This document shows positions 1 through 49,329 of a DNA stretch of 49,329 bases, in pieces (positions within the stretch are counted from its first letter, which is position 1; each line of letters starts with the position of its first letter). Source of the DNA: an uncultured delta proteobacterium (GTDB lineage: Bacteria; Myxococcota_A; Polyangia; Haliangiales; Haliangiaceae); the NCBI GenBank assembly GCA_963772655.1, contig CAVYYE010000009.1, positions 278,343-327,671 on the forward strand, given 5' to 3'. The position numbers were made by a program, and so were the translations under genes. The notes below the pieces were generated by a model. It did no database searches. It was given only the letters and a program-made list of their open reading frames with translations, and was not told the origin of the DNA.

Positions 1-6
1 CGTCGG

Positions 7-609
7 TCACAACCAGCCGAGCTTGCCGCCGAACATCAGGTACGGCGTACTTCCGTGGAGGATCTCGCCACCGGGGCCCTCGAGACGGAACACGTCGAGG
101 CCGACGTCGACGTAGTAGCCGAGCACCCACAGATCGCCCTCGAGCGTGGCGCCGCCGCCGAGCCCCGGTCCCCGGTAGCCGTCGATCGCGTCGGTGCCGA
201 CCACCCAGCGCGCGCCACCGTGCAACGCCACGAACACGCCCGGTCGTTCGTAGACCCCGGGCTTGTTCCAGCGCCGCAGGCTGAGCAGCCGCCACCGCTT
301 CCGCAGGTCGAGACCGACCGCGCCGAGCCCGGCGTGCGGGCGGTCTGCCTGGGCACATTCCTCGCCGTAGCAGTCGATGTAGAACAGGTCGGGAACCTCG
401 AACGCACCGAACAGCTCGACGGCATGGTCACCGCGCCGCGCGGCGAACCCGAGGTGAAACCTCGGCGCGCCAGCGTCGAACCCGGCGAGCTCGCCGCGAT
501 AGCCGCCCGCGCCGAGCGCCTCGTCGAGGTAGTAGCCGTCGTCCGCACGCGCGGTCCCGACGGTCGCGACGATCGCGATCAGAGCTCCCACCATCACGCT
601 GTTGCGCAT
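7..609 (-). CDS. hypothetical secreted beta-rich protein with signal peptide (possible outer-membrane beta-barrel)
   Basis: ORF 7..918 trimmed to the Met at 609 (MRNSVMVGALIAIVATVGTARA signal-like N-terminus). Alternating aromatic/Gly-rich body, ends GGKLGWL. The 5' third of the long ORF is Arg-rich junk. Confidence 0.4.
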   Translation of the reverse strand: MRNSVMVGALIAIVATVGTARADDGYYLDEALGAGGYRGELAGFDAGAPRFHLGFAARRGDHAVELFGAFEVPDLFYIDCYGEECAQADRPHAGLGAVGLDLRKRWRLLSLRRWNKPGVYERPGVFVALHGGARWVVGTDAIDGYRGPGLGGGATLEGDLWVLGYYVDVGLDVFRLEGPGGEILHGSTPYLMFGGKLGWL

Positions 610-743
610 TCTCTTGCATCGCATCCGCGGGATGCGCTGCGAAATCCCGCAGTGCTGGCGGTCGCTCGCACACCGCGCCCTGCAGATCGCGGCGTCGACT
701 CCGCAGTCGATGTCGCACGCCACACGAAGCCCGAGGGCCGTCG

Positions 744-1016
744 CTACGTGGGCTCTGGCTTCTTCGTCTCGTGGCCCGCGCGACCCGCGCGCCACTCCGC
801 GAACCGTTTGCGAAGCTCGTCGCTGACATCCTCGGGCATCACGGCATCGTCGGGTACGTGGCCGAGCGCCGCGACGGTCGTCTTCATCTGCCGCAGGTAG
901 GCGCGACAGTGCTTGCACATGCCGAGGTGCATCTGGAACCGCATGCGCTCGGTCAAGCTCATCCGACCTTCGAGGTAGTCGGTCACGAGCTCGGTGATCT
1001 CTTTGCAGGTCAGCAT
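744..1016 (-). CDS. anti-sigma factor, zinc-finger (zf-HC2 / ChrR-RsrA type)
   Basis: 90 aa with HLGMCKHC (HxxxCxxC) motif. Starts 1 nt after the stop of the upstream ECF sigma gene (translational coupling). Confidence 0.75.
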   Translation of the reverse strand: MLTCKEITELVTDYLEGRMSLTERMRFQMHLGMCKHCRAYLRQMKTTVAALGHVPDDAVMPEDVSDELRKRFAEWRAGRAGHETKKPEPT

Positions 1017-1637
1017 CTACGGTTTCTTGAAGTGCAACTCGAGCCGGGCACGCAGCCGGGACCGAGCACGGTGGAGTAGCACCCGTTGGTTGGTCTCGTT
1101 GAGCTCGAGAACGTTACAGACCTCCTCGGAGGTCCAGCCCAGGGTATCGCGAAGCACCACGACGATCCGCTGTCTTTCGGGCAGTTGCCGGAGCTCCTCG
1201 TCGAGGATCGCCATCGCCTCCTGGTTTCCTACCAGCCGTTCGGGCGTCTCGTCTCCCCACCGGGTCGGTGGGGCACTCCACTTGCCCTTGTCGTTGAACC
1301 GATCGGGCTCGACAGCGGCTCCGCTTTCCCCCTCGGCATCGCCCATCGCGGAGAACGGAAGCGACCGCGCCTCCCGCACGCCTTTGGTCTTCGCGCGGTT
1401 CACGAGGATCCGCGAGATCCAGGTCACCAGCGACGAGCGCTCCTCGAACGCGTCGAGGCGATCGAGGACGGCGACCCAGGTGTCCTGCACGACCTCCTCG
1501 GCGGAGGCCTCGGTCGAAACGAACATCCGGGCGAGGCGCACGAGTCGACCGTGGTGGCGGCGAACGAGCGCGTCGAAGGCGGCCGCGTCTCCGGCGCGCA
1601 GCCGAGCGAGCAGAGCCTTGTCCGTCGTGGGGTCCAT
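1017..1637 (-). CDS. ECF (sigma-70 family, RpoE-like) RNA polymerase sigma factor
   Basis: Region 2 and region 4 signatures (LVRRHHGRLVRLARMF ... QRIVVVLRDTLGWTSEEVCNVLELNETNQRVLLHRARSRLR). Start chosen at MDPTTDKALLARLRAGD; the ORF extends to 1700. Confidence 0.8.
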   Translation of the reverse strand: MDPTTDKALLARLRAGDAAAFDALVRRHHGRLVRLARMFVSTEASAEEVVQDTWVAVLDRLDAFEERSSLVTWISRILVNRAKTKGVREARSLPFSAMGDAEGESGAAVEPDRFNDKGKWSAPPTRWGDETPERLVGNQEAMAILDEELRQLPERQRIVVVLRDTLGWTSEEVCNVLELNETNQRVLLHRARSRLRARLELHFKKP

Positions 1638-1712
1638 CCGCGGCGTGGAACGTAGGTGGCCGGTCGGTGCGCGTCCAGCCCGAGTGCGCGCGATCACCAT
1701 CAGGATGTCGAG

Positions 1713-2219
1713 CTATGCGCGATGCGGCACACCGTCGATCAGGCGATCACCGTGCTTGTCGCTTGTGTCTTCGTGTTTGTGGAGGTGGGACAGCAGGTGA
1801 TCGAGCGAGGCCTTGCCGGCACCGGCGACCCCGAGCCACACGAACGCGGCCAGATAGGCAACCTCGATCGTGCTCGCGAGATCGACGATGCCGTGCAGCC
1901 GCGGCAACCGGTCCGTCAGGATCGCGACGGTCATCACGCCGATCAGGAACAGCGCGGCGATCCGCGTACCCAGCCCGAGGATCAGGGCCAGGCCGCCGAC
2001 GAATTCGACCACTCCCACGAACACGGCGTTCGCATGCGCCGCGGGAATGTGCAGCGAGGCAAAGAACTGCGTCGTGTGATCGAGATCGTGGAGCTTGGTC
2101 CAGCCGGTCATCACGAACACCACGCCGAGGGTCAACCGGACCAGCAGCGGGCCGGTCCATTCGACCCTCCGCAACAGCGATAACGAGCGATCCCGTGCCT
2201 TCTCGAGTGGTGCGAACAT
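1713..2219 (-). CDS. DoxX family membrane protein
   Basis: Four hydrophobic segments and a DoxX-like LVRLTLGVVFVMTGWTKL motif. Start at MFAPLEKARD inside ORF 1713..2351. Confidence 0.65.
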   Translation of the reverse strand: MFAPLEKARDRSLSLLRRVEWTGPLLVRLTLGVVFVMTGWTKLHDLDHTTQFFASLHIPAAHANAVFVGVVEFVGGLALILGLGTRIAALFLIGVMTVAILTDRLPRLHGIVDLASTIEVAYLAAFVWLGVAGAGKASLDHLLSHLHKHEDTSDKHGDRLIDGVPHRA

Positions 2220-2435
2220 GCGTAACGGTCTCTGCAGATCTCGATCCGTTACAGGCGACGCGATTCTTGCCTGCGAGATTCCGCTACAAGACGGTGCCGC
2301 CCTTCGTGGTGCAGACGTCCGCCGAGGCGACATAGCGGTGAGGGCGATCATGGTTCCCGCGCTCGCCGGGGATCAGGTGTTCGGCGACATGTGAAATCGC
2401 GCACGACGTGCGTCGGGACGGTCGCGCGCAGAGCG

Positions 2436-3314
2436 CTAGCCGAACCGACCGGTGATGTAGTTCTCGGTCCGCTCGTCGGAGGGGTTCGAGAAGATCTTCG
2501 AGGTCGTGTCGTACTCGACGAGCGTCCCGGTGCGCTGGTCGGTGGTCGAGTCGAGCTCCGCGGTGAAGAACGCGGTGCGATCGCTGACTCGAGCGGCCTG
2601 CTGCATGTTGTGCGTGACGATCACGATCGTGAACTGGTCCTTGAGCTGGCGCATCAGCTCCTCGATGCGCGCGGTCGCGATCGGGTCGAGCGCGCTGCAC
2701 GGTTCGTCCATCAACACGACCTCGGGCTCGACCGCGATCGTCCGGGCGATACACAGCCGCTGCTGCTGGCCGCCGGACATGCCGAGCGCCGACGATCGCA
2801 GGCGGTCCTTGACCTCGTCCCACAGCGCCGCCGCACGCAGCGACTTCTCGACGATCTCGTCGAGTCGGGACCTCTGGTGGATCCCGTTGACCCGCGGACC
2901 GAACGCGATGTTGTCGTAGATGCTCTTGGGGAACGGATTCGGCTTCTGGAACACCATGCCGATCCGGCGCCGCACCTCGACCGCCGAGACCTCGGGGGCG
3001 TAGAGGTCGATCCCGTGGTACTCGATGCGGCCGGTGACGCGCGCGCCGGGCGTGGTGTCGTGCATGCGGTTGAGGGCACGCAACATCGTGGTCTTGCCAC
3101 AGCCCGACGGTCCGATGAACGCCGTGATCTGGTGCTTGTGGATGTGCATCGACACGCCGTGAACCGCACGGAACGAGCCGTAGTAGACGGCGGCACCGTC
3201 GATCTCGAACACCAGCGGTGTCTCCGCCACGGTCGCCGGTCCGACGACCTGGAGACGCGGGTTGCTCGGGCGCATGACACGGGCTTCGGCGAGTGCGGGC
3301 ATGGGGTCCTCCAT
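2436..3314 (-). CDS. pstB: phosphate ABC transporter ATP-binding protein PstB
   Basis: Walker [13 protein letters not shown] signature [16 protein letters not shown], Walker B VVLMDEP, and a PstB-type C-terminus. 9 nt downstream of pstA. Confidence 0.9.
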
Positions 3315-3325
3315 CGAGATCACGG

Positions 3326-4222
3326 TCACCTCTTGAGAGCGAACCGCGACGTGAACACGCGGGCTGCGAGAGTCATCAGGAACGTGAGCGCCACCAGGGT
3401 GAGCGCGGCCCCCCACGCGCGGGCTTCCGCGGCGGGGAACGCGAGATCGCTGTTGAAGATCTGCAGCGACAGGGCCGTGTTGGCCTCCTCGAACAAGTGC
3501 GGATTGAATGCCTTCGCGGCACCGACGGCGAACAGCAGCGGTGCGGTCTCGCCCGCGGCACGGGCGATCGCGAGCAGCGCACCCGAGACGATGCCCGGCA
3601 GCGCCGCGGGAAGCACGACCGTCAGGATCGTTCGCGCCTTCGACGCCCCGAGCGCATACGACGCCTCGCGGAGCTGCGTCGGCACCAGCCGCAGCATCTG
3701 CTCGGTCGAGCCGATGATCACCGGCAGCATCAGACACGCGAGGGCGAGCGCACCACCGAAGGCCGAGTAGCCGAAGCGCATCGTCCACATCACGTAGACG
3801 AACAAGCCCATCACGATCGACGGCACGCCCGTCATCACCATCGCCATGAACCGCACCGCGCGCGCGAACTTGCTCTCTCCGCCGTACTCGTGGAGGTAGA
3901 CCGCACCGAGGACGCCGACCGGAACCGCGATCGCGCTCGCCGCGAACGTCACGAGCAGCGTGCCGAGGATCGCCGGGCCCATGCCGGGACCCGAGCGTCG
4001 CGAGATCGCCGGAATCTCCTTGGTGAAGAAGTCGGGGAACCCGTGGATCGCGACTCCGATGCCGCGCGAGATCACCGTGCCGATCACCGCGATCAGCGGG
4101 ATCGCGATCGCGATGATCGCGAGCACCATCAGCCCGGTCATCGCCATGCTCTTGCACGACCGCCAGGTCATGCGCCGACGGAGATCGTCGGGAGTCATCG
4201 GTTGTCCGGCCGGGCTCGTCAT
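3326..4222 (-). CDS. pstA: phosphate ABC transporter permease PstA
   Basis: Six TM segments and an EAA-like loop. The ATG overlaps the pstC stop (ATGA). Confidence 0.85.
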
Positions 4223-5091
4223 GCGTGCCTCTTCGAGCGCTGCACGACCCAGGTCGCGGCCAGGTTGACGAGGATCGTGATCAGGAACAACAGCACCGCC
4301 AGCGCGATCAGCGCCGACTTGTGGAGATCGTCGGCCTCGCCGAACTCGTTGGCGATCACGGCCGGCATCGAGTTGCCCGCGGCGAACGGATCGAGCGTGA
4401 TCTGACCGAGCGCGGAACCGATCACGAGGGCCACGGCGATGGTCTCGCCCATCGCACGGCCGAGGCCGAGCATCACGGCGCCGACCAGGCCGCTCGCGCT
4501 GTGCGGCAACACCGTCGCGCGGATCATCTCCCAGCGCGTGGCGCCGAGCGCGAGCGCACCTTCCTTGTCGGTGACCGGCGTGGTCTCGATGACCTCGCGC
4601 GACAGCGACGTGATGATCGGGGTGATCATGATCGCGAGGATCACGCCGGCGGTCGCGAACGACCGCCCGAACCCGAAGTGCTGCGACAGCACCAACACGC
4701 CCCACAGCCCCCACACGACCGACGGCACCACGGCACACAGGTCGATCATGTAGACGAGGGGTTTCTTGAGCCACGGCGGCGCGACCTGGGTGGTGAACAG
4801 CGCCACGCCGAGGCTGACCGGCACGGCGAACAGCAGTGCGATGGCCGCGGTGTAGAGCGTGCCGAACACGAACGCGAGCGCGCCGAAGTGGTGGTCGGCC
4901 TCCGCCCACCGGCTCGAGCCCAGGAAGTCGAAGCCCATCTCGCGCAGCACCGGCAGCGAGCGCTTGGTCATCGTGACCGCGATCAGCCCCAGGATCACGA
5001 GCACCAATGCGGCCGCACCGAGAGTCAGCCAGCGGAACGTGCGATCCGCCGCTTCCTGTCGACTCGAACCCTTGAGCTCGTACAGCTTCAT
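4219..5091 (-). CDS. pstC: phosphate ABC transporter permease PstC
   Basis: Polytopic permease. The start MKLYELKG lies immediately after the pstS stop; the longer ORF to 5268 is an upstream extension. Confidence 0.8.
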
Positions 5092-5093
5092 GT

Positions 5094-6113
5094 TCAGGGG
5101 ACCTGGATCTTGTCGATCTTGGCGAGCGCCTTGTCCTGCAGGCTCTTCGGGATCGGCGCGAAGTCGATCTCCGGAAGCAACGGCTGCGCCTCGGTGACGA
5201 GGAACTTGAGGTACGCCTTGACGGCTGCCCCCTTCACCTTGTCGCTCTGCTTGACGTACGCCAGACACCAGCTCTGGGCGGTGATCGGATAGGCGTCGTC
5301 GCCCGTGGCATCGAGCGCACTGAAGATCAGGTCGTCGCCGACCTTGATGCCATCACCCGCGGCCGTCACGCTCTTGGCGTCCGGCAGCGTGTACTTGCCG
5401 TTGCGGTTCTTGATCGCGGCGAACACGAGCTTGCTGCCGCGCGCGTCCGACAGGTCGACGTAGCCGACCGCGCCCTTGGTGGACTTCACGATCTGCGCGA
5501 CGCCGCCATTGCCGTTGCCGGCCTGGGTGTCGGCGGCCCACACCACGGTCGCACCGCTGTGAAGCTTCCAGTCGCCCCCCGACGCCATGTCGAGGTACTT
5601 GGTGAAGTTCTCCGTCGTACCGGAGCCGTCCGACCGTCGCGCGACCACGATCTCGAGGTCGGGCATCGTGACTCCCGGATTGTCGGCGGCGATCGCCGGA
5701 TCGTTCCAGTTCTTGATCTCGCGCTGGAAGATCTTGCTCAGCGTGTCGGGCGACAGCTGCAGCTTGTCGACGCCAGGAACGTTGTAGCTGACGGTGATCG
5801 CGCCGAGCACGTCGGGGATATAGAAGAACTCGCCCTTGACCTTCTTCACGTCCTCCGCGTTGTACGGAGCATCGCTACACGCGAAGTCGACGACCTTGTC
5901 GGCGAAGTCCTGGCGTCCCTTTCCGGAACCGCCACCGGCGTAGTTGATCTTGATGTTGGGGTTCGCCTTCGTGAACGCCTCGATCGCGACTTCTTGCGCG
6001 GCCTTCTGGAACGTCGCGCCCGACGCGTTGAGCGTCACCGACTCGGCGCCGTTCGAGGACGCCTTCTTTCCGCACCCGACGAGCCCGATCAATAGGAGCC
6101 AATGCAGCTTCAT
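5094..6113 (-). CDS. pstS: phosphate-binding lipoprotein PstS
   Basis: Lipobox LVGCG after a signal peptide. PBP-type phosphate-binding fold motifs (SGATFQ, GSGKG). Confidence 0.85.
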   Translation of the reverse strand: MKLHWLLLIGLVGCGKKASSNGAESVTLNASGATFQKAAQEVAIEAFTKANPNIKINYAGGGSGKGRQDFADKVVDFACSDAPYNAEDVKKVKGEFFYIPDVLGAITVSYNVPGVDKLQLSPDTLSKIFQREIKNWNDPAIAADNPGVTMPDLEIVVARRSDGSGTTENFTKYLDMASGGDWKLHSGATVVWAADTQAGNGNGGVAQIVKSTKGAVGYVDLSDARGSKLVFAAIKNRNGKYTLPDAKSVTAAGDGIKVGDDLIFSALDATGDDAYPITAQSWCLAYVKQSDKVKGAAVKAYLKFLVTEAQPLLPEIDFAPIPKSLQDKALAKIDKIQVP

Positions 6114-6160
6114 GTGCCCGCAACCCTAGCCACCTCAAATGGCGCATCGGCAAAACCAAT

Positions 6161-6178
6161 GTGGCGGGACGGTGACGG
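6161..6178 (-). promoter_or_regulatory. Pho-box-like direct repeat upstream of pstS (CCGTCAC-CGTC-CCGCCAC on the minus strand)
   Basis: Two 7-bp repeats with 11-bp periodicity, resembling the E. coli Pho box CTGTCAT-N4-CTGTCAC. Ends 48 bp upstream of the pstS ATG. Confidence 0.4.
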
Positions 6179-6224
6179 TCCGGAGATCGCCTTGCGATGC
6201 CACTTTGGCTGACGGAAGGTTCGC

Positions 6225-6942
6225 CTAGTTGGACGTGGGAATCGGTCGATGCCTGAGATCGGTGGCACGGACCATGTAAATGACCTCTTCGGCGAGGTTC
6301 TTGACGTGGTCTCCGATCCGTTCGAGGTAGCGGCAGACCGAGGTCAGCGGGAGTACCCGGGTCACCGCCGCGGGATCGGTCGCCACGTGAGCGATCAACT
6401 CCGCGAATAGGCTGGCATTGAGTCTGTCGATCTCGGCGTCCGCCGTGATCACCGCGGTCGCGCCGTCGGCATCGCGCTTGACGAAGCTATCGAGCACTGC
6501 CTGAAGGTTGTTCTGCACCAGCTGCGCGAGGTGCGGAAGGTCGACCTGGGGTTCGGTGCCCGGCAACCCGTTGATCTCGATCGCTCGTTTGGCGATCCCG
6601 GCGGCCAGATCTCCGATCCGTTCGAGGTCGACCACGAACTTGAGCGACATCGTGATGAACCGGAGATCGCTCGCGACCGGTTGACGGGTTGCCAGGATCT
6701 GGAGCGCGAGCTCGTCGACCTCGTTCTCGTCGAGATCGATCAGCTCGTCGGCCTTGATCACTTCTTGTGCGAGTGCATCGTCGCGGTTGGACAACGCCTT
6801 CATCGCATCGGCGATCTGCTTGCGCGGCGCGCTCGCCCATCGTGGCGAGGCGCTCGCGTAGCGTGCGCAGCTCCTGTTCGAAGTCTCGGCTGGTGTGGGC
6901 GGTCGTCACGAACCCCGGTTGTACTCGACAATTCGAAACCAT
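6225..6942 (-). pseudogene. phoU: phosphate uptake regulator PhoU, interrupted by a +1 frameshift near 6826-6836
   Basis: The N-terminal frame (HTSRDFEQELRTLRERLATMGERA) and the C-terminal frame (KQIADAMKALSNRDDALAQEV...) align without gaps to E. coli PhoU once one base in GCGCCGCGCAAG is removed. Confidence 0.7.
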
Positions 6943-6949
6943 CGCAGTG

Positions 6950-6967
6950 CCGTCACAGCAGCGTCAC
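6950..6967 (+). promoter_or_regulatory. Pho-box-like direct repeat in the phoU / porin divergent region (CCGTCAC-AGCA-GCGTCAC)
   Basis: Same 7+4+7 architecture. Lies 26 bp upstream of the porin start and 8 bp upstream of phoU. Confidence 0.4.
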
Positions 6968-6992
6968 CTCGGTCCTTTTACTTGAGAGAGGT

Positions 6993-8229
6993 ATGACAAA
7001 GACCACTCGCGATCGTCACGCTCGCGGCACTTACCGGGGTGGTTTCGGCTCAGCCCGCGCCATCCGAGCCCGCGCCGCCGGCATCACCGACCACCGCACC
7101 CAACGGCGCCACCCCCCACGACCCCGGTCGCCCCGGTCGCCGAACCCGCCCCGGTCCCCGTGACCGAGCCGGCACCGGTTCCCATCGCCGAGCCACCGCC
7201 CGCGTCCACCGAACCGCCGCCCGACAAGCTTCACGTCGGCGAAGAAGGACTGTGGCAACCGGGACTGCTCGCCCAGGGTTGGTTCCTCGTCGACAACACC
7301 GGTGGCACCACGCCGCTGTCGACGTTCCGGTTGCGTCGGGCCGAGCTCGCGGTGAAGGGCGAGATCCTCCCGAAGCGCGTCTCGTACAAGGTGATGATCG
7401 ATCCGACCAAGGTGCGCGAGACCACCAAGGTCACGGTGGCCGGGCCACCCGATGCGATGGGCAACCCGACGACGGTCGACATCAACAACCCGACGAGCGC
7501 GATCTCGGCGCTCCAGGACTTCTACATCACCGGCAAGCTCGGCTTCGGCGAGCTCTCGGTCGGGCAATTCAAGATCCCGGTGAGCTGGGAGGGCTACAAC
7601 TCGTCGTCCAAGCTGATCATGCCGGAGCGCGCTGCGGTCTCGAAGACATACGGTGACAAGCGCGACCTCGGACTGCGCCTGACCAAGAAGTTTCCGAAGT
7701 GGGGCTACTCGGCGGGGCTGTTCAACGGCTCCGGGCTCAACAAGCTCGACAACAACAACCAGAAGGACGTCGCGCTCCGTCTCGAGGCGTATCCGGTTGC
7801 CGGGCTCACGCGTCGCGGGCGTGACCTACGACTCGCTCGGCTATCGCACGCGCGCCGGCACCAAGGATCGCTGGGAGGCCGACGTGCGCTACGAGCACGG
7901 TCCCTATCTCGCCCAGGCCGAGTTCATCCGCGCGCGCGACATCGCCGCTGATGGAGCCGACGCGGTGTCCGGCCAAGGTACCTACCTCGCCCTCGCCTAC
8001 ACGCTCGAGGATCCCGTCACTGCATGGAGACCTCCAGCCGGTGATCCGGATCGGATACTTCGACGGCGATGTCGACGTCAGCGACGACGAGCTCAGGCAG
8101 TACGACATCGGGGTCAACTACTACCTCAAGGGTCACGAGATGAAGTTGCAGGCGAGCTACTCGCGGCAGGACTTCGCCGCCGGCACCGACGTCAACGAGA
8201 TCATCCTCGCGACGCAGGTCGAGTACTGA
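6993..8229 (+). pseudogene. phosphate-selective porin O/P family (OprO/OprP-like), split over five frames by four +1 homopolymer insertions
   Basis: The signal peptide is restored (MTRPLAIVTLAALTGVVSAQ) if AAA at 6998-7000 is AA. It is followed by a Pro/Ala-rich linker and a porin body (RAELAVKG..QFKIPVSWEG..) ending ...YDIGVNYYLKGHEMKLQASYSRQDF..ATQVEY. Frames shift at A3 ~6999, C6 ~7105, G3 ~7805 and C3 ~8016. Confidence 0.65.
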
Positions 8230-8346
8230 GACACACACGGCGCACACGCACTCACGCAGTTATCGAACCGGTCGAACTTCCACGGAGTGCACGATTGGGA
8301 TCCTGCGTGCAGAGTTTGTGCAACGTTGGGACGCGGAGATCGACGT

Positions 8347-8364
8347 GTGACGGTTTCGTGACGG
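8347..8364 (+). promoter_or_regulatory. Pho-box-like direct repeat (GTGACGG-TTTC-GTGACGG) upstream of the second porin
   Basis: A perfect 7-bp direct repeat with a 4-bp spacer, 34 bp upstream of the TTG start. It is in inverse orientation relative to the other two boxes. Confidence 0.4.
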
Positions 8365-8397
8365 CTAGTTGTCTCGGTTGAAACGGTGGCATGAGGG

Positions 8398-9656
8398 TTG
8401 AACGAACGAGGAACCCTGCGGAGGTTCCTCGTTCTCGTCAGCATCCTCGCGATCCACCACGCACATGTGGCATTCGCCGACTCACCCAATGCGGGCGTGC
8501 CGGACGAAACGAATGACCCTTCTCGTCCGGCGGACACGGCGAGCGCGGACCACACCGCGAACGATTCCGTGGAGGCCGATCACGAAGCGAAGAAGAAAGC
8601 CAAGAAGCACGAGCACGAGCACAAGGCGAGAAGAAGAAGAAGAAGAAGATCGATTTTCGGGGAGAGGTGTTCGTTCGCGGGGCGATCGAAAAAGCCGAAG
8701 GAGATCCGGACCCGGTCGCACAAGGCTCCGTGAACCGCGCGCGCGCGAAGGCAAAGTACCGCTCGCACCAGCTCCGCGCCGAGATCGAAGTCGAGTTTGC
8801 CGGCAAGGCTCGGCTCAAGAACGCGTACGCCGACCTGCGCCTGTACGACGCCGGCACGAAAGTGGACGTGAAGGTGGGGAACTTCAAGGTTCCGTTCTCC
8901 GCGATCCAGCTCGATTCGCTTTGGACGTTGCCGCTGGCCGATCGCGGCTTGCTCGACAACGTGATCGTCAATCGTCTCCAGCTCGCCGGGCGCGAGGTCG
9001 GCGCGATGATCGACATCGAAGGCGCAGGAGACCTGCAGCCCGAGCTGAGGGCCGGCGTGTTTCAGGGGACCGACGACGCCGGGAACCCGCTCGCCGTGGC
9101 GGCGAGCGATCGCTTCGGCCAGAACGCGATCGTCCGGTTATCGCTCCGTCCGGCACATGGGCTCGAGCTCGGGGCCTCGGCCAGCGCCCGCGTCGGCGCC
9201 AAGATCGAACTGCCACTCGTCGTCCGTCGTGGTTACGCGAGCGAGCTCGACGTAACACTCGACGTGCCCGCGGGACCGGGCCAGCTTCGGGCGTGGCTCG
9301 AAGCCATGGTGGGCACGTCGTGGATTGTCGGCGGGACGGATCCCTCGCACGAGCTCACGCGGTTCACCGAGGCTCGCGGCATCGCCGCGTGGCGCTTCGG
9401 CCGGCGCGAGCGCCGGGCACGATTCTTCGAGATCTACTTTCTCGCCGGAGCGCTCGACCCGGACCGCACGTTCACCGGCGATCGCGTCCTCGAGCTCACC
9501 GGCGGCATCACCTACGGCGCGAACGACGTCTGGTCGATCCAGGCCGAGGCCGAGGTGTGGCGGATCGGCGACCAGGCGCCGCTCGGGATCGCGGAGTTCG
9601 CGGTCGCACCCTCGGACACCACCAACTTCCTTCTCCAGCTCGGGGCTCGTTTCTAA
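8398..9656 (+). pseudogene. second porin O/P-like outer-membrane protein, with a -1 frameshift near 8626-8630
   Basis: Signal peptide MNERGTLRRFLVLVSILAIHHAHVAFA and a His/Lys/Glu-rich segment (frame 1). The body (RAEIEVEF..NFKVPFS..LQLGARF, C-terminal Phe) is in frame 0. An (AAG)7 run lies at 8629-8649. Confidence 0.5.
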
Positions 9657-9669
9657 CCAGGAGACTCGT

Positions 9670-10383
9670 ATGACACGGCATGGTTTCGCTTTGTTGTTCT
9701 CGCTCGCGTTCGTGATGCCCGCGTGTGGCGGCTCGAGCTCGGGTGGTGGGGGTGACCCCGACGCACCGATCGCGCCCGGTGACCTGGCGACGCGCTACGA
9801 ACCGTGGGACGTGGGCGCCGTGTGGTCGTACAAGCTCACGGACCCCAAGGGACAGATGCCCGACGCGATGAACAAGCTCACCACGATCATGCCGGAGCAG
9901 GATGTTGGTGGGGTTCACGCCGGCACGATGGCGTTCCTCGTTCACGTCGAGCAGCTCAACGGAACCAAGGACGTGTTCGAGAACCTCGTGGGTGACCTCG
10001 ACGTGCGCTACCAGACGACCTTCCACGACCTCAACGGGAACATCACGACGACGGACGTCGACCAGCCGTTCCGGCTCAAGCTCGACGAGAGCGTCGAGCA
10101 CACCACTCCGGGCGCGCAGTGGTCGACGACGTTCACCGAGACGTCCACGTCACCCGGCAAGGCGCCAAGCACGAAGACGAAGACCGAGCAGTGGCGGGTG
10201 ATCGCGAACGACGAGCAGATCACCGTGATCGCCGGAACGTTCACGGCACTCCACATCCAGCGGACGAGCTCGAGCGGCACCGTGCAGGACTACTGGTACG
10301 TGGCGGGCGTCGGCAAGGTGAAGGAGACCGGTAGCGGCGCCCAAGACGAGGAGCTCATGTCCTTCACGCCACCGGCGAGCTGA
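9670..10383 (+). CDS. hypothetical lipoprotein
   Basis: AGGAG Shine-Dalgarno, signal peptide with lipobox VMPAC followed by a GGSSSGGGG linker. No domain recognised. Confidence 0.55.
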   Translation: MTRHGFALLFSLAFVMPACGGSSSGGGGDPDAPIAPGDLATRYEPWDVGAVWSYKLTDPKGQMPDAMNKLTTIMPEQDVGGVHAGTMAFLVHVEQLNGTKDVFENLVGDLDVRYQTTFHDLNGNITTTDVDQPFRLKLDESVEHTTPGAQWSTTFTETSTSPGKAPSTKTKTEQWRVIANDEQITVIAGTFTALHIQRTSSSGTVQDYWYVAGVGKVKETGSGAQDEELMSFTPPAS

Positions 10384-10397
10384 GAGGAGCGCACGGC

Positions 10398-11219
10398 GTG
10401 TCCACGAGCGCGGCAGAGCAGATCGACGAGCGGATGACGGCGAGTCGTCGCGAGGCCAAGTACCTCGTGACGTCGGAACAAGCTCGCACCATCGCCCGCG
10501 AGGTCAGTCGCCGGATCGACACGCACCGGCATCGTGGCGAAGGAGCGAACCTGTTGCCCGCGCCCCACCACTACGTCACCACGATCTACTTCGACACCGC
10601 GAGCCGGACGCTGTTCGAATCGGCGCGTGCGTCCGATCAACACCTCAAGCTGCGCGCGAAGGAGTACCACGACCTCCATCCGGGACTGACCGAGACCGCG
10701 ACCGATCCCCGGCAACTCGTTCGCTACCGACCCGTGCTGTGGCTCGAGATCAAACACCGCGAGGGCGACCACACCGGCAAGCAGCGGATCGGGATTCCCA
10801 AGCGCGACGTTCCGGCGTTCTTCACCGACGGTCGAATCACGCCCGCGATGGTCAAGGTCGAGAAGCGCGACGTGCTCGATGCCGTCGCGCGCTTGTGTGC
10901 ACGCTGCAACGAGCCGCTGCGCGCCGACTGCCTGGTCAACTACCGGCGCAACGCGTGGCAAGACCCTGCCGGCGGCCTGCGCGTCACGATCGACACCGGC
11001 CTGACGTTCTTCGCGCCTCCAGACGACCTCTGGAGTCGCGAGTGGGCGCTCGTGCGACCCACGCTCGGAGCTCCGGTCGCCACCGAGGCTCGGCGCGTGC
11101 TCGAGGTGAAGAGTCACGGTGAGCCGCCCCGCTGGTTGGTGGAGCAACTCGATACGCTCGGGATCGAACCGCTGCCGTTCAGCAAGTTCGAGGCCGCGTC
11201 GAGCGCCGTACATGGCTAG
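10398..11219 (+). CDS. VTC-domain (CYTH-like, polyphosphate-polymerase-type domain) protein
   Basis: REAKYLV ... LKLRAKEY ... LWLEIKHREG motifs typical of bacterial VTC-domain proteins. GTG start with a GAGGAG Shine-Dalgarno. Confidence 0.6.
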   Translation: MSTSAAEQIDERMTASRREAKYLVTSEQARTIAREVSRRIDTHRHRGEGANLLPAPHHYVTTIYFDTASRTLFESARASDQHLKLRAKEYHDLHPGLTETATDPRQLVRYRPVLWLEIKHREGDHTGKQRIGIPKRDVPAFFTDGRITPAMVKVEKRDVLDAVARLCARCNEPLRADCLVNYRRNAWQDPAGGLRVTIDTGLTFFAPPDDLWSREWALVRPTLGAPVATEARRVLEVKSHGEPPRWLVEQLDTLGIEPLPFSKFEAASSAVHG

Positions 11220-13221
11220 CAGCCGCCGCGTTCGGGCCGCGATCCGGTGGTCGCTGACCGTCGCGATCGTGATCTACGCGGTCCTCGATCGCGGTGGCGA
11301 CGACGAGCGACGCCGCGCGGAACCGAGCGACGAGCCCGGTGTGGCATCGCGCCTCCGGATCACGGCGATCAGCGATGCGGACGTGAGCCCGGGCGACGCG
11401 ATCATCGTGTCGTACGACGGCGCCGAGGGGGCGGAGCCGATCACGGCCACGCTCGCCAAACACCCGGCCGAGATCCTGGTGCGGAAGCCGTCCGCGGTCG
11501 TCGTGCGAATCTCGAACGAAGTCGACTACGGCAAGGCCAAGCTCCGGCTCTATCAGGGCGACCGCAAGTCGAAGTCGTGGGACCTCCACGTCCGCGCGAC
11601 CCACCACAAGAAGCTGATCGGACGGCTGCTCGGCGGGCTCGCACTGTTCGTGTTCGGGCTCGGCCTGTTGGCGCTCGGCGTCCGCGGGCTCGCCGGTCAG
11701 GGGCTCCGCACGCTGCTCGGCCGGCTCACGCAATCGCCGACCAAGGCGCTCGGCGTCGGGGTTCTGGTGGGAGCCGTCACGCAGCTCACCACCTCGGCCG
11801 CCGCGTTCACCGTGAGCCTCGTCGAAGCGCGCCTGCTCGCGTTCGCGTCGACGATCGCGGTGTTCGTCGGGGCGCAACTCGGCGCGTCGATCACCGGGGC
11901 GCTGCTGCCGGTTCCGGTCGCGCGCGAGAGCTTGCTGATCATCGCGATCGGCGTGGTGTGGACCCGACTATCGACCGGGCGCCGCGCACAGGCGGTCTCC
12001 CGGTTGGTGCTCGGTGCCGGGCTCATGCTCTACGGACTGCATCTCCTCCAGAGCAGCATCGAGCCGCTCGTCGGAGATCCGCAGATCCTGCCCTACGTCG
12101 GCTACCTCCAGGCCGACGGAGCGATCGCGCTACTGACCTGCGCCGCCACCGGAGCGTTGCTCGCGTTCGTGCTCCAGGGTCCCGGCCCGATCTACGTGCT
12201 GGTGGTCGGGCTCGCGCAGGCGAGCGGAGCCATCCCGCTGACCAACGCGCTCGCGATCCTCGCCGGAACCAGCGCCGGAGCAGCGCTGGGAATGGCGCTG
12301 GTCGCACAATCCAACCGGTCGACGCGAAAACTGGCGATCCCTCACCTCGCATACGGCATCGCCGCCACGTTGTTCGCGCTCGCGACGCTACCCGTGTGGA
12401 CGGGCCTCGCCGAAGCGATCATCGGAAGCGAGACCGCCGCGGTCGAATACGGCCACTCCGTCGTGCGCGTGCACATGTCGGCTCGTCTCGCGATCGGCTT
12501 CGCCGGTTCGCAGCTCGCCGCGGCAGCACTGTGGTTGGCCGTGCTGCCTGCCCTGACCGCGAGGGTGATCCGCCATCGCGAGGCGGCGCCCCCTGCCCCT
12601 CCGCCCCAGTCCGCCGACGCACTCGCGCTCGCGACCCAGCGCGAGCTGGCGAAGATCCTCGCTCGCCAGCGACTCGTGGTCGAGATCGCGCTCGAGACCT
12701 CCTGCGCGTCGGAGCGTGCACGCGCCGCAGACGCGGAGGAAGCGCTGGCAGAGGCGCGCCGGCAAATGGAGCTCCACTACGCCCGGCTCCAGGCGAGCCC
12801 GACGACCGCCGAGCTCGAGCGTCTCAAACGGGTGATGGTCGCGGGCCTTCAGCTCCAGCGGATGGTCGAGCAACTGGTGCAGGTGGCCGAGCTCGGCGTC
12901 GAGCGACGTCTCGTCCTGACCGCGATGGAACAGGAGCGTCTCCGCGCGATGCACGCGCTCGCGCGGGAATCCTTCGACGCCGTGATCGCCGCGCTCGAAG
13001 GAGGGTCGATCGATCTCGAGGCCGCGGGCGCTCGCGAGATCAAGATGAACCTGCTCGAGGCCGAGGGTCGCGCCACGTCATTCGAGGTGCGTGGTCGAGG
13101 AAGTGACAACACCTCGCCGGTTCGTCTCGGGATCGCCGAGCTGATCGACGCCTTCGAGCACGTCGGGAATCACCTGTTTCGCGTCGCCAACGCCTCGGCC
13201 GACGAGGGAGAGCTGGCGTGA
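11212..13221 (+). CDS. Na+/phosphate cotransporter (NptA/Na_Pi_cotrans family) with a C-terminal PhoU-like domain
   Basis: Polytopic N-terminal half carrying TQLTTSAAAF (the TxxQSSSA family motif). Coiled-coil C-terminus. Overlaps the VTC gene by 8 nt. Confidence 0.8.
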   Translation: MASSRRVRAAIRWSLTVAIVIYAVLDRGGDDERRRAEPSDEPGVASRLRITAISDADVSPGDAIIVSYDGAEGAEPITATLAKHPAEILVRKPSAVVVRISNEVDYGKAKLRLYQGDRKSKSWDLHVRATHHKKLIGRLLGGLALFVFGLGLLALGVRGLAGQGLRTLLGRLTQSPTKALGVGVLVGAVTQLTTSAAAFTVSLVEARLLAFASTIAVFVGAQLGASITGALLPVPVARESLLIIAIGVVWTRLSTGRRAQAVSRLVLGAGLMLYGLHLLQSSIEPLVGDPQILPYVGYLQADGAIALLTCAATGALLAFVLQGPGPIYVLVVGLAQASGAIPLTNALAILAGTSAGAALGMALVAQSNRSTRKLAIPHLAYGIAATLFALATLPVWTGLAEAIIGSETAAVEYGHSVVRVHMSARLAIGFAGSQLAAAALWLAVLPALTARVIRHREAAPPAPPPQSADALALATQRELAKILARQRLVVEIALETSCASERARAADAEEALAEARRQMELHYARLQASPTTAELERLKRVMVAGLQLQRMVEQLVQVAELGVERRLVLTAMEQERLRAMHALARESFDAVIAALEGGSIDLEAAGAREIKMNLLEAEGRATSFEVRGRGSDNTSPVRLGIAELIDAFEHVGNHLFRVANASADEGELA

Positions 13222-13228
13222 TGGACGG

Positions 13229-14881
13229 TCAGGCTCGGATCACGACCTGGCGCCACAACGCCACGTCGGACGGGTGCTGCTCGAGCGCGCGGACGACGAG
13301 CGCGTGACCGCGATTGGTCCGCGCCAACGGCCCGAGGCTCTTCACGACCGTCGCGGGCCAACTCTCGAGCCACCGCTCGCGGAGCTCCCACGCCGGCGCC
13401 GAGTCGAGCCCGACGATTGAATCGAGCGCCTCCTCGGAGGCAGTCGCTTGCGCGCGCAGCTCCCAGGCGCGTGGATCGTCGAGCAGGGACAGCGAACGCA
13501 TGACGGTCTTGGGGGCGCGCACCAGGTCGCGCCGGCGCCACTTCCACGCTCGCTCGTCGACGACACCGGTGGTCGCCTCGAGGGCGGCGACCGGCGCCAC
13601 CGCGCGAAGCTCCCGCCGCACCTTCCAAGCGCGAGGATTGTCGAGGCCGAACACCGAGTCGCAGGCGATTGTCGCCGTGGGTACGTCGTCGATGCCCGCG
13701 AGGCCACCGACGCGCTCGAGCCACGCCTCGCGGGCGGACCACGCCCGCTCGCCGGCCACCGCGCCGAGCGAACGAGCGACGTGCTCCGCGGGCAGCCGCT
13801 CGCGAAGCTCCCACGCGAGGTCGTCGTCCCGGCCCCACAACGCGCTTCCCACCTCGCGCGGGTAGCCGGCGACCAGTGCGCGCAGCAACCGAGGTGCGTC
13901 GGGGTGTGCAGCCGCCTCACCGACGAGCGTGCGCGCGACCTCGCCCGGGGCGCGATCGACGAGCGCGTGGCGAAGCTCCCAGCTCGACGCGTCGTTCAAC
14001 CATTTGAGGCCGGCCGCCACGACGTCCGGAACGTGCTCCGCGAGCGCGCGTCGTCGCTCCGCGGCCTGTTCGCCGGGAACACCGTCGAGAAAGTACGCCG
14101 CGAGCGCGGGCTCGCGTGTGGCGCGGCGGTCGATCCAGTCGAACAGTGCGGCACGGGCGGCCGCGACGTCGGCGGCAGCGATCCGGTCGGGTTGCTCCGG
14201 CGCACGCATCCGCGCACGGCCCGCGGCCACGCCGTCGCGACACGCATGGCGCACGACCTCGACGAGTGCGTCGGCGGTCGCCACGAGGTCGGCGTCGGTA
14301 TTGTCGACGACCAACCAGCGATCCGGATCGGCCGCGGCGAGGGCTCGGTACCCCTCTCGCAGACGACGCTGCAGTCCCGCGCCGGTCAGCCCCTTGCGAG
14401 ACGGTGGCTTGACCTCGCGCACGATCAGCTTGGACGCCTTGCGGCGGGCGCGCGCGATTTGGGGCTCGACGTCGACGAGGATCACGAGATCCGGCGCGAA
14501 GCCCGCGGCGGCCGCGGTCACCACCGGCGCGACCTGATCCGCCGACATTCCACGTCCGAACCGCGCCAGCACCTCGGCCGTGTAGAAGAACCGATCCGCG
14601 ATCACGACATCGTCGCGTTCGAGGGCGGGCCGCGTCACTTCGTCGAGCAGCTGGACCTCGCGGGTCAGGTAGAGCATGAGCTCCGCGCGCGGCGTCAGGG
14701 CGAGGTTGCGGGCGTCACGCCCGAGCTCGCGCATCGCCTGGGTCACGCTCGAGGCGAACGTGCCTCCCTCCCGGGCGTGCGTGACGCGAAGCCCGCCGTC
14801 GCGCAGGCGGGTAGCGACGAGATTGGACAGCGTGGTCTTGCCACCGCCGTCGATGCCTTCGAATACGACAAATATCCCCAC
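13229..14881 (-). CDS. thymidylate-kinase-like P-loop domain fused to a ~350-aa C-terminal AWELR tandem-repeat domain
   Basis: N-terminus FVVFEGIDGGGKTT, DRFFYTAEV and LVILVDVEP match Tmk. Downstream there are at least six degenerate repeats (DDLAWELRERL, NPRAWKVRRELR, DERAWKWRRRDL, DPRAWELRAQA, SAPAWELRERWL). GTG start chosen; the ORF extends to 14935. Confidence 0.6.
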   Translation of the reverse strand: MGIFVVFEGIDGGGKTTLSNLVATRLRDGGLRVTHAREGGTFASSVTQAMRELGRDARNLALTPRAELMLYLTREVQLLDEVTRPALERDDVVIADRFFYTAEVLARFGRGMSADQVAPVVTAAAAGFAPDLVILVDVEPQIARARRKASKLIVREVKPPSRKGLTGAGLQRRLREGYRALAAADPDRWLVVDNTDADLVATADALVEVVRHACRDGVAAGRARMRAPEQPDRIAAADVAAARAALFDWIDRRATREPALAAYFLDGVPGEQAAERRRALAEHVPDVVAAGLKWLNDASSWELRHALVDRAPGEVARTLVGEAAAHPDAPRLLRALVAGYPREVGSALWGRDDDLAWELRERLPAEHVARSLGAVAGERAWSAREAWLERVGGLAGIDDVPTATIACDSVFGLDNPRAWKVRRELRAVAPVAALEATTGVVDERAWKWRRRDLVRAPKTVMRSLSLLDDPRAWELRAQATASEEALDSIVGLDSAPAWELRERWLESWPATVVKSLGPLARTNRGHALVVRALEQHPSDVALWRQVVIRA

Positions 14882-14900
14882 GGTGGACCGAGGTAGCAAA

Positions 14901-16709
14901 GTGGCGACCGTAACCACAACGCGCCGCAGCCACATCGATCCGAAGGATCTCCCGGAAGTTCAGCGCGCGACGCTGCGCAGGATCTTCACATACCTCCGTC
15001 CGTATCGTGCACAGACGATGCTGGTGGTGGCCGCGATCGTGTTGAGCGCGGGGCTCGGACTCACACCGTCGCTATGCATCAAGGCGATCGTCGACGACGC
15101 GATTCCGGGGGCCAACCGGACCGAGTTACTCGTACTCGCGGGCGCGATGATCGCCGGGCCGCTGCTCGCCGGGTTGCTCTCCGTGCTCCAGCGCTACATG
15201 GCCGCGTACATCGCGGAGCACGTGATGTACGACCTGCGCAACCAGGTCTTCCGTCACGTCCAGAGACAATCGATCAGCTACTTCATGACCGCGCGCCCCG
15301 GGGAGGTCGTGTCGCGCGTGCTCAACGACGTCCAGGGTGTCGGCCAGATGCTGCGAGACAACCTGGTCAAGGTGCTCCAGAACGCGCTCGTCGTCGCGAC
15401 GGCTGCCGGGGCGATCCTGTGGCTCGACTGGCGTCTCGCGATCGTCGCGCTCGCCCTGTTGCCCGCGTTCATCTTGCCGACCCGGAGGATCGGCCAGCGG
15501 CGCAAGAAGCTGAAGCGCCGTGCCCAGGCCTCGCTCGCCGAGGTCACGGGCGTGCTCCTCGAGACGCTGTCGGTTTCGGGTGCGCTGCTCGTCAAGGTGT
15601 CCGGCTCCGAGGAGCACGAGGCCGCCCGCCTCGAGGAGAAGACCAGCGAGCTGCGCGAAGTCTCGCTGCGGCACAACCTCGTCGGCCGCTGGTTCCAGAT
15701 GCTGATGAAGTGGTTCGAAGAAATCGGACCCGCGCTGATCTACGCGTTCGGTGGCTGGCTCGTGATCAGCGGCGAGCTCGCGCTCGGCACGGTGGTCGCG
15801 TTCGTGGCGCTGCTCAAGCGCCTGTACTCGCCGGCCTCCGACCTCGCGACCGTGCGGGTCGACGTCGTCACGTCGTACGCGTACTTCGATCGGATCTTCT
15901 CGGTCCTCGACCTCGTGCCCGCGATCCGGGATGCGCCCGGTGCCGAGCCGTTGCGCGAGGCGCAGGGGGCGATCCGGTTCGAGCACGTCTCGTTCTCGTA
16001 TCCCGGTGGCGACGGCGCCACGCTCGAGAACATCGACCTCGACATCGCACCGGGTCAGTGCGTGGCGCTCGTCGGACGTTCGGGGGCGGGAAAGAGCACG
16101 CTCGCCGCGCTGGTGTCACGGCTCTACGACCCGATCGAGGGTCGGGTCCTCGTCGACGGACACGATCTCCGCGCGCTCCAGGTCGCGTCGGTACGCGCAC
16201 ACATCGCGGTCGTCACCCAGGAGACCTACCTGTTCCACGAGAGCATCCTGGAGAACCTGCGGTACGCGCGGCCGGAGGCGACACGCGAACAGATCGAGGA
16301 GGCCGCTCGGTCCGCCCAGATTCACGACTTCATCGCGAGCCTGCCGGAGGGTTACGACACGGTCGTCGGCGATCGCGGCTACCGACTCTCGGGCGGCGAG
16401 CGACAGCGTCTCGCGATCGCGCGCGCGTTGCTCAAGGATCCGAGGATCCTCATCCTCGACGAAGCGACGAGCTCCCTCGACAGTCACAACGAGCTACTGA
16501 TCCAGAGCGCGCTCGAACCGCTCCTCGCGAATCGCACGAGCCTCGTGATCGCGCACCGGCTGTCCACGATCCGGAAAGCGAACCTCATCGTGGTGCTCGA
16601 CAAGGGGCGGATCGTCGAGCTGGGAACGCACGAGCAGCTGTTGGGGAACACCGGCCGGTACGCGGAGCTGCTGCGCGAGCAGCAACGCGCGGCTGACGGG
16701 GCCGATTGA
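14901..16709 (+). CDS. ABC exporter, fused permease/ATPase (MsbA/MdlB type)
   Basis: Six-TM domain followed by an NBD with GRSGAGKST, LSGGERQRLAIARAL and ILILDEATSSLD. GTG start after a GAGGT Shine-Dalgarno; the ORF extends to 14676. Confidence 0.8.
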   Translation: MATVTTTRRSHIDPKDLPEVQRATLRRIFTYLRPYRAQTMLVVAAIVLSAGLGLTPSLCIKAIVDDAIPGANRTELLVLAGAMIAGPLLAGLLSVLQRYMAAYIAEHVMYDLRNQVFRHVQRQSISYFMTARPGEVVSRVLNDVQGVGQMLRDNLVKVLQNALVVATAAGAILWLDWRLAIVALALLPAFILPTRRIGQRRKKLKRRAQASLAEVTGVLLETLSVSGALLVKVSGSEEHEAARLEEKTSELREVSLRHNLVGRWFQMLMKWFEEIGPALIYAFGGWLVISGELALGTVVAFVALLKRLYSPASDLATVRVDVVTSYAYFDRIFSVLDLVPAIRDAPGAEPLREAQGAIRFEHVSFSYPGGDGATLENIDLDIAPGQCVALVGRSGAGKSTLAALVSRLYDPIEGRVLVDGHDLRALQVASVRAHIAVVTQETYLFHESILENLRYARPEATREQIEEAARSAQIHDFIASLPEGYDTVVGDRGYRLSGGERQRLAIARALLKDPRILILDEATSSLDSHNELLIQSALEPLLANRTSLVIAHRLSTIRKANLIVVLDKGRIVELGTHEQLLGNTGRYAELLREQQRAADGAD

Positions 16710-16903
16710 CCCACGGCCGATCGTTCGAGCGATAACGTCGTTCTCGGGGACGTGCCTCGGTCGTGAGCGAGGAGGATCCGGGCGAAATACCGGCGGATTT
16801 CGCAGCGGTAATCCGGGGTGTAATGGATCGGCAGCTGCAGCGTCGTGTCGGTGAGGCCCCATGAATCCGCACAGCCACGAACATCAGGACTGACCACACG
16901 CAT

Positions 16904-19222
16904 TTGGTACCCGTGGGCGCAAGTTCTGCGACCGATCCGGTGTGCGGGATGTCCGTCGATGCGACGACCGCGCACCGGATCGTGCACGAAGGCACGGAGG
17001 TGCTGTTCTGCAGCGCCCGGTGCAAGGACAAGTTCGTCGCCGACCCGTCGAAGTACCCGCCGTCGGTGACCGCCGAGGCGAGCGGCCAGATGCCGGCATG
17101 CGCCGCGGCGCCCGCGGGCACCACGTACACGTGCCCGATGCACCCGGAGATCGTGCGCGACGGCCCGGGCAGCTGCCCGATCTGCGGCATGGCGCTCGAG
17201 CCGATGCTGCCGAGTCTCGACGACGGGCCCGATCCGGAGCTTCGCGACATGCGGCGGCGGTTCGTCGTGTCGGTGTTGTTCACGGTTCCGCTGTTCGCGC
17301 TCGTGATGGGCGAGATGCTCGGGGTGTCGATCCTCGGCGGGCGGACGCGCGTGTGGGTCGAGCTCGGGCTCGCCCTGCCCGTCTGTACGTGGGCGGCGTG
17401 GCCGTTCTACGTCCGGTTCGCGCACTCGATCGCGAACCGCCGGCTCAACATGTTCACGCTGATCGGCCTCGGCGTCGGGGTGGCGTTCGGCTACAGCCTG
17501 GTCGCGACGCTCGTGCCCGGTGCGTTTCCCGCATCGTTTCACAACGACGACGGCACGATCGCGACCTACTTCGAGGCCGCCGGCGTGATCACCACGCTGA
17601 TCCTGCTCGGTCAGGTGCTCGAGCTTCGCGCGCGGAGCCAGACCGGTGCCGCGATCAAGCAGCTCCTCGGCCTCGCGGCCACCAGCGCACGCCGGATCGA
17701 CGACGCCGGCAACGAGCGCGACATCCCGCTCGATCAGGTCGAGGTCGGCGATCGGCTGCGCGTCCGCCCGGGCGAGAAGGTGCCGGTCGACGGCGTCGTG
17801 CTCGACGGCACGTCCTCGATCGACGAGTCGATGGTCACCGGCGAGCCGATTCCCGTCGAGAAACACGCCGGCGATCCGGTGATCGGCGCGACCATCAACG
17901 GCACCGGGGCGCTGGTGATGCGTGCCGACAAGGTCGGGTCCGAGACGCTGCTGTCGCGGATCGTCGGGATGGTCGCGGAGGCGCAGCGCAGTCGCGCACC
18001 GATCCAGAAGCTCGCCGATCAGGTCGCGGCGTGGTTCGTGCCGATCGTCGTGGCGATCGCGGTCGTCACGTTCGTCGTGTGGGCGCTGGTCGGGCCCGAG
18101 CCGAGGATGGCGCGCGCGATCATCGACGCCGTCGCGGTGCTCATCATCGCCTGTCCGTGCGCGCTCGGCCTCGCGACGCCGGTGTCGATCATGGTCGCGA
18201 CCGGCCGCGGCGCCACCACCGGCGTACTGTTCAGGAACGCCGAGGCGATCGAGGTCATGCGCAAGGTCGACACGCTCGTCGTCGACAAGACCGGCACCCT
18301 GACCGAGGGCAAGCCGCGCCTGGTGTCGGTGGTGCCCGCGGGAGAGCTCGACGAGTCGACGCTGCTCCGGCTGGTCGCGAGCCTCGAGCGCGGCAGCGAG
18401 CACCCGCTCGCGGCCGCGATCGTCGCCGGCGCCAGCGACCGCGGCCTCGACCTCGCCGACGTCGCCGACTTCGAGTCACTGACGGGCAAGGGCGTGCGCG
18501 GATCGATCGCGGGTCGCCCGGTCGCGCTCGGCAATCGCGCGATGATGGAGACGATCGACGTCGACGTGACGCCCGTCGCCGAGCGCGCCGAAGCGCTTCG
18601 CGGCGACGGCCAGACGGTGATGTTCGTGGCGGTCGACGGCACGCTGGCGGGTCTGGTCGGCGTCGCCGATCCGATCAAGGACACCACGCCCGACGCGATC
18701 CGCGCGCTCCACGCCGAGGGTCTGCGCATCGTGATGATGACCGGCGACAGCGAGACCACGGCCCGGGCAGTCGCGAACAAGCTCGGGCTCGACGACGCGA
18801 TCGCCGAGGTCCTGCCCGATCAGAAGGCCGAGCACGTGAAGCGTCTGCAGGGCGAAGGCCGGATCGTCGCGATGGCGGGCGACGGCATCAACGACGCCCC
18901 CGCGCTCGCCCGGGCACACGTGGGCATCGCGATGGGCACCGGCACCGATGTCGCGATGGAGAGTGCGCAGGTCACCCTCGTGAAGGGCGACCTTCGCGGC
19001 ATCGTCCGGGCTCGCACGCTGTCGCGCCAGACGATGGCGAACATCAAGCAGAACCTGTTCTTCGCGTTCGTCTACAACGCGGCCGGCATCCCGATCGCCG
19101 CCGGCGTCCTGTATCCGCTGACCGGCTGGTTGATGTCGCCGATGCTCGCCGCGCTCGCGATGAGCTTCAGCTCGGTGTCCGTGATCAGCAACGCGCTGCG
19201 GCTACGCCGCGTGGCGATCTGA
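16904..19222 (+). CDS. heavy-metal (Cu+/Ag+ type, P1B) translocating P-type ATPase with an N-terminal YHS/TRASH domain
   Basis: [15 protein letters not shown] (YHS), CPMHPE..CPICGM metal-binding motif, CPC in TM6, [21 protein letters not shown] start uncertain. Confidence 0.85.
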
Positions 19223-19231
19223 CCGTCGAGA

Positions 19232-19375
19232 TCACAGGTAATCGACAAAGAACATCGAGACGACCAGCGCGGCCAGGACCGCCACGAGCAAGGTTCCCCA
19301 CAGGAACCGTTGCTGCGCTCCGCCTCGGATGTTCATGACGAAACCGCGATCGTCGAATGTCTCTAGCTTCTGCAT
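19232..19375 (-). CDS. possible small single-TM protein (47 aa)
   Basis: MQKLETFDDRGFVMNIRGGAQQRFLWGTLLVAVLAALVVSMFFVDYL. Convergent with the ATPase. No homology recognised. Confidence 0.2.
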   Translation of the reverse strand: MQKLETFDDRGFVMNIRGGAQQRFLWGTLLVAVLAALVVSMFFVDYL

Positions 19376-19552
19376 GGCGTTTCTCCTGCTGCTACGAGCA
19401 GCAGCAAGTGCCATGCCCTGCGTGGCGCGTGGAGCACCCGAACACCGACCCGATTCGCGCATGACTTGCGTCCGGCCGAATCGATCAAGCCTTCGCTGCG
19501 CCACTGCGCCGGCAGATCCAGCCACCATCCACAGTGAAAGAAACGAGCAACC

Positions 19553-20875
19553 TCACGGTTCGATGACGACAACCGCGCCGGCGGGCATCGCGATCCCGCG
19601 TACGCCGTCGCGGATCGCATGGGCCGCGCCCTCGCAGGTCACCGCGATCGCCGGTTGCCGATCGATCCGGAGCCGGATCGCGTCGTGTTGCGACGTGGTG
19701 GTCGTGAGCTCCGACACCGGGATCGATCGGCCGTCGCGATCGCGAATGACGAGGCGAGTCAGGTCGTTCGGTCCGCCGGCCACGATCCGGACCTCGTCGT
19801 CGCGATCCCCGGAACGCACCCGTGCCACCGGCGTGCCCCCGAGCGTCACCGCGAGGAAGCGAGCGAGTTTGCTCGGATCCACGCCGAGTCGTGCGAGCCG
19901 ATCGCGATCCGGCTGCAGCACGAGCTCCGGTGCCGCCGCGGCCCGATGACATCCCGGCACGCCGAGCGCGATGGCGTCCGCCGCGTGCGCGAGCGCCTCG
20001 CGATCGGCACCCCGCACGTCGACGATCACCGGTCGCGAAACCGAGAGCACGGGCGTCGCGGTCACCGTGGGATACGTCCGGCGTGCGTCGCGAAGCACGT
20101 CCGCGATCGCCTCACCGAGACGCGCGCGATCGGCGTCGCCCTGGTAGCGGATCGCCAGCGAGACCGGTTCCGAGGAACCGCGACCGAGCACCGAGGCGAT
20201 CGTGGCAACGTCGGAGATCCGGACGGGCACGCCATCGGCGACGCGGATGACGACCGATCCCAGCTCGGCGAGGTCGTGCGGACGCCCGAGCATCGGCACC
20301 GTACCCACCGGGACATCCGCTCGCGGGCTCGAGAGCGCGGCGTCGACATCGAGCGTGGTGACCCCGTAGCTCGCGAGGCGTACGGGATCCACGCGCACCT
20401 CGATGACACGCTCGCCACCGTGCACCTCGGCCGCGGCGATGCCCGGCTGGCGTTCGATCCGGTACGCGATCGCCTGCGCGACGTCGGCGGTGTCGGCGCG
20501 CGAACCGGTGCCGTCGATCGCGAACGTCAGATCGAAGCGTGCGACGTCGCCGCGAATCACCTCGGGCATACTCGCGTTCGAGGGCAGCCGCGAGGTCATC
20601 TCCTCGACGCGTGCTCGCACGTCGGCGAGCTCGAGGGCGCGATCACGCCGCCACGCACTCACCACGGCCACCCCGGGACGCGACTCCGAACGGATCGACG
20701 TCGCGCCGGCGTTGCTCAACGCCTCCTCGACGACGAGCGTCAGGTCGTGCTCGACCGCCACCGCGGCGGCACCGGGCTCCGAGACGACCACCGTGACCGT
20801 GACCGTGGCCGGCGCTGGCTCGGGGGCACGGTGGCACGCGACGAGCCCGAGCACGGTGCAGACCCCGACACGCAC
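19553..20875 (-). CDS. lipoprotein with an RND-transporter (AcrB/CusA-like) periplasmic porter-type domain and no transmembrane domain
   Basis: Lipobox LGLVAC. The body parallels the AcrB porter subdomains (..ALSNAGATSIRSESRPGVAVVSAW.., ..VIEVRVDPVRLASYGVTTLDVDAAL..). GTG start chosen because the long ORF overlaps tRNA-Phe. Confidence 0.45.
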   Translation of the reverse strand: MRVGVCTVLGLVACHRAPEPAPATVTVTVVVSEPGAAAVAVEHDLTLVVEEALSNAGATSIRSESRPGVAVVSAWRRDRALELADVRARVEEMTSRLPSNASMPEVIRGDVARFDLTFAIDGTGSRADTADVAQAIAYRIERQPGIAAAEVHGGERVIEVRVDPVRLASYGVTTLDVDAALSSPRADVPVGTVPMLGRPHDLAELGSVVIRVADGVPVRISDVATIASVLGRGSSEPVSLAIRYQGDADRARLGEAIADVLRDARRTYPTVTATPVLSVSRPVIVDVRGADREALAHAADAIALGVPGCHRAAAAPELVLQPDRDRLARLGVDPSKLARFLAVTLGGTPVARVRSGDRDDEVRIVAGGPNDLTRLVIRDRDGRSIPVSELTTTTSQHDAIRLRIDRQPAIAVTCEGAAHAIRDGVRGIAMPAGAVVVIEP

Positions 20876-20923
20876 GCGGGCAGCATACGACCCCCAATGA
20901 TCGATCGTGTGCGCGAGTTGTCG

Positions 20924-20996
<73 letters not shown>

Positions 20997-21285
20997 TGGT
21001 TGGGTCGCAGAATCTACGGGACGACGCGGACGCACGCAAGTCACTGGGCGGCCGACCCATCGCGCACGTCGTGATCGCATCGCGCGAGCAACGAAGCACG
21101 ACGCGAGGTGATCAACGCGCTCGCGAGCCGTACGCTCACTTACATACATATTGGGGGATACAAGCCGCACGAATTGTCCTCTCGCAGCCCCCAATCCACA
21201 GACTCCTACCTCGCAAGATCGGCCACTTGCGAGAGGTACAACCGTTGCAGGAATCCCATTCACCGTGGAGGTAGTGGGACTCTTG

Positions 21286-21603
21286 ATGGTGGCGTGCGCC
21301 CTGGCGGGGGCGTGGATCGTGCGACGCGTGATGCGCGCGCACGCGGTCGCGGTGCCCGAACCGATCACCGATCGTGCGGCCCTCGACGAGCATCGCGTCG
21401 ACGGCGATCACGTGTACTCGCGGTCGACCCTGCGCGTGCGCGCGCAGTCGACGCAGGGCGTCCGACTGGCGCGCGGCAGCATCGCGCCGCCGATCGCGGT
21501 GTCCGGCGTGATCGTGATTCCCGAGCCCGAGCCCGAGCCGGTCAGCCAGCGACGTCCGACCACGTTGCCGGGTGACGGGCATCGTCCCGTCACGGTTCAC
21601 TAG
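21286..21603 (+). CDS. hypothetical small membrane protein
   Basis: GGAGG upstream. MVACALAGAWIVRRVM hydrophobic start and a PEPEPEP tract. Weak call. Confidence 0.3.
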   Translation: MVACALAGAWIVRRVMRAHAVAVPEPITDRAALDEHRVDGDHVYSRSTLRVRAQSTQGVRLARGSIAPPIAVSGVIVIPEPEPEPVSQRRPTTLPGDGHRPVTVH

Positions 21604-21829
21604 CCCCCGTTCGCCTCCAGTCGGCTCGCGGGTGATACCGTTCCCGCGTGCGGGTCGCCGCGTGCGCCGATGTCGTGTCGCCGCGGAGATCGCTTCCGCC
21701 ACGATCGCATCTCGAAGTTTCTCGGGGGTGCGATCGCGAACAACCGCAACAACTCCGGCGAGTTGTCCCTCGGCGATCGGACGGACAAACCGCCGCATCT
21801 CGCGTCGGTAATGGCACAATACCCCGAGC

Positions 21830-23919
<2,090 letters not shown>

Positions 23920-23923
<4 letters not shown>

Positions 23924-24579
23924 CGCTCGCGCTCCCCGACGAACCTCGCTGGGTGGAGGCCCACGGGATCGCCACCGATCCCGACGGCTGGCGGCGGGAG
24001 CTCGACGGTGGCTTCGCACTCGGGCACGACGCCGCGCGGTTGATCGTGATCGCCGATGCCAGCTCGGGCGGGGCCGCGGCGCTGGCGGCCGAGTACCCGC
24101 ACCACGCGATCCTGACCGCGTCGGACGAGCTCGCGGCCGCGCTGCGCACGGCGGGTCGCAAGCCCGCGCGCGCGATCCTGCACACGGCGCCCGCTCCGGG
24201 GGCGCTGCCGGATGTCGTCGGGGCCCATCGCCTGCCCGACGACGCGCCGCTCGATCACGTGCCGCCGGCGCTGGTCGAGGAGCTGATCTGGGCGCGCGCG
24301 CGCGGACCGATCTGGACGGTTCACCTCGACGGCAACCCCGTCGCCTTCGCCTACGCACCGTGGCGGAGCGCGCGCTGGTTCGATGTCTCCGTGGACACGC
24401 TGGTCCATGCGCGCCAGCTCGGACTCGGCACGATCGCGGCCGCCGCGATGATCCGCGACGAGCGCACCGCGGGTCGCGAGCCGGTCTGGGGCGCGGACGA
24501 AGGCAACCTCGCGTCGCGTCGACTCGCCGCCAAGCTCGGCATGAAGGCCAGCGACGAGATCTGGGTGGCACCGCCGTGA
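23920..24579 (+). CDS. GNAT-like acetyltransferase (putative)
   Basis: C-terminal QLGLGTIAAAAMI motif resembling the acetyl-CoA binding segment. GTG start overlaps the kinase stop (GTGA). Confidence 0.45.
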
Positions 24580-24619
24580 GATCGCGAGCGAGCACGCCCG
24601 AGTCCGTCGCGAGATCGCG

Positions 24620-25252
24620 ATGACGACGGCGGTCGCGATCGCGGCTGGCCGCGGCTCGCCCGCGCGTGCCGAACCGAGCAACCGCACGCTGGTGTACACG
24701 GGGCTCGCGCTCGCACCGCCCACGTATCTGGTCGGCGTGTCGCTGCACGAGAGTAGCCACGCGCTGATGGCGAAGATCGTCGGCGCCGACGTGCTGACGC
24801 TCCACGTGTTCCCGCCGGGTCACGATCCGCACGGCTACTTCCGGTTCGGGTGGACGTACGTCAACAAGTTGAACGGTCGGGGCTCGAAGATCGCGTTCTA
24901 TCTCGCGCCCAAGATCACCGATGCCCTGCTGCTCGGCGGGTTCGCGGCGCTGGTGTTCACCGACGCGTGGCCGAACAACCGCTACGGCCAGCTCGCGCTC
25001 ACGGTGTTCGGCACCGGCCTGTGGGTCGACTTCTCGAAGGACGTGGTGGTGTTCAAGAAGTCCGACGACGTCGTGCGGGCGTTCGACCTGTGGTGCATGA
25101 AGGGGTGGAAGCAGCTCCCCGCGCGGCTGCTCTACGCCGGGCTGGTCGTCGGGTTCGGGGCGATCGTGGCGCGGGGCTACCAGCGGACGTTCGCCGACGC
25201 GGAAGATCCCGCAACCATGCACGTTCTCCCGGTGTTCGCGCGGACGTTCTGA
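24620..25252 (+). CDS. hypothetical membrane protein with an HExxH-like motif (LHESSHAL)
   Basis: 210 aa with several hydrophobic segments. Possible metalloprotease-like motif. No family assigned. Confidence 0.4.
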   Translation: MTTAVAIAAGRGSPARAEPSNRTLVYTGLALAPPTYLVGVSLHESSHALMAKIVGADVLTLHVFPPGHDPHGYFRFGWTYVNKLNGRGSKIAFYLAPKITDALLLGGFAALVFTDAWPNNRYGQLALTVFGTGLWVDFSKDVVVFKKSDDVVRAFDLWCMKGWKQLPARLLYAGLVVGFGAIVARGYQRTFADAEDPATMHVLPVFARTF

Positions 25253-25277
25253 TTGGTCGCGGGACCGGGTTTGTGGC

Positions 25278-25703
25278 ATGTTCGGCGCCATGACCTGGCT
25301 CCGTATCGTCACGATCATCGCGGTCGTCGCCACCTCCTCCGCGGTCGCGCGCGCCGACGAGAAGCGCGACGAGATCTCGCAGGCCGATGGCGAGAAGGTG
25401 CTCGCCTTCTTCAACAAGTTCGTCGACGCGGTCGTGGCCAACAAGGACCACTGCCCGCAGATGGCCAAGGCGATCAACACGGTGATCGACGCCAACACCG
25501 ACACCATCAAGATGGCCAACGAGGCCAAGGCCAAGGGCAAGAAGCTGCCGCAGGCGATCGAGGACAAGATGATGGCGCGGGTCAAGGAGATGATGCCCGC
25601 GATGCGGAAGTGCGGCGGCGACAAGGACGTCAAGGACGCGACCAAGCGCCTCGAGGCCAAGTCCGACAAGTCCGAGAACAAGTCCGACAAGGCCGAGAAG
25701 TAG
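25278..25703 (+). CDS. small secreted Lys/Asp-rich protein
   Basis: Signal peptide WLRIVTIIAVVATSSAVARA, then a charged helical body. Confidence 0.5.
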   Translation: MFGAMTWLRIVTIIAVVATSSAVARADEKRDEISQADGEKVLAFFNKFVDAVVANKDHCPQMAKAINTVIDANTDTIKMANEAKAKGKKLPQAIEDKMMARVKEMMPAMRKCGGDKDVKDATKRLEAKSDKSENKSDKAEK

Positions 25704-25719
25704 CTGTCCCGATCTATCG

Positions 25720-26364
25720 ATGGACGAGCCGCCCGCGCCGCCACAGGATGCGGGCATGTCCGTCGACCTCGCGGCCACCGCGCCTCCCGCGGATCCGCCC
25801 GCCACGCCCGTGACCCGGCCGTCGCGCGCCGTACGCCGCGTCGTGCTCGGCACGCTGGTCGCCGCGTTCGTGGTCGGCGCGATCTATCTGTGGCGCACCG
25901 GTAGCGTCACCCCGACGAGCGTTCGCGACTGGCTCGAATCACTCGGCCCCGGCGCGCCGATCCTGTTCGTGGGCGCGTTCGTGTTGGGGTCGTTCATCGG
26001 CCTGCCCGGCATGGCGTTCGTGATCGGCGGCCGGCTCGCGTTCGGTCCGTGGGCGGGGCTCGTGCTCGGTTACGTCGGCGGCCTGTGCGCGGTCTCGATC
26101 CCGTTCGTCGCCGCGCGCACGCTGCGGCGTACCAACACCGGGTGGCGCCCCAAGAACCGCCACCTCGCACGCGCGTTTCGCCTGCTCGATGCCCACCCGT
26201 TCCGCGGCGTGCTGCTGCTGCGGCTGGTGCTGTGGTTCAACCCGCCGCTGTCGTACGCGCTGGCATTCTCGCGGGTCTCGATCCCGCAGTACATCGGGGC
26301 GTGTGCGCTCGCCCTCCTCCCGGTGGTATCGCTCGCGAACGTGGCGACCAGCTGGCTGTTCTAG
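25720..26364 (+). CDS. DedA / TVP38-TMEM64 family membrane protein
   Basis: Polytopic membrane protein with a G..G..GLPG-type motif (GSFIGLPGMAFVIGG). Confidence 0.65.
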   Translation: MDEPPAPPQDAGMSVDLAATAPPADPPATPVTRPSRAVRRVVLGTLVAAFVVGAIYLWRTGSVTPTSVRDWLESLGPGAPILFVGAFVLGSFIGLPGMAFVIGGRLAFGPWAGLVLGYVGGLCAVSIPFVAARTLRRTNTGWRPKNRHLARAFRLLDAHPFRGVLLLRLVLWFNPPLSYALAFSRVSIPQYIGACALALLPVVSLANVATSWLF

Positions 26365-26368
26365 GCGC

Positions 26369-27517
26369 TCACCCGGCCGGGAACGAGATCACCAGCCGGC
26401 CATCGGCCCCGTTCTGCGCGGCACCGCAGGCGTCGCCGCCCGCGATCCCTCCGTCGGCTCCGCTGGGCGTCGGAAGCTCCACGCAGTTGGTCCCGGTGCA
26501 GAAGCACCCGCCGCCGCCTCCACCACCAGCCCCGACGGAATCACCGGTGCCCGCCGCGCCGGCGCCACCGGTGTAGCCCTCGCACGCGGCACCGCCCGCA
26601 CCGGCCGCACCGAGCACGTCGGCGACACCCGCACCGCCTCCTCCGCCCGCGGCGAGGAAGAACGCGCCCGCCTTCGAGAACGTCGTCGCGCCACCGCCGC
26701 TGCTGCCGACGATCGTGGAGCCACCCCCGCCCCCACCTCCGCCATACCCACCGTTTCCACCCGCTCCGATCCCCGGTCCACCGACGCCGCCCGGCGGTGA
26801 TCCACCGATTCCGGGGCCTCCCACACCACCACCCGCGTTCCCGCCCCCACCGCCCGCATAGCCACCGGCGGTCTTCGCGGTCGACCCGCAGAGGCCGCCC
26901 TTGCCGATCGTGATCGAGAACGTGTCGTTCGGCGTCTGCCCGGCGAGCGAGAGCGTCGCGTGTCCGCCCGGGCCGCCCGCGGCGGACTGGCCCTGGGGCG
27001 CGATGCCTCCGGCACCTCCACCTCCGAACGCCTCGAGGATGTACGACGTGCACCCGGTGGGCACCGTGAACGTGCTGTCGACGGTGTACGTCAGCGACAC
27101 CGACGGGCAGCTGCCATCGACGAAGCACGCAACCTGGGTCGCCGACGCCGTCATGCCCGAGATCCGCCCCGTCGAGTTCGCGACGATACAGGACCGGTTC
27201 GAAGCGACCGGCTGCGCCGTGATCACGAACGACGTCCCGTCGGCGAGCGGCGTCGGCAAGAAGAACGGCCCGTCCGTCATGATCGTGATCGAGTCGCCAT
27301 CGGCGGTGCGAACGATCACCCCGCCGGTCGCGCCCGACAGCTCGCCCCCGACGAAGTAGAACCCGCTGGGCGCATCGGGTGGCGTGGCATCGGACGGCTT
27401 CGCGTCGGATCCCCCCGCATCGCCAACCGCGTTGTTGTCGATCGGATCGAAGTGCCAGCGACAGCCGGCCACGACCACGATGAGCGACAGCAACGAGATA
27501 CTCCCCACGATTTCCAT
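26369..27517 (-). CDS. glycine-rich secreted lipoprotein
   Basis: Lipobox VVAGC. The C-terminal half is dominated by GGxGG/GGAGG runs with scattered Cys. Confidence 0.6.
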   Translation of the reverse strand: MEIVGSISLLSLIVVVAGCRWHFDPIDNNAVGDAGGSDAKPSDATPPDAPSGFYFVGGELSGATGGVIVRTADGDSITIMTDGPFFLPTPLADGTSFVITAQPVASNRSCIVANSTGRISGMTASATQVACFVDGSCPSVSLTYTVDSTFTVPTGCTSYILEAFGGGGAGGIAPQGQSAAGGPGGHATLSLAGQTPNDTFSITIGKGGLCGSTAKTAGGYAGGGGGNAGGGVGGPGIGGSPPGGVGGPGIGAGGNGGYGGGGGGGGSTIVGSSGGGATTFSKAGAFFLAAGGGGGAGVADVLGAAGAGGAACEGYTGGAGAAGTGDSVGAGGGGGGGCFCTGTNCVELPTPSGADGGIAGGDACGAAQNGADGRLVISFPAG

Positions 27518-27636
27518 CGTAGGGGAGCCGCGGTCAGATTCAAGCGTTCGATCGACATCGACGTCGACATCGACGTCGCACGGTTCGCGCAGCGCACTGT
27601 CTGGCCCGAGTCGGTGCGATAGTCATCACAGGACGG

Positions 27637-28893
27637 ATGTCGGAGCGGCCTGCCGAGTTCTTGTACTGGGAGCACCTCGATCACCCGAGGGTGCGCAAGA
27701 TCCGGTCGGTGTGTCGCGCCGTGCTCGGCTTCGACCCGGCGCCGCCGGACGAGGTCGTGCACGCGCTCGCCGCGATGTACTACGACGCCGATCCGGTCGC
27801 CGAGGCGTTCGTCGACGAGGTCTACCTCGGACGCGGCATGGCGGCGGGTCGGGCGATGCTCGAGCGAGCGCTCGCCGACGGCGTCGATGCCGTCCCCGAT
27901 GCCCCGGCGTCGCTGCGCGCGCTGTTCGCCGACATCGATCGCGATCCGCCATGGCTCGACTGGGATCGCGTCGAGCGCGGCGCGCGCGCGTTCCGCCGCT
28001 ACGGCACGGCCGTGTTCCGGTTCGCGGGCGCGATCACGCTCGAGGGGTACGCCGAGAGCTCGGTCGCGAAGCCGCTCGCGCTCACCGGTGCGTACGCCGG
28101 CGCGACCGCGCGCAAGCGATTCCTCGAGACCGCGGCGTTCTGGATCGCGGTGTCCGAACCCGGCGGGCTGCGGGCCGGCGCGCCCGGCCGCGCGTCGGCG
28201 CTGCGGGTGCGCGTGATGCACGTGTTCGTACGGCGCAAGCTGATGTCGCATCGCGAGTGGGACCTCGCGGCGTGGGGCGTACCGATCAGCCAGGGCGACG
28301 CGCTGCTGACGCTGATGGGCGGCAGCTTCGCGCCCGGGTTCGGGATGTACGCGATGGGCTTTCTGCCATCGCGCGACGACATCCGCGCGATGATGGAGTT
28401 CTGGCGCTACGTCGGTCACCTGATCGGCGTGCGACCGCGGTGGTATCCGTCGTCGCTCGCCGAGGCCGCGCAGCTCGCGTTCGTCACCGCGATCAAGGGC
28501 GCGCGTCGCTCGGGCGATGACGGGCGGGCGCTGTGCCAGGCCTACGCCCGTGCGTTCGAACCCGAGGAAGTCGACGATGACACGGCCGACCGCGGCGTCC
28601 TCGTGCGCCTGCGCGGCGCGCTCGAGCATCGCATCCACCTCGGCTACACGAAGTACTTCACGTCGCGGCGGACCTACCGCCACAACGCGCTTCCGCCCGC
28701 CGGGGCGTGGGGCTACATCCCGCTGCTCGTCGCGCCGTGGATCGCGACGGCAGAGATCCTGCGCCGCGCGTTCCCCGCGCTCGACGGCGTCGCCGATCGC
28801 GTCGCACGCCGGCGTCGCGATCGCTGGTTCGCCCGGCACATGAAGGGTCGCGCCGCCGAGTACCGGCCGGTGGAGCAGTTCACGCGAGGCTGA
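27637..28893 (+). CDS. DUF2236 / MpaB-type oxygenase family protein (putative)
   Basis: RVRVMHVFVRRKL and surrounding helices resemble DUF2236. Its stop is 2 nt before the downstream kinase ATG. Confidence 0.5.
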   Translation: MSERPAEFLYWEHLDHPRVRKIRSVCRAVLGFDPAPPDEVVHALAAMYYDADPVAEAFVDEVYLGRGMAAGRAMLERALADGVDAVPDAPASLRALFADIDRDPPWLDWDRVERGARAFRRYGTAVFRFAGAITLEGYAESSVAKPLALTGAYAGATARKRFLETAAFWIAVSEPGGLRAGAPGRASALRVRVMHVFVRRKLMSHREWDLAAWGVPISQGDALLTLMGGSFAPGFGMYAMGFLPSRDDIRAMMEFWRYVGHLIGVRPRWYPSSLAEAAQLAFVTAIKGARRSGDDGRALCQAYARAFEPEEVDDDTADRGVLVRLRGALEHRIHLGYTKYFTSRRTYRHNALPPAGAWGYIPLLVAPWIATAEILRRAFPALDGVADRVARRRRDRWFARHMKGRAAEYRPVEQFTRG

Positions 28894-28895
28894 CG

Positions 28896-31800
28896 ATGAG
28901 TGTCGTGGCCGGCTCGGTGATCGGGGGGCGCTACCACGTCCGCGAACGTCTCGGACGAGGCGGCATGGGATCGGTGTATCGCGTCACCGACGAGACCGGT
29001 GGCAAGGACCTCGCGCTCAAGCTCAACGAGGTCGACGACCGCCCCGAGCTCGACCACTCCGACGCCGAGCTCCGGTTTCGGCGCGAGTTTCACACCATGG
29101 CGCTGCTGCGCCACCCGCGGATCGTCGAGGTCTACGACTACGGCATCGACGCGGAGGGGCCGTTCTACACGATGGAGCTGCTCGGCGGCCACGACCTGCG
29201 CGAGGAGCGCACGCTGTCGATCCAGGACACCGGTACGGTCGTCCGCGATGTCGCGAGTGCGCTCGCGTTCGTGCACTCGCGGCGGCTGATCCATCGCGAC
29301 GTGTCGCCGCGCAACGTCCGCTACACGCAGGATGGCCACGTCAAGCTGATCGACTTCGGGATCCTCGCGAGCCCGGGCGTGTGTCCCGACGTCGCCGGCA
29401 CCCCACCGTTCATCGCCCCGGAGAATGGCTACGGCCTGCCTCTCGATCACCGCGCCGACGTGTTCGCCCTCGGCGCGTTGACCTACTGGCTGCTCACCGG
29501 GCGGCACGCGTATCCTGCCCGTCAGGTCTCCGAGCTGCGCTCGGTGTGGCGCCGCACGCCGGCGATCCCGTCGAGCGTTCGCTCCGAGGTGCCACCCGCG
29601 CTCGACGAGCTCGTGATGCAGATGTTGAGCGTCGACCCACTCGCACGCCCGCGCTCGGCCGCGGAGGTGATCGAGCGTATCGACGCGATCGTCGGCGCGG
29701 CGCCCGATACCGAGCTCGAGGTCGCCCGCGGCTATCTCGCGAGTGCCAGCTTCGTCGGCCGCCAGCGCGAGATGAAGCGGATGCGGCGCTACTTCGATCG
29801 CGTGGCGGCGGGCGGTCCGGGCCGTGCGGTGATCGTGGAGGCGCCGTCGGGCATGGGCAAGACCCGCCTGCTCCGCGAGATCCACCTCGAAGCCCAGCTG
29901 CGCGGTGCCACGGTGATCGAGGTGGTCGGTGATGTCGCCGGTCGCGGACCGTACGGTGTCGCGGCCGAGCTCGCGCGCGCGGTGTTGCGAGCCCTGCCCA
30001 CCGAGCTCGTGACGCTCCGGCCGCACGCCAACATCCTGGTCCGGCTGTTGCCCGAGCTCGCGGACCGCATCGATAACGTCCGGCCGTCACCGCCGCACCC
30101 CGATCCCGCCGAGGAGCGCATGCGGATCCAGGCGACGCTCGTCGACTGGCTGTCCGACGTCGCACGCCGGCGGTTCCTGGTCGTCGAGGTCGATGACGTC
30201 CAGCGCTGCGACGAGGCCTCCGCGGCCGCCCTCGCCGCGCTCGCTCACTCGGCGAACGACCTCCAGCTCGTGCTGTGTACGGCGCTCCGTACCGACGAGC
30301 CGGTCCGCGCCCACGCCGCGATCGCCGCGATCCGCGATGCCAGCCGCCGGCTCCGCCTCGAGGGGCTGCGCGCCGAGGATGTCGAGGAGCTGATCCGGAC
30401 GATGTTCGGCGAGGTCCTGCACGTCGGGCGGGTCGCGCACTGGATGCAGCAGCTCGCCAACGGGAGCCCGTTGTATTGCATCGAGCTCGCACGGCTACTC
30501 GTCGATCGCGAGATCATCCGGTACGTCGGTGGCGAGTGGTTGGTTCCCGAGAACGTCGGAGAGATCGAGCTGCCCCGGAAGCTCGCGACCGCGCTCGAGC
30601 AACGGATCGAGCGACTCGGCGGTCCGGCGCGCGCCCTCGCCGAGGCGATGAGCGTCCACGGCGGCGAGGTCTCGCTGGCGACGTGCCTCGCCCTCGCCGA
30701 CGATCCCGACGAGGATCACCTGTTCGCCGCGCTCGACGAGCTGCTGTTCCACGAGGTGCTGCTGCTCGCCGGCGCGATGTACGAGTTCCGCCACGACGGC
30801 CTGCGCGAGGCCCTGTCGCGCACGCTCGACCCGGTGCGAAGAACCCAACTCCACCTCCGGGTCGCGTACGCGCTGTCCGGCGCCGGGCCGGTGACGCCGG
30901 TGCTCGAGGCGGAGATCGGGTGGCACCTGCTCGAGGGTGGAGAGGTCGAGCGCGCGGCCACGCTGCTCGAGCGCGCGGGGACGCGCCTGTTCGATACCCA
31001 GTCGTTCTTCGAGTCGATCCGTCCGCTCGAGGCCGCGCTCGCGATCTACGAGGATCGCGACTCGCATCCGACGGCGTGCCTCCGCATCAAGGAGATGCTG
31101 GTCACCGCCGGCCTGCTCGCCGACCACTCGATCATCCAGCGCTACGCGACGCCGACGATCTCGTCGCTGTTCCGCGTCTCCGGGCTGAACGTCGCGCTCA
31201 AGCTGCGGTTCTTGTCGCGGCCGATCGCGCTCGGCCTCGGCATGGGCGTCGCGTTCGCGCGCTGGCTGATCACCGGTCTTCGCGGACCGTCGCCCGTGCA
31301 GGCGCTGCGCTCGTTCATCCTCACCACCAACGCGGCGGCTGCGGCCTACGCGCTGATGCTCGACTTCGACTCGCTGCGCGCGCTGGTCCCTCGGATCCGG
31401 CCGATGGCCGTGCTCCGGCGGCGAATCCCGTACGCCGTGTACCTGCTCTCGCAGTCGCTGATCGATCTCGCGCTCGCGCGGTTCCGCCAGGTCCGCGACA
31501 ACGTCGACCGGATCCTGTGGATCCTCGAACGCGATCGGATCACGCCGATCTCCGACCTCGAACGCGCGACCAGCGAGGCGGTCGCACGCTACCTGCGGGT
31601 GCTGATGCTGGTGTCCGAGCAGGACCCGGCGTACGTCGAGGAGATGGCGACGCTCGAGAAACTCGGCCTGCGCCACTTCGAGCTCGGCGCCGTGCAGGCG
31701 CGGATCGCGTTCCATCGCTCGCGCGGCGAGGAACAGGAGGCGAAGGCACACGAGGGCAAGGCCGACCTGTTGTTCATCCAGCTCGGATCGGCGTGGCAGA

Positions 31801-32948
31801 TGGACGCGTGGATGACCGTGGTCTCGGCGATGGCGTTCTCGTTCACGCGCGATGTCATGGGACTCAAGCACTCGATCGCGGCGCTCGCCCGGCTGTCTCG
31901 CGACGGCTTCAAGTTCGAGCCGATCCTCGACGTGATCCGTGGCGACTACCACCGCGAACGTGGCGAGCTCGAGGCGTCGAAGGAGGCACTCGAGCGCGCG
32001 CTCGCCGCGCTACCGCCCGAGGTCAACCTGTTGCGCCAGCCCGCCCTCGCCGCCCTCGCCGAGACGTTGCTCGCCGCGGGCGACCTCGAGGCGGCCCGCG
32101 ACCACGCCGTGCGCGGACTCCAGCTGGCGAGCGACCCGGACACCGGGATGATCGCGAACCGGCTGCGCTGCCTCGGCGTGCTCGCGCTGATCGAGGCATC
32201 CAGCGGTGACCACGCGGCCGCCACCGAGCGGCTCGACGCCGCGATCGCCGAGGCCGCTCCACTCGCCAGCCCGTCGCTGTGCGGCAACCTCGAGGAGATC
32301 CGCGCGCGGGTCGCGATCCTCGCCGGAGACGAGCCCGCGTTCCGCCAGCACCTCGCCGCCACCGAGGAGTGGTTCGCGCCGACGGGAAACCCGGCGCTGA
32401 TCGCGCGCGGCAAGCGCCTCGCGCTGGCGTGGACGTCGAGCTCCAACCGCGCCGACACCGCGAGCGACGCGGTCGGAGGCGCGGCGATCGAGGCGGTCAC
32501 CGCGATCGACAGCCCCGCGCGCCGGCGCGAACGGATCGCGTCGATCTTCACGAGCTGCCGTGGCGCCCGCGAGCGTTGCGCGCGCGCGCTCGAGATCCTG
32601 CTCGAGCAGTCGTCGGGCGACGACGGGTTTCTCTACCTGGTGGCCGGTGACGAGGTCGAGCTATCCGCACAGACCAGCGTCGCGGTGCCATCGCCGGAGG
32701 TCGAGGCGGCGGTGCGACGGATCGCGACGACGGCGCTCGGGGAAGGCACGCAGACCAGCGCGCGCGATCGCCACGGCTGGCGGTACGTGCTGATCCAGCG
32801 CGACGCCCGGCTGATCGGCGTCGCCGCGATCCACGAGGGCGTGACCGGCTTCGAGTCGCCGCTCGGCGAGGTCGTCGATCAGCTCGCGCAAGCGCTCGAG
32901 GACCCCGATCACGTCGCGACCGAGGTCCTCCGCGATCCGCCGAACTGA
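28896..32948 (+). CDS. Ser/Thr protein kinase fused to an AAA/STAND ATPase, TPR-like and C-terminal GAF-like regions
   Basis: Kinase motifs (GRGGMGSVY, HRDVSPRN, DFGIL, APE) at the N-terminus, then P-loop PSGMGKTRLL, a long helical repeat region and a C-terminal sensor-like domain. 1350 aa. Confidence 0.85.
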   Translation: MSVVAGSVIGGRYHVRERLGRGGMGSVYRVTDETGGKDLALKLNEVDDRPELDHSDAELRFRREFHTMALLRHPRIVEVYDYGIDAEGPFYTMELLGGHDLREERTLSIQDTGTVVRDVASALAFVHSRRLIHRDVSPRNVRYTQDGHVKLIDFGILASPGVCPDVAGTPPFIAPENGYGLPLDHRADVFALGALTYWLLTGRHAYPARQVSELRSVWRRTPAIPSSVRSEVPPALDELVMQMLSVDPLARPRSAAEVIERIDAIVGAAPDTELEVARGYLASASFVGRQREMKRMRRYFDRVAAGGPGRAVIVEAPSGMGKTRLLREIHLEAQLRGATVIEVVGDVAGRGPYGVAAELARAVLRALPTELVTLRPHANILVRLLPELADRIDNVRPSPPHPDPAEERMRIQATLVDWLSDVARRRFLVVEVDDVQRCDEASAAALAALAHSANDLQLVLCTALRTDEPVRAHAAIAAIRDASRRLRLEGLRAEDVEELIRTMFGEVLHVGRVAHWMQQLANGSPLYCIELARLLVDREIIRYVGGEWLVPENVGEIELPRKLATALEQRIERLGGPARALAEAMSVHGGEVSLATCLALADDPDEDHLFAALDELLFHEVLLLAGAMYEFRHDGLREALSRTLDPVRRTQLHLRVAYALSGAGPVTPVLEAEIGWHLLEGGEVERAATLLERAGTRLFDTQSFFESIRPLEAALAIYEDRDSHPTACLRIKEMLVTAGLLADHSIIQRYATPTISSLFRVSGLNVALKLRFLSRPIALGLGMGVAFARWLITGLRGPSPVQALRSFILTTNAAAAAYALMLDFDSLRALVPRIRPMAVLRRRIPYAVYLLSQSLIDLALARFRQVRDNVDRILWILERDRITPISDLERATSEAVARYLRVLMLVSEQDPAYVEEMATLEKLGLRHFELGAVQARIAFHRSRGEEQEAKAHEGKADLLFIQLGSAWQMDAWMTVVSAMAFSFTRDVMGLKHSIAALARLSRDGFKFEPILDVIRGDYHRERGELEASKEALERALAALPPEVNLLRQPALAALAETLLAAGDLEAARDHAVRGLQLASDPDTGMIANRLRCLGVLALIEASSGDHAAATERLDAAIAEAAPLASPSLCGNLEEIRARVAILAGDEPAFRQHLAATEEWFAPTGNPALIARGKRLALAWTSSSNRADTASDAVGGAAIEAVTAIDSPARRRERIASIFTSCRGARERCARALEILLEQSSGDDGFLYLVAGDEVELSAQTSVAVPSPEVEAAVRRIATTALGEGTQTSARDRHGWRYVLIQRDARLIGVAAIHEGVTGFESPLGEVVDQLAQALEDPDHVATEVLRDPPN

Positions 32949-32953
32949 TCCGA

Positions 32954-34549
32954 CTACTCGCCTGTCAGACGCCGGGCCAGCTGGTCCTCGAACAGCGACG
33001 GCGGATCGAGCGTGGCGCCGCGATCGGTCCCCTCCACCCAGTCCGCGGGCTCGGCGTGCTCCGCATAGCCGAGCGACTGCTCGAGGATATCGGGATCGAC
33101 ATGCACCGTGAGATCGCGGGTACCGATCACGTAACCGGTGCCGTGCTGGAACGTGATCAGGTAGCTGTCGTCGGCGTCGCGCCCGGACACGTTCCAGAAC
33201 ACGTTCTCGCTCGCCGTGATCCCCGCGTTCGAGCTCTCCTCGTGGCGATTGAACGCGTTGAACCCGGCGGTGTCGCGCGTGCTGTCGAACAGGCTGGCGA
33301 TCGCGAGTCGGTGGTGAAACTCCGAGCGCCCCGCGATCTGCACCACGCCGTCGATCGTGTTGTCGATCGATTCGCAGCGCAGCCACACGAGGCCGCTCGA
33401 TCCGAAGTCCCAGTTCTGGATCAGGCCGTGGCGCACGTCCTCGGCGCGATCGCCGCGGAACAGCACCTCGTTCGACATCGATGCCTCGAATCCGTAGCCC
33501 GCGCCGCCACTACCGTGGTTCTGCGCGTGGGCCATCGTCGAATCGGCCACGGTGACGCGCTTGGACTGCGCGACGTAGACGCCGCCCGACTGCAGGTGGG
33601 TTCCGGCGACGTCGCGCACGAAGCAGTCGGTCACCCGCGACAGCTCGATCGCGTGGGCGCGCGGGTTGGCAGCGGCCGCCGCCGGATCGACCGCGCTGTC
33701 GATCGACAGCGATTCGATGCCGCACTCGCGCAGCGCACCGGCGTCGAGCCGCAGCGCGGCGCCGTCGCGGACACGCAACGGATAGCGAACCGGGACGTCG
33801 AACGCGATCGCGTCGCCGTCGATCGCGACGACCTCGCGGCGCAGGAACACCTTGCGCGCGCCGAGCGCGGAGTTCGGGCCGGTGTCCCACAGCCCGGCCA
33901 TGCCGTGGTCGTCGACGAAGGCTTGGGTGATCTCGATGTCGAGCAGGACGTCGTCGCCGACGGCAAACGCGCTCGGATCCGCGACCCGCACCACGTGACT
34001 GCGCGGCACCGCATCCTCGACCAGCGGGATCGCACCGCCGGTCGGTTCGGCGGCCCCCGCGAACGTGATGCTCGCGTCGCCGGCGGTGCCGGTCGCGGTG
34101 AACCGCAGGCGCGTTCCGTCGCGACTCTGGCCGCGCACCAGGATCCGCGAGGACGCGATCCGCAGGTTGGACGCGAGCAGGTAGTCGCCGTCGGGCACGA
34201 GCACGATCCCGCCGCCGGCGGCGGTCGCATCGGCGATCGCGGCGGCGAACGCGGGGGAGCTGTCGGTGGTCGCGTCCGCCACCGCGCCGTACGCGGTGAC
34301 ATCGAAGGTGGCGCCCGGCCACGTGTCCGGAAGCGCGACCTCGCTCCGGCGGTACCCCGCGTAGCTGAAGTCGTGGAGGAAGTTGCCGTCGGAATCGGTG
34401 AACGCGGGGGTCCAGTCGGTCGGATACAGCGCACTTCGCCACGGACCGGTGGGCGCGTCGTTGTCGGCATCCGGCGCGGCGGCGGGAGAATCGCCGCATC
34501 CCGCGACGAGCGCGATCGTGACAGCGAGGGACGACACGCGCGACGACAT
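32954..34549 (-). CDS. pectate-lyase-superfamily (right-handed beta-helix) lipoprotein
   Basis: Lipobox LVAGC. FDVTAYGAVADATTDSSPAFAAAIADATAAGGGIVLVPDGDY matches the Pectate_lyase_3 N-terminal signature. Confidence 0.6.
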   Translation of the reverse strand: MSSRVSSLAVTIALVAGCGDSPAAAPDADNDAPTGPWRSALYPTDWTPAFTDSDGNFLHDFSYAGYRRSEVALPDTWPGATFDVTAYGAVADATTDSSPAFAAAIADATAAGGGIVLVPDGDYLLASNLRIASSRILVRGQSRDGTRLRFTATGTAGDASITFAGAAEPTGGAIPLVEDAVPRSHVVRVADPSAFAVGDDVLLDIEITQAFVDDHGMAGLWDTGPNSALGARKVFLRREVVAIDGDAIAFDVPVRYPLRVRDGAALRLDAGALRECGIESLSIDSAVDPAAAAANPRAHAIELSRVTDCFVRDVAGTHLQSGGVYVAQSKRVTVADSTMAHAQNHGSGGAGYGFEASMSNEVLFRGDRAEDVRHGLIQNWDFGSSGLVWLRCESIDNTIDGVVQIAGRSEFHHRLAIASLFDSTRDTAGFNAFNRHEESSNAGITASENVFWNVSGRDADDSYLITFQHGTGYVIGTRDLTVHVDPDILEQSLGYAEHAEPADWVEGTDRGATLDPPSLFEDQLARRLTGE

Positions 34550-34673
34550 CGCCGGCGACTGTAGCGGCGCGGATCGCGCAGCGATCGAGAAACTGCGTGG
34601 TCGGTCGAGGTGACGAGCGGTCACGCGCGATCGATCACGACCGCTGCGCGATCGACGTGGGTCGGCGGCGCAC

Positions 34674-35051
34674 TCAGGTTCCCTCGCGCATCCGCACCAG
34701 CCGGTAGCCGGTCTTGCCGGGCATCAGGGTCTCGCTCCACCAGTCGTCGTGCTCGAAGAACCGGATCTGCACCGCCACGATCTTTCCGGCGACGAAGCGC
34801 CGCCCGACCTCCGCGAGCGACTCGGTGGTGGCCTCCGAGATCCGGGCGACCGCATCTTTGACCCGGACCTCGACCTGGGTGGCGGTGGTCGCGAGGGTCT
34901 CGAGGTGCTGCTGGACCGCCGCCGCGTCGAGTCGCTCGCGTACCAACCTCGCGGGCTTGTCGGTGGGATGCAACGCCTGCAACGATAGCGCACCGACAAA
35001 CAACACGACGAGGCCACGCAAGGCTTGCGTCCTCGGAAAAGCTCCGAGCAC
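34674..35051 (-). CDS. small secreted hypothetical protein
   Basis: Signal peptide LRGLVVLFVGALSLQA. 125 aa. Confidence 0.4.
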   Translation of the reverse strand: MLGAFPRTQALRGLVVLFVGALSLQALHPTDKPARLVRERLDAAAVQQHLETLATTATQVEVRVKDAVARISEATTESLAEVGRRFVAGKIVAVQIRFFEHDDWWSETLMPGKTGYRLVRMREGT

Positions 35052-35134
35052 CGTCTACCAGTCGTGATCGCCTGCGGATCTCGGTGCTTGCGACCGAACC
35101 TACCCGGGTCTGAAAGCTGCACTACCCCAGCGGC

Positions 35135-36976
35135 GTGCGGCGGTCTCGGAGTGAGGACGACGGTCCAGTAGTAGGTCGTTCGACCCACTGGCTCCTCGTC
35201 GGCCTCGCGCTGCTGACGTACCTCGCGAGTTGCACCGGCAACGGAGACGCTCGACCCGAGCCGACGAAGGCAGATCGCGCGGCCGTCGTCGAGCAGTCCG
35301 CGATGCACCTCCGGCATGCCAACGCGAAGCCGCCAATCGCGTGCAAGGCGTGCCACGAGCAGGTCGCCGGCGAGTACCTGCCTGCCACCAACTGGCAGTG
35401 CCAGCAGTGCCACGCGACCGAACCGATCGCGATCCACGACCGCGCGGGGGTCGATAGCCCGGCGCGCGAATGCTGGAGCTGCCACGACTTCACGTCGACG
35501 AAGGAACGCGTCACGCCGTGCATCGACTGCCACGCCAAGCCGCAGGGCGCGATCGCCGCGATCGCCCCGCACGATGCGAGCAAGCCGAACGAGGACTGCG
35601 CCACCTGCCACCGCGCACATCGCCAACCCGCCCTGGTGGCGACGAAGTGCGAGACCTGCCATCACGAACCCGTCAGCGGACACGACAAGGCCCGCAACCT
35701 GATCACCGGGTGCGCGAGCTGCCACGGCTATCACGAGAAGGCGGCGGTCGCGTCGACCCGCTGCACCAACTGCCACCGGCAATCGCGCGCGCGCGTACCG
35801 GCCACCGCGACGTTCGCCAAGGGTCACGTCAACTGCGTCACCTGCCACCGCCAGCACCGGTTCGCCAAGTCCGAGGTCCTCGCGTGCCGCGGCGAGTGCC
35901 ACGCCACGCAGGTCGCACTCGCCGAGACCAAGGTGCCGCAGCACCGCTGCACCGGATGCCACAACCAGCACGACGTCCGCGGGTCACCGGCGAAGTCGTG
36001 CGAGACCACGTGCCACGCCAAGTTGATCCCCGCGCATCCTCGCGATCGCGCGACCAAGACGCGGTGCCTGGGATGCCACGAGCCACACCGTGGGCCGGGC
36101 GCCCCGATCGCCGTCGCGTGCTCGCGATGTCACGTGGCGGCGAGCTCGGATCGCGCATTCCACCAGGGCGCGCAGAGTCGCGGACCGGAGTGCCGGAACT
36201 GCCACCAGCCGCACGCGTTCAAGAAGACCACCGCCGATGTCTCGTTGTGTCGGACCTGCCATGGCCCACAGCCGTTCCCCAACGCGAAGACGATCGTCAC
36301 GTTTGCCAAGCACGACAACTGCTTCGGGTGCCACGGCAAGACGGTCGCGCACCGGCCCGCCGGCCCGCGCGCCGAGTGCACGTCGTGCCACACCGACAAG
36401 GCCGGCAAGGTTCGCAAGGGCCACGCCCGCTGCGTCGGCTGCCACGACCCGCACACCACCAAGCAACGCTCGCCGTGCGCGACCTGCCACCCGACCGAGG
36501 CCTCGATCGCGTTCAAGGATCACCGCAACTGCATCAACTGCCACGAGCCACACGGCGGCACCCAGAAGCGCGCGTGCGGTAGTTGCCATACCAAGGAAGC
36601 CGCCACCGCCCCGGCGAAGCACCAGCAGTGTACGAACTGCCACGACCAGCACAGCACGCGCGTCAAGCGGTCATGCGGGTCGTGCCACACCGATCGAACG
36701 ACCGGCGTCCACGCGAAGCGACCGTGCCTCGACTGCCACCGGCCGCACGGCCCGCGCGGACCGGCATCACCGCCGGCGTGCACCAACTGCCACCACAACC
36801 TGCCGCTCATGCACCAGGTGCCGGCGCACAACACCTGCACGACCTGCCATCGCTCGCACGGCGAACAGCCGTACAAGCAGCGCGCGACCTGTCTGTCCTG
36901 TCACAAGGACCGCGCGAACCACAAACCGAACATGCCGCTGTGCTCGGCGTGCCACAACTTCGGAGGTGCTACGTGA
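35135..36976 (+). CDS. multiheme c-type cytochrome lipoprotein (~29 CxxCH / CxxxCH sites; doubled-CXXCH, Geobacter-type repeats)
   Basis: Lipobox LASC. 29 heme-binding motifs in 613 aa, many as CxxCHxxH units. GTG start. Confidence 0.8.
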   Translation: MRRSRSEDDGPVVGRSTHWLLVGLALLTYLASCTGNGDARPEPTKADRAAVVEQSAMHLRHANAKPPIACKACHEQVAGEYLPATNWQCQQCHATEPIAIHDRAGVDSPARECWSCHDFTSTKERVTPCIDCHAKPQGAIAAIAPHDASKPNEDCATCHRAHRQPALVATKCETCHHEPVSGHDKARNLITGCASCHGYHEKAAVASTRCTNCHRQSRARVPATATFAKGHVNCVTCHRQHRFAKSEVLACRGECHATQVALAETKVPQHRCTGCHNQHDVRGSPAKSCETTCHAKLIPAHPRDRATKTRCLGCHEPHRGPGAPIAVACSRCHVAASSDRAFHQGAQSRGPECRNCHQPHAFKKTTADVSLCRTCHGPQPFPNAKTIVTFAKHDNCFGCHGKTVAHRPAGPRAECTSCHTDKAGKVRKGHARCVGCHDPHTTKQRSPCATCHPTEASIAFKDHRNCINCHEPHGGTQKRACGSCHTKEAATAPAKHQQCTNCHDQHSTRVKRSCGSCHTDRTTGVHAKRPCLDCHRPHGPRGPASPPACTNCHHNLPLMHQVPAHNTCTTCHRSHGEQPYKQRATCLSCHKDRANHKPNMPLCSACHNFGGAT

Positions 36977-37629
36977 AGCGTTGCGTTTTGCGGTGGCTCG
37001 TCGCCGGCGCATCGATCGCCGTCGCGCTACTGGCGTGTTCTTCCCCCGTCGACGATTCCGAGGAGGCCTATCCGATGCCGCCGGAGTCGCGCGCGGTGCC
37101 CGCCGCACCGAACCCCGCTGACCAGGCACCGCTGCTGGTGCCCCCACCGTTCGAGTGCCGCGGCGTCCGCGACGACGAGCATGCGGGTGCGGAGCAGTAT
37201 CCGGTGCCGAAGCCGCCGTTCTCGTTCGGCGTGTTCCCGTGCACGCGGTGCCACGACAAACCCGACGACTTCAACCCGAAGCCGCGCCACCTGGTCTCGA
37301 TGCACCAGAACATCCAGCTCGCGCACGGCCCGCGCGAGCAGTGGTGCTACGACTGCCACAACCCGACGTACCGCGACAAGCTGCGGCTCGCCGGCGGACG
37401 GCTGGTCAGCTTCGAACGCTCGTACGAGCTGTGCGGCCAGTGCCACGGCGAGAAGCTGCGCGACTGGCGCTACGGGATCCACGGGCGCCGCATCGGGTGC
37501 TGGAACGGCCAGCGCCAGTACCTGTTGTGCGTGCACTGCCACAACCCGCACGCACCGCACTTCCGCCCGATGCATCCCAAGGCGCCGCCGGAGCGCCCCG
37601 CCGACATCCACCTCTCGAGGAGCGAGTGA
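36973..37629 (+). CDS. tetraheme c-type cytochrome lipoprotein
   Basis: GGAGGTG Shine-Dalgarno. Start overlaps the upstream stop (GTGA). Lipobox LLAC. Four CxxCH motifs (CTRCH, CYDCH, CGQCH, CVHCH). Confidence 0.7.
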   Translation: MKRCVLRWLVAGASIAVALLACSSPVDDSEEAYPMPPESRAVPAAPNPADQAPLLVPPPFECRGVRDDEHAGAEQYPVPKPPFSFGVFPCTRCHDKPDDFNPKPRHLVSMHQNIQLAHGPREQWCYDCHNPTYRDKLRLAGGRLVSFERSYELCGQCHGEKLRDWRYGIHGRRIGCWNGQRQYLLCVHCHNPHAPHFRPMHPKAPPERPADIHLSRSE

Positions 37630-38579
37630 TGACCCGACTACGCCACAAGTTGCCCGTCGTCTACGACGAGCCACCCGCCGAGCCATCCGGCGACGGCGGA
37701 GGCCAGAGCCGTCGCGCGTTCCTCCAGATGTTCGGCAAGGTCGCCGCGCTCGGCATGTTCGCCGCGTGCGACGAGGAGACCCGCGAGCGGATCTTCCGGG
37801 GCAGCTTTCGCGAGCTGTCTCCCGACGAGATCAAGCGGTACATCGCGCGCCTCGAGCGCGAGTACAAGGACACCTACGGTGTCGACGTGCGGGTCGGCGC
37901 CGAACCACCGATCGAGGGCGTGGTGTTCGCGTACGCGCTCGATCTCAGTCGCTGCATCGGGTGCCGGCGGTGCGTCCACGCCTGCGTCGAGGAGAACAAC
38001 CAGTCGCGCGATCCCGAGATCCAGTACATCACCGTGCTCGAGATGGAGAAGCGCCACGGCGTCGACCTCGAGCGCGCCAACGCCTACTACGACCCACTCC
38101 AGGTCCCGCGGCCGGGCCACTTCTATCTCCCGGTCGCCTGCCAGCAGTGCGACAACGCGCCGTGCGTGCGGGTGTGTCCCGTCGGGGCGACCTGGAAGGA
38201 GCCGGATGGCGTGGTCGTGATCGACTACGACTGGTGCATCGGCTGTCGCTACTGCATGGCGGCGTGTCCGTACGGTGCGCGCCACTTCAACTGGACCGAG
38301 CCCAAGCTCACGACCAAGGACCTCAACCCCAACACCCACGTGCTGGGCAACCGACCGCGACCCAAGGGCGTGGTCGAGAAGTGCCACTTCTGTTTGCACC
38401 GCACGCGCAACGGTCGCTATCCGGCGTGCGTCGAGACCTGTCCGGTCGGCGCGCGCAAGTTCGGCAACCTCCTCGATCCGAACGGCGAGATCCGCCGCGT
38501 GATCGACAACAAGCGGATCTTCGTCCTCAAGGAGGAGCTCGATACCAACCCGAGGTTCTTCTACTTCTACGGGGTGTAG
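37629..38579 (+). CDS. Tat-exported 4Fe-4S ferredoxin-type subunit (HybA/PsrB/ActB-like)
   Basis: Twin-arginine motif SRRAFLQ. Multiple CxxCxxCxxxCP clusters (CIGCRRCVHACV, CQQCDNAPCVRVCP, CIGCRYCMAACP, CHFCLHR). Confidence 0.8.
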   Translation: MTRLRHKLPVVYDEPPAEPSGDGGGQSRRAFLQMFGKVAALGMFAACDEETRERIFRGSFRELSPDEIKRYIARLEREYKDTYGVDVRVGAEPPIEGVVFAYALDLSRCIGCRRCVHACVEENNQSRDPEIQYITVLEMEKRHGVDLERANAYYDPLQVPRPGHFYLPVACQQCDNAPCVRVCPVGATWKEPDGVVVIDYDWCIGCRYCMAACPYGARHFNWTEPKLTTKDLNPNTHVLGNRPRPKGVVEKCHFCLHRTRNGRYPACVETCPVGARKFGNLLDPNGEIRRVIDNKRIFVLKEELDTNPRFFYFYGV

Positions 38580-38582
38580 GTC

Positions 38583-39797
38583 ATGAAGTTCGTCAAGTTC
38601 ATCGTCGACAGCGCGCGCGCCCTCCTCGGAAAGAAGGTGACGTTCTACCTCTGGCTCGGTGCGCTCGTGGTGATGCTGGCGATCGGCATCGACGCGTACG
38701 CCGATCAGTACAAGAACGGCCTGATCGAGACCAGCATGCGCGATCCGGTGTCGTGGGGGTTCTACATCGGCAACTTCACGTTCCTCGTCGGCGTCGCCGC
38801 GGCCGCCGTGGTGCTCGTGATCCCCGCCTACGTCTACGACTGGAAGCCGATCAAGGAGATCGCGCTGATCGGAGAGCTCCTCGCGATCACCGCGATCATC
38901 ATGTGCGTGATGTTCGTGACCGTCGACGTCGGCAACCCGCTACGCGTGTGGCACATGCTCCCGTTCGTCGGCTCGCCAAACTTCCCGTACTCGCTGCTGG
39001 CGTGGGACGTGGTGGTGCTGAGCCTCTACCTCCTGCTCAACCTGACGATCGCGACCCACATCATGTACCGGTCGTACCGGAACAAGCACTACAGCAAGAA
39101 GTTCGCGCTCCCGTTGATCATGTTCTCGATCCCCGCGGCCGTCGGCATCCACACGGTGACCGCGTTCCTGTTCGCCGGGCTACCGTCGCGCAGCTACTGG
39201 AATGCCGCGATCCTCGCGCCGCGGTTTCTGACCTCGGCGTTCTGCTCCGGTCCCGCGATCATCCTCGTGCTGCTCCAGATCCTGCGCCGCACGACGCGAC
39301 TCAAGGTCACCAACGAGGCGCTCTACAAGATCGCGGAGCTGATGGCGTACGCGATGTTCGTCAACCTGTTCCTGTTCGGCGCCGAGGTGTTCCGTGACTT
39401 CTACTCGTCGACGCGCGAGGTCATCCACTACCAGTACCTGTTCGGCACCGGCGAGTACTCCAACTCGCCGATCGCGATGTACGGCTGGTCGGCGTTGATC
39501 TTCAGCCTGGTCGCGTTCCTGCTGTTCCTGATCCCGCGGACGCGCAAGAACCTCGTCACCCTCAACATCGGCGCGGTGTTGATCTACTTCGGCGTCTACA
39601 TCGAGAAGGGCGTCGGCCTCGTGATCCCCGGGTTCACGCCGTCGACGCTCGGCGAGATCTATCACTACGCGCCGAGCTCGACCGAGCTGAAGGTGTCGAT
39701 GGGGATCTTCGCGTTCGGCGCGATCCTGTTCACGCTGATGGTGACCGTCGCGACCAAGTTCCTGTTCGCGAACCCCAAGCTGCAGGGCGAGCACTAG
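38583..39797 (+). CDS. NrfD/PsrC-family integral membrane (quinone-interacting) subunit
   Basis: 404 aa with about ten TM helices. Immediately downstream of the FeS subunit. Confidence 0.8.
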   Translation: MKFVKFIVDSARALLGKKVTFYLWLGALVVMLAIGIDAYADQYKNGLIETSMRDPVSWGFYIGNFTFLVGVAAAAVVLVIPAYVYDWKPIKEIALIGELLAITAIIMCVMFVTVDVGNPLRVWHMLPFVGSPNFPYSLLAWDVVVLSLYLLLNLTIATHIMYRSYRNKHYSKKFALPLIMFSIPAAVGIHTVTAFLFAGLPSRSYWNAAILAPRFLTSAFCSGPAIILVLLQILRRTTRLKVTNEALYKIAELMAYAMFVNLFLFGAEVFRDFYSSTREVIHYQYLFGTGEYSNSPIAMYGWSALIFSLVAFLLFLIPRTRKNLVTLNIGAVLIYFGVYIEKGVGLVIPGFTPSTLGEIYHYAPSSTELKVSMGIFAFGAILFTLMVTVATKFLFANPKLQGEH

Positions 39798-40732
39798 AGT
39801 GGAATCGTCGTGCGATCGCGGATCGCGATGCCCTTGCGCATCCCCTCGACGCGCAGCGTGATCTCGCCGATCGACTCGGTCGGCCGCAGGAAGTCGAGGA
39901 AGCAGTGCGTGCGCGCGACCTCGCGGGCATCGAACATCCAGAACATGCTCGCGAGTGGCGAGAGCCAGACGTGCGGTGCGGGCGTGCCGAACTCGCCGGC
40001 GAGCGAGCGCGTGATCACGCTGTGGACGTGGCTCCGCTTCTGGTGCATCTGACCGGCGAACACGTACTCGACCGCGCGCACGTAGGCGTCGCACGCCGGC
40101 GTCTTCGGCACCAGCGCGGCCGCACCGAGGTAGGCGTTGGCGCGCGCCAGCTCGGCCATGCGCTCGAACACCTGTGCGTGCGCGATGCCGTCGCGTAGCT
40201 CGGCCGACAGCCCGACGCACGCGATCGCGACCGGCAGCTCGGGGAGCTCGGTCACCGCCGCCAGCGAGACCAGATCCTCGGCCGGCGTGCCGAGCGAGAT
40301 CTCGTCGCCTTTCAGGATCGCGTCGATGCCGCCGTCGATCAGCACGATCGCGTCGATGCCGCGTCGCTCGACCAGCGCCTGGTAGGCGCGCGCGAGTGGG
40401 CGCACGCCGGTCTTGTCGAAGCTCCACACCACGTGTGGCTCGCCCGGATGCTCGGCGTCGAGCCACTTCGCGAGCCACGCCTCGGGGCAGTACACCCGCT
40501 CGGACGCCGCCGCCGCGGTGACCTCGTACAGGTTCGGGTAGTCGGGATCCTGGCGCGCGTCGAGCGCGTTCAGGTAGCTGAAGCTCAGGTTCGCGAAGTC
40601 CACCGCGACGCCCGCCGCCCGCAATTCGACCGCGAGCGGCACCGCGCCCAGCACGTCGTAGCCCCCGCCGCAGCCCGCCAGCAGCACGCGGCGCGCGCCG
40701 CCGAGATGTTCGCGCAGACGAGACTCGAGCAT
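39794..40732 (-). CDS. conserved hypothetical protein (Gly-rich LLAGCGGGYDV N-terminal motif)
   Basis: 312-aa ORF convergent with the NrfD gene. No family recognised with confidence. Confidence 0.45.
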   Translation of the reverse strand: MLESRLREHLGGARRVLLAGCGGGYDVLGAVPLAVELRAAGVAVDFANLSFSYLNALDARQDPDYPNLYEVTAAAASERVYCPEAWLAKWLDAEHPGEPHVVWSFDKTGVRPLARAYQALVERRGIDAIVLIDGGIDAILKGDEISLGTPAEDLVSLAAVTELPELPVAIACVGLSAELRDGIAHAQVFERMAELARANAYLGAAALVPKTPACDAYVRAVEYVFAGQMHQKRSHVHSVITRSLAGEFGTPAPHVWLSPLASMFWMFDAREVARTHCFLDFLRPTESIGEITLRVEGMRKGIAIRDRTTIPL

Positions 40733-40766
40733 GTCCTTATAGTGTCACAGAAACACTATCCAGCAA

Positions 40767-41453
40767 TCACTTCTGCTTCTTCACGATCTCGAGGTTCTTG
40801 CACGCCACCTGCGAGCCCAGCTTGCACGCCTTGCCGAGCAGCTCGATCGTCTTGGGCTTGTTCCTGGGCACGACCTTGCCCTCGAAGTACATGATGCCGA
40901 GCTCGGTGCAGCCGCGCGCCTGGTCGAGCTTGCACGAGCGCTGGAACAACCCGAACGCCTTCTGCAGATCCGGCTTCACGCCCTCGCCTTCGCGGTACAC
41001 GTTGCCGAGGTTGAAGCAGCCGAGCCCGTCGTCGAGCTTGCACGCCTTCTCGTAGAACCCGCGCGCCTTGACGTGATCGACCTTGGGTGCGCCTTCCTTA
41101 CCCTCCGACCACGACGTGCCGAGGTCGTTGCACGAACCGCCGTCGCCGAGCTTGCACGCCTTCTCGCGCAGCATGCGGGCCTTGGGAACGTCGCGCTTGC
41201 CGCCCTGCCCGAGCATCACCATCGTGCCGGCGAACCCGCAGCCCAGCGCGACCCCGAGCTTGCACGCCCGCAGGTAGAACCGCACCGCCTTGGCCTCGTC
41301 CTTGTCGGCCAGGTACTGCTGGCCGATCGTCAGGCACACCTTGCCGCGGCCGGCGCCGCACTGCTTGAGCTGCGCGCGCGTGGGGGCGTCCGCCCGCGCC
41401 ACCTGGGCCACCCCCAAGATCCCCGACAGCACGCATATCGCGATCGTCCTCAT
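40767..41453 (-). CDS. Sel1-repeat (HcpA/HcpC-like, Cys-rich) secreted protein
   Basis: Signal peptide, then six repeats of KACxLGxxxGCxxLGxxYxxGxGVxxD. Confidence 0.8.
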   Translation of the reverse strand: MRTIAICVLSGILGVAQVARADAPTRAQLKQCGAGRGKVCLTIGQQYLADKDEAKAVRFYLRACKLGVALGCGFAGTMVMLGQGGKRDVPKARMLREKACKLGDGGSCNDLGTSWSEGKEGAPKVDHVKARGFYEKACKLDDGLGCFNLGNVYREGEGVKPDLQKAFGLFQRSCKLDQARGCTELGIMYFEGKVVPRNKPKTIELLGKACKLGSQVACKNLEIVKKQK

Positions 41454-41559
41454 GCCCCGACCCTACCTCATGCCCCTCGCCGCACGGCGCCGCCCCCGGC
41501 GATGGCCACCGACACCCTTGTGCTCGGGCCCGGGGTATGGCATCAGTACGTCCCCGAAC

Positions 41560-41641
41560 GCGATTGTGGCGGAATTGGTAGACGCGCTGGATTCAGGTTC
41601 CAGTGGGTAACACCGTGGGGGTTCGAGTCCCCCCAATCGCA
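41560..41641 (+). tRNA. tRNA-Leu (CAG)
   Basis: Acceptor GCGATTG/CAATCGC, D-arm GCGGAATTGGTAGACGC, anticodon loop TTCAGGT, long variable arm, T-arm GGGGGTTCGAGTCCCCC. Nearly identical in its 5' half to E. coli tRNA-Leu(CAG). Confidence 0.85.
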
Positions 41642-41699
41642 CGACGCTCTTCGCCCCTTGGCAAAAGGGGCGAACGTCGTTTTCGGGCGTCCGGAAAAC

Positions 41700-42040
41700 G
41701 GACCGACCCGATTTCGTTTCCGGATTCGGAGGCACTGCGATGTAGCGCTCCAGTGGGTGACCGCTCGCCGAGCTTCTCGACCACGCGGCGCGAGCTCATC
41801 CGCTTCTGCGTTCCCGGCTGTACGTAGTGCGCGTGGGTGACCACCGCCGACGTGTGACCGAGCGCGCTCGCGACCGCGTGCGAGGACACCCCCGCCTCGG
41901 TCGCCAGCGTCGCGTGCAGTCCCCGCAGGCTGTGCACGCACACCCGCGGGATCTCCGCCTCGTCGCACAGCACGCCGAGCCAATGACGGAGCCACTGCCG
42001 GTTGCGCCGGTTGCCACGCGGCGTGACCTCGCGGGTGATC
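41700..42040 (-). pseudogene. tyrosine recombinase (phage integrase) C-terminal fragment, N-terminally truncated
   Basis: HSLRGLHATLATEAGVSSHAVASALGHTSAVVTHAHYVQ carries the HxLR...LGH...HY catalytic motifs. The coding frame upstream of ~42040 is replaced by rhs sequence. Lies just 3' of tRNA-Leu. Confidence 0.6.
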
Positions 42041-43272
42041 AGCTGCTCTTCGATCTCGAAAATGGCACGCAGGCCGTCAAGCACGTGTTTGCCGGCTCGA
42101 CGCGGGTCGCCAGCGAGTTGTCGAAGTTCGAAAGCGGCGAGGATCCGACCGCCCCCGACAGACCCGGCACTGCCTACTTCTTCCACTCCGACCATCTCGG
42201 TTCGACGTCAGTGCTGACCGACGAGAACGGAACTGTTCAGGAGTCGCTCGAGTACTTCTCCGATGGTGAGACGTGGATCGACCGCGGTCCGTCCAAGCCT
42301 ATCAACGGGTACCTGTTCAGTGGCAAGCCGTTCGATCCCGACTCGGGGTTCTATGACTTCGGGCAACGCTTCTATGAGCCGCGAACGAGCCTGTGGGTAG
42401 GAGTTGACTCAGCCCTTAGGGAAGAAGCCAACAGATCCATTGGCAACCCCTCTTTCCTTGCTTCACAGGCATACGCTGCCCACAAGCCCGTGACACTCGC
42501 AGATCCCGATGGGAGATGTCCGGGGTGCGTAATCGTCATATTTATTCTCCTAAACTCCGAGGGAGAAGCGGGTGAGAACGCAAAACCACATCCTACGAAT
42601 TGGCAAGTTCTCATGGGCGCGGTTACGACTGCGACGGCTGCTAAGTTCTTTATTGGGATAAACAATGCTGCTGCAGCGGGAGTATCATCCCGACTTGGCA
42701 CTGGAGTGGTTGCTCGGAGAGTGGCAGGCGCTGTCGGTGGAGCGGTAGGTGGTGCAGCTACGGGACCGGTTGCTGTTGCCGGCAACGACATTGCGCATGG
42801 CCAAATCAGTTCGCTGGGGACATATGCCAAGGCCGGGGCACTTGTGGGTGGACTCTCAGGTGCGATTTTCCCGGGAAGTGTAGGTACCCGAACAAGAATA
42901 GCGGTCGCCCGCGACCCCTTCTCGATTAAAGCAACGGTAGCTGGAGACGCAAGAGCGTTCGCACGGATTGAGGTCGAGGGTTCAGTAGCTAACGTGACCG
43001 ACGTATTTCGTGGCGGCCTTCCGCCAGGGGGTGGCTCCGACCTCGTAGCCGCGGCGCTCCGAGAATCTGGTGTAAAATCCGGCGGCCAACTTGTGTTCTC
43101 TAATATCCAAAACGCACCGACACAAGCCACGTTCGCCGCTGGGGGCAACCCGGCCACTTCGGTCCTTGGGCAGACGGGCACACGTGCCCTCAAACAACTC
43201 GGCTTGCGACCCAGCAACTTCGCCTTCCAAGAAGTTGGCGGGAAGCTCAACCTCGTCATAGGGATCCAGTGA
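41983..43272 (+). CDS. orphan rhs 3' fragment: end of the RHS core (..YFFHSDHLGS..PFDPDSGFYDFGQRFYEP..DPDG) plus a variable C-terminal toxin domain with a Gly/Ala-rich hydrophobic segment
   Basis: RHS repeat-associated core C-terminal signature followed by the DPDG demarcation, then a 250-aa CT containing VLMGAVTTATAAKFFIGINNAAAAGVSSRLGTGVVARRVAGAVGGAVGG. No N-terminal RHS body. An internal ATG at 41983 is a possible start. Confidence 0.6.
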   Translation: MTEPLPVAPVATRRDLAGDQLLFDLENGTQAVKHVFAGSTRVASELSKFESGEDPTAPDRPGTAYFFHSDHLGSTSVLTDENGTVQESLEYFSDGETWIDRGPSKPINGYLFSGKPFDPDSGFYDFGQRFYEPRTSLWVGVDSALREEANRSIGNPSFLASQAYAAHKPVTLADPDGRCPGCVIVIFILLNSEGEAGENAKPHPTNWQVLMGAVTTATAAKFFIGINNAAAAGVSSRLGTGVVARRVAGAVGGAVGGAATGPVAVAGNDIAHGQISSLGTYAKAGALVGGLSGAIFPGSVGTRTRIAVARDPFSIKATVAGDARAFARIEVEGSVANVTDVFRGGLPPGGGSDLVAAALRESGVKSGGQLVFSNIQNAPTQATFAAGGNPATSVLGQTGTRALKQLGLRPSNFAFQEVGGKLNLVIGIQ

Positions 43273-43622
43273 AGTACTTCTCAGATACAGATGCGCGCCT
43301 CATCGAAGCGCTGAAGCTAGACCCCAATGCCGAGCCTGGTTTTGAGGTCCTCAAGGGTTGTCTGATCTGGTCGGATGAAGTGCCCGAAGGACTATCTCGG
43401 TCTGGGCACGAGCGCCTCAATGATCTGCTTGCTGCTCGGGGATTAATGCACCTCGGACAAGACCTGTCACAAATCCCAGAGCCATATCGAAACGCCTGGT
43501 TGGCAGCCACGGATTCCAAAATCGCCTGGCCGGGATTTCAGCGTCTTGTCCTCTCACCTGCAGAACGTCGGTATTTGGAGAATGAGATTCGATTGCTGGA
43601 AGAGTGGGACGGACCGCTGTGA
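43269..43622 (+). CDS. putative immunity protein for the rhs-CT toxin (hypothetical)
   Basis: 117 aa in lower-GC DNA. Start overlaps the toxin stop (GTGA). Confidence 0.4.
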   Translation: MKYFSDTDARLIEALKLDPNAEPGFEVLKGCLIWSDEVPEGLSRSGHERLNDLLAARGLMHLGQDLSQIPEPYRNAWLAATDSKIAWPGFQRLVLSPAERRYLENEIRLLEEWDGPL

Positions 43623-43625
43623 CTT

Positions 43626-44876
43626 GTGAGAGTTGAAATGCAGAGCCCTCAATGCTCTCGGAGAGACCAACAACGCTCTGGCTCTTATCGGCGGCCAATG
43701 GATCCCATTCTGAGAACCATCGCAATGGTGGATAGAGACATCGACATATCTGCGGTTCTCGCAGAGCCGCATAGTGAATCGGTTCGTCAAGTGTATGCGG
43801 ATTCCTTGTTGGAACGCGGCAATCCGAGAGGTGAGTTTATCAGCCTTCAGCTAGCTGCCGCGCGAGGCTCGAGAGATTCCCAAGCAGGTCAACGCGAAAG
43901 CGTGCTACTCAGCAGATACTCTCAACAGTGGATGTTCCATCCGGAATGGTGGCATTTGCGATGGAAACAGGGATTCGCAGATACACTCGAGGCCGGTTTT
44001 CTAGAGCCTTCTGCATCGCTCAATCCCGCCACAACCGATTTTCTTCGATCCCATGGGGTTCTGAACGAGCGTGACAAATGGGAAGGCTGTTTTCTTGAGA
44101 ACTTCTTTTCATTAGTCGAAGCCCGCCTGCTCACCAGTGCGCACATAGTTCTGACAGACTTCATTCAATCAGCTGCCGCCTTGGTAAACGCCATGGGCGC
44201 CAATGGACCACTTCGGCTTTCGAGATTGACTGTGGAATCCCGTTACGCACGACTGGGTCCTCAGTCAACAGCAGTATCATCAACATTTCAGGGACTGGCA
44301 TTTCCATCGCCAGGCACTCAAGGCTGGCCGCTTGTTTCCTCGTCGGCGCTCTCAAGATTCAGCAAAGCAACGCCGTTCCTTAGCGAACTACGTTTGGCGC
44401 TGCCGGGGTTCCTTAGCAGCTTTCAACATGCGCAGCTACAGAGGCTTAAGATCTACGGACACCGGACCATCTCGGATTCTGATAACAATATTGTGATTGA
44501 CGCAAGGAGTCTGCGCTCGCTGGAACTTACTATCGACACACCAATCGATGAGTCGCCGGTACTTCCCGTGGAATCATTGGTTCTCGACCCTGACAGGCTG
44601 CCGAGGCTGCAAGAACTTGCACTCTGCGGTGGCGAGTATGTCACCTCCGAGAAGACGGTAGCCCGTTGGGTCGCTGGCCAGCCGATACTTCGTCAACTGC
44701 GAGTTCTGTGGATCCCGGAGATTTCCGATCAGGACGACGCAGCGTCGTTGGGGCAACGATTTCGACATCTCGATCGGATCGTAGTCCAACGAGTTGGACA
44801 ACCACGCTCGTTGCTCGAACAACACCTTCCGCAACTCCGTGTTTTACCACAAGTAGCTTGCTGGACACCTAGCTAG
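43626..44876 (+). CDS. TIGR02996 (repeat-companion) domain protein with C-terminal LRR-like repeats
   Basis: N-terminus ILRTIAMVDRDIDISAVLAEPHSESVRQVYADSLLERGNPRGEFISLQ matches the Gemmata-type TIGR02996 domain. C-terminal LxxLxL repeats. Lower GC. The alternative start MDPILRTIA at 43698 is more likely. Confidence 0.5.
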   Translation: MRVEMQSPQCSRRDQQRSGSYRRPMDPILRTIAMVDRDIDISAVLAEPHSESVRQVYADSLLERGNPRGEFISLQLAAARGSRDSQAGQRESVLLSRYSQQWMFHPEWWHLRWKQGFADTLEAGFLEPSASLNPATTDFLRSHGVLNERDKWEGCFLENFFSLVEARLLTSAHIVLTDFIQSAAALVNAMGANGPLRLSRLTVESRYARLGPQSTAVSSTFQGLAFPSPGTQGWPLVSSSALSRFSKATPFLSELRLALPGFLSSFQHAQLQRLKIYGHRTISDSDNNIVIDARSLRSLELTIDTPIDESPVLPVESLVLDPDRLPRLQELALCGGEYVTSEKTVARWVAGQPILRQLRVLWIPEISDQDDAASLGQRFRHLDRIVVQRVGQPRSLLEQHLPQLRVLPQVACWTPS

Positions 44877-44890
44877 ATTGCGGTGCAAAA

Positions 44891-44913
44891 CAGCCACGCA
44901 AGTGGCTGGATTT
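44891..44913 (+). terminator. candidate rho-independent terminator
   Basis: Stem CAGCCAC / GTGGCTG, loop GCAA, then GATTTCG. Confidence 0.3.
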
Positions 44914-44999
44914 CGATCATGTCACCGTCGGGAGCACGTCCGAATCGACGCTTCCGGATCGACACCGATCGCTGAATGTGATCAGTAGTGATGGATGAC

Positions 45000-45335
45000 G
45001 GCACGACGACGGCGTGGGCAGACGTCCTTCAATGACTGGTTCGCGTTCGGAGGAGTTCCTCGGCCCGAGGAGCTGATGGATCCGGTGCTCAAGCAGCTCG
45101 ACGGAGTGCTCGATGACGAGGGTCTGGTCGATCGCGTCTTTGCGGCGCTCTCGAAGCGCCACCAGGAAAGTGCTCGCACTGGGCGACCGAGCACGCCGGC
45201 GGAGGTGGTGCTGCGAATGCTGGTGCTCAAGCACCTTCGCGGCTGGAGCTACGAGCGCTACGAGCAGCTGCAGTGGGAGGTGACGGGCAATTTCCTGTAT
45301 CGCCGGTTCTGTCGCATCGACGGAGGCGACCACAT
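45000..45335 (+). pseudogene. IS5/IS1182-family transposase N-terminal (InsH_N / DUF772) fragment
   Basis: VVLRMLVLKHLRGWSYERYEQLQWEVTGNFLYRRFCRI matches the DUF772 motif. Ends abruptly at 45330, fused in frame to a duplicated toxin segment. Confidence 0.5.
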
Positions 45336-45579
45336 CCTACGAATTTGGCAGCTCCTCATGGGCGCGGTTACGACTGCGACGGCTGCCAAGTTCTTTATTG
45401 GAATAAACAATGCTATTGCAGCGGGAGTATCCTCCCGACTTGGCACTGGAGTGGTTGCGCGAAGAGTGGCGGGCGCTGTCGGTGGTGCTGTAGGTGGTGC
45501 AGTTACGGGACCGGTTGCTGTTGCCGGCAACGACATTGCACACGGCCAAATCAGTTCGCTGGGGACATATGCCAAGGCC
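45331..45579 (+). repeat. ~250-bp duplicate (~93% identical) of the rhs-CT toxin hydrophobic segment 42587..42834
   Basis: Direct comparison: cacatcctacgaat...catatgccaaggcc is shared, with a 1-nt indel and a few substitutions. Downstream it continues as a different short C-terminus (..APLLGALVGGFFGAAFHRKPHQQQMSPT, stop 45663). Confidence 0.8.
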
Positions 45580-45815
45580 CCGCTATTGGGCGCTCTCGTG
45601 GGCGGATTTTTTGGTGCGGCTTTCCATCGGAAGCCTCACCAACAACAGATGTCACCAACGTAACTCGCTGGGGACGAAAAGGGCTTGAATCAGGTGATTG
45701 GGTGATGAAAGGTGAGAACACCTACGGTAACTACCTCAAGTCCGGTAAGTTTCAGCCTAGGTGGCAGTGACCTGCCCGGGTTCTGCGGACCATCGGGATC
45801 TAGAAGATTGCGCTC

Positions 45816-46670
45816 CTAGTTGAAGTGCTGTGTAGCGGACTCTTCGGTTGCCTGTTTCCTCTTGAACTCGATCGGAGTCAAGTAGTCGAGGCTGGAGTGT
45901 GGCCGCACCTCGTTGTAGTGACGTCGCCACGCCTCGATGACGACGACCGCTTCGGTGCGGCAGCGGAACCATTCGAGGCTCAGGCACTCGTCGCGCAGCT
46001 TGCCGTTGAAGCTCTCGTCGAGCCCGTTCTGCCACGGCTTGCCCGGATCGATGAAGGCTGTCTCGATCCCCTCGTCGGCGAGCCACTGCAGGATCGCTCT
46101 CGCGACGAACTCGGGGCCGTTGTCGGAGCGCAGATAGCGAGGTGCGCCGTGGACGCTGACGAGCCGTGCGAGCACCTCGATGACCCGTCGAGACCGAATC
46201 GCGCCGGCGACGTCGATCGCGAGACACTCGCGCGTCCACTCGTCGACGACGGTGAGGCACTTGAGCTGGCGGCCGTCGGCGCAGGCGTCGAACACGAAGT
46301 CGATCGCCCACACGTGATTCTTCGCCGTCGGCGGGGTCGGCCGAGGTCGTCCCGTGGCGATACGTCGACGAGGTCGCTTGCGTGGGACCTGGAGCTTGGC
46401 CTTCTTCCACAGGCGATGGACCCGATCGGCACTGATCGGCTTGCCGAGCGCCCGCGCGAGGAAGATCCGGATGCGGCGATAGCCGTATCGCGGGTACTGC
46501 GCCGAGAGCTCGCGCATCTTGGCGATCACCGGCGCGTCGAGCTCGTCGCGCTTGGACTCGTACTCGAGCGTCGACCTCGCCGTGTCGAGCAGCGCGCACG
46601 CTCGTCGCTCCGACAGGCCGCGCCGTTTGGCGTACGCGACCTGCCGGCGACGGACGGGCGCGCTCACCAT
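45816..46670 (-). CDS. IS3-family transposase OrfB (rve integrase core); OrfAB fusion by programmed -1 frameshift
   Basis: A AAA AAA at 46671-46677 (minus strand) followed by ATG GTG in the -1 frame. DDE core motifs. Also has its own ATG at 46670. Confidence 0.8.
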   Translation of the reverse strand: MVSAPVRRRQVAYAKRRGLSERRACALLDTARSTLEYESKRDELDAPVIAKMRELSAQYPRYGYRRIRIFLARALGKPISADRVHRLWKKAKLQVPRKRPRRRIATGRPRPTPPTAKNHVWAIDFVFDACADGRQLKCLTVVDEWTRECLAIDVAGAIRSRRVIEVLARLVSVHGAPRYLRSDNGPEFVARAILQWLADEGIETAFIDPGKPWQNGLDESFNGKLRDECLSLEWFRCRTEAVVVIEAWRRHYNEVRPHSSLDYLTPIEFKRKQATEESATQHFN

Positions 46671-46927
46671 TTTTTTGCGTGGATCTCCTTGAGCACGTCG
46701 ATCTCGAGCAGCCGATCGGCGAGCAGCTTCTTGAGCTTGGCGTTCTCGCCCTCGAGCGCGCGGAGCCGTTTGGCGTCGTCGGCGTTCATCGTGCCGAACC
46801 TGCGCTTCCACGCATACAAGGTCGGCACGCTGACCTTGTGCTTCTTGGCGACCTCGGCGACCGGGTGCGCATCGGTCTCGCGGAGGATCTGGACCATCTG
46901 CTCGTCGGTGAATCGGCTCTTCTTCAT
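46664..46927 (-). CDS. IS3-family transposase OrfA (HTH)
   Basis: MKKSRFTDEQMVQILRE..LKKLLADRLLEIDVLKEIHAKKW. Ends at the A7 tract. Confidence 0.8.
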   Translation of the reverse strand: MKKSRFTDEQMVQILRETDAHPVAEVAKKHKVSVPTLYAWKRRFGTMNADDAKRLRALEGENAKLKKLLADRLLEIDVLKEIHAKKW

Positions 46928-47007
46928 CGCGGACTCCGTTTCGTCAGGACGGAGCGTCAACTTTCTCGATCAGGCTGGCCAGTTTTTGGCCGGGCAGGTC
47001 AGCACCT

Positions 47008-47069
47008 GAGGACACCCCCGCCTCGGTCGCCAGCGTCGCGTGCAGTCCACGCAGGCTGTGCACGCACAT
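47008..47069 (-). repeat. 62-bp copy of the integrase segment 41883..41944 (encodes CVHSLRGLHATLATEAGVSS), one mismatch
   Basis: Direct sequence identity. Bounded by the IS3 end on one side and rhs core sequence on the other. Confidence 0.8.
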
Positions 47070-47070
47070 C

Positions 47071-48096
47071 GAGCTCCACTTCCACGGCCTTGCCAACAAT
47101 CTGCTCGCTTCGGTCGCCTACGACGGAACCGTGCGAGCGAACTTCCGCTACTCACCGTTCGGCGAAGTCATCGAGGCACAGGGCACCGTTCCTGGCTCCC
47201 TCACTCGGCGCTTCAACGACAAGCACCAAGACGCCGTCAGCGAGCTCCACTACTACGGGCTCAGATACTACGATCCCCTAAGCCTCACGTGGACGCAAGC
47301 CGATCCCCTGTTTCGATTCGTCCCGGATCTCGCGAAACAATCTACGCCCCGACGCGCGCATCTGTACGAGTTCAGCCTCAACAACCCGGTACGCTACATT
47401 GATCCGGACGGAGCAAACCCGGCTCCAGTCCCCGTACCGGAGAGTCCGCAAACCCTCCAACAACGGGCGCTTGCTTCACGCATCGCTGATGAGGACTGGA
47501 CAATAAAGTTTGCGGAGGTCCCCGCCGGAACGTACTCATCGCCCAATCTGTTCGACACGAGCTGCCAGCCGCCAAGCTGCTATAACGACGTCCACCAAGA
47601 CAACTTCGATGATCCGAACGCCACGATGGCGATGCAGACCATCGATCCTCAGTATCGTGATTACTGGTTTCAGGATCCGGGATGGATCGTTAAGGGACCA
47701 GCACTAATCATTGGAATAGTCGCCGTTGGTTTGGAGCTAGGGGTGGGAGAGGGTATCGCGATTGGCAGAGGTGCTGCAACCACTACCGCGACGACTGGAG
47801 AAGCGATAACCGCCGATACCGTCCAGAACGCTGTCGCTAATTCCTGTATGCTCAGCCAGCAGACAACGGTCTCACTTCCCGTCGTTGAGAACTACGTACA
47901 GCGACTTCTCGGAGGAGAAGTTGCTCCTGCAATTAGAGTCGCAGGCAACGTAATCGTCGATGGAGTGCATCGATACGTGGCAGGCAGTATCGTCGGACAA
48001 TTGCCCGCGACAATGGAGTGGGCTGCCCCAATGAGTGCCAACCTCTATCCTGTATGCAAACTCGGGGTTGACGTTGTAGACTGGGGCAACAGATGA
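47071..48096 (+). CDS. second orphan rhs 3' fragment with a different C-terminal toxin domain
   Basis: ..YSPFGEV..RRFNDKHQDAVSELHYYGLRYYDPLSLTWTQADPL..NPVRYIDPDG is the canonical RHS core end. The 230-aa CT is unrelated to the first. Lower GC. No proper start (GTG at 47131 is possible). Confidence 0.6.
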   Translation, partial: ELHFHGLANNLLASVAYDGTVRANFRYSPFGEVIEAQGTVPGSLTRRFNDKHQDAVSELHYYGLRYYDPLSLTWTQADPLFRFVPDLAKQSTPRRAHLYEFSLNNPVRYIDPDGANPAPVPVPESPQTLQQRALASRIADEDWTIKFAEVPAGTYSSPNLFDTSCQPPSCYNDVHQDNFDDPNATMAMQTIDPQYRDYWFQDPGWIVKGPALIIGIVAVGLELGVGEGIAIGRGAATTTATTGEAITADTVQNAVANSCMLSQQTTVSLPVVENYVQRLLGGEVAPAIRVAGNVIVDGVHRYVAGSIVGQLPATMEWAAPMSANLYPVCKLGVDVVDWGNR

Positions 48097-48533
48097 TTCG
48101 AATTTTCTGTGATACTGGGAAACACGTCATCATTAATACTGACACCTTGGTGGGAGCCGATCTGCGCGGACGGGATCTTCACCGTGCTCGGCTCAGCAAC
48201 ATTGATCTGACTGGTGCTCAACTCACAGACGCTAATTTGCGTGGTGCGCTCCTCAACGGAGCTGTCCTGGTTGGTGCAGATTTGGAGCGAGCGAGACTGA
48301 TGGCGGCGCAGTTGGTAGGAGCAAACCTCTGCGGAGCCAATCTAAAGCAAGCCTGGCTCAATGCCGCGATCTTGAAGAACGCGAGTCTCCAGAAAGCAGA
48401 CATGCGTGAAGCACGTTTGGACCACGCGACCTTGGAAGGTTCAGATCTGACGCACGCGAAGCTAAGCCGCAACGCTCTAACCGTCGCCAGTAACGCAGAC
48501 GTGCTCGGTTTAGAGTTGGTGGAATGGGAATGA
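48093..48533 (+). CDS. pentapeptide-repeat protein (candidate immunity protein)
   Basis: Tandem A(D/N)LxG pentapeptides (ADLRGRDLHRARLSNIDLTGAQLTDANLRGALLNGAVLVGADL...). ATG overlaps the toxin stop (ATGA). Confidence 0.7.
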   Translation: MIRIFCDTGKHVIINTDTLVGADLRGRDLHRARLSNIDLTGAQLTDANLRGALLNGAVLVGADLERARLMAAQLVGANLCGANLKQAWLNAAILKNASLQKADMREARLDHATLEGSDLTHAKLSRNALTVASNADVLGLELVEWE

Positions 48534-48870
48534 ACACGCTGATACGATCGAGTGTGAGCGAGCGCGGTACGTGAGGCTGTGACTCGTGTGACTCCCATCG
48601 TGATCACGCCGCCACCCGAACCGACTTGCGCAGGTGTCCGATCGCTGGAGCACACAGTGTCCTTGCGGCTGTGAGCGTCCGGTGAACCGCACCCGGAGCG
48701 GTCTTCGGAGTCCCTTTCGCACGCGCCGTGGGTGTCAAGAGGCGGGTGTACTGGCCGCGCAAAGGGCGGCCAAACTGGCCGCGTGATCGAGTGTTCGCCG
48801 GCGCGATGATCGGCGTGTTCGACTCCACGCAAAGAGGCGGCCAAACTGGCCGTCACGCCGCTCGGCCGAC

Positions 48871-49329
48871 TGACCTGCCCGGGTTCTGCGGACCATCGGG
48901 ATCTAGAAGATTGCGCTCCTAGTTGAAGTGCTGTGTAGCGGACTCTTCGGTTGCCTGTTTCCTCTTGAACTCGATCGGAGTCAAGTAGTCGAGGCTGGAG
49001 TGTGGCCGCACCTCGTTGTAGTGACGTCGCCACGCCTCGATGACGACGACCGCTTCGGTGCGGCAGCGGAACCATTCGAGGCTCAGGCACTCGTCGCGCA
49101 GCTTGCCGTTGAAGCTCTCGTCGAGCCCGTTCTGCCACGGCTTGCCCGGATCGATGAAGGCTGTCTCGATCCCCTCGTCGGCGAGCCACTGCAGGATCGC
49201 TCTCGCGACGAACTCGGGCCCGTTGTCGGAGCGCAGATAGCGAGGTGCGCCGTGGACGCTGACGAGCCGTGCGAGCACCTCGATGACCCGTCGAGACCGA
49301 ATCGCGCCGGCGACGTCAATCGCGAGACG
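48871..49329 (-). mobile_element. second IS3-family copy, left end only (runs off the window); ~99% identical to 45768..46226
   Basis: Identical IRL TGACCTGCCCGGGTTCTGCGG and OrfB C-terminal coding (48919..49278 on minus). Confidence 0.85.

Follow-up and report, generated by a model that had tools for sequence, protein, structure and literature searches.

Probable Pho boxes upstream of phosphate-acquisition genes in an uncultured myxobacterial lineage, one of them beside a sigma-54-like promoter

In Escherichia coli, a Pho box takes the place of the −35 element, at approximately 10 bp from the −10 element downstream. Pho boxes are built from two 11-nucleotide (nt) direct repeat units and have a species-dependent consensus (PMC4415409), the unit being CTGTCAT in E. 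coli and GTTCACC in Streptomyces (PMC4415409, PMC2275107). Activation by PhoB has strict spacing requirements (PMC10294691). Mycobacterial PhoP uses 7-bp direct repeats with a 4-bp spacer (PMC4832192), and in Desulfovibrio vulgaris the sigma-54 promoter of the por operon has an upstream PhoB site, AGGTTACAGCATAGTTAC (PMC6456213). Myxococcus xanthus has multiple Pho two-component systems (PMC4415409); in the literature searched we found no published Pho box for the Myxococcota.

Here we describe a window of 49,329 nt (G+C content of approximately 68%) from an uncultured delta proteobacterium, with a PstS that is 66–82% identical to proteins of Kofleriaceae and Myxococcota MAGs; we assign the window itself to a Kofleriaceae (Myxococcota) MAG. 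The locus very probably represents a conventional Pho regulon, from a myxobacterial lineage without cultured members, in which a single site, beside a sigma-54-like promoter, has an unusual position. Three repeat sites in the window are very probably Pho boxes, serving as operators of a PhoB-type response regulator (OmpR family) from this Kofleriaceae lineage. This reading is based on motif statistics, conservation, gene context, spacing and regulator similarity, and with it PhoB binding and phosphate dependence would be expected. For comparison, a PstS profile scan of species-representative genomes provided 30 myxobacterial loci, and locus L078 came in addition from a search for the closest PstS, which has 82% identity.

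The minus strand of the window carries pstS (5094–6113; TIGR00975, 304 bits), then pstC, pstA and pstB, as far as approximately 2436 (pstB-pstA-pstC-pstS, 2436–6113), and upstream of these phoU (6225–6909; TIGR02135), which has one frameshift near position 6805 and a GTG start at 6909 that was set by alignment to the phoU start of L078. On the plus strand are porin 1 (6993–8229; OprO/P family, Porin_O_P), with at least three frameshifts and 80% identity to the intact porin of L078, and an operon of porin 2 (Porin_O_P), a lipoprotein, a VTC-domain protein and a Na/Pi cotransporter (8398–13221), in which porin 2 starts at 8398 (TTG) or at 8416. The frameshifts break phoU and both porins in the window, their orthologues are intact, and the assembly looks indel-noisy.

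Site 1 (6161–6178, minus strand; CCGTCACCGTCCCGCCAC, or CCGTCAC cgtc CCGCCAC; 22.2 bits) is 48 nt from the ATG of pstS at 6113, the reported pair of site 2 (6950–6967, plus strand; CCGTCACAGCAGCGTCAC) is 26 nt from the ATG of porin 1 at 6993, and site 3 (8347–8364, minus strand; CCGTCACGAAACCGTCAC), a perfect box on the strand opposite to porin 2, lies 34 nt ahead of the TTG at 8398. An earlier note on this DNA had described these sites as a 7-bp unit repeated with an 11-bp period, in the architecture of a PhoB box, 26–48 bp upstream of the start codons of phosphate-acquisition genes. Its sequences and coordinates are exact and its distances agree with ours; the layout of 7-bp units and 4-bp spacers holds, the GTCA core is common to CTGTCAT, and the genes downstream are indeed those for PstS and two Porin_O_P proteins. 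Each site comprises at least two direct-repeat units of 7 bp with a 4-bp spacer and thus an 11-bp period, with further phased units at 6939, 6156–6150 and 6145–6139.

The pattern CCGTCAC-N4-CCGTCAC with at most one mismatch has three matches in the window, against 0.16 expected; all three are the sites above, all are intergenic and adjoin Pho genes, and none of 100 dinucleotide-preserving shuffles reached three matches. The lone 7-mer CCGTCAC is not enriched (14 matches in the window, 16.4 expected), so the signal lies in the 11-bp-spaced pair rather than in base composition. In a scan of the 49 kb with a position weight matrix (PWM), sites 1–3 scored 19–22 bits and all others at most 14.3 bits, scores that are partly circular because the training sites were picked by likeness to the consensus in the earlier note. 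The 14.3-bit match is the phased third unit of site 2 at 6939. A candidate fourth site at 21572–21593 was rejected: it is an inverted, not a direct, repeat and adjoins a Ser/Thr kinase gene. An Rfam scan of 5900–8800 gave no credible match.

The same pattern, again with at most one mismatch, matches 48 times in the 30 related loci, and every match (48/48) precedes one of three kinds of target: pstS, a Porin_O_P gene or the operon phoB-phoR-phoU. A motif-independent check also singled out the unit, with CGTCAC as the top 6-mer, present in all 24 of the phoU–pstS spacers against 3.3 expected. The boxes keep their position and phase across 30 genomes despite diverging flanks. An origin of the repeats by chance, or from the composition of GC-rich DNA, could be argued from the expected frequency of the 7-mer alone and from the best of 100 random sequences, which scored 23 bits with the PWM; the excess of paired sites beside Pho genes speaks against it, and the comparative data refute it, leaving this explanation a negligible probability. 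In the window and these loci, each element of the note's reading held up, with the refinements given below.

The operator consensus of the lineage, which is well supported, is (C)(C/G)GTCAC-N4-CCGTCAC, and GTCAC is at least 93% conserved. CCGTCAC has five of seven positions in common with CTGTCAT (C1 and G3–A6), and CTGTCAC units occur in relatives (L013, L024, L084 and L093). As in the E. coli box, CTGTCAT-N4-CTGTCAY, there are at least two direct 7-bp units with 4-bp spacers and a GTCA core, oriented with transcription; in contrast to it, the Kofleriaceae unit has C or G for T at position 2 and C at position 7, and the spacers are rich in G+C. The PHO boxes of Streptomyces coelicolor are a high-G+C variant with the same architecture and likewise have variable numbers of strong and weak units (PMC2275107, PMC4415409), but their core is GTTCACC rather than CGTCAC, and the DNA-binding domain of the regulator considered here is nearer to proteobacterial PhoB. 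The consensus, together with the promoter layout described below, now allows the Pho regulon to be predicted in this uncultured myxobacterial family, and shows the extent to which the enterobacterial PhoB recognition code is conserved.

An orthologue of the site 1 box is conserved in 29 relatives. In the window, the box continues into a proximal half of two further units in 11-bp phase (units 3 and 4; 6139–6156, minus strand; GTTTTGC cgat GCGCCAT), which gives an array of CCGTCAC / CCGCCAC / GTTTTGC / GCGCCAT (6178–6139), followed by TAGGGT and the ATG at 6113; the box in the earlier note is thus the distal one of two. Unit 4 reads CGTCAC in most relatives. The −10-like hexamer TAGGGT (6123–6128, minus strand) follows unit 4 after 10 nt and precedes the ATG of pstS by 9 nt, and is conserved as CTAnGGT in 30 pstS promoters. 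The consensus of the pstS promoter, C.GTCACCGTCCCGtCAC A...G.t.CGC.....CGTCAC, corresponds to a layout of C.GTCAC-CGTC-CCGtCAC, a weak unit and CGTCAC, then CTAnGGT after 10 nt and the ATG after approximately 8 nt more. Three nucleotides (gga) upstream of the site 1 box, and in 11-bp phase with it, is GATCTCC (6182–6188, minus strand), which recurs in several pstS promoters and in relatives is part of a GAGATCTC palindrome between divergent boxes; it may be an additional, weak unit or else a site in its own right.

Site 2 is part of an array of three phased units (6939–6967, plus strand; CCATCGC agtg CCGTCAC agca GCGTCAC). When the porin 1 promoter is compared with four orthologous promoters, TCGCA, CGTCAC and CGTCAC are invariant, and only these unit cores are so. 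A −10-like TACTTG (6979–6984, plus strand) is 11 nt past the box and 8 nt before the ATG of porin 1; the corresponding consensus in porin promoters is gTtA.ttG. The phoB promoters of the relatives consist of a box, 8 nt, TGCTAAGGC, 6 nt and the ATG. In all three promoter classes (pstS, porin and phoB), box, −10-like hexamer and ATG follow one another at fixed distances, with 6–9 nt between hexamer and ATG. At sites 1 and 2, the proximal unit is 10–11 nt before a conserved TAnGGT or TAnttG and is oriented with transcription. No −35/−10 consensus promoter was found in 6050–8500.

This geometry leaves no room for a leader, so we infer leaderless or near-leaderless messenger RNAs. The transcripts of pstS, phoB and the porins are apparently of this kind, given the spacing of hexamer and ATG, and the very short leaders that the earlier note had expected are predicted to be near zero. 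Under phosphate limitation, phosphorylated PhoB (PhoB~P) would occupy (C)(C/G)GTCAC units in head-to-tail order, one helical turn apart and in arrays of three to four. The last unit at pstS and at porin 1, 10–11 nt before the −10-like hexamer, would stand in for the −35 element, and PhoB would act as in E. coli, by recruiting the housekeeping RNA polymerase; transcription is predicted to start at or within 1–3 nt of the start codon. The predicted replacement of the −35 element by a box and the tandem boxes at pstS are features in common with E. coli, as is the autoregulation of phoBR, which in the relatives would follow from the same box driving phoB-phoR-phoU. Unlike those of E. coli, the Kofleriaceae transcripts are predicted to be leaderless, and phoU is upstream of pstS, in an operon with phoB-phoR in the relatives. 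The leaderless layout is a secondary lead of this work.

One of the boxes in the relatives stands immediately before the gene of a PhoB-type regulator, so that the regulator's own operon (phoB-phoR-phoU) is among the genes that boxes precede; this set of boxes is the classic signature of an autoregulated Pho regulon. The best NCBIfam family of the regulator is TIGR02154 PhoB (244 bits, under the cut-off of 296), the best families of the adjoining kinase are PnpS and PhoR, and the JGI label of the regulator cluster is phosphate regulon PhoB. The DNA-binding domain of the regulator aligns to the effector domain of E. coli PhoB (1gxp, 3t72) with an E value of 2.5e-17, and the recognition helix is largely identical (RTVDTHVKRLR in the regulator of the relatives, RTVDVHIRRLR in E. 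coli PhoB). Mycobacterial RegX3 and PhoP, of the OmpR/PhoB family, have the same 7+4 geometry, and RegX3 is the best solved relative of the full-length regulator; the DNA-binding domain alone, however, matches RegX3 less closely (E value of 7.9e-12) than E. coli PhoB.

These comparisons also bear on the idea that the boxes are bound by another OmpR-family regulator or serve a signal other than phosphate. It draws on the absence of phoB-phoR from the window, on the score of the regulator below the curated PhoB cut-off, on RegX3 as the best full-length solved relative and on the several Pho-type systems of Myxococcus (PMC4415409). Yet the boxes front pstS, phosphate porins and phoB-phoR-phoU in 30 genomes, the best family is PhoB, the DNA-binding domain is closest to that of E. 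coli PhoB, and RegX3 itself regulates phosphate; we consider another regulator or signal improbable. Within the 49-kb window there is no PhoB or PhoR homologue, so the cognate regulator is deduced from the relatives. The PhoB-type regulator with conserved recognition that the earlier note had implied is seen in the relatives, through the recognition helix, and not in the window itself, which differs from E. coli in being without phoB-phoR.

All relatives with enough flank have the porin and phoB genes in divergent orientation, each with its own box and the two boxes approximately 59 bp apart, and phoB-phoR-phoU precedes pstS. At the DNA level, L078 is homologous to the window over phoU-pstS-pstC and porin 1; approximately 2.1 kb that contain the phoB-side box, phoB and phoR are skipped. 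By this alignment, the window has lost phoB-phoR from their conserved place between porin 1 and phoU, a loss that is a secondary lead in its own right; with this segment missing, the regulator would have to be encoded elsewhere. Locus L097 encodes PhoB at 88% identity and is not tied to the genome of the window.

Site 3 departs from this scheme. In the relatives, the genes for porin 2, the lipoprotein, the VTC-domain protein and the Na/Pi cotransporter form a separate locus, with the same four-gene order in L080–L082. In the PWM scan of the window, no box above 10 bits precedes the VTC or Na/Pi genes, which are thus probably co-transcribed with porin 2. The box is inverted relative to porin 2, as the note had said, and lies 1 nt from TAGTTG, so that it has neither the canonical position nor the canonical orientation. 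The inverted box is kept in L079 and L082 and half-kept in L089 and L090; in L080, L084 and L091–L095 it is direct. The L079 contig is 97.9% identical to the window in its DNA and ends at window position 8232; L082, with its inverted box, has approximately 60% protein identity. Site 3 is a genuine conserved box of the same kind as the others.

Another reading makes site 3 a non-functional leftover of rearrangement, for example the former phoB-side box of a divergent porin/phoB region, stranded by the loss of phoB-phoR. In the relatives one box does point from the porin toward phoB, phoB-phoR has been lost from the window, and site 3 is followed by no −10-like hexamer in its own direction. Porin 2 orthologues nevertheless generally have a box, and we rejected a stranded phoB-side origin on the evidence of L082, in which porin 2 keeps the inverted box although it is a separate locus with unrelated left-hand neighbours; a functionless leftover of any such kind is highly improbable.

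Downstream of site 3 is a sigma-54-type −24/−12-like element (8387–8402, plus strand; TGGCATGAGGGTTGAA), of the form TGGCAY-N5-TTGAA. When 11 orthologous porin 2 promoters are aligned, no blocks other than GGCA and TTGAA are invariant, and TGGCAY-N5-TTGAA has a single match in 747 kb of background, the window site itself, with 0.04 expected in the window. Measured against a sigma-54 criterion of TGGCAC-N5-TTGC, with the GG and the −12 G 12 nt apart, TGGCAT-N5-TTGA in the window has the exact −24/−12 spacing but GA for GC at −12, and this position is always A in the 11 promoters. A conserved TTG start at 8398 was considered as an explanation for TTGAA and rejected: in L081 and L082 the signal peptide is out of frame with the TTG, so the conservation of TTGAA is not coding. 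The open reading frames scanned in the window included no Sigma54_activat protein. A second conserved element (8318–8332, plus strand; GTGCAACGTTGGGAC), a possible activator site, has variants upstream of the box in L080, L081, L082, L084, L090 and L091–L095. The distance from the box to the TGGCA element ranges from approximately 15 to 40 nt among orthologues, and the orientation of the box varies too.

We most likely see here a site that modulates the porin 2-VTC-Na/Pi operon, rather than canonical activation with the box in place of a −35 element. One form of modulation, which we hold only tentatively, is negative: PhoB~P at site 3 would block the operon at low phosphate, either because the box sits between the upstream activator site and the sigma-54-like promoter or because it overlaps the −35 and spacer of a sigma-70 promoter with TAGTTG (8366–8371) as its −10, and low- and high-affinity phosphate uptake would come under reciprocal control. 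PhoB is a known dual regulator (PMC10294691), the inverted box abuts TAGTTG, an arrangement conserved in L079, L082, L089 and L090, and repression, not PhoB activation, would tolerate the variable distance and orientation of the box relative to TGGCA (PMC10294691). Against a negative site, the direct box of L091–L095 is 9 nt before a TAGATC hexamer and looks activating, and the operon content (a porin and a Pi transporter) also fits induction. TAGTTG as a general sigma-70 −10 of porin 2 was rejected, since the gaps between box and hexamer are inconsistent among orthologues (1, 7, 9 and 19 nt).

A more specific proposal, that the PhoB-type OmpR-family regulator acts through a flexible box on a sigma-54-dependent promoter of the porin-lipoprotein-VTC-Na/Pi operon, reciprocally to Pst and porin 1, we regard as rather unlikely, its sigma-54 use being putative. 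If it were true, the box would act from between the activator site and TGGCAY-N5-TTGAA, for example by anti-activation, and one regulator would switch low-affinity uptake and polyphosphate against the high-affinity Pst and porin 1 modules reciprocally. The conserved pairing of a Pho box with a sigma-54-like element is a further secondary lead. Its closest parallel is that of D. vulgaris, in which a Pho box also lies tens of base pairs upstream of a sigma-54-type promoter and is bound by PhoB, with an unsettled effect. That case concerns one species and a non-Pho operon, whereas the pairing here is conserved across porin-VTC-Na/Pi operons with varying orientation, and the −12 element reads TTGA at porin 2 rather than TTGC.

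In the relatives, the position equivalent to window 6910–6935, the junction between phoU and the porin 1 promoter, holds about 2.1 kb with phoB, phoR and the Pho box on the phoB side. This segment is absent from the window, in which the phoU start (GTG at 6909) directly adjoins the porin 1 promoter. The phoB promoter of the relatives (3008–3033 in locus L015, and equivalent positions in 22 relatives) has the order box, 8 nt, TGCTAAGGC, 6 nt, ATG, in which TGCTAAGGC resembles an extended −10 element. Such a layout implies that the predicted phoB mRNA would be leaderless throughout the family.

Frameshifts fall at 6800–6810, 7000–7010, 7800–8040 and 8590–8660 in phoU, porin 1 (at least three breaks) and porin 2, whereas the orthologues of all three genes are unbroken; in porin 2 the break falls within a (GAA)n run. 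Possibly these are real pseudogenes, but the pattern looks like indel noise from long-read assembly. Position 1 of L079, an independent metagenome contig that is 97.9% identical, corresponds to window 8232, and this contig end coincides exactly with the boundary between the porin 1 stop and site 3, the inverted Pho box of porin 2. The adjacency of the two porins is therefore without independent confirmation, and could reflect a structural variant or a mis-join.

Upstream of porin 2, a sigma-54 −24/−12-like element (TGGCATGAGGGTTGAA, 8387–8402) was recognized by its spacing, and its GGCA...TTGAA is unchanged upstream of every porin 2 orthologue examined. A partly palindromic element (GTGCAACGTTGGGAC, 8318–8332), upstream of the porin 2 box and kept in several relatives, is a candidate activator-binding site. 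The motif GATCTC/GAGATCTC recurs upstream of boxes in 11-bp phase, both in the window (6182–6188 and 8335–8341) and in relatives (for example, L015 2940–2950), and forms a palindrome halfway between the porin box and the divergent phoB box. Either an additional weak box unit or a site for another factor could account for it.

At 21572–21593, approximately 220 bp ahead of a Ser/Thr kinase gene, GTGACGGGCATCGTCCCGTCAC is made of the same 7-mer as the Pho boxes; it was rejected as a Pho box, the copies forming an inverted repeat. Downstream of pstB (744–2351), the window encodes an ECF sigma factor, a zf-HC2 anti-sigma-like protein and a DoxX protein, none of them with an associated Pho box. After the myxobacterial sequences, the next kin of PstS are from Actinomycetota (42–59% identity; loci L030 and L032–L077), and the best full-length solved relative of the regulator of the relatives is RegX3. 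Together, these sequence likenesses are a possible hint that the pst module was transferred between lineages or goes back to a common ancestor.

Follow-up and report, generated by a model that had tools for sequence, protein, structure and literature searches.

We propose, with a probability of about 0.72, that the right-hand end of the 49,329-nt stretch of DNA analysed here (the window), from a high-GC and probably myxobacterial genome, carries a decayed tRNA-Leu island whose cargo is left over from the 3' ends of three or more Rhs polymorphic toxins, with toxin tips that can no longer be delivered and an immunity side that is most likely what still functions. Each such 3' end would once have run from a core end through the PxxxxDPDG cleavage motif into a variable CT toxin, with an immunity gene behind it. 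For two of them the evidence supports a 5'-truncated rhs 3' end with an intact CT-plus-immunity cassette, set in an IS-scarred tRNA-Leu island. The features are as follows.

41560..41642, + strand: tRNA-Leu(CAG), which anchors the island on its left (ARAGORN; Rfam RF00005, 58.3 bits)
41650..41684, + strand: terminator-like 10-bp GC-rich hairpin and T-run directly 3' of the tRNA-Leu (consensus scan only)
~41745..42045, - strand: catalytic C-terminal end of a tyrosine integrase, the sole part retained (HSLRG...LGH...HYV)
42046..42513, + strand: Rhs fragment 1, last ~155 aa of the Rhs shell/core, ending PVTLADPDG (TIGR03696; identity to Rhs P0034)
42514..43272, + strand: CT1, a Gly/Ala-rich segment followed by a unique basic tail
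43269..43622, + strand: 117-aa acidic ORF (pI 4.8), candidate CT1 immunity gene, GTGA overlap with the CT1 stop
43626..44876, + strand: 416-aa ORF, TIGR02996 domain at its N-terminus (NCBIfam, 32.3 bits against a cutoff of 29.05)
44995..~45340, + strand: N-terminal fragment of an IS5/ISNCY-type transposase (DUF772; Pfam PF05598, E 6.5e-6; NF033593, NF033581)
45329..45767, + strand: third toxin-tip remnant (repeat search, alignment, translation)
45768..47002, - strand: IS3-family copy 1, orfA 46664-46960 and orfB 45816-46811 (NF033516, E 1.2e-70; Pfam rve, HTH_Tnp_1)
47008..47068, - strand: 61-nt duplicate of an internal integrase piece, 1 mismatch, between IS3 copy 1 and Rhs fragment 2
47068..47412, + strand: Rhs fragment 2, last ~115 aa of the Rhs shell/core, ending PVRYIDPDG (TIGR03696; tblastn)
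47413..48096, + strand: CT2, made up of a linker, a TM-like segment and a ~100-aa putative toxin domain
48093..48533, + strand: 146-aa pentapeptide-repeat protein (Pfam PF00805, E 1.8e-27), ATGA overlap with the CT2 stop
48871..49329, - strand: IS3-family copy 2, 3 mismatches in 459 nt relative to copy 1, continuing past the window end

A foreign island scarred by IS elements

A preliminary description of this DNA, made from its letters alone, had placed a truncated tyrosine integrase 3' of a tRNA-Leu(CAG), and the searches agree with it on both counts: ARAGORN and Rfam identify the tRNA, and the remnant, a C-terminal piece of ~100 aa from which the N-terminal two thirds are gone, matches positions 100-168 of the 172 in Pfam PF00589 (E 1.5e-5, just under the gathering score) as well as the PHROG phrog_1 'integrase' (E 9.2e-10). 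The placement of the rhs fragments in lower-GC DNA is likewise confirmed, and all other elements that it listed lie at or close to the positions it gave. The island is foreign in composition, with a GC content of 59.5% against 68.5% upstream (the only GC drop in the window), falling to 54-58% where the CTs and immunity proteins are encoded; the GC3 of these genes is 0.52-0.57 and that of the Rhs core-end parts 0.71-0.75, as compared to ~0.9 in core genes. No repeat of the tRNA 3' end (an att direct repeat) is present inside the window, the island's far end lying beyond it, and a scan for promoters returned no signal above chance.

The IS3 copies, IS5 fragment and duplicated segments noted earlier were all recovered (NF033516, DUF772 and two repeats), and a third tip remnant joins them. 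IS3 copy 1 is ~71% identical to annotated IS3 elements and is bounded by 12-nt inverted repeats (TGACCTGCCCGG / CCGGGCAGGTCA), with no target-site duplication at its ends. The third tip remnant is joined in frame to the IS5-like transposase fragment; up to position 45579 it is a copy of the Gly-rich segment of CT1 (93% identical), beyond which it diverges until the IS3 element cuts it off; the first TGA in that element's inverted repeat is the stop of the shifted frame. The two duplications, one of 61 nt (41882-41942 = 47008-47068) and one of ~250 nt (42585-42834 = 45329-45579), each have a chance expectation of 0. We read the segment as rearranged because IS3 copy 1 lacks a target-site duplication, the IS3 elements are near-identical, a fragment of a transposase is fused to a fragment of a CT and a piece of the integrase is duplicated; the IS3 and IS5-like elements would have cut and rejoined segments, with the integrase reduced to a stump.

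Truncated Rhs ends and their cassettes

The statement in the preliminary description that two independent rhs 3' fragments each run from a core end through DPDG into unrelated CTs is borne out. Fragment 1 scores 34.7 bits against TIGR03696 (cutoff 32.5), and its homology begins abruptly at 42046-42049 ('FDLENGTQ'), from where it is 71% identical to the metagenomic Rhs protein P0034 and reaches its DPDG at 42502. Fragment 2 covers positions 1-75 of the 76 in TIGR03696 (E 3.5e-16), with homology starting at 47068-47071 and DPDG at 47401; by tblastn, only residues ~2031-2156 of the 2388-aa relative P0052 are represented before CT2. The NCBI-annotated ORF of this fragment begins at GTG 47131, and its 321-aa product is recorded exactly in NCBI/ENA (P0001). 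The two core ends share 30% amino acid identity, and their CTs are unrelated. Both fragments are truncated at the 5' end, where they abut integrase pieces, and both keep the PxxxxDPDG motif, preceded by about 470 nt of core sequence in fragment 1 and about 345-360 nt in fragment 2. Overlapping start and stop codons lie downstream of each (GTGA at 43269-43272, ATGA at 48093-48096), and the window contains no full-length rhs gene, as tblastn with seven Rhs proteins matched nothing beyond CT2 and the core ends of the two fragments; both points had been anticipated. A full-length rhs may still lie shortly past 49329 or in another part of the genome. Profile searches of the CTs and the ORFs behind them gave a divided result: the 146-aa protein (PF00805) and the 416-aa ORF (TIGR02996) were assigned, and CT1, the CT2 domain and the 117-aa ORF went unmatched.

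Judged by its sequence relatives, the last ~100 aa of CT2 are a member of a widespread, uncurated family of C-terminal toxin domains. CT2 begins with a linker (PESPQTLQQR...EDWTIKF) that also occurs in another Rhs protein, continues through a TM-like segment (47677-47766) and ends in the domain itself (47788-48093; motif VDGVHRY...DWGNR). The domain family comprises 352 cluster representatives (E<=1e-3), all of which carry it at the extreme C-terminus, and its carriers include RHS, PT-HINT, DUF637, PT-TG and CdiA-type proteins. It has no match in Pfam (including ParBc), NCBIfam or PHROG models. The family invariants, a Ser, two Pro residues and the His-Arg of DG[N/V/H]HRY, are all kept in the window copy. 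Modeling predicts a ParB/sulfiredoxin-like fold: the AF2 model has a pLDDT of 93.9, and hhalign places the family's DG(V/N)HRY on the GGCHRY of sulfiredoxin (E 0.0094). Full-length relatives of cassette 2 contain a signal peptide and SpvB and TcdB_mid domains, and no PAAR or VgrG was found in their context.

The preliminary toxin-immunity reading is strongly supported for cassette 2, where the gene pairing is conserved in 72 independent loci. A pentapeptide homologue lies directly 3' of the toxin domain in all four inspected loci (L006, L007, L009 and L010; one Sorangium genome and three MAG/metagenome contigs) and downstream of a CT2-type domain in 68 of 78 metagenome loci, being absent in the other 10. 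Six-frame matches downstream of the toxin stop fall on the toxin's strand in 67/67 cases and on the opposite strand in 0, and roughly half of the metagenome homologues begin at an ATGA overlap. On the strength of this pairing in 68/78 metagenomic and 4/4 genomic or assembly loci, CT2 and the pentapeptide gene are predicted to be a cognate toxin-immunity pair.

Every function named for cassette 1 is putative. The Gly/Ala-rich, moderately hydrophobic segment of CT1 (42585-42834) is common to other Rhs CTs and, by alignment, is duplicated at 45329. The basic tail of CT1 (42865-43269, pI 10.8) has no homologues and no Pfam or PDB match; the AF2 model reaches a pLDDT of 48.6, and Foldseek found nothing similar to it. 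The 117-aa ORF has no family, PDB or plasmid match and no detectable relatives. From the position of the genes (GTGA overlap) and the pairing of a pI 10.8 tail with a pI 4.8 partner, cassette 1 is a candidate toxin-immunity pair. The 416-aa ORF, without a Pfam or PDB match, may be a second immunity candidate or unrelated cargo.

Explanations for the island

Full-length relatives suggest how cassette 2 may work when complete. A Sec-exported SpvB-TcdB-FG-GAP-Rhs protein of ~2,300 aa would encapsulate the tip, which would be freed by autoproteolysis at the DPDG motif; the hydrophobic segment may aid crossing of the target membrane, and the ParB/sulfiredoxin-fold domain would attack a target that contains phosphate, with DNA as the likeliest candidate. 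The pentapeptide beta-helix protein, which is co-translated, would block the toxin, plausibly as a DNA mimic on its nucleic-acid-binding face, although classical DNA mimics are acidic and the window's own protein is near neutral (pI 6.4; family median 4.8). As encoded in the island, the toxins are undeliverable because over 90% of the Rhs shell has been lost, along with all N-terminal trafficking parts. The pentapeptide gene could nonetheless shield the cell against neighbours deploying the matching toxin, so that immunity would drive retention, and the intact tips would linger as silent cassettes that could recombine only occasionally onto a resident rhs.

The most serious competitor, raised in the preliminary description and in our view possible yet doubtful, is an active reservoir in which recombination at the core ends with a full-length rhs elsewhere swaps in a new tip and its immunity gene. 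Both fragments keep core sequence upstream of DPDG together with intact CT and immunity ORFs, cassettes of toxin-immunity pairs are an established part of the polymorphic-toxin model (Zhang et al. 2012, PMC3482391), and the GC3 step from the core ends to the CT and immunity genes fits modular exchange. The intactness of CT1 and CT2 speaks against our main reading to the extent that it fits recent acquisition and reservoir selection equally well. Against the reservoir, the 41.5 kb upstream contain no full-length rhs, whereas classical orphans sit directly behind the main gene; core ends so dissimilar would require two different resident rhs partners; and the third tip is visibly wrecked by IS elements, which indicates decay and not maintenance.

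It is improbable that the 321-aa ORF and its coupled pentapeptide gene are expressed as a toxin-antitoxin-like module that stabilises the island by addiction. The annotation gives exactly this product, its invariant toxin-domain residues are all kept and ATGA coupling would put the toxin first and the antidote second, but members of the family carry the domain at the end of large exported proteins and not as a separate toxin of the cytoplasm, the putative start falls within the Rhs core with no promoter-like site before it, and there is no sign of a labile antidote. Still further from likely is an assembly artefact, in which mis-joined repeats would hide complete rhs genes. Within 8 kb there are indeed two nearly identical IS3 copies as well as two duplications, and the last letters of the window belong to an IS element; yet the Rhs::integrase junctions (42030-42049 and 47066-47068) fall in unique sequence and not at repeat edges, a step in base composition coincides with the Rhs::integrase junction, the IS3 copies differ by 3 mismatches, and the same products are on record from a 327,671-bp contig.

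Comparison with known systems

In Enterobacteria (E. coli, Salmonella, Serratia, Dickeya), orphan rhs-CT/rhsI modules are arrayed behind a main rhs gene and are explained by a C-terminal displacement model. The window fragments resemble them in being 5'-truncated, in their order of core end, PxxxxDPxG, variable CT and coupled immunity gene, and in having a GC content below that of the host with IS elements nearby. Unlike these orphans, they lie in a tRNA-Leu integrative island and not behind a main rhs, each truncated 5' end is joined to a piece of the island integrase, and the full-length proteins most closely related to them are of the Sec-type SpvB-TcdB-Rhs kind instead of T6SS PAAR/VgrG-linked Rhs proteins.

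Among toxin domains, CT2 is closest to Tox-ParB and Tox-ParBL1, polymorphic-toxin families defined in silico, the former with a DGHHR motif (Zhang et al. 2012, PMC3482391). Like them, it is a small alpha+beta domain, with a predicted ParB/Srx fold, that tips toxins of the Rhs, haemagglutinin and HINT-containing types, and its family shares a D-G-x-H-R motif with Tox-ParB and a conserved N-terminal Ser with ParBL1. It departs from these families in that 122 of 149 members have DGNHR/EGNHR and only 8 have DGHHR/EGHHR (the window has DGVHR), in an extra conserved C-terminal DWGN[RK], and in an immunity partner of the pentapeptide-repeat type, not Imm20, Imm27 or Imm-SuFu. Its best structural matches are sulfiredoxin and ParB-like nuclease-domain proteins (PDB 6ky4, 1xw3, 2hwj, 5k5d and 1vz0), at 9-19% sequence identity and without significance in Foldseek. 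In alignment, the HRY of CT2 falls on the HRY through which the GCHRY motif of sulfiredoxin binds ATP phosphate, whereas in place of the catalytic Cys of sulfiredoxin the CT2 family has Asn, Val or His and, unlike either group of proteins, CT2 would be a secreted toxin tip.

MfpA and Qnr are pentapeptide-repeat DNA mimics. The window's protein weakly matches the models of both but, unlike them, it is a putative mimic with no link to gyrase. YjbI-like pentapeptide genes adjoin GH-E Rhs toxins (PMC5714182), and Tsi6a is a pentapeptide-like immunity protein of the Stenotrophomonas Rhs-Tse6 (bioRxiv 10.64898/2026.07.13.738213). The window gene similarly stands immediately 3' of an Rhs toxin tip, although its partner is a predicted ParB/Srx-fold domain and not the GH-E His-Me nuclease of the YjbI-like pairs. 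In its integrase cut to ~100 aa and its lack of an att direct repeat within the window, the island differs from typical tRNA-linked islands, with which it shares a position directly 3' of a tRNA, an integrase beside that tRNA, foreign composition and accumulated IS elements. The locus is of a known kind in an unusual setting.

Rhs fragments and integrase pieces beside tRNA-Leu(CAG)

The part of the island that lies in the window, from tRNA-Leu(CAG) at position 41560 onwards, has a GC content of 59.5%, as compared to 68.5% over 1-41500. GC falls to 54-62% from about position 42000 onwards, and this is the sole low-GC block in 49 kb, in agreement with the lower-GC setting proposed in a preliminary description of the sequence. 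The core genes that precede the island have GC3 values of ~0.8-0.97 and encode, among others, Ser/Thr kinases, multihaem cytochromes, an NrfD protein and a Sel1-repeat protein. The last core gene before the tRNA, the Sel1-repeat gene (40767-41453, minus strand), carries internal DNA repeats of 108-114 nt in three copies that are 73-76% identical. Farther upstream lie tRNA-Phe(GAA) (20923-20996, minus strand), two Ser/Thr protein kinases (21830-23923 and 28707-32948), one of which is a 1413-aa kinase-AAA-TPR protein, and a multihaem cytochrome c gene that is followed ~1.6 kb downstream by a gene for an NrfD-family membrane protein (35135-39797); the tRNA-Phe, kinase and cytochrome/NrfD genes show no island features.

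Features at the tRNA and the two Rhs junctions
41560-41642, tRNA-Leu(CAG) (ARAGORN and Rfam)
41650-41684, strong GC-rich hairpin of 10 bp with a T-run, directly after tRNA-Leu
~42045 to 41745, minus strand, tyrosine integrase remnant, C-terminal catalytic part (HSLRG...LGH...HYV; Pfam, PHROG)
42046-42513, Rhs fragment 1 (TIGR03696, 34.7 bits, cutoff 32.5), core end PVTLADPDG at 42502
47008-47068, integrase duplicate of 61 nt, 98% identical to an internal piece of the integrase, five bases after IS3 copy 1
47068-47412, Rhs fragment 2 (TIGR03696 positions 1-75 of 76, 59.5 bits, E 3.5e-16), PVRYIDPDG at 47401

The truncated tyrosine integrase described earlier is present ~100 nt from tRNA-Leu, adjoining its 3' end. 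It aligns with positions 100-168 of 172 in Pfam PF00589 (E 1.5e-5, slightly under the gathering score) and matches the PHROG family phrog_1 'integrase' (E 9.2e-10), which settles the assignment; a search of the PDB gave no significant match. Scans for promoters and terminators did not rise above chance apart from the hairpin after the tRNA, the sole terminator-like site that stands out in the region. Within the window, which ends inside IS3 copy 2, no repeat of at least 11 nt of 41560-41700 was found downstream.

The ORF at 41827-43272 becomes Rhs-like only at 42046-42049 and shares, from 'FDLENGTQ' onwards, 71% identity with a metagenomic Rhs protein. Homology of Rhs fragment 2 to residues 2031-2156 of P0052, a 2388-aa Rhs relative, starts at 47068, immediately after the integrase duplicate, and the 321-aa product read from the GTG at 47131 exists verbatim as an NCBI/ENA record. 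The two Rhs core ends are 30% identical, and the C-terminal toxin-tip domains behind their DPDG motifs, CT1 and CT2, are unrelated to each other. When the window was searched by tblastn with seven Rhs proteins, only 42046-42522 and 47068-47427 were matched; the same searches found no full-length rhs gene within the 41.5 kb upstream and no YD-repeat shell of more than 1000 aa with an N-terminal trafficking part for either fragment. By their sequence, both are fragments and not complete members of the Rhs/YD polymorphic toxins, and their nearest relatives, from a genome scan and annotated carriers, belong to Kofleriaceae and Polyangiaceae MAGs and Sorangium, which makes a myxobacterial source probable. 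The preliminary description had recognized two independent rhs 3' fragments (core end, DPDG, then unrelated tips), a window devoid of full-length rhs, and downstream genes in overlapping frames (ATGA/GTGA). The TIGR03696 matches, the 30% core-end identity and the tblastn results uphold the first two points, and the overlaps are present as GTGA after CT1 and ATGA after CT2.

The CT2 domain and its pentapeptide-repeat partner

Features of cassette 2 downstream of Rhs fragment 2
47413-48096, CT2, after the DPDG of Rhs fragment 2
48093-48533, pentapeptide-repeat ORF starting at an ATGA overlap (PF00805, E 1.8e-27, 94.9 bits, cutoff 20.2)

CT2 could be resolved only by exhaustive HMMER search and structure modelling. 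It has no sequence match in Pfam, NCBIfam, PHROG or the PDB, its family profile included, and a word-index search with Rhs fragment 2/CT2 returned relatives only for the Rhs core and the post-DPDG linker PESPQTLQQR...EDWTIKF, which is common to another Rhs protein (P0002). In the HMMER search the 228 residues after DPDG retrieved 352 cluster representatives at E<=1e-3, 192 of them at E<=1e-10. Nearly all of these matches cover only the last ~100 residues of CT2, and in the listed matches the domain always lies at the extreme C-terminus of its own protein. The 36-member domain alignment has invariant Ser, Pro, Pro, His and Arg residues and the consensus VSLPxVQRYVxRLxxGxxAPAIKVDGxxIVDGNHRYVAG...DWGN[RK]. 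Among 149 representatives the core motif reads DGNHR in 92, EGNHR in 30, DGHHR in 6 and DGVHR, the form in the window copy, in 5; its His and Arg are invariant, and the motif is related to, not identical with, the published DGHHR. The carriers contain RHS, PT-HINT, DUF637 (CdiA/FhaB-type) and PT-TG domains; among them are Rhs proteins of Sorangium and a DUF637 protein of Pseudomonas cichorii, and the tip is annotated in none of them. Such varied carriers, together with the C-terminal position, are the signature of a predicted polymorphic-toxin CT domain.

An AlphaFold2 model of the domain, computed on the family alignment, has a pLDDT of 93.9 and a pTM of 0.86, and its structural matches include sulfiredoxins and ParB-related proteins.

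Structural matches to the CT2-domain model (protein, structure, score)
Arabidopsis sulfiredoxin, 6ky4, 6.6
Atu1540, 2hwj, 6.4
SbnI, 5ujd, 6.3
Free serine kinase, 5x0b, 6.0
Human sulfiredoxin, 1yzs, 5.7
KorB, 8qa8, 5.6
PadC, 6ryk, 5.4
ParB-N, 5k5d, 5.1
Spo0J, 1vz0, 4.6

A profile-sequence hhalign comparison with human sulfiredoxin, whose sequence was checked residue by residue against PDB 1xw3, places DG(V/N)HRY on GGCHRY (E 0.0094). From the model, the domain probably adopts the ParB/sulfiredoxin fold (a probability of about 0.8); this assignment is held to be likely and not certain because Foldseek against the PDB gave no significant match (best, 2hwj, E 0.6).

The gene that overlaps the CT2 stop encodes a pentapeptide-repeat protein, and a homologue of ~150 aa is the next ORF in all four inspected loci that carry the same tip.

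Inspected loci with a CT2-type tip
L006, 2388-aa SpvB-TcdB-Rhs protein, pentapeptide gene 11164-11616
L007, toxin protein of 2288 aa, pentapeptide gene 9864-10316
L009, Sorangium cellulosum So0157-2, 2150 aa, pentapeptide gene 8884-9444
L010, 1881 aa, pentapeptide gene 6026-6340

The homologues in these loci share the N-terminus MIxIxCxTG...LHRA, those of L006 and L007 being 43-50% identical to the product of 48093-48533. Three of the four begin at an ATGA overlap; the annotated start in L009 lies upstream, inside the toxin gene. In public gene calls all four genes are uncalled or lack a Pfam annotation, which renders the toxin-pentapeptide pairing invisible in current annotation. A metagenome scan with a CT2-family pattern yielded 80 loci, 78 of which extend at least 250 nt past the toxin stop. 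An HMM built from five pentapeptide proteins (the window copy and those of the four inspected loci) matched just past the toxin stop in 68 of the 78, with E values of 1e-19 to 1e-52 plus one weak match of 3e-5. When the entire loci were scanned in all six frames with a stricter cutoff, 67 matches lay downstream on the toxin's strand, 3 scored upstream and none was on the opposite strand; about half have as their first codon the ATG that overlaps the toxin stop. Ten loci (L024, L035, L073, L075, L076, L081, L085, L087, L088 and L090) lack a pentapeptide homologue in the 750 nt that follow the toxin and may use another immunity protein. The pairing in the inspected and metagenomic loci is strong comparative evidence that CT2 and the pentapeptide-repeat protein form a putative cognate toxin-immunity pair.

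Mimicry of B-DNA is well established for MfpA, Qnr and similar pentapeptide-repeat proteins. Since the window protein weakly matches the MfpA/Qnr models, it is reasonable by analogy to suppose that immunity could be conferred by occupying the DNA-binding face of the toxin. DNA mimics of the MfpA or Qnr type have a strongly acidic surface; the family is acidic, with a median pI of 4.8, but the window copy is near neutral (pI 6.4, net charge -1).

Cassette 1, insertion sequences and rearrangement

Features between CT1 and the window end, cassette 2 excepted
42514-43272, CT1, a Gly/Ala-rich, moderately hydrophobic stretch followed by a unique basic tail (pI 10.8)
43269-43622, acidic ORF of 117 aa, starting at a GTGA overlap with CT1
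43626-44876, ORF of 416 aa with an N-terminal TIGR02996 domain
44995-~45340, transposase fragment, IS5/ISNCY-type N-terminus (DUF772), fused in frame to a copy of the CT1 segment
45329-45767, third toxin-tip remnant, in which the Gly-rich segment of CT1 recurs at 93% identity (42585-42834 = 45329-45579)
45768-47002, IS3 copy 1 (NF033516, E 1.2e-70), with orfA (HTH, PF01527) and orfB (DDE rve, PF00665)
From 48871, IS3 copy 2, running beyond the window (differs from copy 1 at 3 of 459 nt)

The Gly/Ala-rich stretch of CT1 is loosely common to other Rhs tips. A word-index search of 5.8 billion proteins found no homologue of its tail except the duplicate in the window, and the tail matched no family, with nothing in Pfam at E<=10, NCBIfam, PHROGs or a PDB sequence search; here the HMM search proposed for the tips drew a blank. 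A single-sequence AF2 model reached a pLDDT of 48.6, and Foldseek returned nothing usable. An impression that the tail was GNAT-like was unsupported and was dropped. The 117-aa ORF has no match in Pfam, the PDB, PHROGs or plasmids, the same is true of the 416-aa ORF apart from TIGR02996, and neither has a homologue in any locus compared. The profile searches suggested for the downstream ORFs were thus productive for the pentapeptide gene (PF00805) and the 416-aa ORF (TIGR02996), but not for the 117-aa ORF. The toxin-immunity arrangement that had been assigned to both cassettes is strongly supported for cassette 2 by its pairing in the inspected and metagenomic loci; for cassette 1, whose 117-aa ORF has no detectable relatives, it is a candidate assignment from position and the GTGA overlap.

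The copied CT1 segment diverges from its counterpart after 45579 and continues, in a shifted frame, as ...VTRWGRKGLESGDWVMKGENTYGNYLKSGKFQPRWQ up to the first TGA within the IS3 inverted repeat, which serves as the stop; the 46-aa tail of this remnant has no family match. The chimeric ORF formed with the transposase fragment (44995-45663) is in the NCBI record as P0050. The transposase fusion, the divergence and the IS3-supplied stop identify this copy as a third toxin tip, truncated on both sides. IS3 copy 1 has 12-nt inverted repeats (TGACCTGCCCGG / CCGGGCAGGTCA), and its flanks, ...GCAG / GCACC... (45764-45770 and 47000-47008), show no target-site duplication, which suggests that the IS later mediated a deletion or that copies recombined with each other. 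Between the pentapeptide gene and IS3 copy 2 lie 337 nt of non-coding DNA with a GC content of 66%, unlike the neighbouring cassette; this stretch holds the 17-nt motif GGCGGCCAAACTGGCCG twice, ~90 nt apart, within 48750-48860.

At 42030-42049 and 47066-47068, each truncated Rhs 5' end adjoins a piece of one and the same integrase gene, which lies in the opposite orientation. The 61-nt second piece lies wholly inside the span of the first, which implies that two integrase copies once existed or that a duplicative event took place. One possibility is that two tandem islands, each with an integrase beside a complete rhs gene, lost most of both genes through independent integrase-into-rhs deletions. 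The destroyed third tip, the IS3 element without a target-site duplication, the transposase::CT fusion and the integrase stump indicate repeated rearrangement of the locus and not its maintenance. The preliminary description had inferred such rearrangement from IS3 copies, an IS5 fragment and duplicated segments, and two IS3 copies, the IS5/ISNCY fragment, and the 61-nt and CT1-segment duplicates bear this out.

Possible working and comparison with known systems

Besides an Rhs shell, full-length relatives of Rhs fragment 2 possess a signal peptide together with SpvB, TcdB-mid and FG-GAP parts, and no PAAR or VgrG was found near them. In such proteins the tip would be encapsulated in the shell and then released by autoproteolysis at the DPDG motif, as is established in Rhs biology. 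The TM-like segment of CT2 (47677-47766, mean hydropathy 1.96) might help the tip across the target membrane, whereupon the His-Arg phosphate-binding motif could act on DNA or a nucleotide. As ~5% of the carrier is left in the window, the toxins of this locus would be undeliverable. The most economical reading is that the locus is a decaying integrative island whose immunity genes may still shield the cell from neighbours, and whose silent tips are potential, unproven recombination substrates.

A more far-reaching proposal joins two claims: that the widespread, uncurated CT2-pentapeptide family is a sulfiredoxin/ParB-like enzyme neutralized by a DNA-mimicking beta-helix, and that tRNA-Leu-targeting elements ferry Rhs tip-plus-immunity cassettes between myxobacterial genomes, the Rhs::integrase junctions being their footprints and not random deletions. 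Taken jointly, these claims are unlikely to hold. If they were true, neutralization of a sulfiredoxin/ParB-like enzyme by a DNA-mimicking beta-helix would add a new principle to immunity against polymorphic toxins. As this locus shows, a tRNA-linked island can house tip cassettes a long way from any rhs gene, which bears on how new tips spread, and orphan tips and spare immunity genes shape neighbour compatibility in dense social communities, e.g. those of myxobacteria. The CT2 domain, as a large unannotated ParB/sulfiredoxin-like family with an almost obligatory pentapeptide partner, is a candidate for toxin/immunity profile libraries, and toxicity, target and DNA mimicry as the immunity mechanism are directly testable.

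The family is closest to the Tox-ParB and Tox-ParBL1 tips defined in silico, the former with a DGHHR motif and the latter with an extra conserved Ser, which are paired with Imm20, Imm27, Imm-SuFu, Imm-SUKH and Imm44 (Zhang et al. 2012, PMC3482391). It differs from them in that the usual motif residue is Asn, not His, in its conserved DWGN[RK] end, and in its immunity partner, a pentapeptide-repeat protein. For Rhs toxins with GH-E tips, neighbouring pentapeptide genes were described earlier (PMC5714182), and the pentapeptide-like Tsi6a is reported to accompany an Rhs tip from Stenotrophomonas whose fold is unknown (bioRxiv 10.64898/2026.07.13.738213). The locus itself is of a known kind, a tRNA-linked island with orphan rhs-CT/immunity cassettes, as it contains 5'-truncated rhs with the core end kept, distinct tips and an adjacent immunity gene. 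Its setting is unusual in that the window has no main rhs gene next to the cassettes and that the junctions are linked to the integrase. What is new is the recognition of an uncurated toxin family, probably of ParB/Srx fold, whose immunity partner is almost always a pentapeptide-repeat protein.

Follow-up and report, generated by a model that had tools for sequence, protein, structure and literature searches.

Two stretches of DNA from an uncultured delta proteobacterium encode the same short piece of a tyrosine integrase, spaced 5126 nt apart, and each stands next to the displaced end of an rhs gene. An earlier note had read this arrangement as repeated capture of rhs-tip cassettes beside one recombinase gene, or as an integrase-associated recombination hotspot for the acquisition of cassettes. 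Here we ask how the same integrase segment came to lie at both rhs junctions, using the whole stretch of 49,329 nt in which they occur (the window; features are collected in Table 1).

Table 1. Features around the two integrase/rhs junctions, in positions of the window
Feature	Position	Strand	Basis and remarks
tRNA-Leu(CAG)	41560..41642	+	ARAGORN
Integrase copy 1 (tyrosine integrase, 3' remnant)	41593..42048	-	PF00589, tblastn, homologues
61-nt repeat, copy 1 (CVHSLRGLHATLATEAGVSS)	41882..41942	-	repeat search; inside the longer integrase remnant
Rhs core end 1	42049..42513	+	TIGR03696, E 1.5e-8; PxxxxDPxG at 42484-42513
Variable tip CT1	42514..43272	+	no Pfam match; glycine-rich, hydrophobic; GC 58%
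Candidate immunity gene 1	43269..43622	+	start overlaps CT1 stop; GC 54.8%
416-aa protein with TIGR02996 domain, island cargo	43626..44876	+	NCBIfam TIGR02996, E 6.1e-8
IS5/ISNCY-type transposase, N-terminal fragment	44995..45328	+	PF05598, NF033593/NF033581
CT1', incomplete and diverged duplicate of the central part of CT1	45329..45625	+	repeat search
IS3-family element, copy a (IS3a)	45768..47001	-	1234 bp; Pfam HTH_Tnp_1, rve, rve_3
GCACCT (6 nt) between IS3a end and integrase relic	47002..47007		flank comparison
61-nt repeat, copy 2	47008..47068	-	isolated relic; non-homologous joins on both sides
Rhs core end 2	47069..47412	+	TIGR03696, E 4.4e-16; PxxxxDPxG at 47383-47412
Variable tip CT2	47413..48096	+	no Pfam match; reached by the P0040 alignment
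Candidate immunity gene 2, pentapeptide-repeat protein	48093..48533	+	PF00805, E 1.8e-27; ATG overlaps CT2 stop
IS3-family element, copy b (IS3b)	48871..49329	-	cut by the window end; same orientation as IS3a

The repeated segment and its coding content

Repeat and DNA searches of the window returned two copies of the segment and no third, with 60 of 61 bases equal, and none of 100 shuffled controls gave any match to it. The sole mismatch (C at 41923, A at 47049) turns the minus-strand codon CGG into CGT, both of which encode Arg, and is therefore synonymous; the base immediately beyond the shared stretch differs (C at 41943, T at 47069). The near-identity with a single synonymous change that had been noted before was thus confirmed, and the repeat lies where it had been placed, except that copy 1 begins at 41882 and not 41883 and that the segment measures 61 and not 62 nt. 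Both copies had also been assigned to the HxLR catalytic stretch on the minus strand, and indeed both read CVHSLRGLHATLATEAGVSS, the HxxR block of a tyrosine integrase, which is the best-conserved block in the family alignment and falls within the PF00589 match (profile positions 100-168 of 172). The two copies share their strand and lie to the right of tRNA-Leu(CAG). In orthologues of other species the amino acids of this block are common and the nucleotides 83-85% alike, so an identity of 60/61 points to a recent common origin of the two copies rather than to convergence.

Copy 1 of the segment belongs to a remnant of ~400 nt, convergent with the tRNA, which matches residues ~307-380 of a relative of 380 aa, with a tail in addition, and retains the HxxR motif, the second His and the Tyr region. 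It is 85% identical over 74 aa to the 380-aa integrase of locus L002 and has 38 homologues with E <= 1e-5 (cited as P0002-P0038); its PF00589 match (E 1.5e-5, 25.3 bits) lies under the gathering threshold of 27.1, and its GC content of 69.0% equals that of the host flank. Copy 2 retains 20 integrase residues. The regions of the first Arg and of the Lys are absent from the window in tblastn searches with the L002 and L004 integrases, and elsewhere in the 49-kb window we found no integrase 5' part, no further integrase homology and no intact recombinase, only the 3' relics being present. Judged from their sequence, copies 1 and 2 are homologous integrase relics and not functional members of PF00589.

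The open reading frame of copy 1 continues into the tRNA in antisense, so that the att core would overlap the 3' end of the integrase gene. We take this to resemble Mx8 of Myxococcus, in which attP presumably overlaps int. Mx8-type integrases differ, however, in that no relatives of the present integrase were found among viral contigs, and the islands seen in its relatives measure 3-6 kb and are free of phage genes. In all of the nearest relatives (L002-L006, L075 and L076) a tRNA-Leu stands at ~100 nt from the integrase, convergent with it as in the window, and the 3' end of tRNA-Leu(CAG) is likely the integration target of the island (attB/attL). A second copy of this 3' end was not found in the window, either with up to 3 mismatches or by short-word BLAST, and no tRNA-Leu (att) fragment survives there next to copy 2.

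Both relics adjoin an orphan Rhs tip

In both places minus-strand integrase sequence meets the end of an Rhs core on the plus strand. At the first junction (J1, 42048/42049), homology to full-length integrases (tblastn with L002 and L004) stops at 42048-42051, and the first residues common to Rhs homologues, FDLENG, begin at 42049, 106 nt past the 61-nt repeat, in agreement with the abrupt change that had been described ~100 bp beyond copy 1. At the second (J2, within 47062-47069), Rhs homologues begin at T/H/I-ELHFHG (47062-47068) and the switch is immediate, again as described. The GC content steps exactly at the junctions, from 69% in the host and the integrase remnant to 60% in the Rhs cores and 54-58% in the tips and candidate immunity genes.

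Both fragments score above the cutoff for TIGR03696, the RHS repeat-associated core domain, and show the arrangement by which orphan tips are recognized, i.e., a core domain ending in PxxxxDPxG[LRA], followed by a variable region, with homologues diverging after the motif. They lack the Rhs N-terminus and the YD-repeat body, antisense integrase lying upstream, and no full-length rhs gene is located upstream in the window. Rhs homologues of 400-3974 aa show homology only from their last ~115-170 core residues. For core end 1, the alignments with homologues, the longest of 3974 aa, begin at query residue ~45-51 (about 42031-42049) and stop at the DPDG motif, where CT1 begins. P0040, a bona fide Rhs protein with RHS_repeat and TEN_YD-shell domains, is 76% identical over core end 2, and aligns with the 47008-48096 query at 46% identity over 64% of its length, beyond the core end and into CT2. 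Family profile searches with candidate immunity gene 1 gave no match, and for both candidate genes an immunity function is suggested by position alone.

We take the two fragments to be comparable to orphan rhs-CT/rhsI and cdiA-CT/cdiI modules. They keep the last ~115-155 core codons up to PxxxxDPxG, each tip is followed by a small, overlapping candidate immunity gene of lower GC content, and transposase and integrase remnants lie between the modules. Salmonella work cited in a preprint reportedly describes orphan tips that are able to recombine onto a full rhs gene. In contrast to orphan rhs modules, those of the window follow an integrase remnant beside a tRNA and not a main rhs gene, and their core fragments are fused head-to-head with an antisense integrase.

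Related integrases at tRNA-Leu genes

The integrase lineage adjoins tRNA-Leu in related Kofleriaceae assemblies, and relatives carry tandem arrays of units made up of a truncated integrase and a tRNA (att) fragment. Locus L073 has a pair of integrase remnants that share 91% identity over 407 nt, and a tRNA-Leu 3' fragment comes after each of them; L012 has an att repeat of 98 nt, L013 has repeats of 44 and 21 nt, and L071 has a 455-nt repeat in three copies. The direct att repeats that bound the islands in L073, L076, L012, L013 and L071 are the tRNA 3' end. Related genomes contain several copies of this integrase family, and paralogues within a genome are 35-50% identical in protein.

Polymorphic-toxin cargo that points away from a 5'-truncated integrase occurs in L004, L073 and L076 and, more distantly, in L028. 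In L073, the second integrase remnant has an Rhs tip and a Barstar at a distance of no more than about 300 nt. In L076, a complete island of 3.8 kb bounded by a 28-nt att repeat, a toxin-CT piece and a small ORF directly abut the integrase remnant, and no integrase 5' part lies beyond the cassette. L004 carries a full SpvB-TcdB-RHS gene whose start is about 4.5 kb upstream, and the more distant relative L028 a barnase-type RNase with Barstar. The broader family is mostly without toxin cargo. The two Rhs core ends of the window, used as queries, matched none of 71 genome loci within 10 kb, and a wider set of Rhs queries run over the integrase loci matched only L004 and L028. The cargo of L071 is unrelated, the full integrase of L002 has no toxin in its flank, and the loci included no intact island in which a full integrase immediately neighbours an rhs gene.

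Decayed tandem islands as the probable source

The reading that we favour, with a probability of about 0.6, is that the 61-nt segment is a coding relic of two integrase copies, which belonged to tandem tRNA-Leu islands with rhs cargo that later decayed. The source would be a small integrative island targeting the tRNA-Leu 3' end, and islands of this lineage would carry polymorphic-toxin/immunity cargo, here of the rhs type, transcribed away from the integrase. Two related islands would have become stacked one behind the other on the right side of tRNA-Leu(CAG), most likely through successive site-specific integration at one tRNA (accretion), each bringing its own near-identical integrase. Both units lack the 5' part of the integrase, and what remains of it runs directly into the end of an Rhs core, behind which come a toxin tip and a candidate immunity gene. 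One deletion per unit may have taken the integrase 5' part, the intervening DNA and most of the rhs gene; in the distal unit, an IS3-linked rearrangement would next have removed the integrase 3' part and the att fragment, leaving 61 nt. One may speculate that tolerance of such deletions, or selection for them, explains their recurrence, the toxin being inactivated and the island locked while the flanking tRNA and the immunity gene are kept.

Both copies have the same orientation and order (relic, then an Rhs tip reading away from it), as tandem units would give, and the repeated integrase relics lie in direct orientation on one side of the tRNA. Direct repeats of the tRNA 3' end at each unit are present in the relatives and absent from the window; as copy 2 has no att fragment beside it, accretion is proposed here by analogy with the relatives. 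The illegitimate joins of the region, the missing target duplication of IS3a and the fall in GC content at the junctions are further points in favour. It counts against the explanation that two separate deletions are required, both of which fused integrase to an Rhs core, and so do the scarcity of toxin cargo in the broader integrase family and the failure to find an intact island that unites a full integrase with an adjacent rhs gene.

It is established that decayed islands accumulate in tandem at tRNA genes (PMC5704250). As in such accretion and in CIMEs, repeated units lie by one tRNA gene with the older units decayed, and units of the relatives (L073, L012, L013 and L071) end in a truncated integrase and a tRNA 3' fragment. 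The present case differs in that the distal unit of the window has lost its att fragment, the units are very small (3-5 kb), and those of the tRNA-Leu clade carry polymorphic toxins, not transfer genes. If the relics arose in this way, the 61-nt segment would not be a functional site, the decay of stacked mobile islands being ordinary. The locus is a further example of an already known phenomenon, and it brings to light no novel mechanism of recombination. Small tRNA-Leu islands, their integrase genes now reduced to relics, appear to have left the two orphan Rhs tips behind. The findings also point to an integrase lineage of Kofleriaceae-like myxobacteria with islands in which polymorphic toxins and candidate immunity genes are frequent cargo. 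This should help in the annotation of such loci and in work on the retention of immunity genes when toxins are lost.

Capture of cassettes at the integrase

A different reading, which we judge to be very unlikely, is that an integrase-internal site or the recombinase serially captures rhs-tip cassettes, in the manner of an integron or a polyimmunity locus. Two integrase/rhs joins of the same polarity within 5 kb would be in accordance with it, and toxin pieces again abut truncated integrases in L073 and L076. Moreover, the first L073 remnant, which is 73% identical to window copy 1 and adjoins a fragment of a different tRNA-Leu, is cut at the same nucleotide as copy 1, before the near-palindrome GAGCAGCTGATC. 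Recombinases adjacent to polyimmunity loci have been proposed to aid the accumulation of immunity genes (PMC3482391), and Xer- and IS-associated poly-immunities are mentioned in a preprint. Like these arrays of acquired interbacterial defence, the window has toxin remnants and candidate immunity genes by a tyrosine recombinase gene; unlike them, it has as recombinase a broken tRNA-targeting island integrase, in two relics, and its cassettes lack a conserved flanking repeat.

The junctions, however, vary in position (integrase residues about 169, 257, 307 and 341), the Rhs/toxin breakpoints differ too and are not at homologous positions, and no motif or repeat is common to the junctions and cassette ends (direct and inverted repeats, seed 10, minimum length 14). 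J1 and J2 are 106 bp apart in integrase coordinates and unrelated in sequence, so that the proposed hotspot found no support. The att repeat of the relatives is the tRNA 3' end, ~300-400 bp from either window junction, and not the region that encodes the catalytic domain. An integron-like array would have an intact adjacent recombinase and a conserved boundary site, and the window contains neither. Since the 5' part of the integrase is found neither beyond the cassettes nor elsewhere, in the window or in L076, the joins look like deletions or replacements rather than insertions that split an intact gene. The exact coincidence with L073 is one among ~9 breakpoints, for which we estimate the chance to be roughly 0.1. 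More probably, the integrase came in once with each island as a gene of the vehicle itself, and was not a resident gene beside which cassettes are captured. What stands of the earlier reading is the repeated association of toxin tips with one recombinase, which recurs in L073, L076, L004 and the distant L028; capture beside a resident gene is the less likely part.

The 61-nt segment was also considered as a capture site in its own right and found no support, as it is coding sequence and, in copy 1, embedded in a longer remnant.

It is also conceivable, if doubtful, that the units of toxin/immunity genes, truncated integrase 3' end and tRNA-Leu fragment are cassettes in this Kofleriaceae-type lineage, excised and re-integrated in trans by an intact paralogous integrase, with tRNA-Leu loci serving as integron-like collectors of orphan Rhs tips and immunity genes, and GAGCAGCTGATC within the integrase gene as a preferred breakpoint. 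The identical cut in the window and L073, the near-equal cuts of the tandem relics in L009 and L012, and the many integrase copies per genome keep this idea open.

Insertion sequences and the origin of copy 2

The region contains at least four illegitimate joins within 5 kb. The IS5/ISNCY-type fragment is joined at about 45329 to CT1', which is 88% identical to 42585-42871 over 297 nt, with a 93% core at 45345-45579. IS3a has OrfA, OrfB and 12-bp terminal inverted repeats (TGACCTGCCCGG), and its flanks (CAG and GCA) show no target-site duplication, which is consistent with later rearrangement. IS3b, whose right end and flank are beyond the window, is identical to IS3a at 456 of 459 bases. The 6 nt between IS3a and copy 2 have no match to integrase at the equivalent place in copy 1.

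Copy 2 and the Rhs2-CT2-immunity cassette could have been imported or duplicated by IS3, through composite transposition or recombination between IS copies, with another island copy in the same genome as donor, instead of by site-specific accretion at this tRNA. We consider this unlikely. In its favour, the two IS3 copies, nearly identical and in the same orientation, bracket 47002-48870, the missing target duplication of IS3a is typical of rearrangements mediated by IS elements, the window shows no att fragment close to copy 2, and related genomes contain several members of the integrase family. However, the 6 nt between IS end and relic require at least one further join that is not of IS origin, a donor with 98% identity would need to have been duplicated very recently, paralogues being so divergent, and the relic has the orientation and order of a tandem unit.

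If 47008-47068 had instead been copied from the resident integrase remnant during end-joining repair, a second integrase would never have existed. The supposed repair would have made the join between the IS3 side and Rhs2, and the patch is indeed short, joined non-homologously on both sides, accompanied by 6 additional unassigned bases, and 98% identical to sequence 5 kb away. Tandem integrase relics are nevertheless common in the relatives, and copy 2 resembles copy 1 in its orientation and in the Rhs tip next to it; the synonymous change would fit divergence under selection in a working gene, a weak point given that it is a single change. Such a patch is, in our estimation, highly improbable.

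The least probable explanation of all is that one or both joins are assembly artefacts of a short repeat. A single independent assembly was found, Logan contig L001, which is 100% identical to the window over 47340-48899 and leaves J2 uncovered, and a search for further records of the junctions found none; the end of L001 at 47340, inside Rhs core end 2, may hint at a repeat. Nevertheless, the sequence on either side of copy 2 is foreign, which one wrong turn in the assembly graph could not produce, and, owing to the one difference in mid-segment, the longest exact run shared by the copies is 41 nt. The contig measures 327,671 bp, and at least one complete 1.2-kb IS plus the start of a second were assembled through in the window. 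Equivalent junctions are, moreover, found in unrelated assemblies, namely L073 (partial twin L074) and L076 (partial twin L077).

Two Integrase Remnants Joined to Rhs Core Ends

A repeat search of the window returned a 61-nt block that occurs twice, at 41882-41942 (copy 1) and 47008-47068 (copy 2), with 60 of the 61 bases identical, where chance predicts no such pair. The sole mismatch, C at 41923 versus A at 47049, reads CGG versus CGT on the minus strand and is synonymous, both codons specifying Arg. On the minus strand the repeat codes for CVHSLRGLHATLATEAGVSS, the tyrosine-recombinase HxxR block, which is more highly conserved than any other block in the family of the window integrase. The earlier note had described a near-identical repeat with one synonymous change in the minus-strand catalytic stretch of a tyrosine recombinase, and this description is correct except that copy 1 begins one base earlier and the repeat spans 61 rather than 62 nt. 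The exact pattern gave no match against metagenome contigs. Orthologues of the block keep the amino acids but only 83-85% of the bases. The near-identity within the window therefore comes from two gene copies of recent shared ancestry; that copy 2 is instead filler DNA from end-joining repair is unlikely.

Layout of the region containing the two integrase remnants (window coordinates)
Feature	Coordinates	Strand	Remarks
tRNA-Leu(CAG)	41560-41642	+	
Integrase 3' remnant (copy 1)	41593-42048	-	ORF enters tRNA antisense
J1, join of copy 1 to Rhs core	42048/42049		
Rhs core end 1	42049-42513	+	TIGR03696; PxxxxDPxG at 42484-42513
CT1 toxin tip	42514-43272	+	
Candidate immunity gene 1	43269-43622	+	small ORF, overlapping
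TIGR02996-domain protein, 416 aa	43626-44876	+	follows candidate immunity gene 1
IS5/ISNCY transposase fragment	44995-45328	+	fused to CT1'
CT1'	45329-45625	+	partial CT1 copy, 88-93%
IS3-family element a (IS3a)	45768-47001	-	12-bp IRs; flanks CAG/GCA
Six bases GCACCT	47002-47007		between IS3a and copy 2
Integrase relic, 61 nt (copy 2)	47008-47068	-	
J2, join of copy 2 to Rhs core	within 47062-47069		
Rhs core end 2	47069-47412	+	motif at 47383-47412
CT2 toxin tip	47413-48096	+	
Candidate immunity gene 2	48093-48533	+	pentapeptide-repeat ORF
IS3-family element b (IS3b)	48871-window end (49329)	-	

Both joins are direct and of the same polarity, with the integrase on the minus strand and Rhs on the plus strand reading away from it, and the abrupt switch noticed previously holds at both places: J1 lies 106 bp past the repeat and J2 follows it at once. 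At J1, homology to full-length integrase relatives ends at 42048-42051 and Rhs homologues start at FDLENG, from 42049. At J2, Rhs homologues start at T/H/I-ELHFHG, within 47062-47068, which leaves room for up to 7 nt of microhomology. The two breakpoints are 106 bp apart in integrase coordinates, their sequences are unrelated, and their places in the Rhs core are not homologous but lie about 40 residues from each other. Because of this distance in the core, a resemblance between the Rhs sides (J1 TCGATCTCGA and J2 TCGAGCTCCA) was rejected as a site. A frame check showed that the antisense-integrase and Rhs frames are related differently at the two joins, and a conserved fusion product was thus rejected as well. 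The window contains no full-length rhs gene, and neither an integrase 5' part or further integrase homology, a second att site (the tRNA 3'-end repeat that bounds islands) nor attC-like or dif-like repeats at the cassette ends were found in it. Host flank and integrase remnant both have a GC content of 69%; the value is 60% for the Rhs core ends and 54-58% for tips and candidate immunity genes.

An exact-protein search with five window proteins gave a single match, the 1.56-kb Logan contig L001 (ERR11594398), which is identical to 47340-48899 and stops on the left inside Rhs core end 2 and on the right 29 nt into IS3b. A possible reason for the left stop is a further copy of the core end in the sample, e.g., in a full rhs gene. 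Assembly error is an unlikely cause of the joins; neither J1 nor J2 was found in an independent assembly by metagenome pattern search or exact-protein look-ups, L001 starting only at 47340.

The Integrase Family and tRNA-Leu

The nearest integrase relatives occur in assemblies of Kofleriaceae and other Myxococcales. All of the closest ones lie about 100 nt from a tRNA-Leu gene and convergent with it, their ORF ending in tRNA antisense; the full-length gene of locus L002 has about 380 codons. In the window (41593-41642), as at the related loci L004 (10393-10444) and L076 (3773-3824), the ORF enters the tRNA-Leu 3' end antisense for about 50 nt, with the C terminus ...GGTRTPTVLPTGT, so that the end of the integrase gene and the att core overlap, an arrangement reminiscent of Mx8 of Myxococcus. 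No relatives were present among viral contigs, leaving a prophage origin unsupported.

Tandem relics are common in this family. The metagenome contig L073 contains two truncated integrases, 91% identical over 407 nt and each followed by a tRNA-Leu 3' fragment, while L012, L013, and L071 carry repeated units of integrase 3' end plus att, and L076 is a complete 3.8-kb island between 28-nt repeats of the tRNA 3' end. The repeated relic/att units match the pattern of tandem accretion of decayed islands (PMC5704250). In a Polyangia MAG (L029, 13076-16392), an integrase belonging to the wider family has 27 tRNA genes packed into 3.3 kb on its downstream side.

Copy 1 and the first relic of L073 (2541/2542) share their exact cut point, which immediately precedes GAGCAGCTGATC, a 10/12 palindrome. 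The L073 relic is only 73% identical to the window copy, its partner sequence differs, and the adjacent tRNA-Leu is a TAG-type fragment versus CAG in the window. With about nine breakpoints compared, we estimate a chance probability of roughly 0.1 for one exact coincidence; the shared cut may be accidental, or the site may be fragile.

Toxin Cargo beside Truncated Integrases

When the window's Rhs core ends were compared by tblastn with 71 genome loci, nothing matched; this search proved too narrow, and a wider query set together with metagenome loci yielded L004, L073, and L076. L004 carries a truncated integrase and, beginning about 4.5 kb upstream and oriented away from it, a full SpvB-TcdB-RHS gene. 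In L073, an Rhs tip and a Barstar gene lie between the two relics, at most about 300 nt from the second and reading away from it. In L076, an integrase truncated at residue ~169 directly adjoins the C-terminal 80 residues of a toxin domain; this piece has homology with the tip of the Rhs protein P0177 and is accompanied by a small overlapping ORF. The island can be seen in full there, and its far side has no integrase 5' part; sequence was therefore deleted rather than split by insertion. In the more distant L028, the integrase is cut at residue ~260, and a barnase-type RNase and Barstar are encoded upstream of it. The useful point added here is the recurrence of polymorphic-toxin cargo with this integrase lineage among Kofleriaceae-like myxobacteria.

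Across the wider family the cargo is unrelated, as in the tandem array of L071, which was rejected as a toxin carrier. A 1448-aa protein of L009 was not counted as a toxin either, having no family support; together with a small downstream ORF it occupies 2120-6466 between two tiny integrase relics beside tRNA-Leu(TAG), reading away from the proximal relic, and the two could form another toxin/immunity pair.

The link between recombinase and toxin tips put forward in the earlier note thus recurs beside truncated integrases, but one explanation that it suggested, an integrase-associated hotspot for acquiring rhs-tip cassettes, is weakened to the point of being improbable: the breakpoints differ, no repeats mark the cassette boundaries, the window holds no intact recombinase, and att in the relatives is the tRNA end, which in the window lies some 300-400 bp off. 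Tested as an integron-like array, the window was also negative.

Origin of the Two Copies

The simplest account, to which we assign a probability of about 0.6, is that the region derives from two stacked, deleted tRNA-Leu islands. Islands of this lineage would integrate at tRNA-Leu and could stack in tandem, and those of the tRNA-Leu clade would carry polymorphic-toxin/immunity cargo transcribed divergently from the integrase gene. A single deletion with one end within the integrase gene and the other within the toxin gene would then fuse the integrase and rhs remnants directly, sparing both the tRNA and, at the opposite edge, the immunity gene, and two such units would account for both copies. 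What is observed directly is how the region is built, to which family the integrase belongs and in what setting its relatives lie, and that toxin cargo recurs beside truncated integrases; we infer the order of events, accretion as the route of the second copy and any selective reason for the deletions. The distal unit also lacks the integrase 3' end and att fragment, and its edge is formed by IS3a and six bases.

The IS3-family element is 1234 bp long with 12-bp inverted repeats TGACCTGCCCGG, and its two copies share 456 of 459 bases; IS3a lacks a target-site duplication. The second Rhs cassette lies between the two copies, as in a composite transposon. As the right end of IS3b lies beyond the window, IS3 could have imported or duplicated the segment between them, although we consider this unlikely. 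Close to IS3b, 48736-48860 contains GGCGGCCAAACTGGCCG twice and a 24-nt tandem pair, resembling the sequence just inside the IS3 left end, and may be debris of a related IS end.

The elements that the stacked-island account draws on are of known kinds. The window holds orphan Rhs tips accompanied by candidate immunity genes, a decayed island integrase of the tRNA-targeting kind, and IS3 and IS5 debris; tandem island accretion is equally familiar, although the window lacks the att repeat that would prove it locally. Recombinases near polyimmunity loci have been noted before (PMC3482391). The original observation is hence correct, with a largely ordinary explanation.

Neighboring Features

In a single ORF at 44995-45663, an N-terminal piece of an IS5/ISNCY transposase is fused to a diverged partial CT1; this is a further illegitimate join, and the CT1' portion is evidence for a third toxin-tip cassette. 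The TIGR02996 protein could be a second immunity-type gene. Some pentapeptide-repeat proteins protect DNA gyrase, and CT2 might, given its candidate immunity gene, target a topoisomerase. A Sel1-repeat protein, encoded on the minus strand just left of the tRNA, has 36-residue repeats that account for the 108-nt periodic direct repeats at 40767-41453. Further left, a cluster at 35135-39797 comprises a 613-aa multihaem cytochrome c followed by more large ORFs, and the neighboring ORF at 39794-40732 matches DUF1152.

What the first reader, a model, noticed from the sequence alone, without database searches (positions are those of the whole stretch)
43626..44876. TIGR02996 (Gemmata-type repeat-companion) + LRR protein inside a polymorphic-toxin locus
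The N-terminal ~60 aa (..VRQVYADSLLERGNPRGEFISLQ..) match the TIGR02996 domain, which is normally seen as large paralogous families with LRR tails in Planctomycetes and myxobacteria and has no assigned function. Its position here, directly after a small ORF downstream of an rhs CT toxin and in the same lower-GC block, raises the possibility that members of this family act as immunity or accessory proteins of polymorphic toxin systems.
Basis: inference. Interest (0 to 1): 0.6.

Follow-up and report, generated by a model that had tools for sequence, protein, structure and literature searches.

The report
LRR immunity-like gene in Rhs island

Summary
The ORF at 43626-44876 is real, with a likely start at ATG 43698 (392 aa). 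It passes the TIGR02996 cutoff, and a confident AlphaFold model is an LRR solenoid, although Pfam LRR models miss it.

- **Adjacent toxin tip:** its conserved partner is the 117-aa ORF. Toxin domain and 117-aa gene recur together, with the same 4-nt overlap, on two other contigs, and no TIGR02996 gene follows on the one contig that extends downstream.
- **LRR gene:** it lies in a 1,687-bp segment that recurs at 99.8% identity on contig L001. There it overlaps the stop of a Tc-type main rhs gene by 16 nt, which is the immunity slot. The window keeps the last ~22 codons of that toxin.
- **Composition:** GC3 of the LRR gene (0.52) matches that toxin tip (0.48-0.49), not the IS (0.75) or host genes (0.93-0.97).
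- **Family level:** in 80 genomic loci plus seven closest relatives, neighbours are housekeeping genes. Only one of 35 tightly coupled upstream genes is a toxin.

LRR-type immunity proteins next to polymorphic and Rhs toxins are already described. My verdict is a probable displaced LRR-class Rhs immunity gene, of modest novelty and untested experimentally.

The parts
43698..44876 (+). TIGR02996-head + LRR protein gene (392 aa), the probable displaced Rhs immunity gene
   Evidence: ORF. An identical protein is called from this ATG on L001 and L002. TIGR02996 scores 32.3 bits against a cutoff of 29.05. AF2 pLDDT is 81.5 and the fold hits are LRR proteins. GC3 is 0.52.
43749..43931 (+). TIGR02996 helical head (residues 18-78 of the 392-aa form; HMM match 43749-43862)
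   Evidence: A separate AF2 model of residues 1-105 has pLDDT 84.3. It has no significant PDB fold match (best E = 1.6, TPR-like hairpins) and is not an F-box.
43950..44843 (+). LRR solenoid (residues ~85-382; about 10-11 short strands alternating with helices)
   Evidence: Secondary structure of the model. Foldseek matches LRR proteins. An LxxLxL-type periodicity is shared with full-length relatives.
43644..43713 (+). Remnant of the last ~22 codons plus stop of the L001-type Rhs toxin gene (frame +1: ..ALNALGETNNALALIGGQWIPF*), overlapping the LRR gene start by 16 nt
   Evidence: In L001 the intact 572-aa Rhs ORF (4355-6073) ends with exactly this sequence. In the window this frame is closed by TGA at 43627-43629.
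43644..45330 (.). 1,687-bp segment duplicated at 99.8% identity in another Rhs context (L001 6004-7690); contig L002 is exactly this segment
   Evidence: blastn. Both junctions are sharp. The assembler broke L002 at both boundaries, so the segment is a repeat in that sample.
44870..45330 (+). 5' part of an IS5/ISNCY-like element (DUF772 transposase), truncated at 45330; left inverted repeat at 44870-44891 abuts the LRR gene stop codon
   Evidence: L001 has 22-nt perfect IRs at 7230-7251 and 8836-8857, with coordinates transferred to the window by the offset. DUF772 and ISNCY hits.
42172..43272 (+). 5'-truncated orphan rhs fragment: core end (DPDG at about 42502-42513), glycine-rich pre-toxin region, and 124-aa toxin domain CT1 (42898-43269)
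   Evidence: TIGR03696 hit. The toxin domain is 88% and 69% identical in L090 and L091. The first ~100 codons of the listed ORF overlap an integrase remnant on the other strand.
43269..43622 (+). 117-aa ORF, the conserved partner (probable cognate immunity) of CT1
   Evidence: It overlaps the CT1 stop by 4 nt. Homologs P0155 and P0156 show the same 4-nt overlap after CT1 homologs. No family match.
41560..41642 (+). tRNA-Leu(CAG), left edge of the low-GC island
   Evidence: ARAGORN. GC drops from about 42200.
41596..42195 (-). Tyrosine-integrase C-terminal remnant; a 61-nt piece is repeated at 47008-47068
   Evidence: Phage_integrase E = 1.5e-5, 25.3 bits against a gathering cutoff of 27.1, so just below cutoff. 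Repeat.
45329..45625 (+). Second, 88%-identical copy of the CT1 pre-toxin region (42585-42871), fused to the truncated transposase frame and cut by an IS3
   Evidence: blastn self-comparison. It starts exactly where homology with L001 ends.
47066..48096 (+). Second orphan rhs fragment (core stub plus CT3); its 5' 275 nt are 83% identical to the core of the L001 main rhs
   Evidence: TIGR03696 at 59.5 bits. blastn of L001 5016-5293 against window 47066-47340.
48093..48533 (+). Pentapeptide-repeat protein overlapping the CT3 stop by 4 nt (probable CT3 immunity)
   Evidence: Pfam Pentapeptide E = 1.8e-27. A pentapeptide-repeat antitoxin/immunity protein structurally similar to Tsi6a is described in bioRxiv 10.64898/2026.07.13.738213.

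Best explanation
The gene encodes a cytoplasmic leucine-rich-repeat protein capped by a TIGR02996 helical head. It is most likely the immunity protein of an Rhs toxin that is not in this window. On contig L001 the same gene sits in the immunity slot of a Tc-type main rhs gene, where its ATG lies 16 nt before the toxin's stop codon. An IS5-like element then inserted at the LRR gene's stop codon. Afterwards a 1.7-kb piece (the last ~22 toxin codons, the LRR gene and the IS 5' part) was copied by recombination into the tRNA-Leu island seen here. That island is an array of 5'-truncated orphan rhs tips, each with its own small partner gene. By inference, the LRR solenoid would bind the incoming or self-made toxin domain and block it, as other repeat-scaffold immunity proteins are proposed to do. 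The window copy would therefore act as an orphan or extra immunity gene. Shown here: gene, fold, duplication, junctions, layouts and composition. Inferred: direction of the copying event, binding and protection.
For: The identical gene lies downstream of, and overlaps, a 572-aa Rhs ORF with RHS repeats, the TIGR03696 core and a DPDGL boundary. That rhs has a TcdB_toxin_midN/FG-GAP N-terminal part and is split by an IS21. Homology between the two loci starts 54 nt before the ATG, inside the L001 toxin ORF, with a sharp junction. GC3 steps down at the DPxG boundary and stays low through the partner gene in all three modules: cores 0.69-0.73, tips 0.48-0.57, partners 0.52-0.56. The L001 tip is 0.48-0.49 and the LRR gene 0.52, against 0.75 for the IS and 0.93-0.97 for host genes. 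The gene has the same orientation as the rhs pieces in both loci. The window's orphan-3 shares 83% DNA identity with the L001 rhs core, linking the loci as one rhs family. The LRR fold is confirmed. LRR immunity proteins are a recognised class (PMC3482391) and are reported after Rhs-CTs in Stenotrophomonas (bioRxiv 10.64898/2026.07.13.738213). Full-length relatives end at the same point, so the IS left the fold intact.
Against: There is only one independent toxin-adjacent occurrence, because the two copies share one history (identical IS junction). The L001 toxin tip has no detectable homologs, so toxin-partner co-variation cannot be tested and the tip cannot be shown to be complete rather than cut by the cassette. 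The family at large, including the closest full-length relatives, is not toxin-linked. At 392 aa the protein is large for an immunity protein. No binding or protection data exist.
Confidence: 0.5

Rival explanations
1. Hitchhiker. The gene is an ordinary member of the TIGR02996-LRR paralog family, with an unknown protein-binding role unrelated to toxins. IS-associated rearrangement carried it into two rhs loci, which tolerate insertions. In L001 it would then interrupt the rhs gene rather than follow it.
For: Family members are overwhelmingly in housekeeping contexts with host-like GC3. An IS abuts the gene in both copies, and both loci are riddled with IS21, IS3 and IS5 elements. Both junctions are sharp. 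The completeness of the L001 tip is unproven.
Against: The duplicated unit is not bounded by IS ends: the left end lies in toxin-coding sequence and the right end inside the transposase gene. GC3 of the gene matches the toxin tips, not the IS or host paralogs. Orientation and the 16-nt start/stop overlap match a toxin-immunity layout. At 236 aa after DPDGL, the L001 tip has a normal length.
Confidence: 0.27
2. One reading: the LRR protein is the immunity, a second immunity, or an accessory protein for the adjacent 42480-43272 toxin tip.
For: It lies 75 nt downstream of the CT1/117-aa pair, on the same strand and in the same low-GC block.
Against: The CT1 toxin domain and the 117-aa gene form a conserved, overlapping pair on two other contigs, and homology to the window ends at the 117-aa stop. 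The one contig that extends downstream (L091) continues with unrelated sequence, while L090 ends 31 nt after the stop. The LRR cassette starts at a sharp junction 21 nt after that stop and carries the tail of a different toxin. Known Rhs accessory genes lie upstream of rhs (my own knowledge), and none matches.
Confidence: 0.05
3. Decaying relic. The window copy is a non-functional leftover with no promoter of its own, clipped by the IS and kept only because the duplication is recent.
For: The surrounding array is degenerate, with truncated rhs pieces, a truncated IS and an interrupted tip. The copies differ at only 4 of 1,687 positions, so there has been no time for selection to show. If the IS target duplication is TA, about 19 C-terminal codons were replaced (inference).
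Against: The ORF is intact over 392 codons in both copies, and the model is confident to residue ~387. Relatives end at the same place. This rival concerns present activity, not what the gene is.
Confidence: 0.1

Closest known systems
LRR-type immunity proteins of polymorphic toxin systems ('Imm-LRR' / 'LRR-repeats' of Zhang et al. 2012, PMC3482391; the LRR protein in the Stenotrophomonas Rhs poly-immunity cluster, bioRxiv 10.64898/2026.07.13.738213)
   Same: It is an LRR solenoid encoded directly downstream of a polymorphic toxin C-terminal tip, in an array with other toxin/immunity modules, and it has no secretion signal by inspection.
   Different: It carries a TIGR02996 helical head that those descriptions do not mention. 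The host lineage appears to be Myxococcota, whereas Zhang lists actinobacteria, beta/gamma/epsilon-proteobacteria, firmicutes and tenericutes, next to T5SS toxins. Pfam LRR models do not detect it. Function is untested.
TIGR02996 'repeat-companion' family (NCBIfam rpt_mate_G_obs)
   Same: It passes the curated cutoff, has the YAD..L.ERG.PRGEFI motif and an LRR tail, and belongs to large paralog sets in Myxococcota and Planctomycetes.
   Different: GC3 is 0.52 against 0.8-0.98 for the genomic paralogs surveyed. It sits in an rhs island rather than a housekeeping context. It has N in place of the near-invariant D of GDPRGE. Identity to any relative beyond the head is at most 29%.
Orphan rhs tip/immunity arrays and orphan immunity genes (Koskiniemi et al. 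2014 PLoS Genet, cited; Poole et al. 2011, my own knowledge)
   Same: The island holds 5'-truncated rhs fragments that keep a core stub, each followed by an overlapping small gene. An immunity gene is retained without an intact toxin. GC drops at the core/tip boundary.
   Different: The array lies at a tRNA-Leu island with an integrase remnant rather than directly downstream of the main rhs gene. It is heavily reshuffled by IS3 and IS5 elements. The LRR module keeps only ~22 toxin codons.
F-box/LRR proteins (Skp2, COI1, TIR1, D3; bacterial GALA effectors)
   Same: The overall shape is a small helical head plus an LRR arc, and these are among the best Foldseek matches to the whole model.
   Different: The head modelled alone gives no F-box match and no significant PDB match at all. 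TM-scores to the F-box proteins are low (0.29-0.35).

Membership tests
TIGR02996 domain family (NCBIfam) | HMM score at or above the curated cutoff (29.05 bits) | tested here: met
   32.3 bits, E = 6.1e-8, profile positions 7-45 of 45.
TIGR02996 domain family (NCBIfam) | Conserved head motif (P..D...R.VYAD.L.ERGDPRGEFI.LQ) | tested here: met
   Alignments A2 and A6. All near-invariant positions are kept except D42, which is N in this protein.
TIGR02996 domain family (NCBIfam) | C-terminal leucine-rich-repeat tail | tested here: met
   There is no Pfam LRR hit, but the AF2 model and Foldseek give LRR proteins as top matches. Some relatives hit LRR_6.
TIGR02996 domain family (NCBIfam) | Large paralogous sets in Planctomycetes and myxobacteria | tested here: met
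   1,321 clusters. The genome scan confirmed 431 stretches, and the best 80 are mostly Myxococcota, with several MAGs contributing 3-4 loci each.
LRR-class immunity protein of a polymorphic (Rhs) toxin | LRR fold | tested here: met
LRR-class immunity protein of a polymorphic (Rhs) toxin | Encoded immediately downstream of, and co-oriented with, a toxin C-terminal tip | tested here: met
   In L001 the gene overlaps the rhs stop by 16 nt. In the window only the last ~22 toxin codons remain.
LRR-class immunity protein of a polymorphic (Rhs) toxin | Recurrent pairing or co-variation with one toxin domain across genomes | tested here: inconclusive
   The L001 tip has no homologs in 5.8 billion proteins or in the PDB. 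The LRR protein has no close relatives other than identical copies.
LRR-class immunity protein of a polymorphic (Rhs) toxin | Binds and neutralises the cognate toxin | not testable with these tools
   This needs co-expression or pull-down. Complex prediction with L001 sequences was not possible under the tool's input rules.
Rhs polymorphic toxin (neighbouring genes) | RHS/YD repeats, RHS-associated core (TIGR03696), DPxG(L) boundary followed by a variable tip | tested here: met
   TIGR03696 scores 34.7 and 59.5 bits in the window and 58.8 bits in L001. RHS_repeat is found in L001.
   One of 35 tightly coupled upstream genes is a toxin (L012). Three of 676 genes within 6 kb carry RHS or eCIS_core markers. 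None of the seven closest relatives is toxin-adjacent. Limits: the sample is 80 of 431 loci, the gene caller is home-made, and genes beyond the tightly coupled upstream neighbours were screened only with a few RHS and eCIS_core sequence queries (tblastn/phmmer), not the full Pfam library.
F-box/LRR proteins | N-terminal F-box fold | tested here: not met
   The head modelled alone (pLDDT 84.3) gives no F-box or other significant PDB match.

The most novel reading that the evidence does not exclude
The huge, fast-diverging TIGR02996-LRR paralog sets of Myxococcota and Planctomycetes could be a dispersed repertoire of cytoplasmic toxin-binding proteins: orphan immunity genes against the many polymorphic toxins exchanged in kin discrimination. 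The rhs-linked copy here and the eCIS_core-linked copy in L012 would be the rare members still next to their toxins.
Probability: 0.07. Interest if true: 0.7.

Novelty: new member of a known kind. Interest (0 to 1): 0.3.

Why it matters
TIGR02996 is a large uncharacterised family: the term returned no papers in the searchable library, and HMMER finds 1,321 clusters. This locus gives one member a concrete, testable partner, the L001 Rhs tip. It also adds a head-capped LRR variant to the known LRR immunity class, in myxobacteria, where Rhs toxins take part in kin discrimination (PMC10433427). The survey also shows that the family as a whole should not be annotated as toxin immunity. Finally, the work identifies a new conserved toxin/immunity pair (the 124-aa CT1 domain with the 117-aa protein) that has no family assignment.

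Tried and rejected
- **Pfam on the ORF:** no LRR or other family at E <= 1, so LRR status had to come from structure.
- **PDB by sequence:** no hit for the LRR protein; only a meaningless E = 0.81 hit for the L001 tip.
- **Homologs of the L001 toxin tip:** none found, so the co-variation test was impossible.
- **Literature:** the term 'TIGR02996' returned no papers.
- **F-box-like head idea:** rejected after modelling the head alone.
- **IS passenger-gene idea:** rejected because the IS has its own perfect inverted repeats starting at the stop codon, and the duplicated unit ends inside the transposase gene.
- **First GC3-only gene caller:** it missed low-GC island genes and was replaced.
- **afdb50 fold library:** unavailable.
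- **The ~200-aa extension in long family members:** no immunity or other informative Pfam domain.
- **A toxin-linked subclade:** the L012 and L020 proteins share only the head with this protein.
- **Not attempted:** a metagenome-contig scan, because the protein databases had already shown no close relatives; promoter scans, because sigma-70 consensus is of doubtful value in this lineage.

Full report
**Observation**

The + strand is open from 43626 to 44876. An identical 392-aa protein is called from ATG 43698 on two other public contigs. DNA similarity to those contigs begins only at 43644, so 43698 is the likely start. An exhaustive HMMER search finds 1,321 clusters at 50% identity, almost all through this head. 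Pfam sees no LRR. An AlphaFold2 model built with 16 sequences is confident (pLDDT 81.5, pTM 0.83). It shows a helical head followed by about 10-11 strand/helix turns. Its best PDB matches are LRR proteins: 2ra8, the F-box LRRs D3, COI1, Skp2 and TIR1, and ribonuclease inhibitor. Full-length relatives share the LxxLxL periodicity and end at the same place. The head modelled alone (pLDDT 84.3) has no significant PDB match and is not an F-box.

**The island**

- GC falls from 68-72% to 53-59% after about 42200.
- The left edge is tRNA-Leu(CAG) at 41560-41642, next to a tyrosine-integrase remnant (the Pfam score is just under the gathering cutoff).
- Next comes a 5'-truncated rhs fragment with tip CT1, then the 117-aa ORF, which overlaps the CT1 stop by 4 nt.
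- The LRR gene follows, then a truncated IS5/ISNCY-like element.
- After that is an 88%-identical second copy of the CT1 pre-toxin region, beginning exactly at the IS truncation point.
- The rest is an IS3, another integrase scrap, a second orphan rhs fragment with tip CT3, an overlapping pentapeptide-repeat gene, and part of another IS3 copy.
- Host genes have GC3 of 0.93-0.97, against 0.52-0.62 for island genes.

**Who partners the adjacent toxin**

The 117-aa ORF has two homologs, at 82% and 69% identity. On their contigs each overlaps by 4 nt an upstream gene whose last 124 residues are 88% and 69% identical to CT1. Similarity to the window stops at the 117-aa stop codon. L091 continues with unrelated sequence, and L090 ends 31 nt after the stop. 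CT1 and the 117-aa protein are therefore a conserved toxin/partner pair, and the LRR protein is not part of that module.

**Where the LRR gene belongs**

Window 43644-45330 is 99.8% identical to L001 6004-7690, and the flanks are unrelated. Contig L002 is exactly this 1,687-bp piece, so the assembler broke at both ends of a repeat.

In L001 a 572-aa Rhs ORF with RHS repeats, the TIGR03696 core and DPDGL at residue 332 runs into the shared piece. It stops 16 nt after the LRR gene's ATG. Upstream in L001 are a TcdB_toxin_midN/FG-GAP region and an IS21 that splits the gene, so this looks like a Tc-type main rhs with the LRR gene in its immunity slot. The window keeps the last ~22 codons of that toxin, closed upstream by a stop codon.

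The IS has perfect 22-nt inverted repeats in L001, and its left repeat abuts the LRR stop codon in both copies. The IS therefore inserted before the piece was copied. The copied unit is not an IS unit, because its right end lies inside the transposase gene. The window's second orphan shares 83% DNA identity with the L001 rhs core, which links the two loci as one rhs family.

In all three modules GC3 drops at the DPxG boundary and stays low through the partner gene. The L001 tip is 0.48-0.49 and the LRR gene 0.52, while rhs cores are 0.69-0.73 and the IS 0.75.

**Family-wide test**

- A scan of GTDB species genomes confirmed 431 stretches, and I examined the best 80 with 6-kb flanks.
- Their TIGR02996 genes have GC3 of 0.8-0.98 with few exceptions.
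- The 51 co-directional upstream neighbours hit PilZ, VWA, EF-Tu, PNPase, RIO1, ABC transporters and similar families.
- Complete family lists for the 35 neighbours within 60 nt show no toxin domain.
- The one exception is L012, whose 1,237-aa upstream gene carries eCIS_core/DUF4157 at its N-terminus. That domain marks toxins of contractile injection systems (PMC8213781; 'PVC-metallopeptidase' in PMC3482391).
- L020 has such a protein two genes downstream, in an island that also holds KAP NTPase and Schlafen genes. L057 has an RHS gene 3 kb away on the other strand.
- That makes 3 of 676 called genes, with no excess among immediate neighbours.
- The L012 and L020 proteins share only the head with the window protein.
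- The seven closest relatives lie beside PilZ, Hsp70, efflux/methyltransferase or tricorn-like genes, or unknowns.
- The ~200-aa extension found in many members has no known domain.

Limits of this test: the sample is 80 of 431 loci, the gene caller is my own, and apart from the tightly coupled upstream genes only RHS and eCIS_core were screened (with sequence queries rather than the full Pfam library).

**Interpretation**

The best-supported reading (confidence about 0.5) is a displaced copy of an LRR-class Rhs immunity gene whose cognate toxin is the L001 tip. Binding and neutralisation are inferred, not shown. The main rival (about 0.27) is that an ordinary family member was carried into rhs loci by rearrangement. 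The L001 tip has no homologs, so neither its completeness nor co-variation can be checked.

**Comparison with known systems**

Zhang et al. 2012 list LRR repeats among immunity proteins, next to T5SS toxins and in poly-immunity loci, in other phyla. A 2026 preprint reports an expressed LRR protein and pentapeptide-repeat immunity proteins in a Stenotrophomonas Rhs poly-immunity cluster. Rhs proteins take part in myxobacterial kin discrimination. This case is a new member of that kind. It differs by its TIGR02996 head and by coming from a family that is otherwise not toxin-linked. Interest is modest (0.3).

Noticed in passing
window 42898-43622; L090 236-960; L091 2-501: A 124-aa toxin domain with no family match (..RDPFSIKATVAGDARAFARIEVEGS..NLVIGIQ) and a 117-aa partner recur as an overlapping pair on three contigs. 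The toxin domain sits behind different pre-toxin regions: glycine-rich in the window and a tandem ~30-aa repeat in L090.
   Followed up: partly
window 47066-48533: A second orphan rhs fragment carries an unassigned ~230-aa tip, followed with a 4-nt overlap by a 146-aa pentapeptide-repeat protein. This is probably another toxin/immunity pair of the kind described for Tsi6a-like pentapeptide immunity proteins.
   Followed up: partly
window 45329-45663: An 88%-identical second copy of the glycine-rich pre-toxin region (42585-42871) is fused in frame to the truncated DUF772 transposase and is cut about 100 nt later by an IS3. It is a chimeric ORF of 222 aa with weak glycine-zipper hits.
   Followed up: partly
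window 41560-42195 and 46947-47099: tRNA-Leu(CAG) with an adjacent tyrosine-integrase remnant marks the island edge. A 61-nt piece of the integrase (98% identical) recurs just before the second rhs orphan, so both orphans are joined to the same integrase scrap.
   Followed up: partly
window 45768-46225 and 48871-49328: Two copies (99.6% identical) of an IS3-family element with HTH_Tnp_1 and rve ORFs. The second copy runs off the window end.
   Followed up: no
L001 8836-8880 compared with window 44870-44876: If the IS5-like element duplicated TA on insertion, the LRR ORF originally ran about 19 codons further (..WTPTKSGDVTTSLRSSWGAYE*). The IS would then have replaced only an unstructured tail.
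   Followed up: partly
L012 2150-6969: A 1,237-aa protein with an N-terminal eCIS_core/DUF4157 domain and an unassigned C-terminus is followed, after 56 nt, by a host-like (GC3 0.91) TIGR02996 protein. This is the only other toxin-adjacent family member found.
   Followed up: partly
L020 1-11152: A TIGR02996 gene lies inside a low-GC3 island of a Kofleriaceae MAG, together with a KAP-family NTPase, a Schlafen/AlbA_2 protein, an AAA ATPase with a winged-helix domain and an eCIS_core protein. The setting looks like a defence or conflict island.
   Followed up: no
window 35135-39797: Host genes just upstream of the island: a 613-aa protein with many CxxCH-like cysteine/histidine motifs, a 4Fe-4S-type ORF and a 404-aa polytopic membrane protein. 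Together they look like a multihaem cytochrome / iron-sulfur / NrfD-type respiratory module. This was judged by eye only.
   Followed up: no
window 40767-41453 (- strand): A 228-aa protein made of repeated ..KACKLG..GC.. units, resembling Sel1-like repeats, lies immediately before the tRNA. It was not scanned.
   Followed up: no
one search hit table; P0015, P0018, P0020, P0023: About 40% of the top family hits carry the TIGR02996 motif about 200 residues in, behind a conserved unannotated N-terminal region (..LLDAWR..R.P.IADLID..S..). Some extend to about 900 aa. P0022 has a SWIM zinc finger and P0029 an RNA polymerase alpha CTD.
   Followed up: partly
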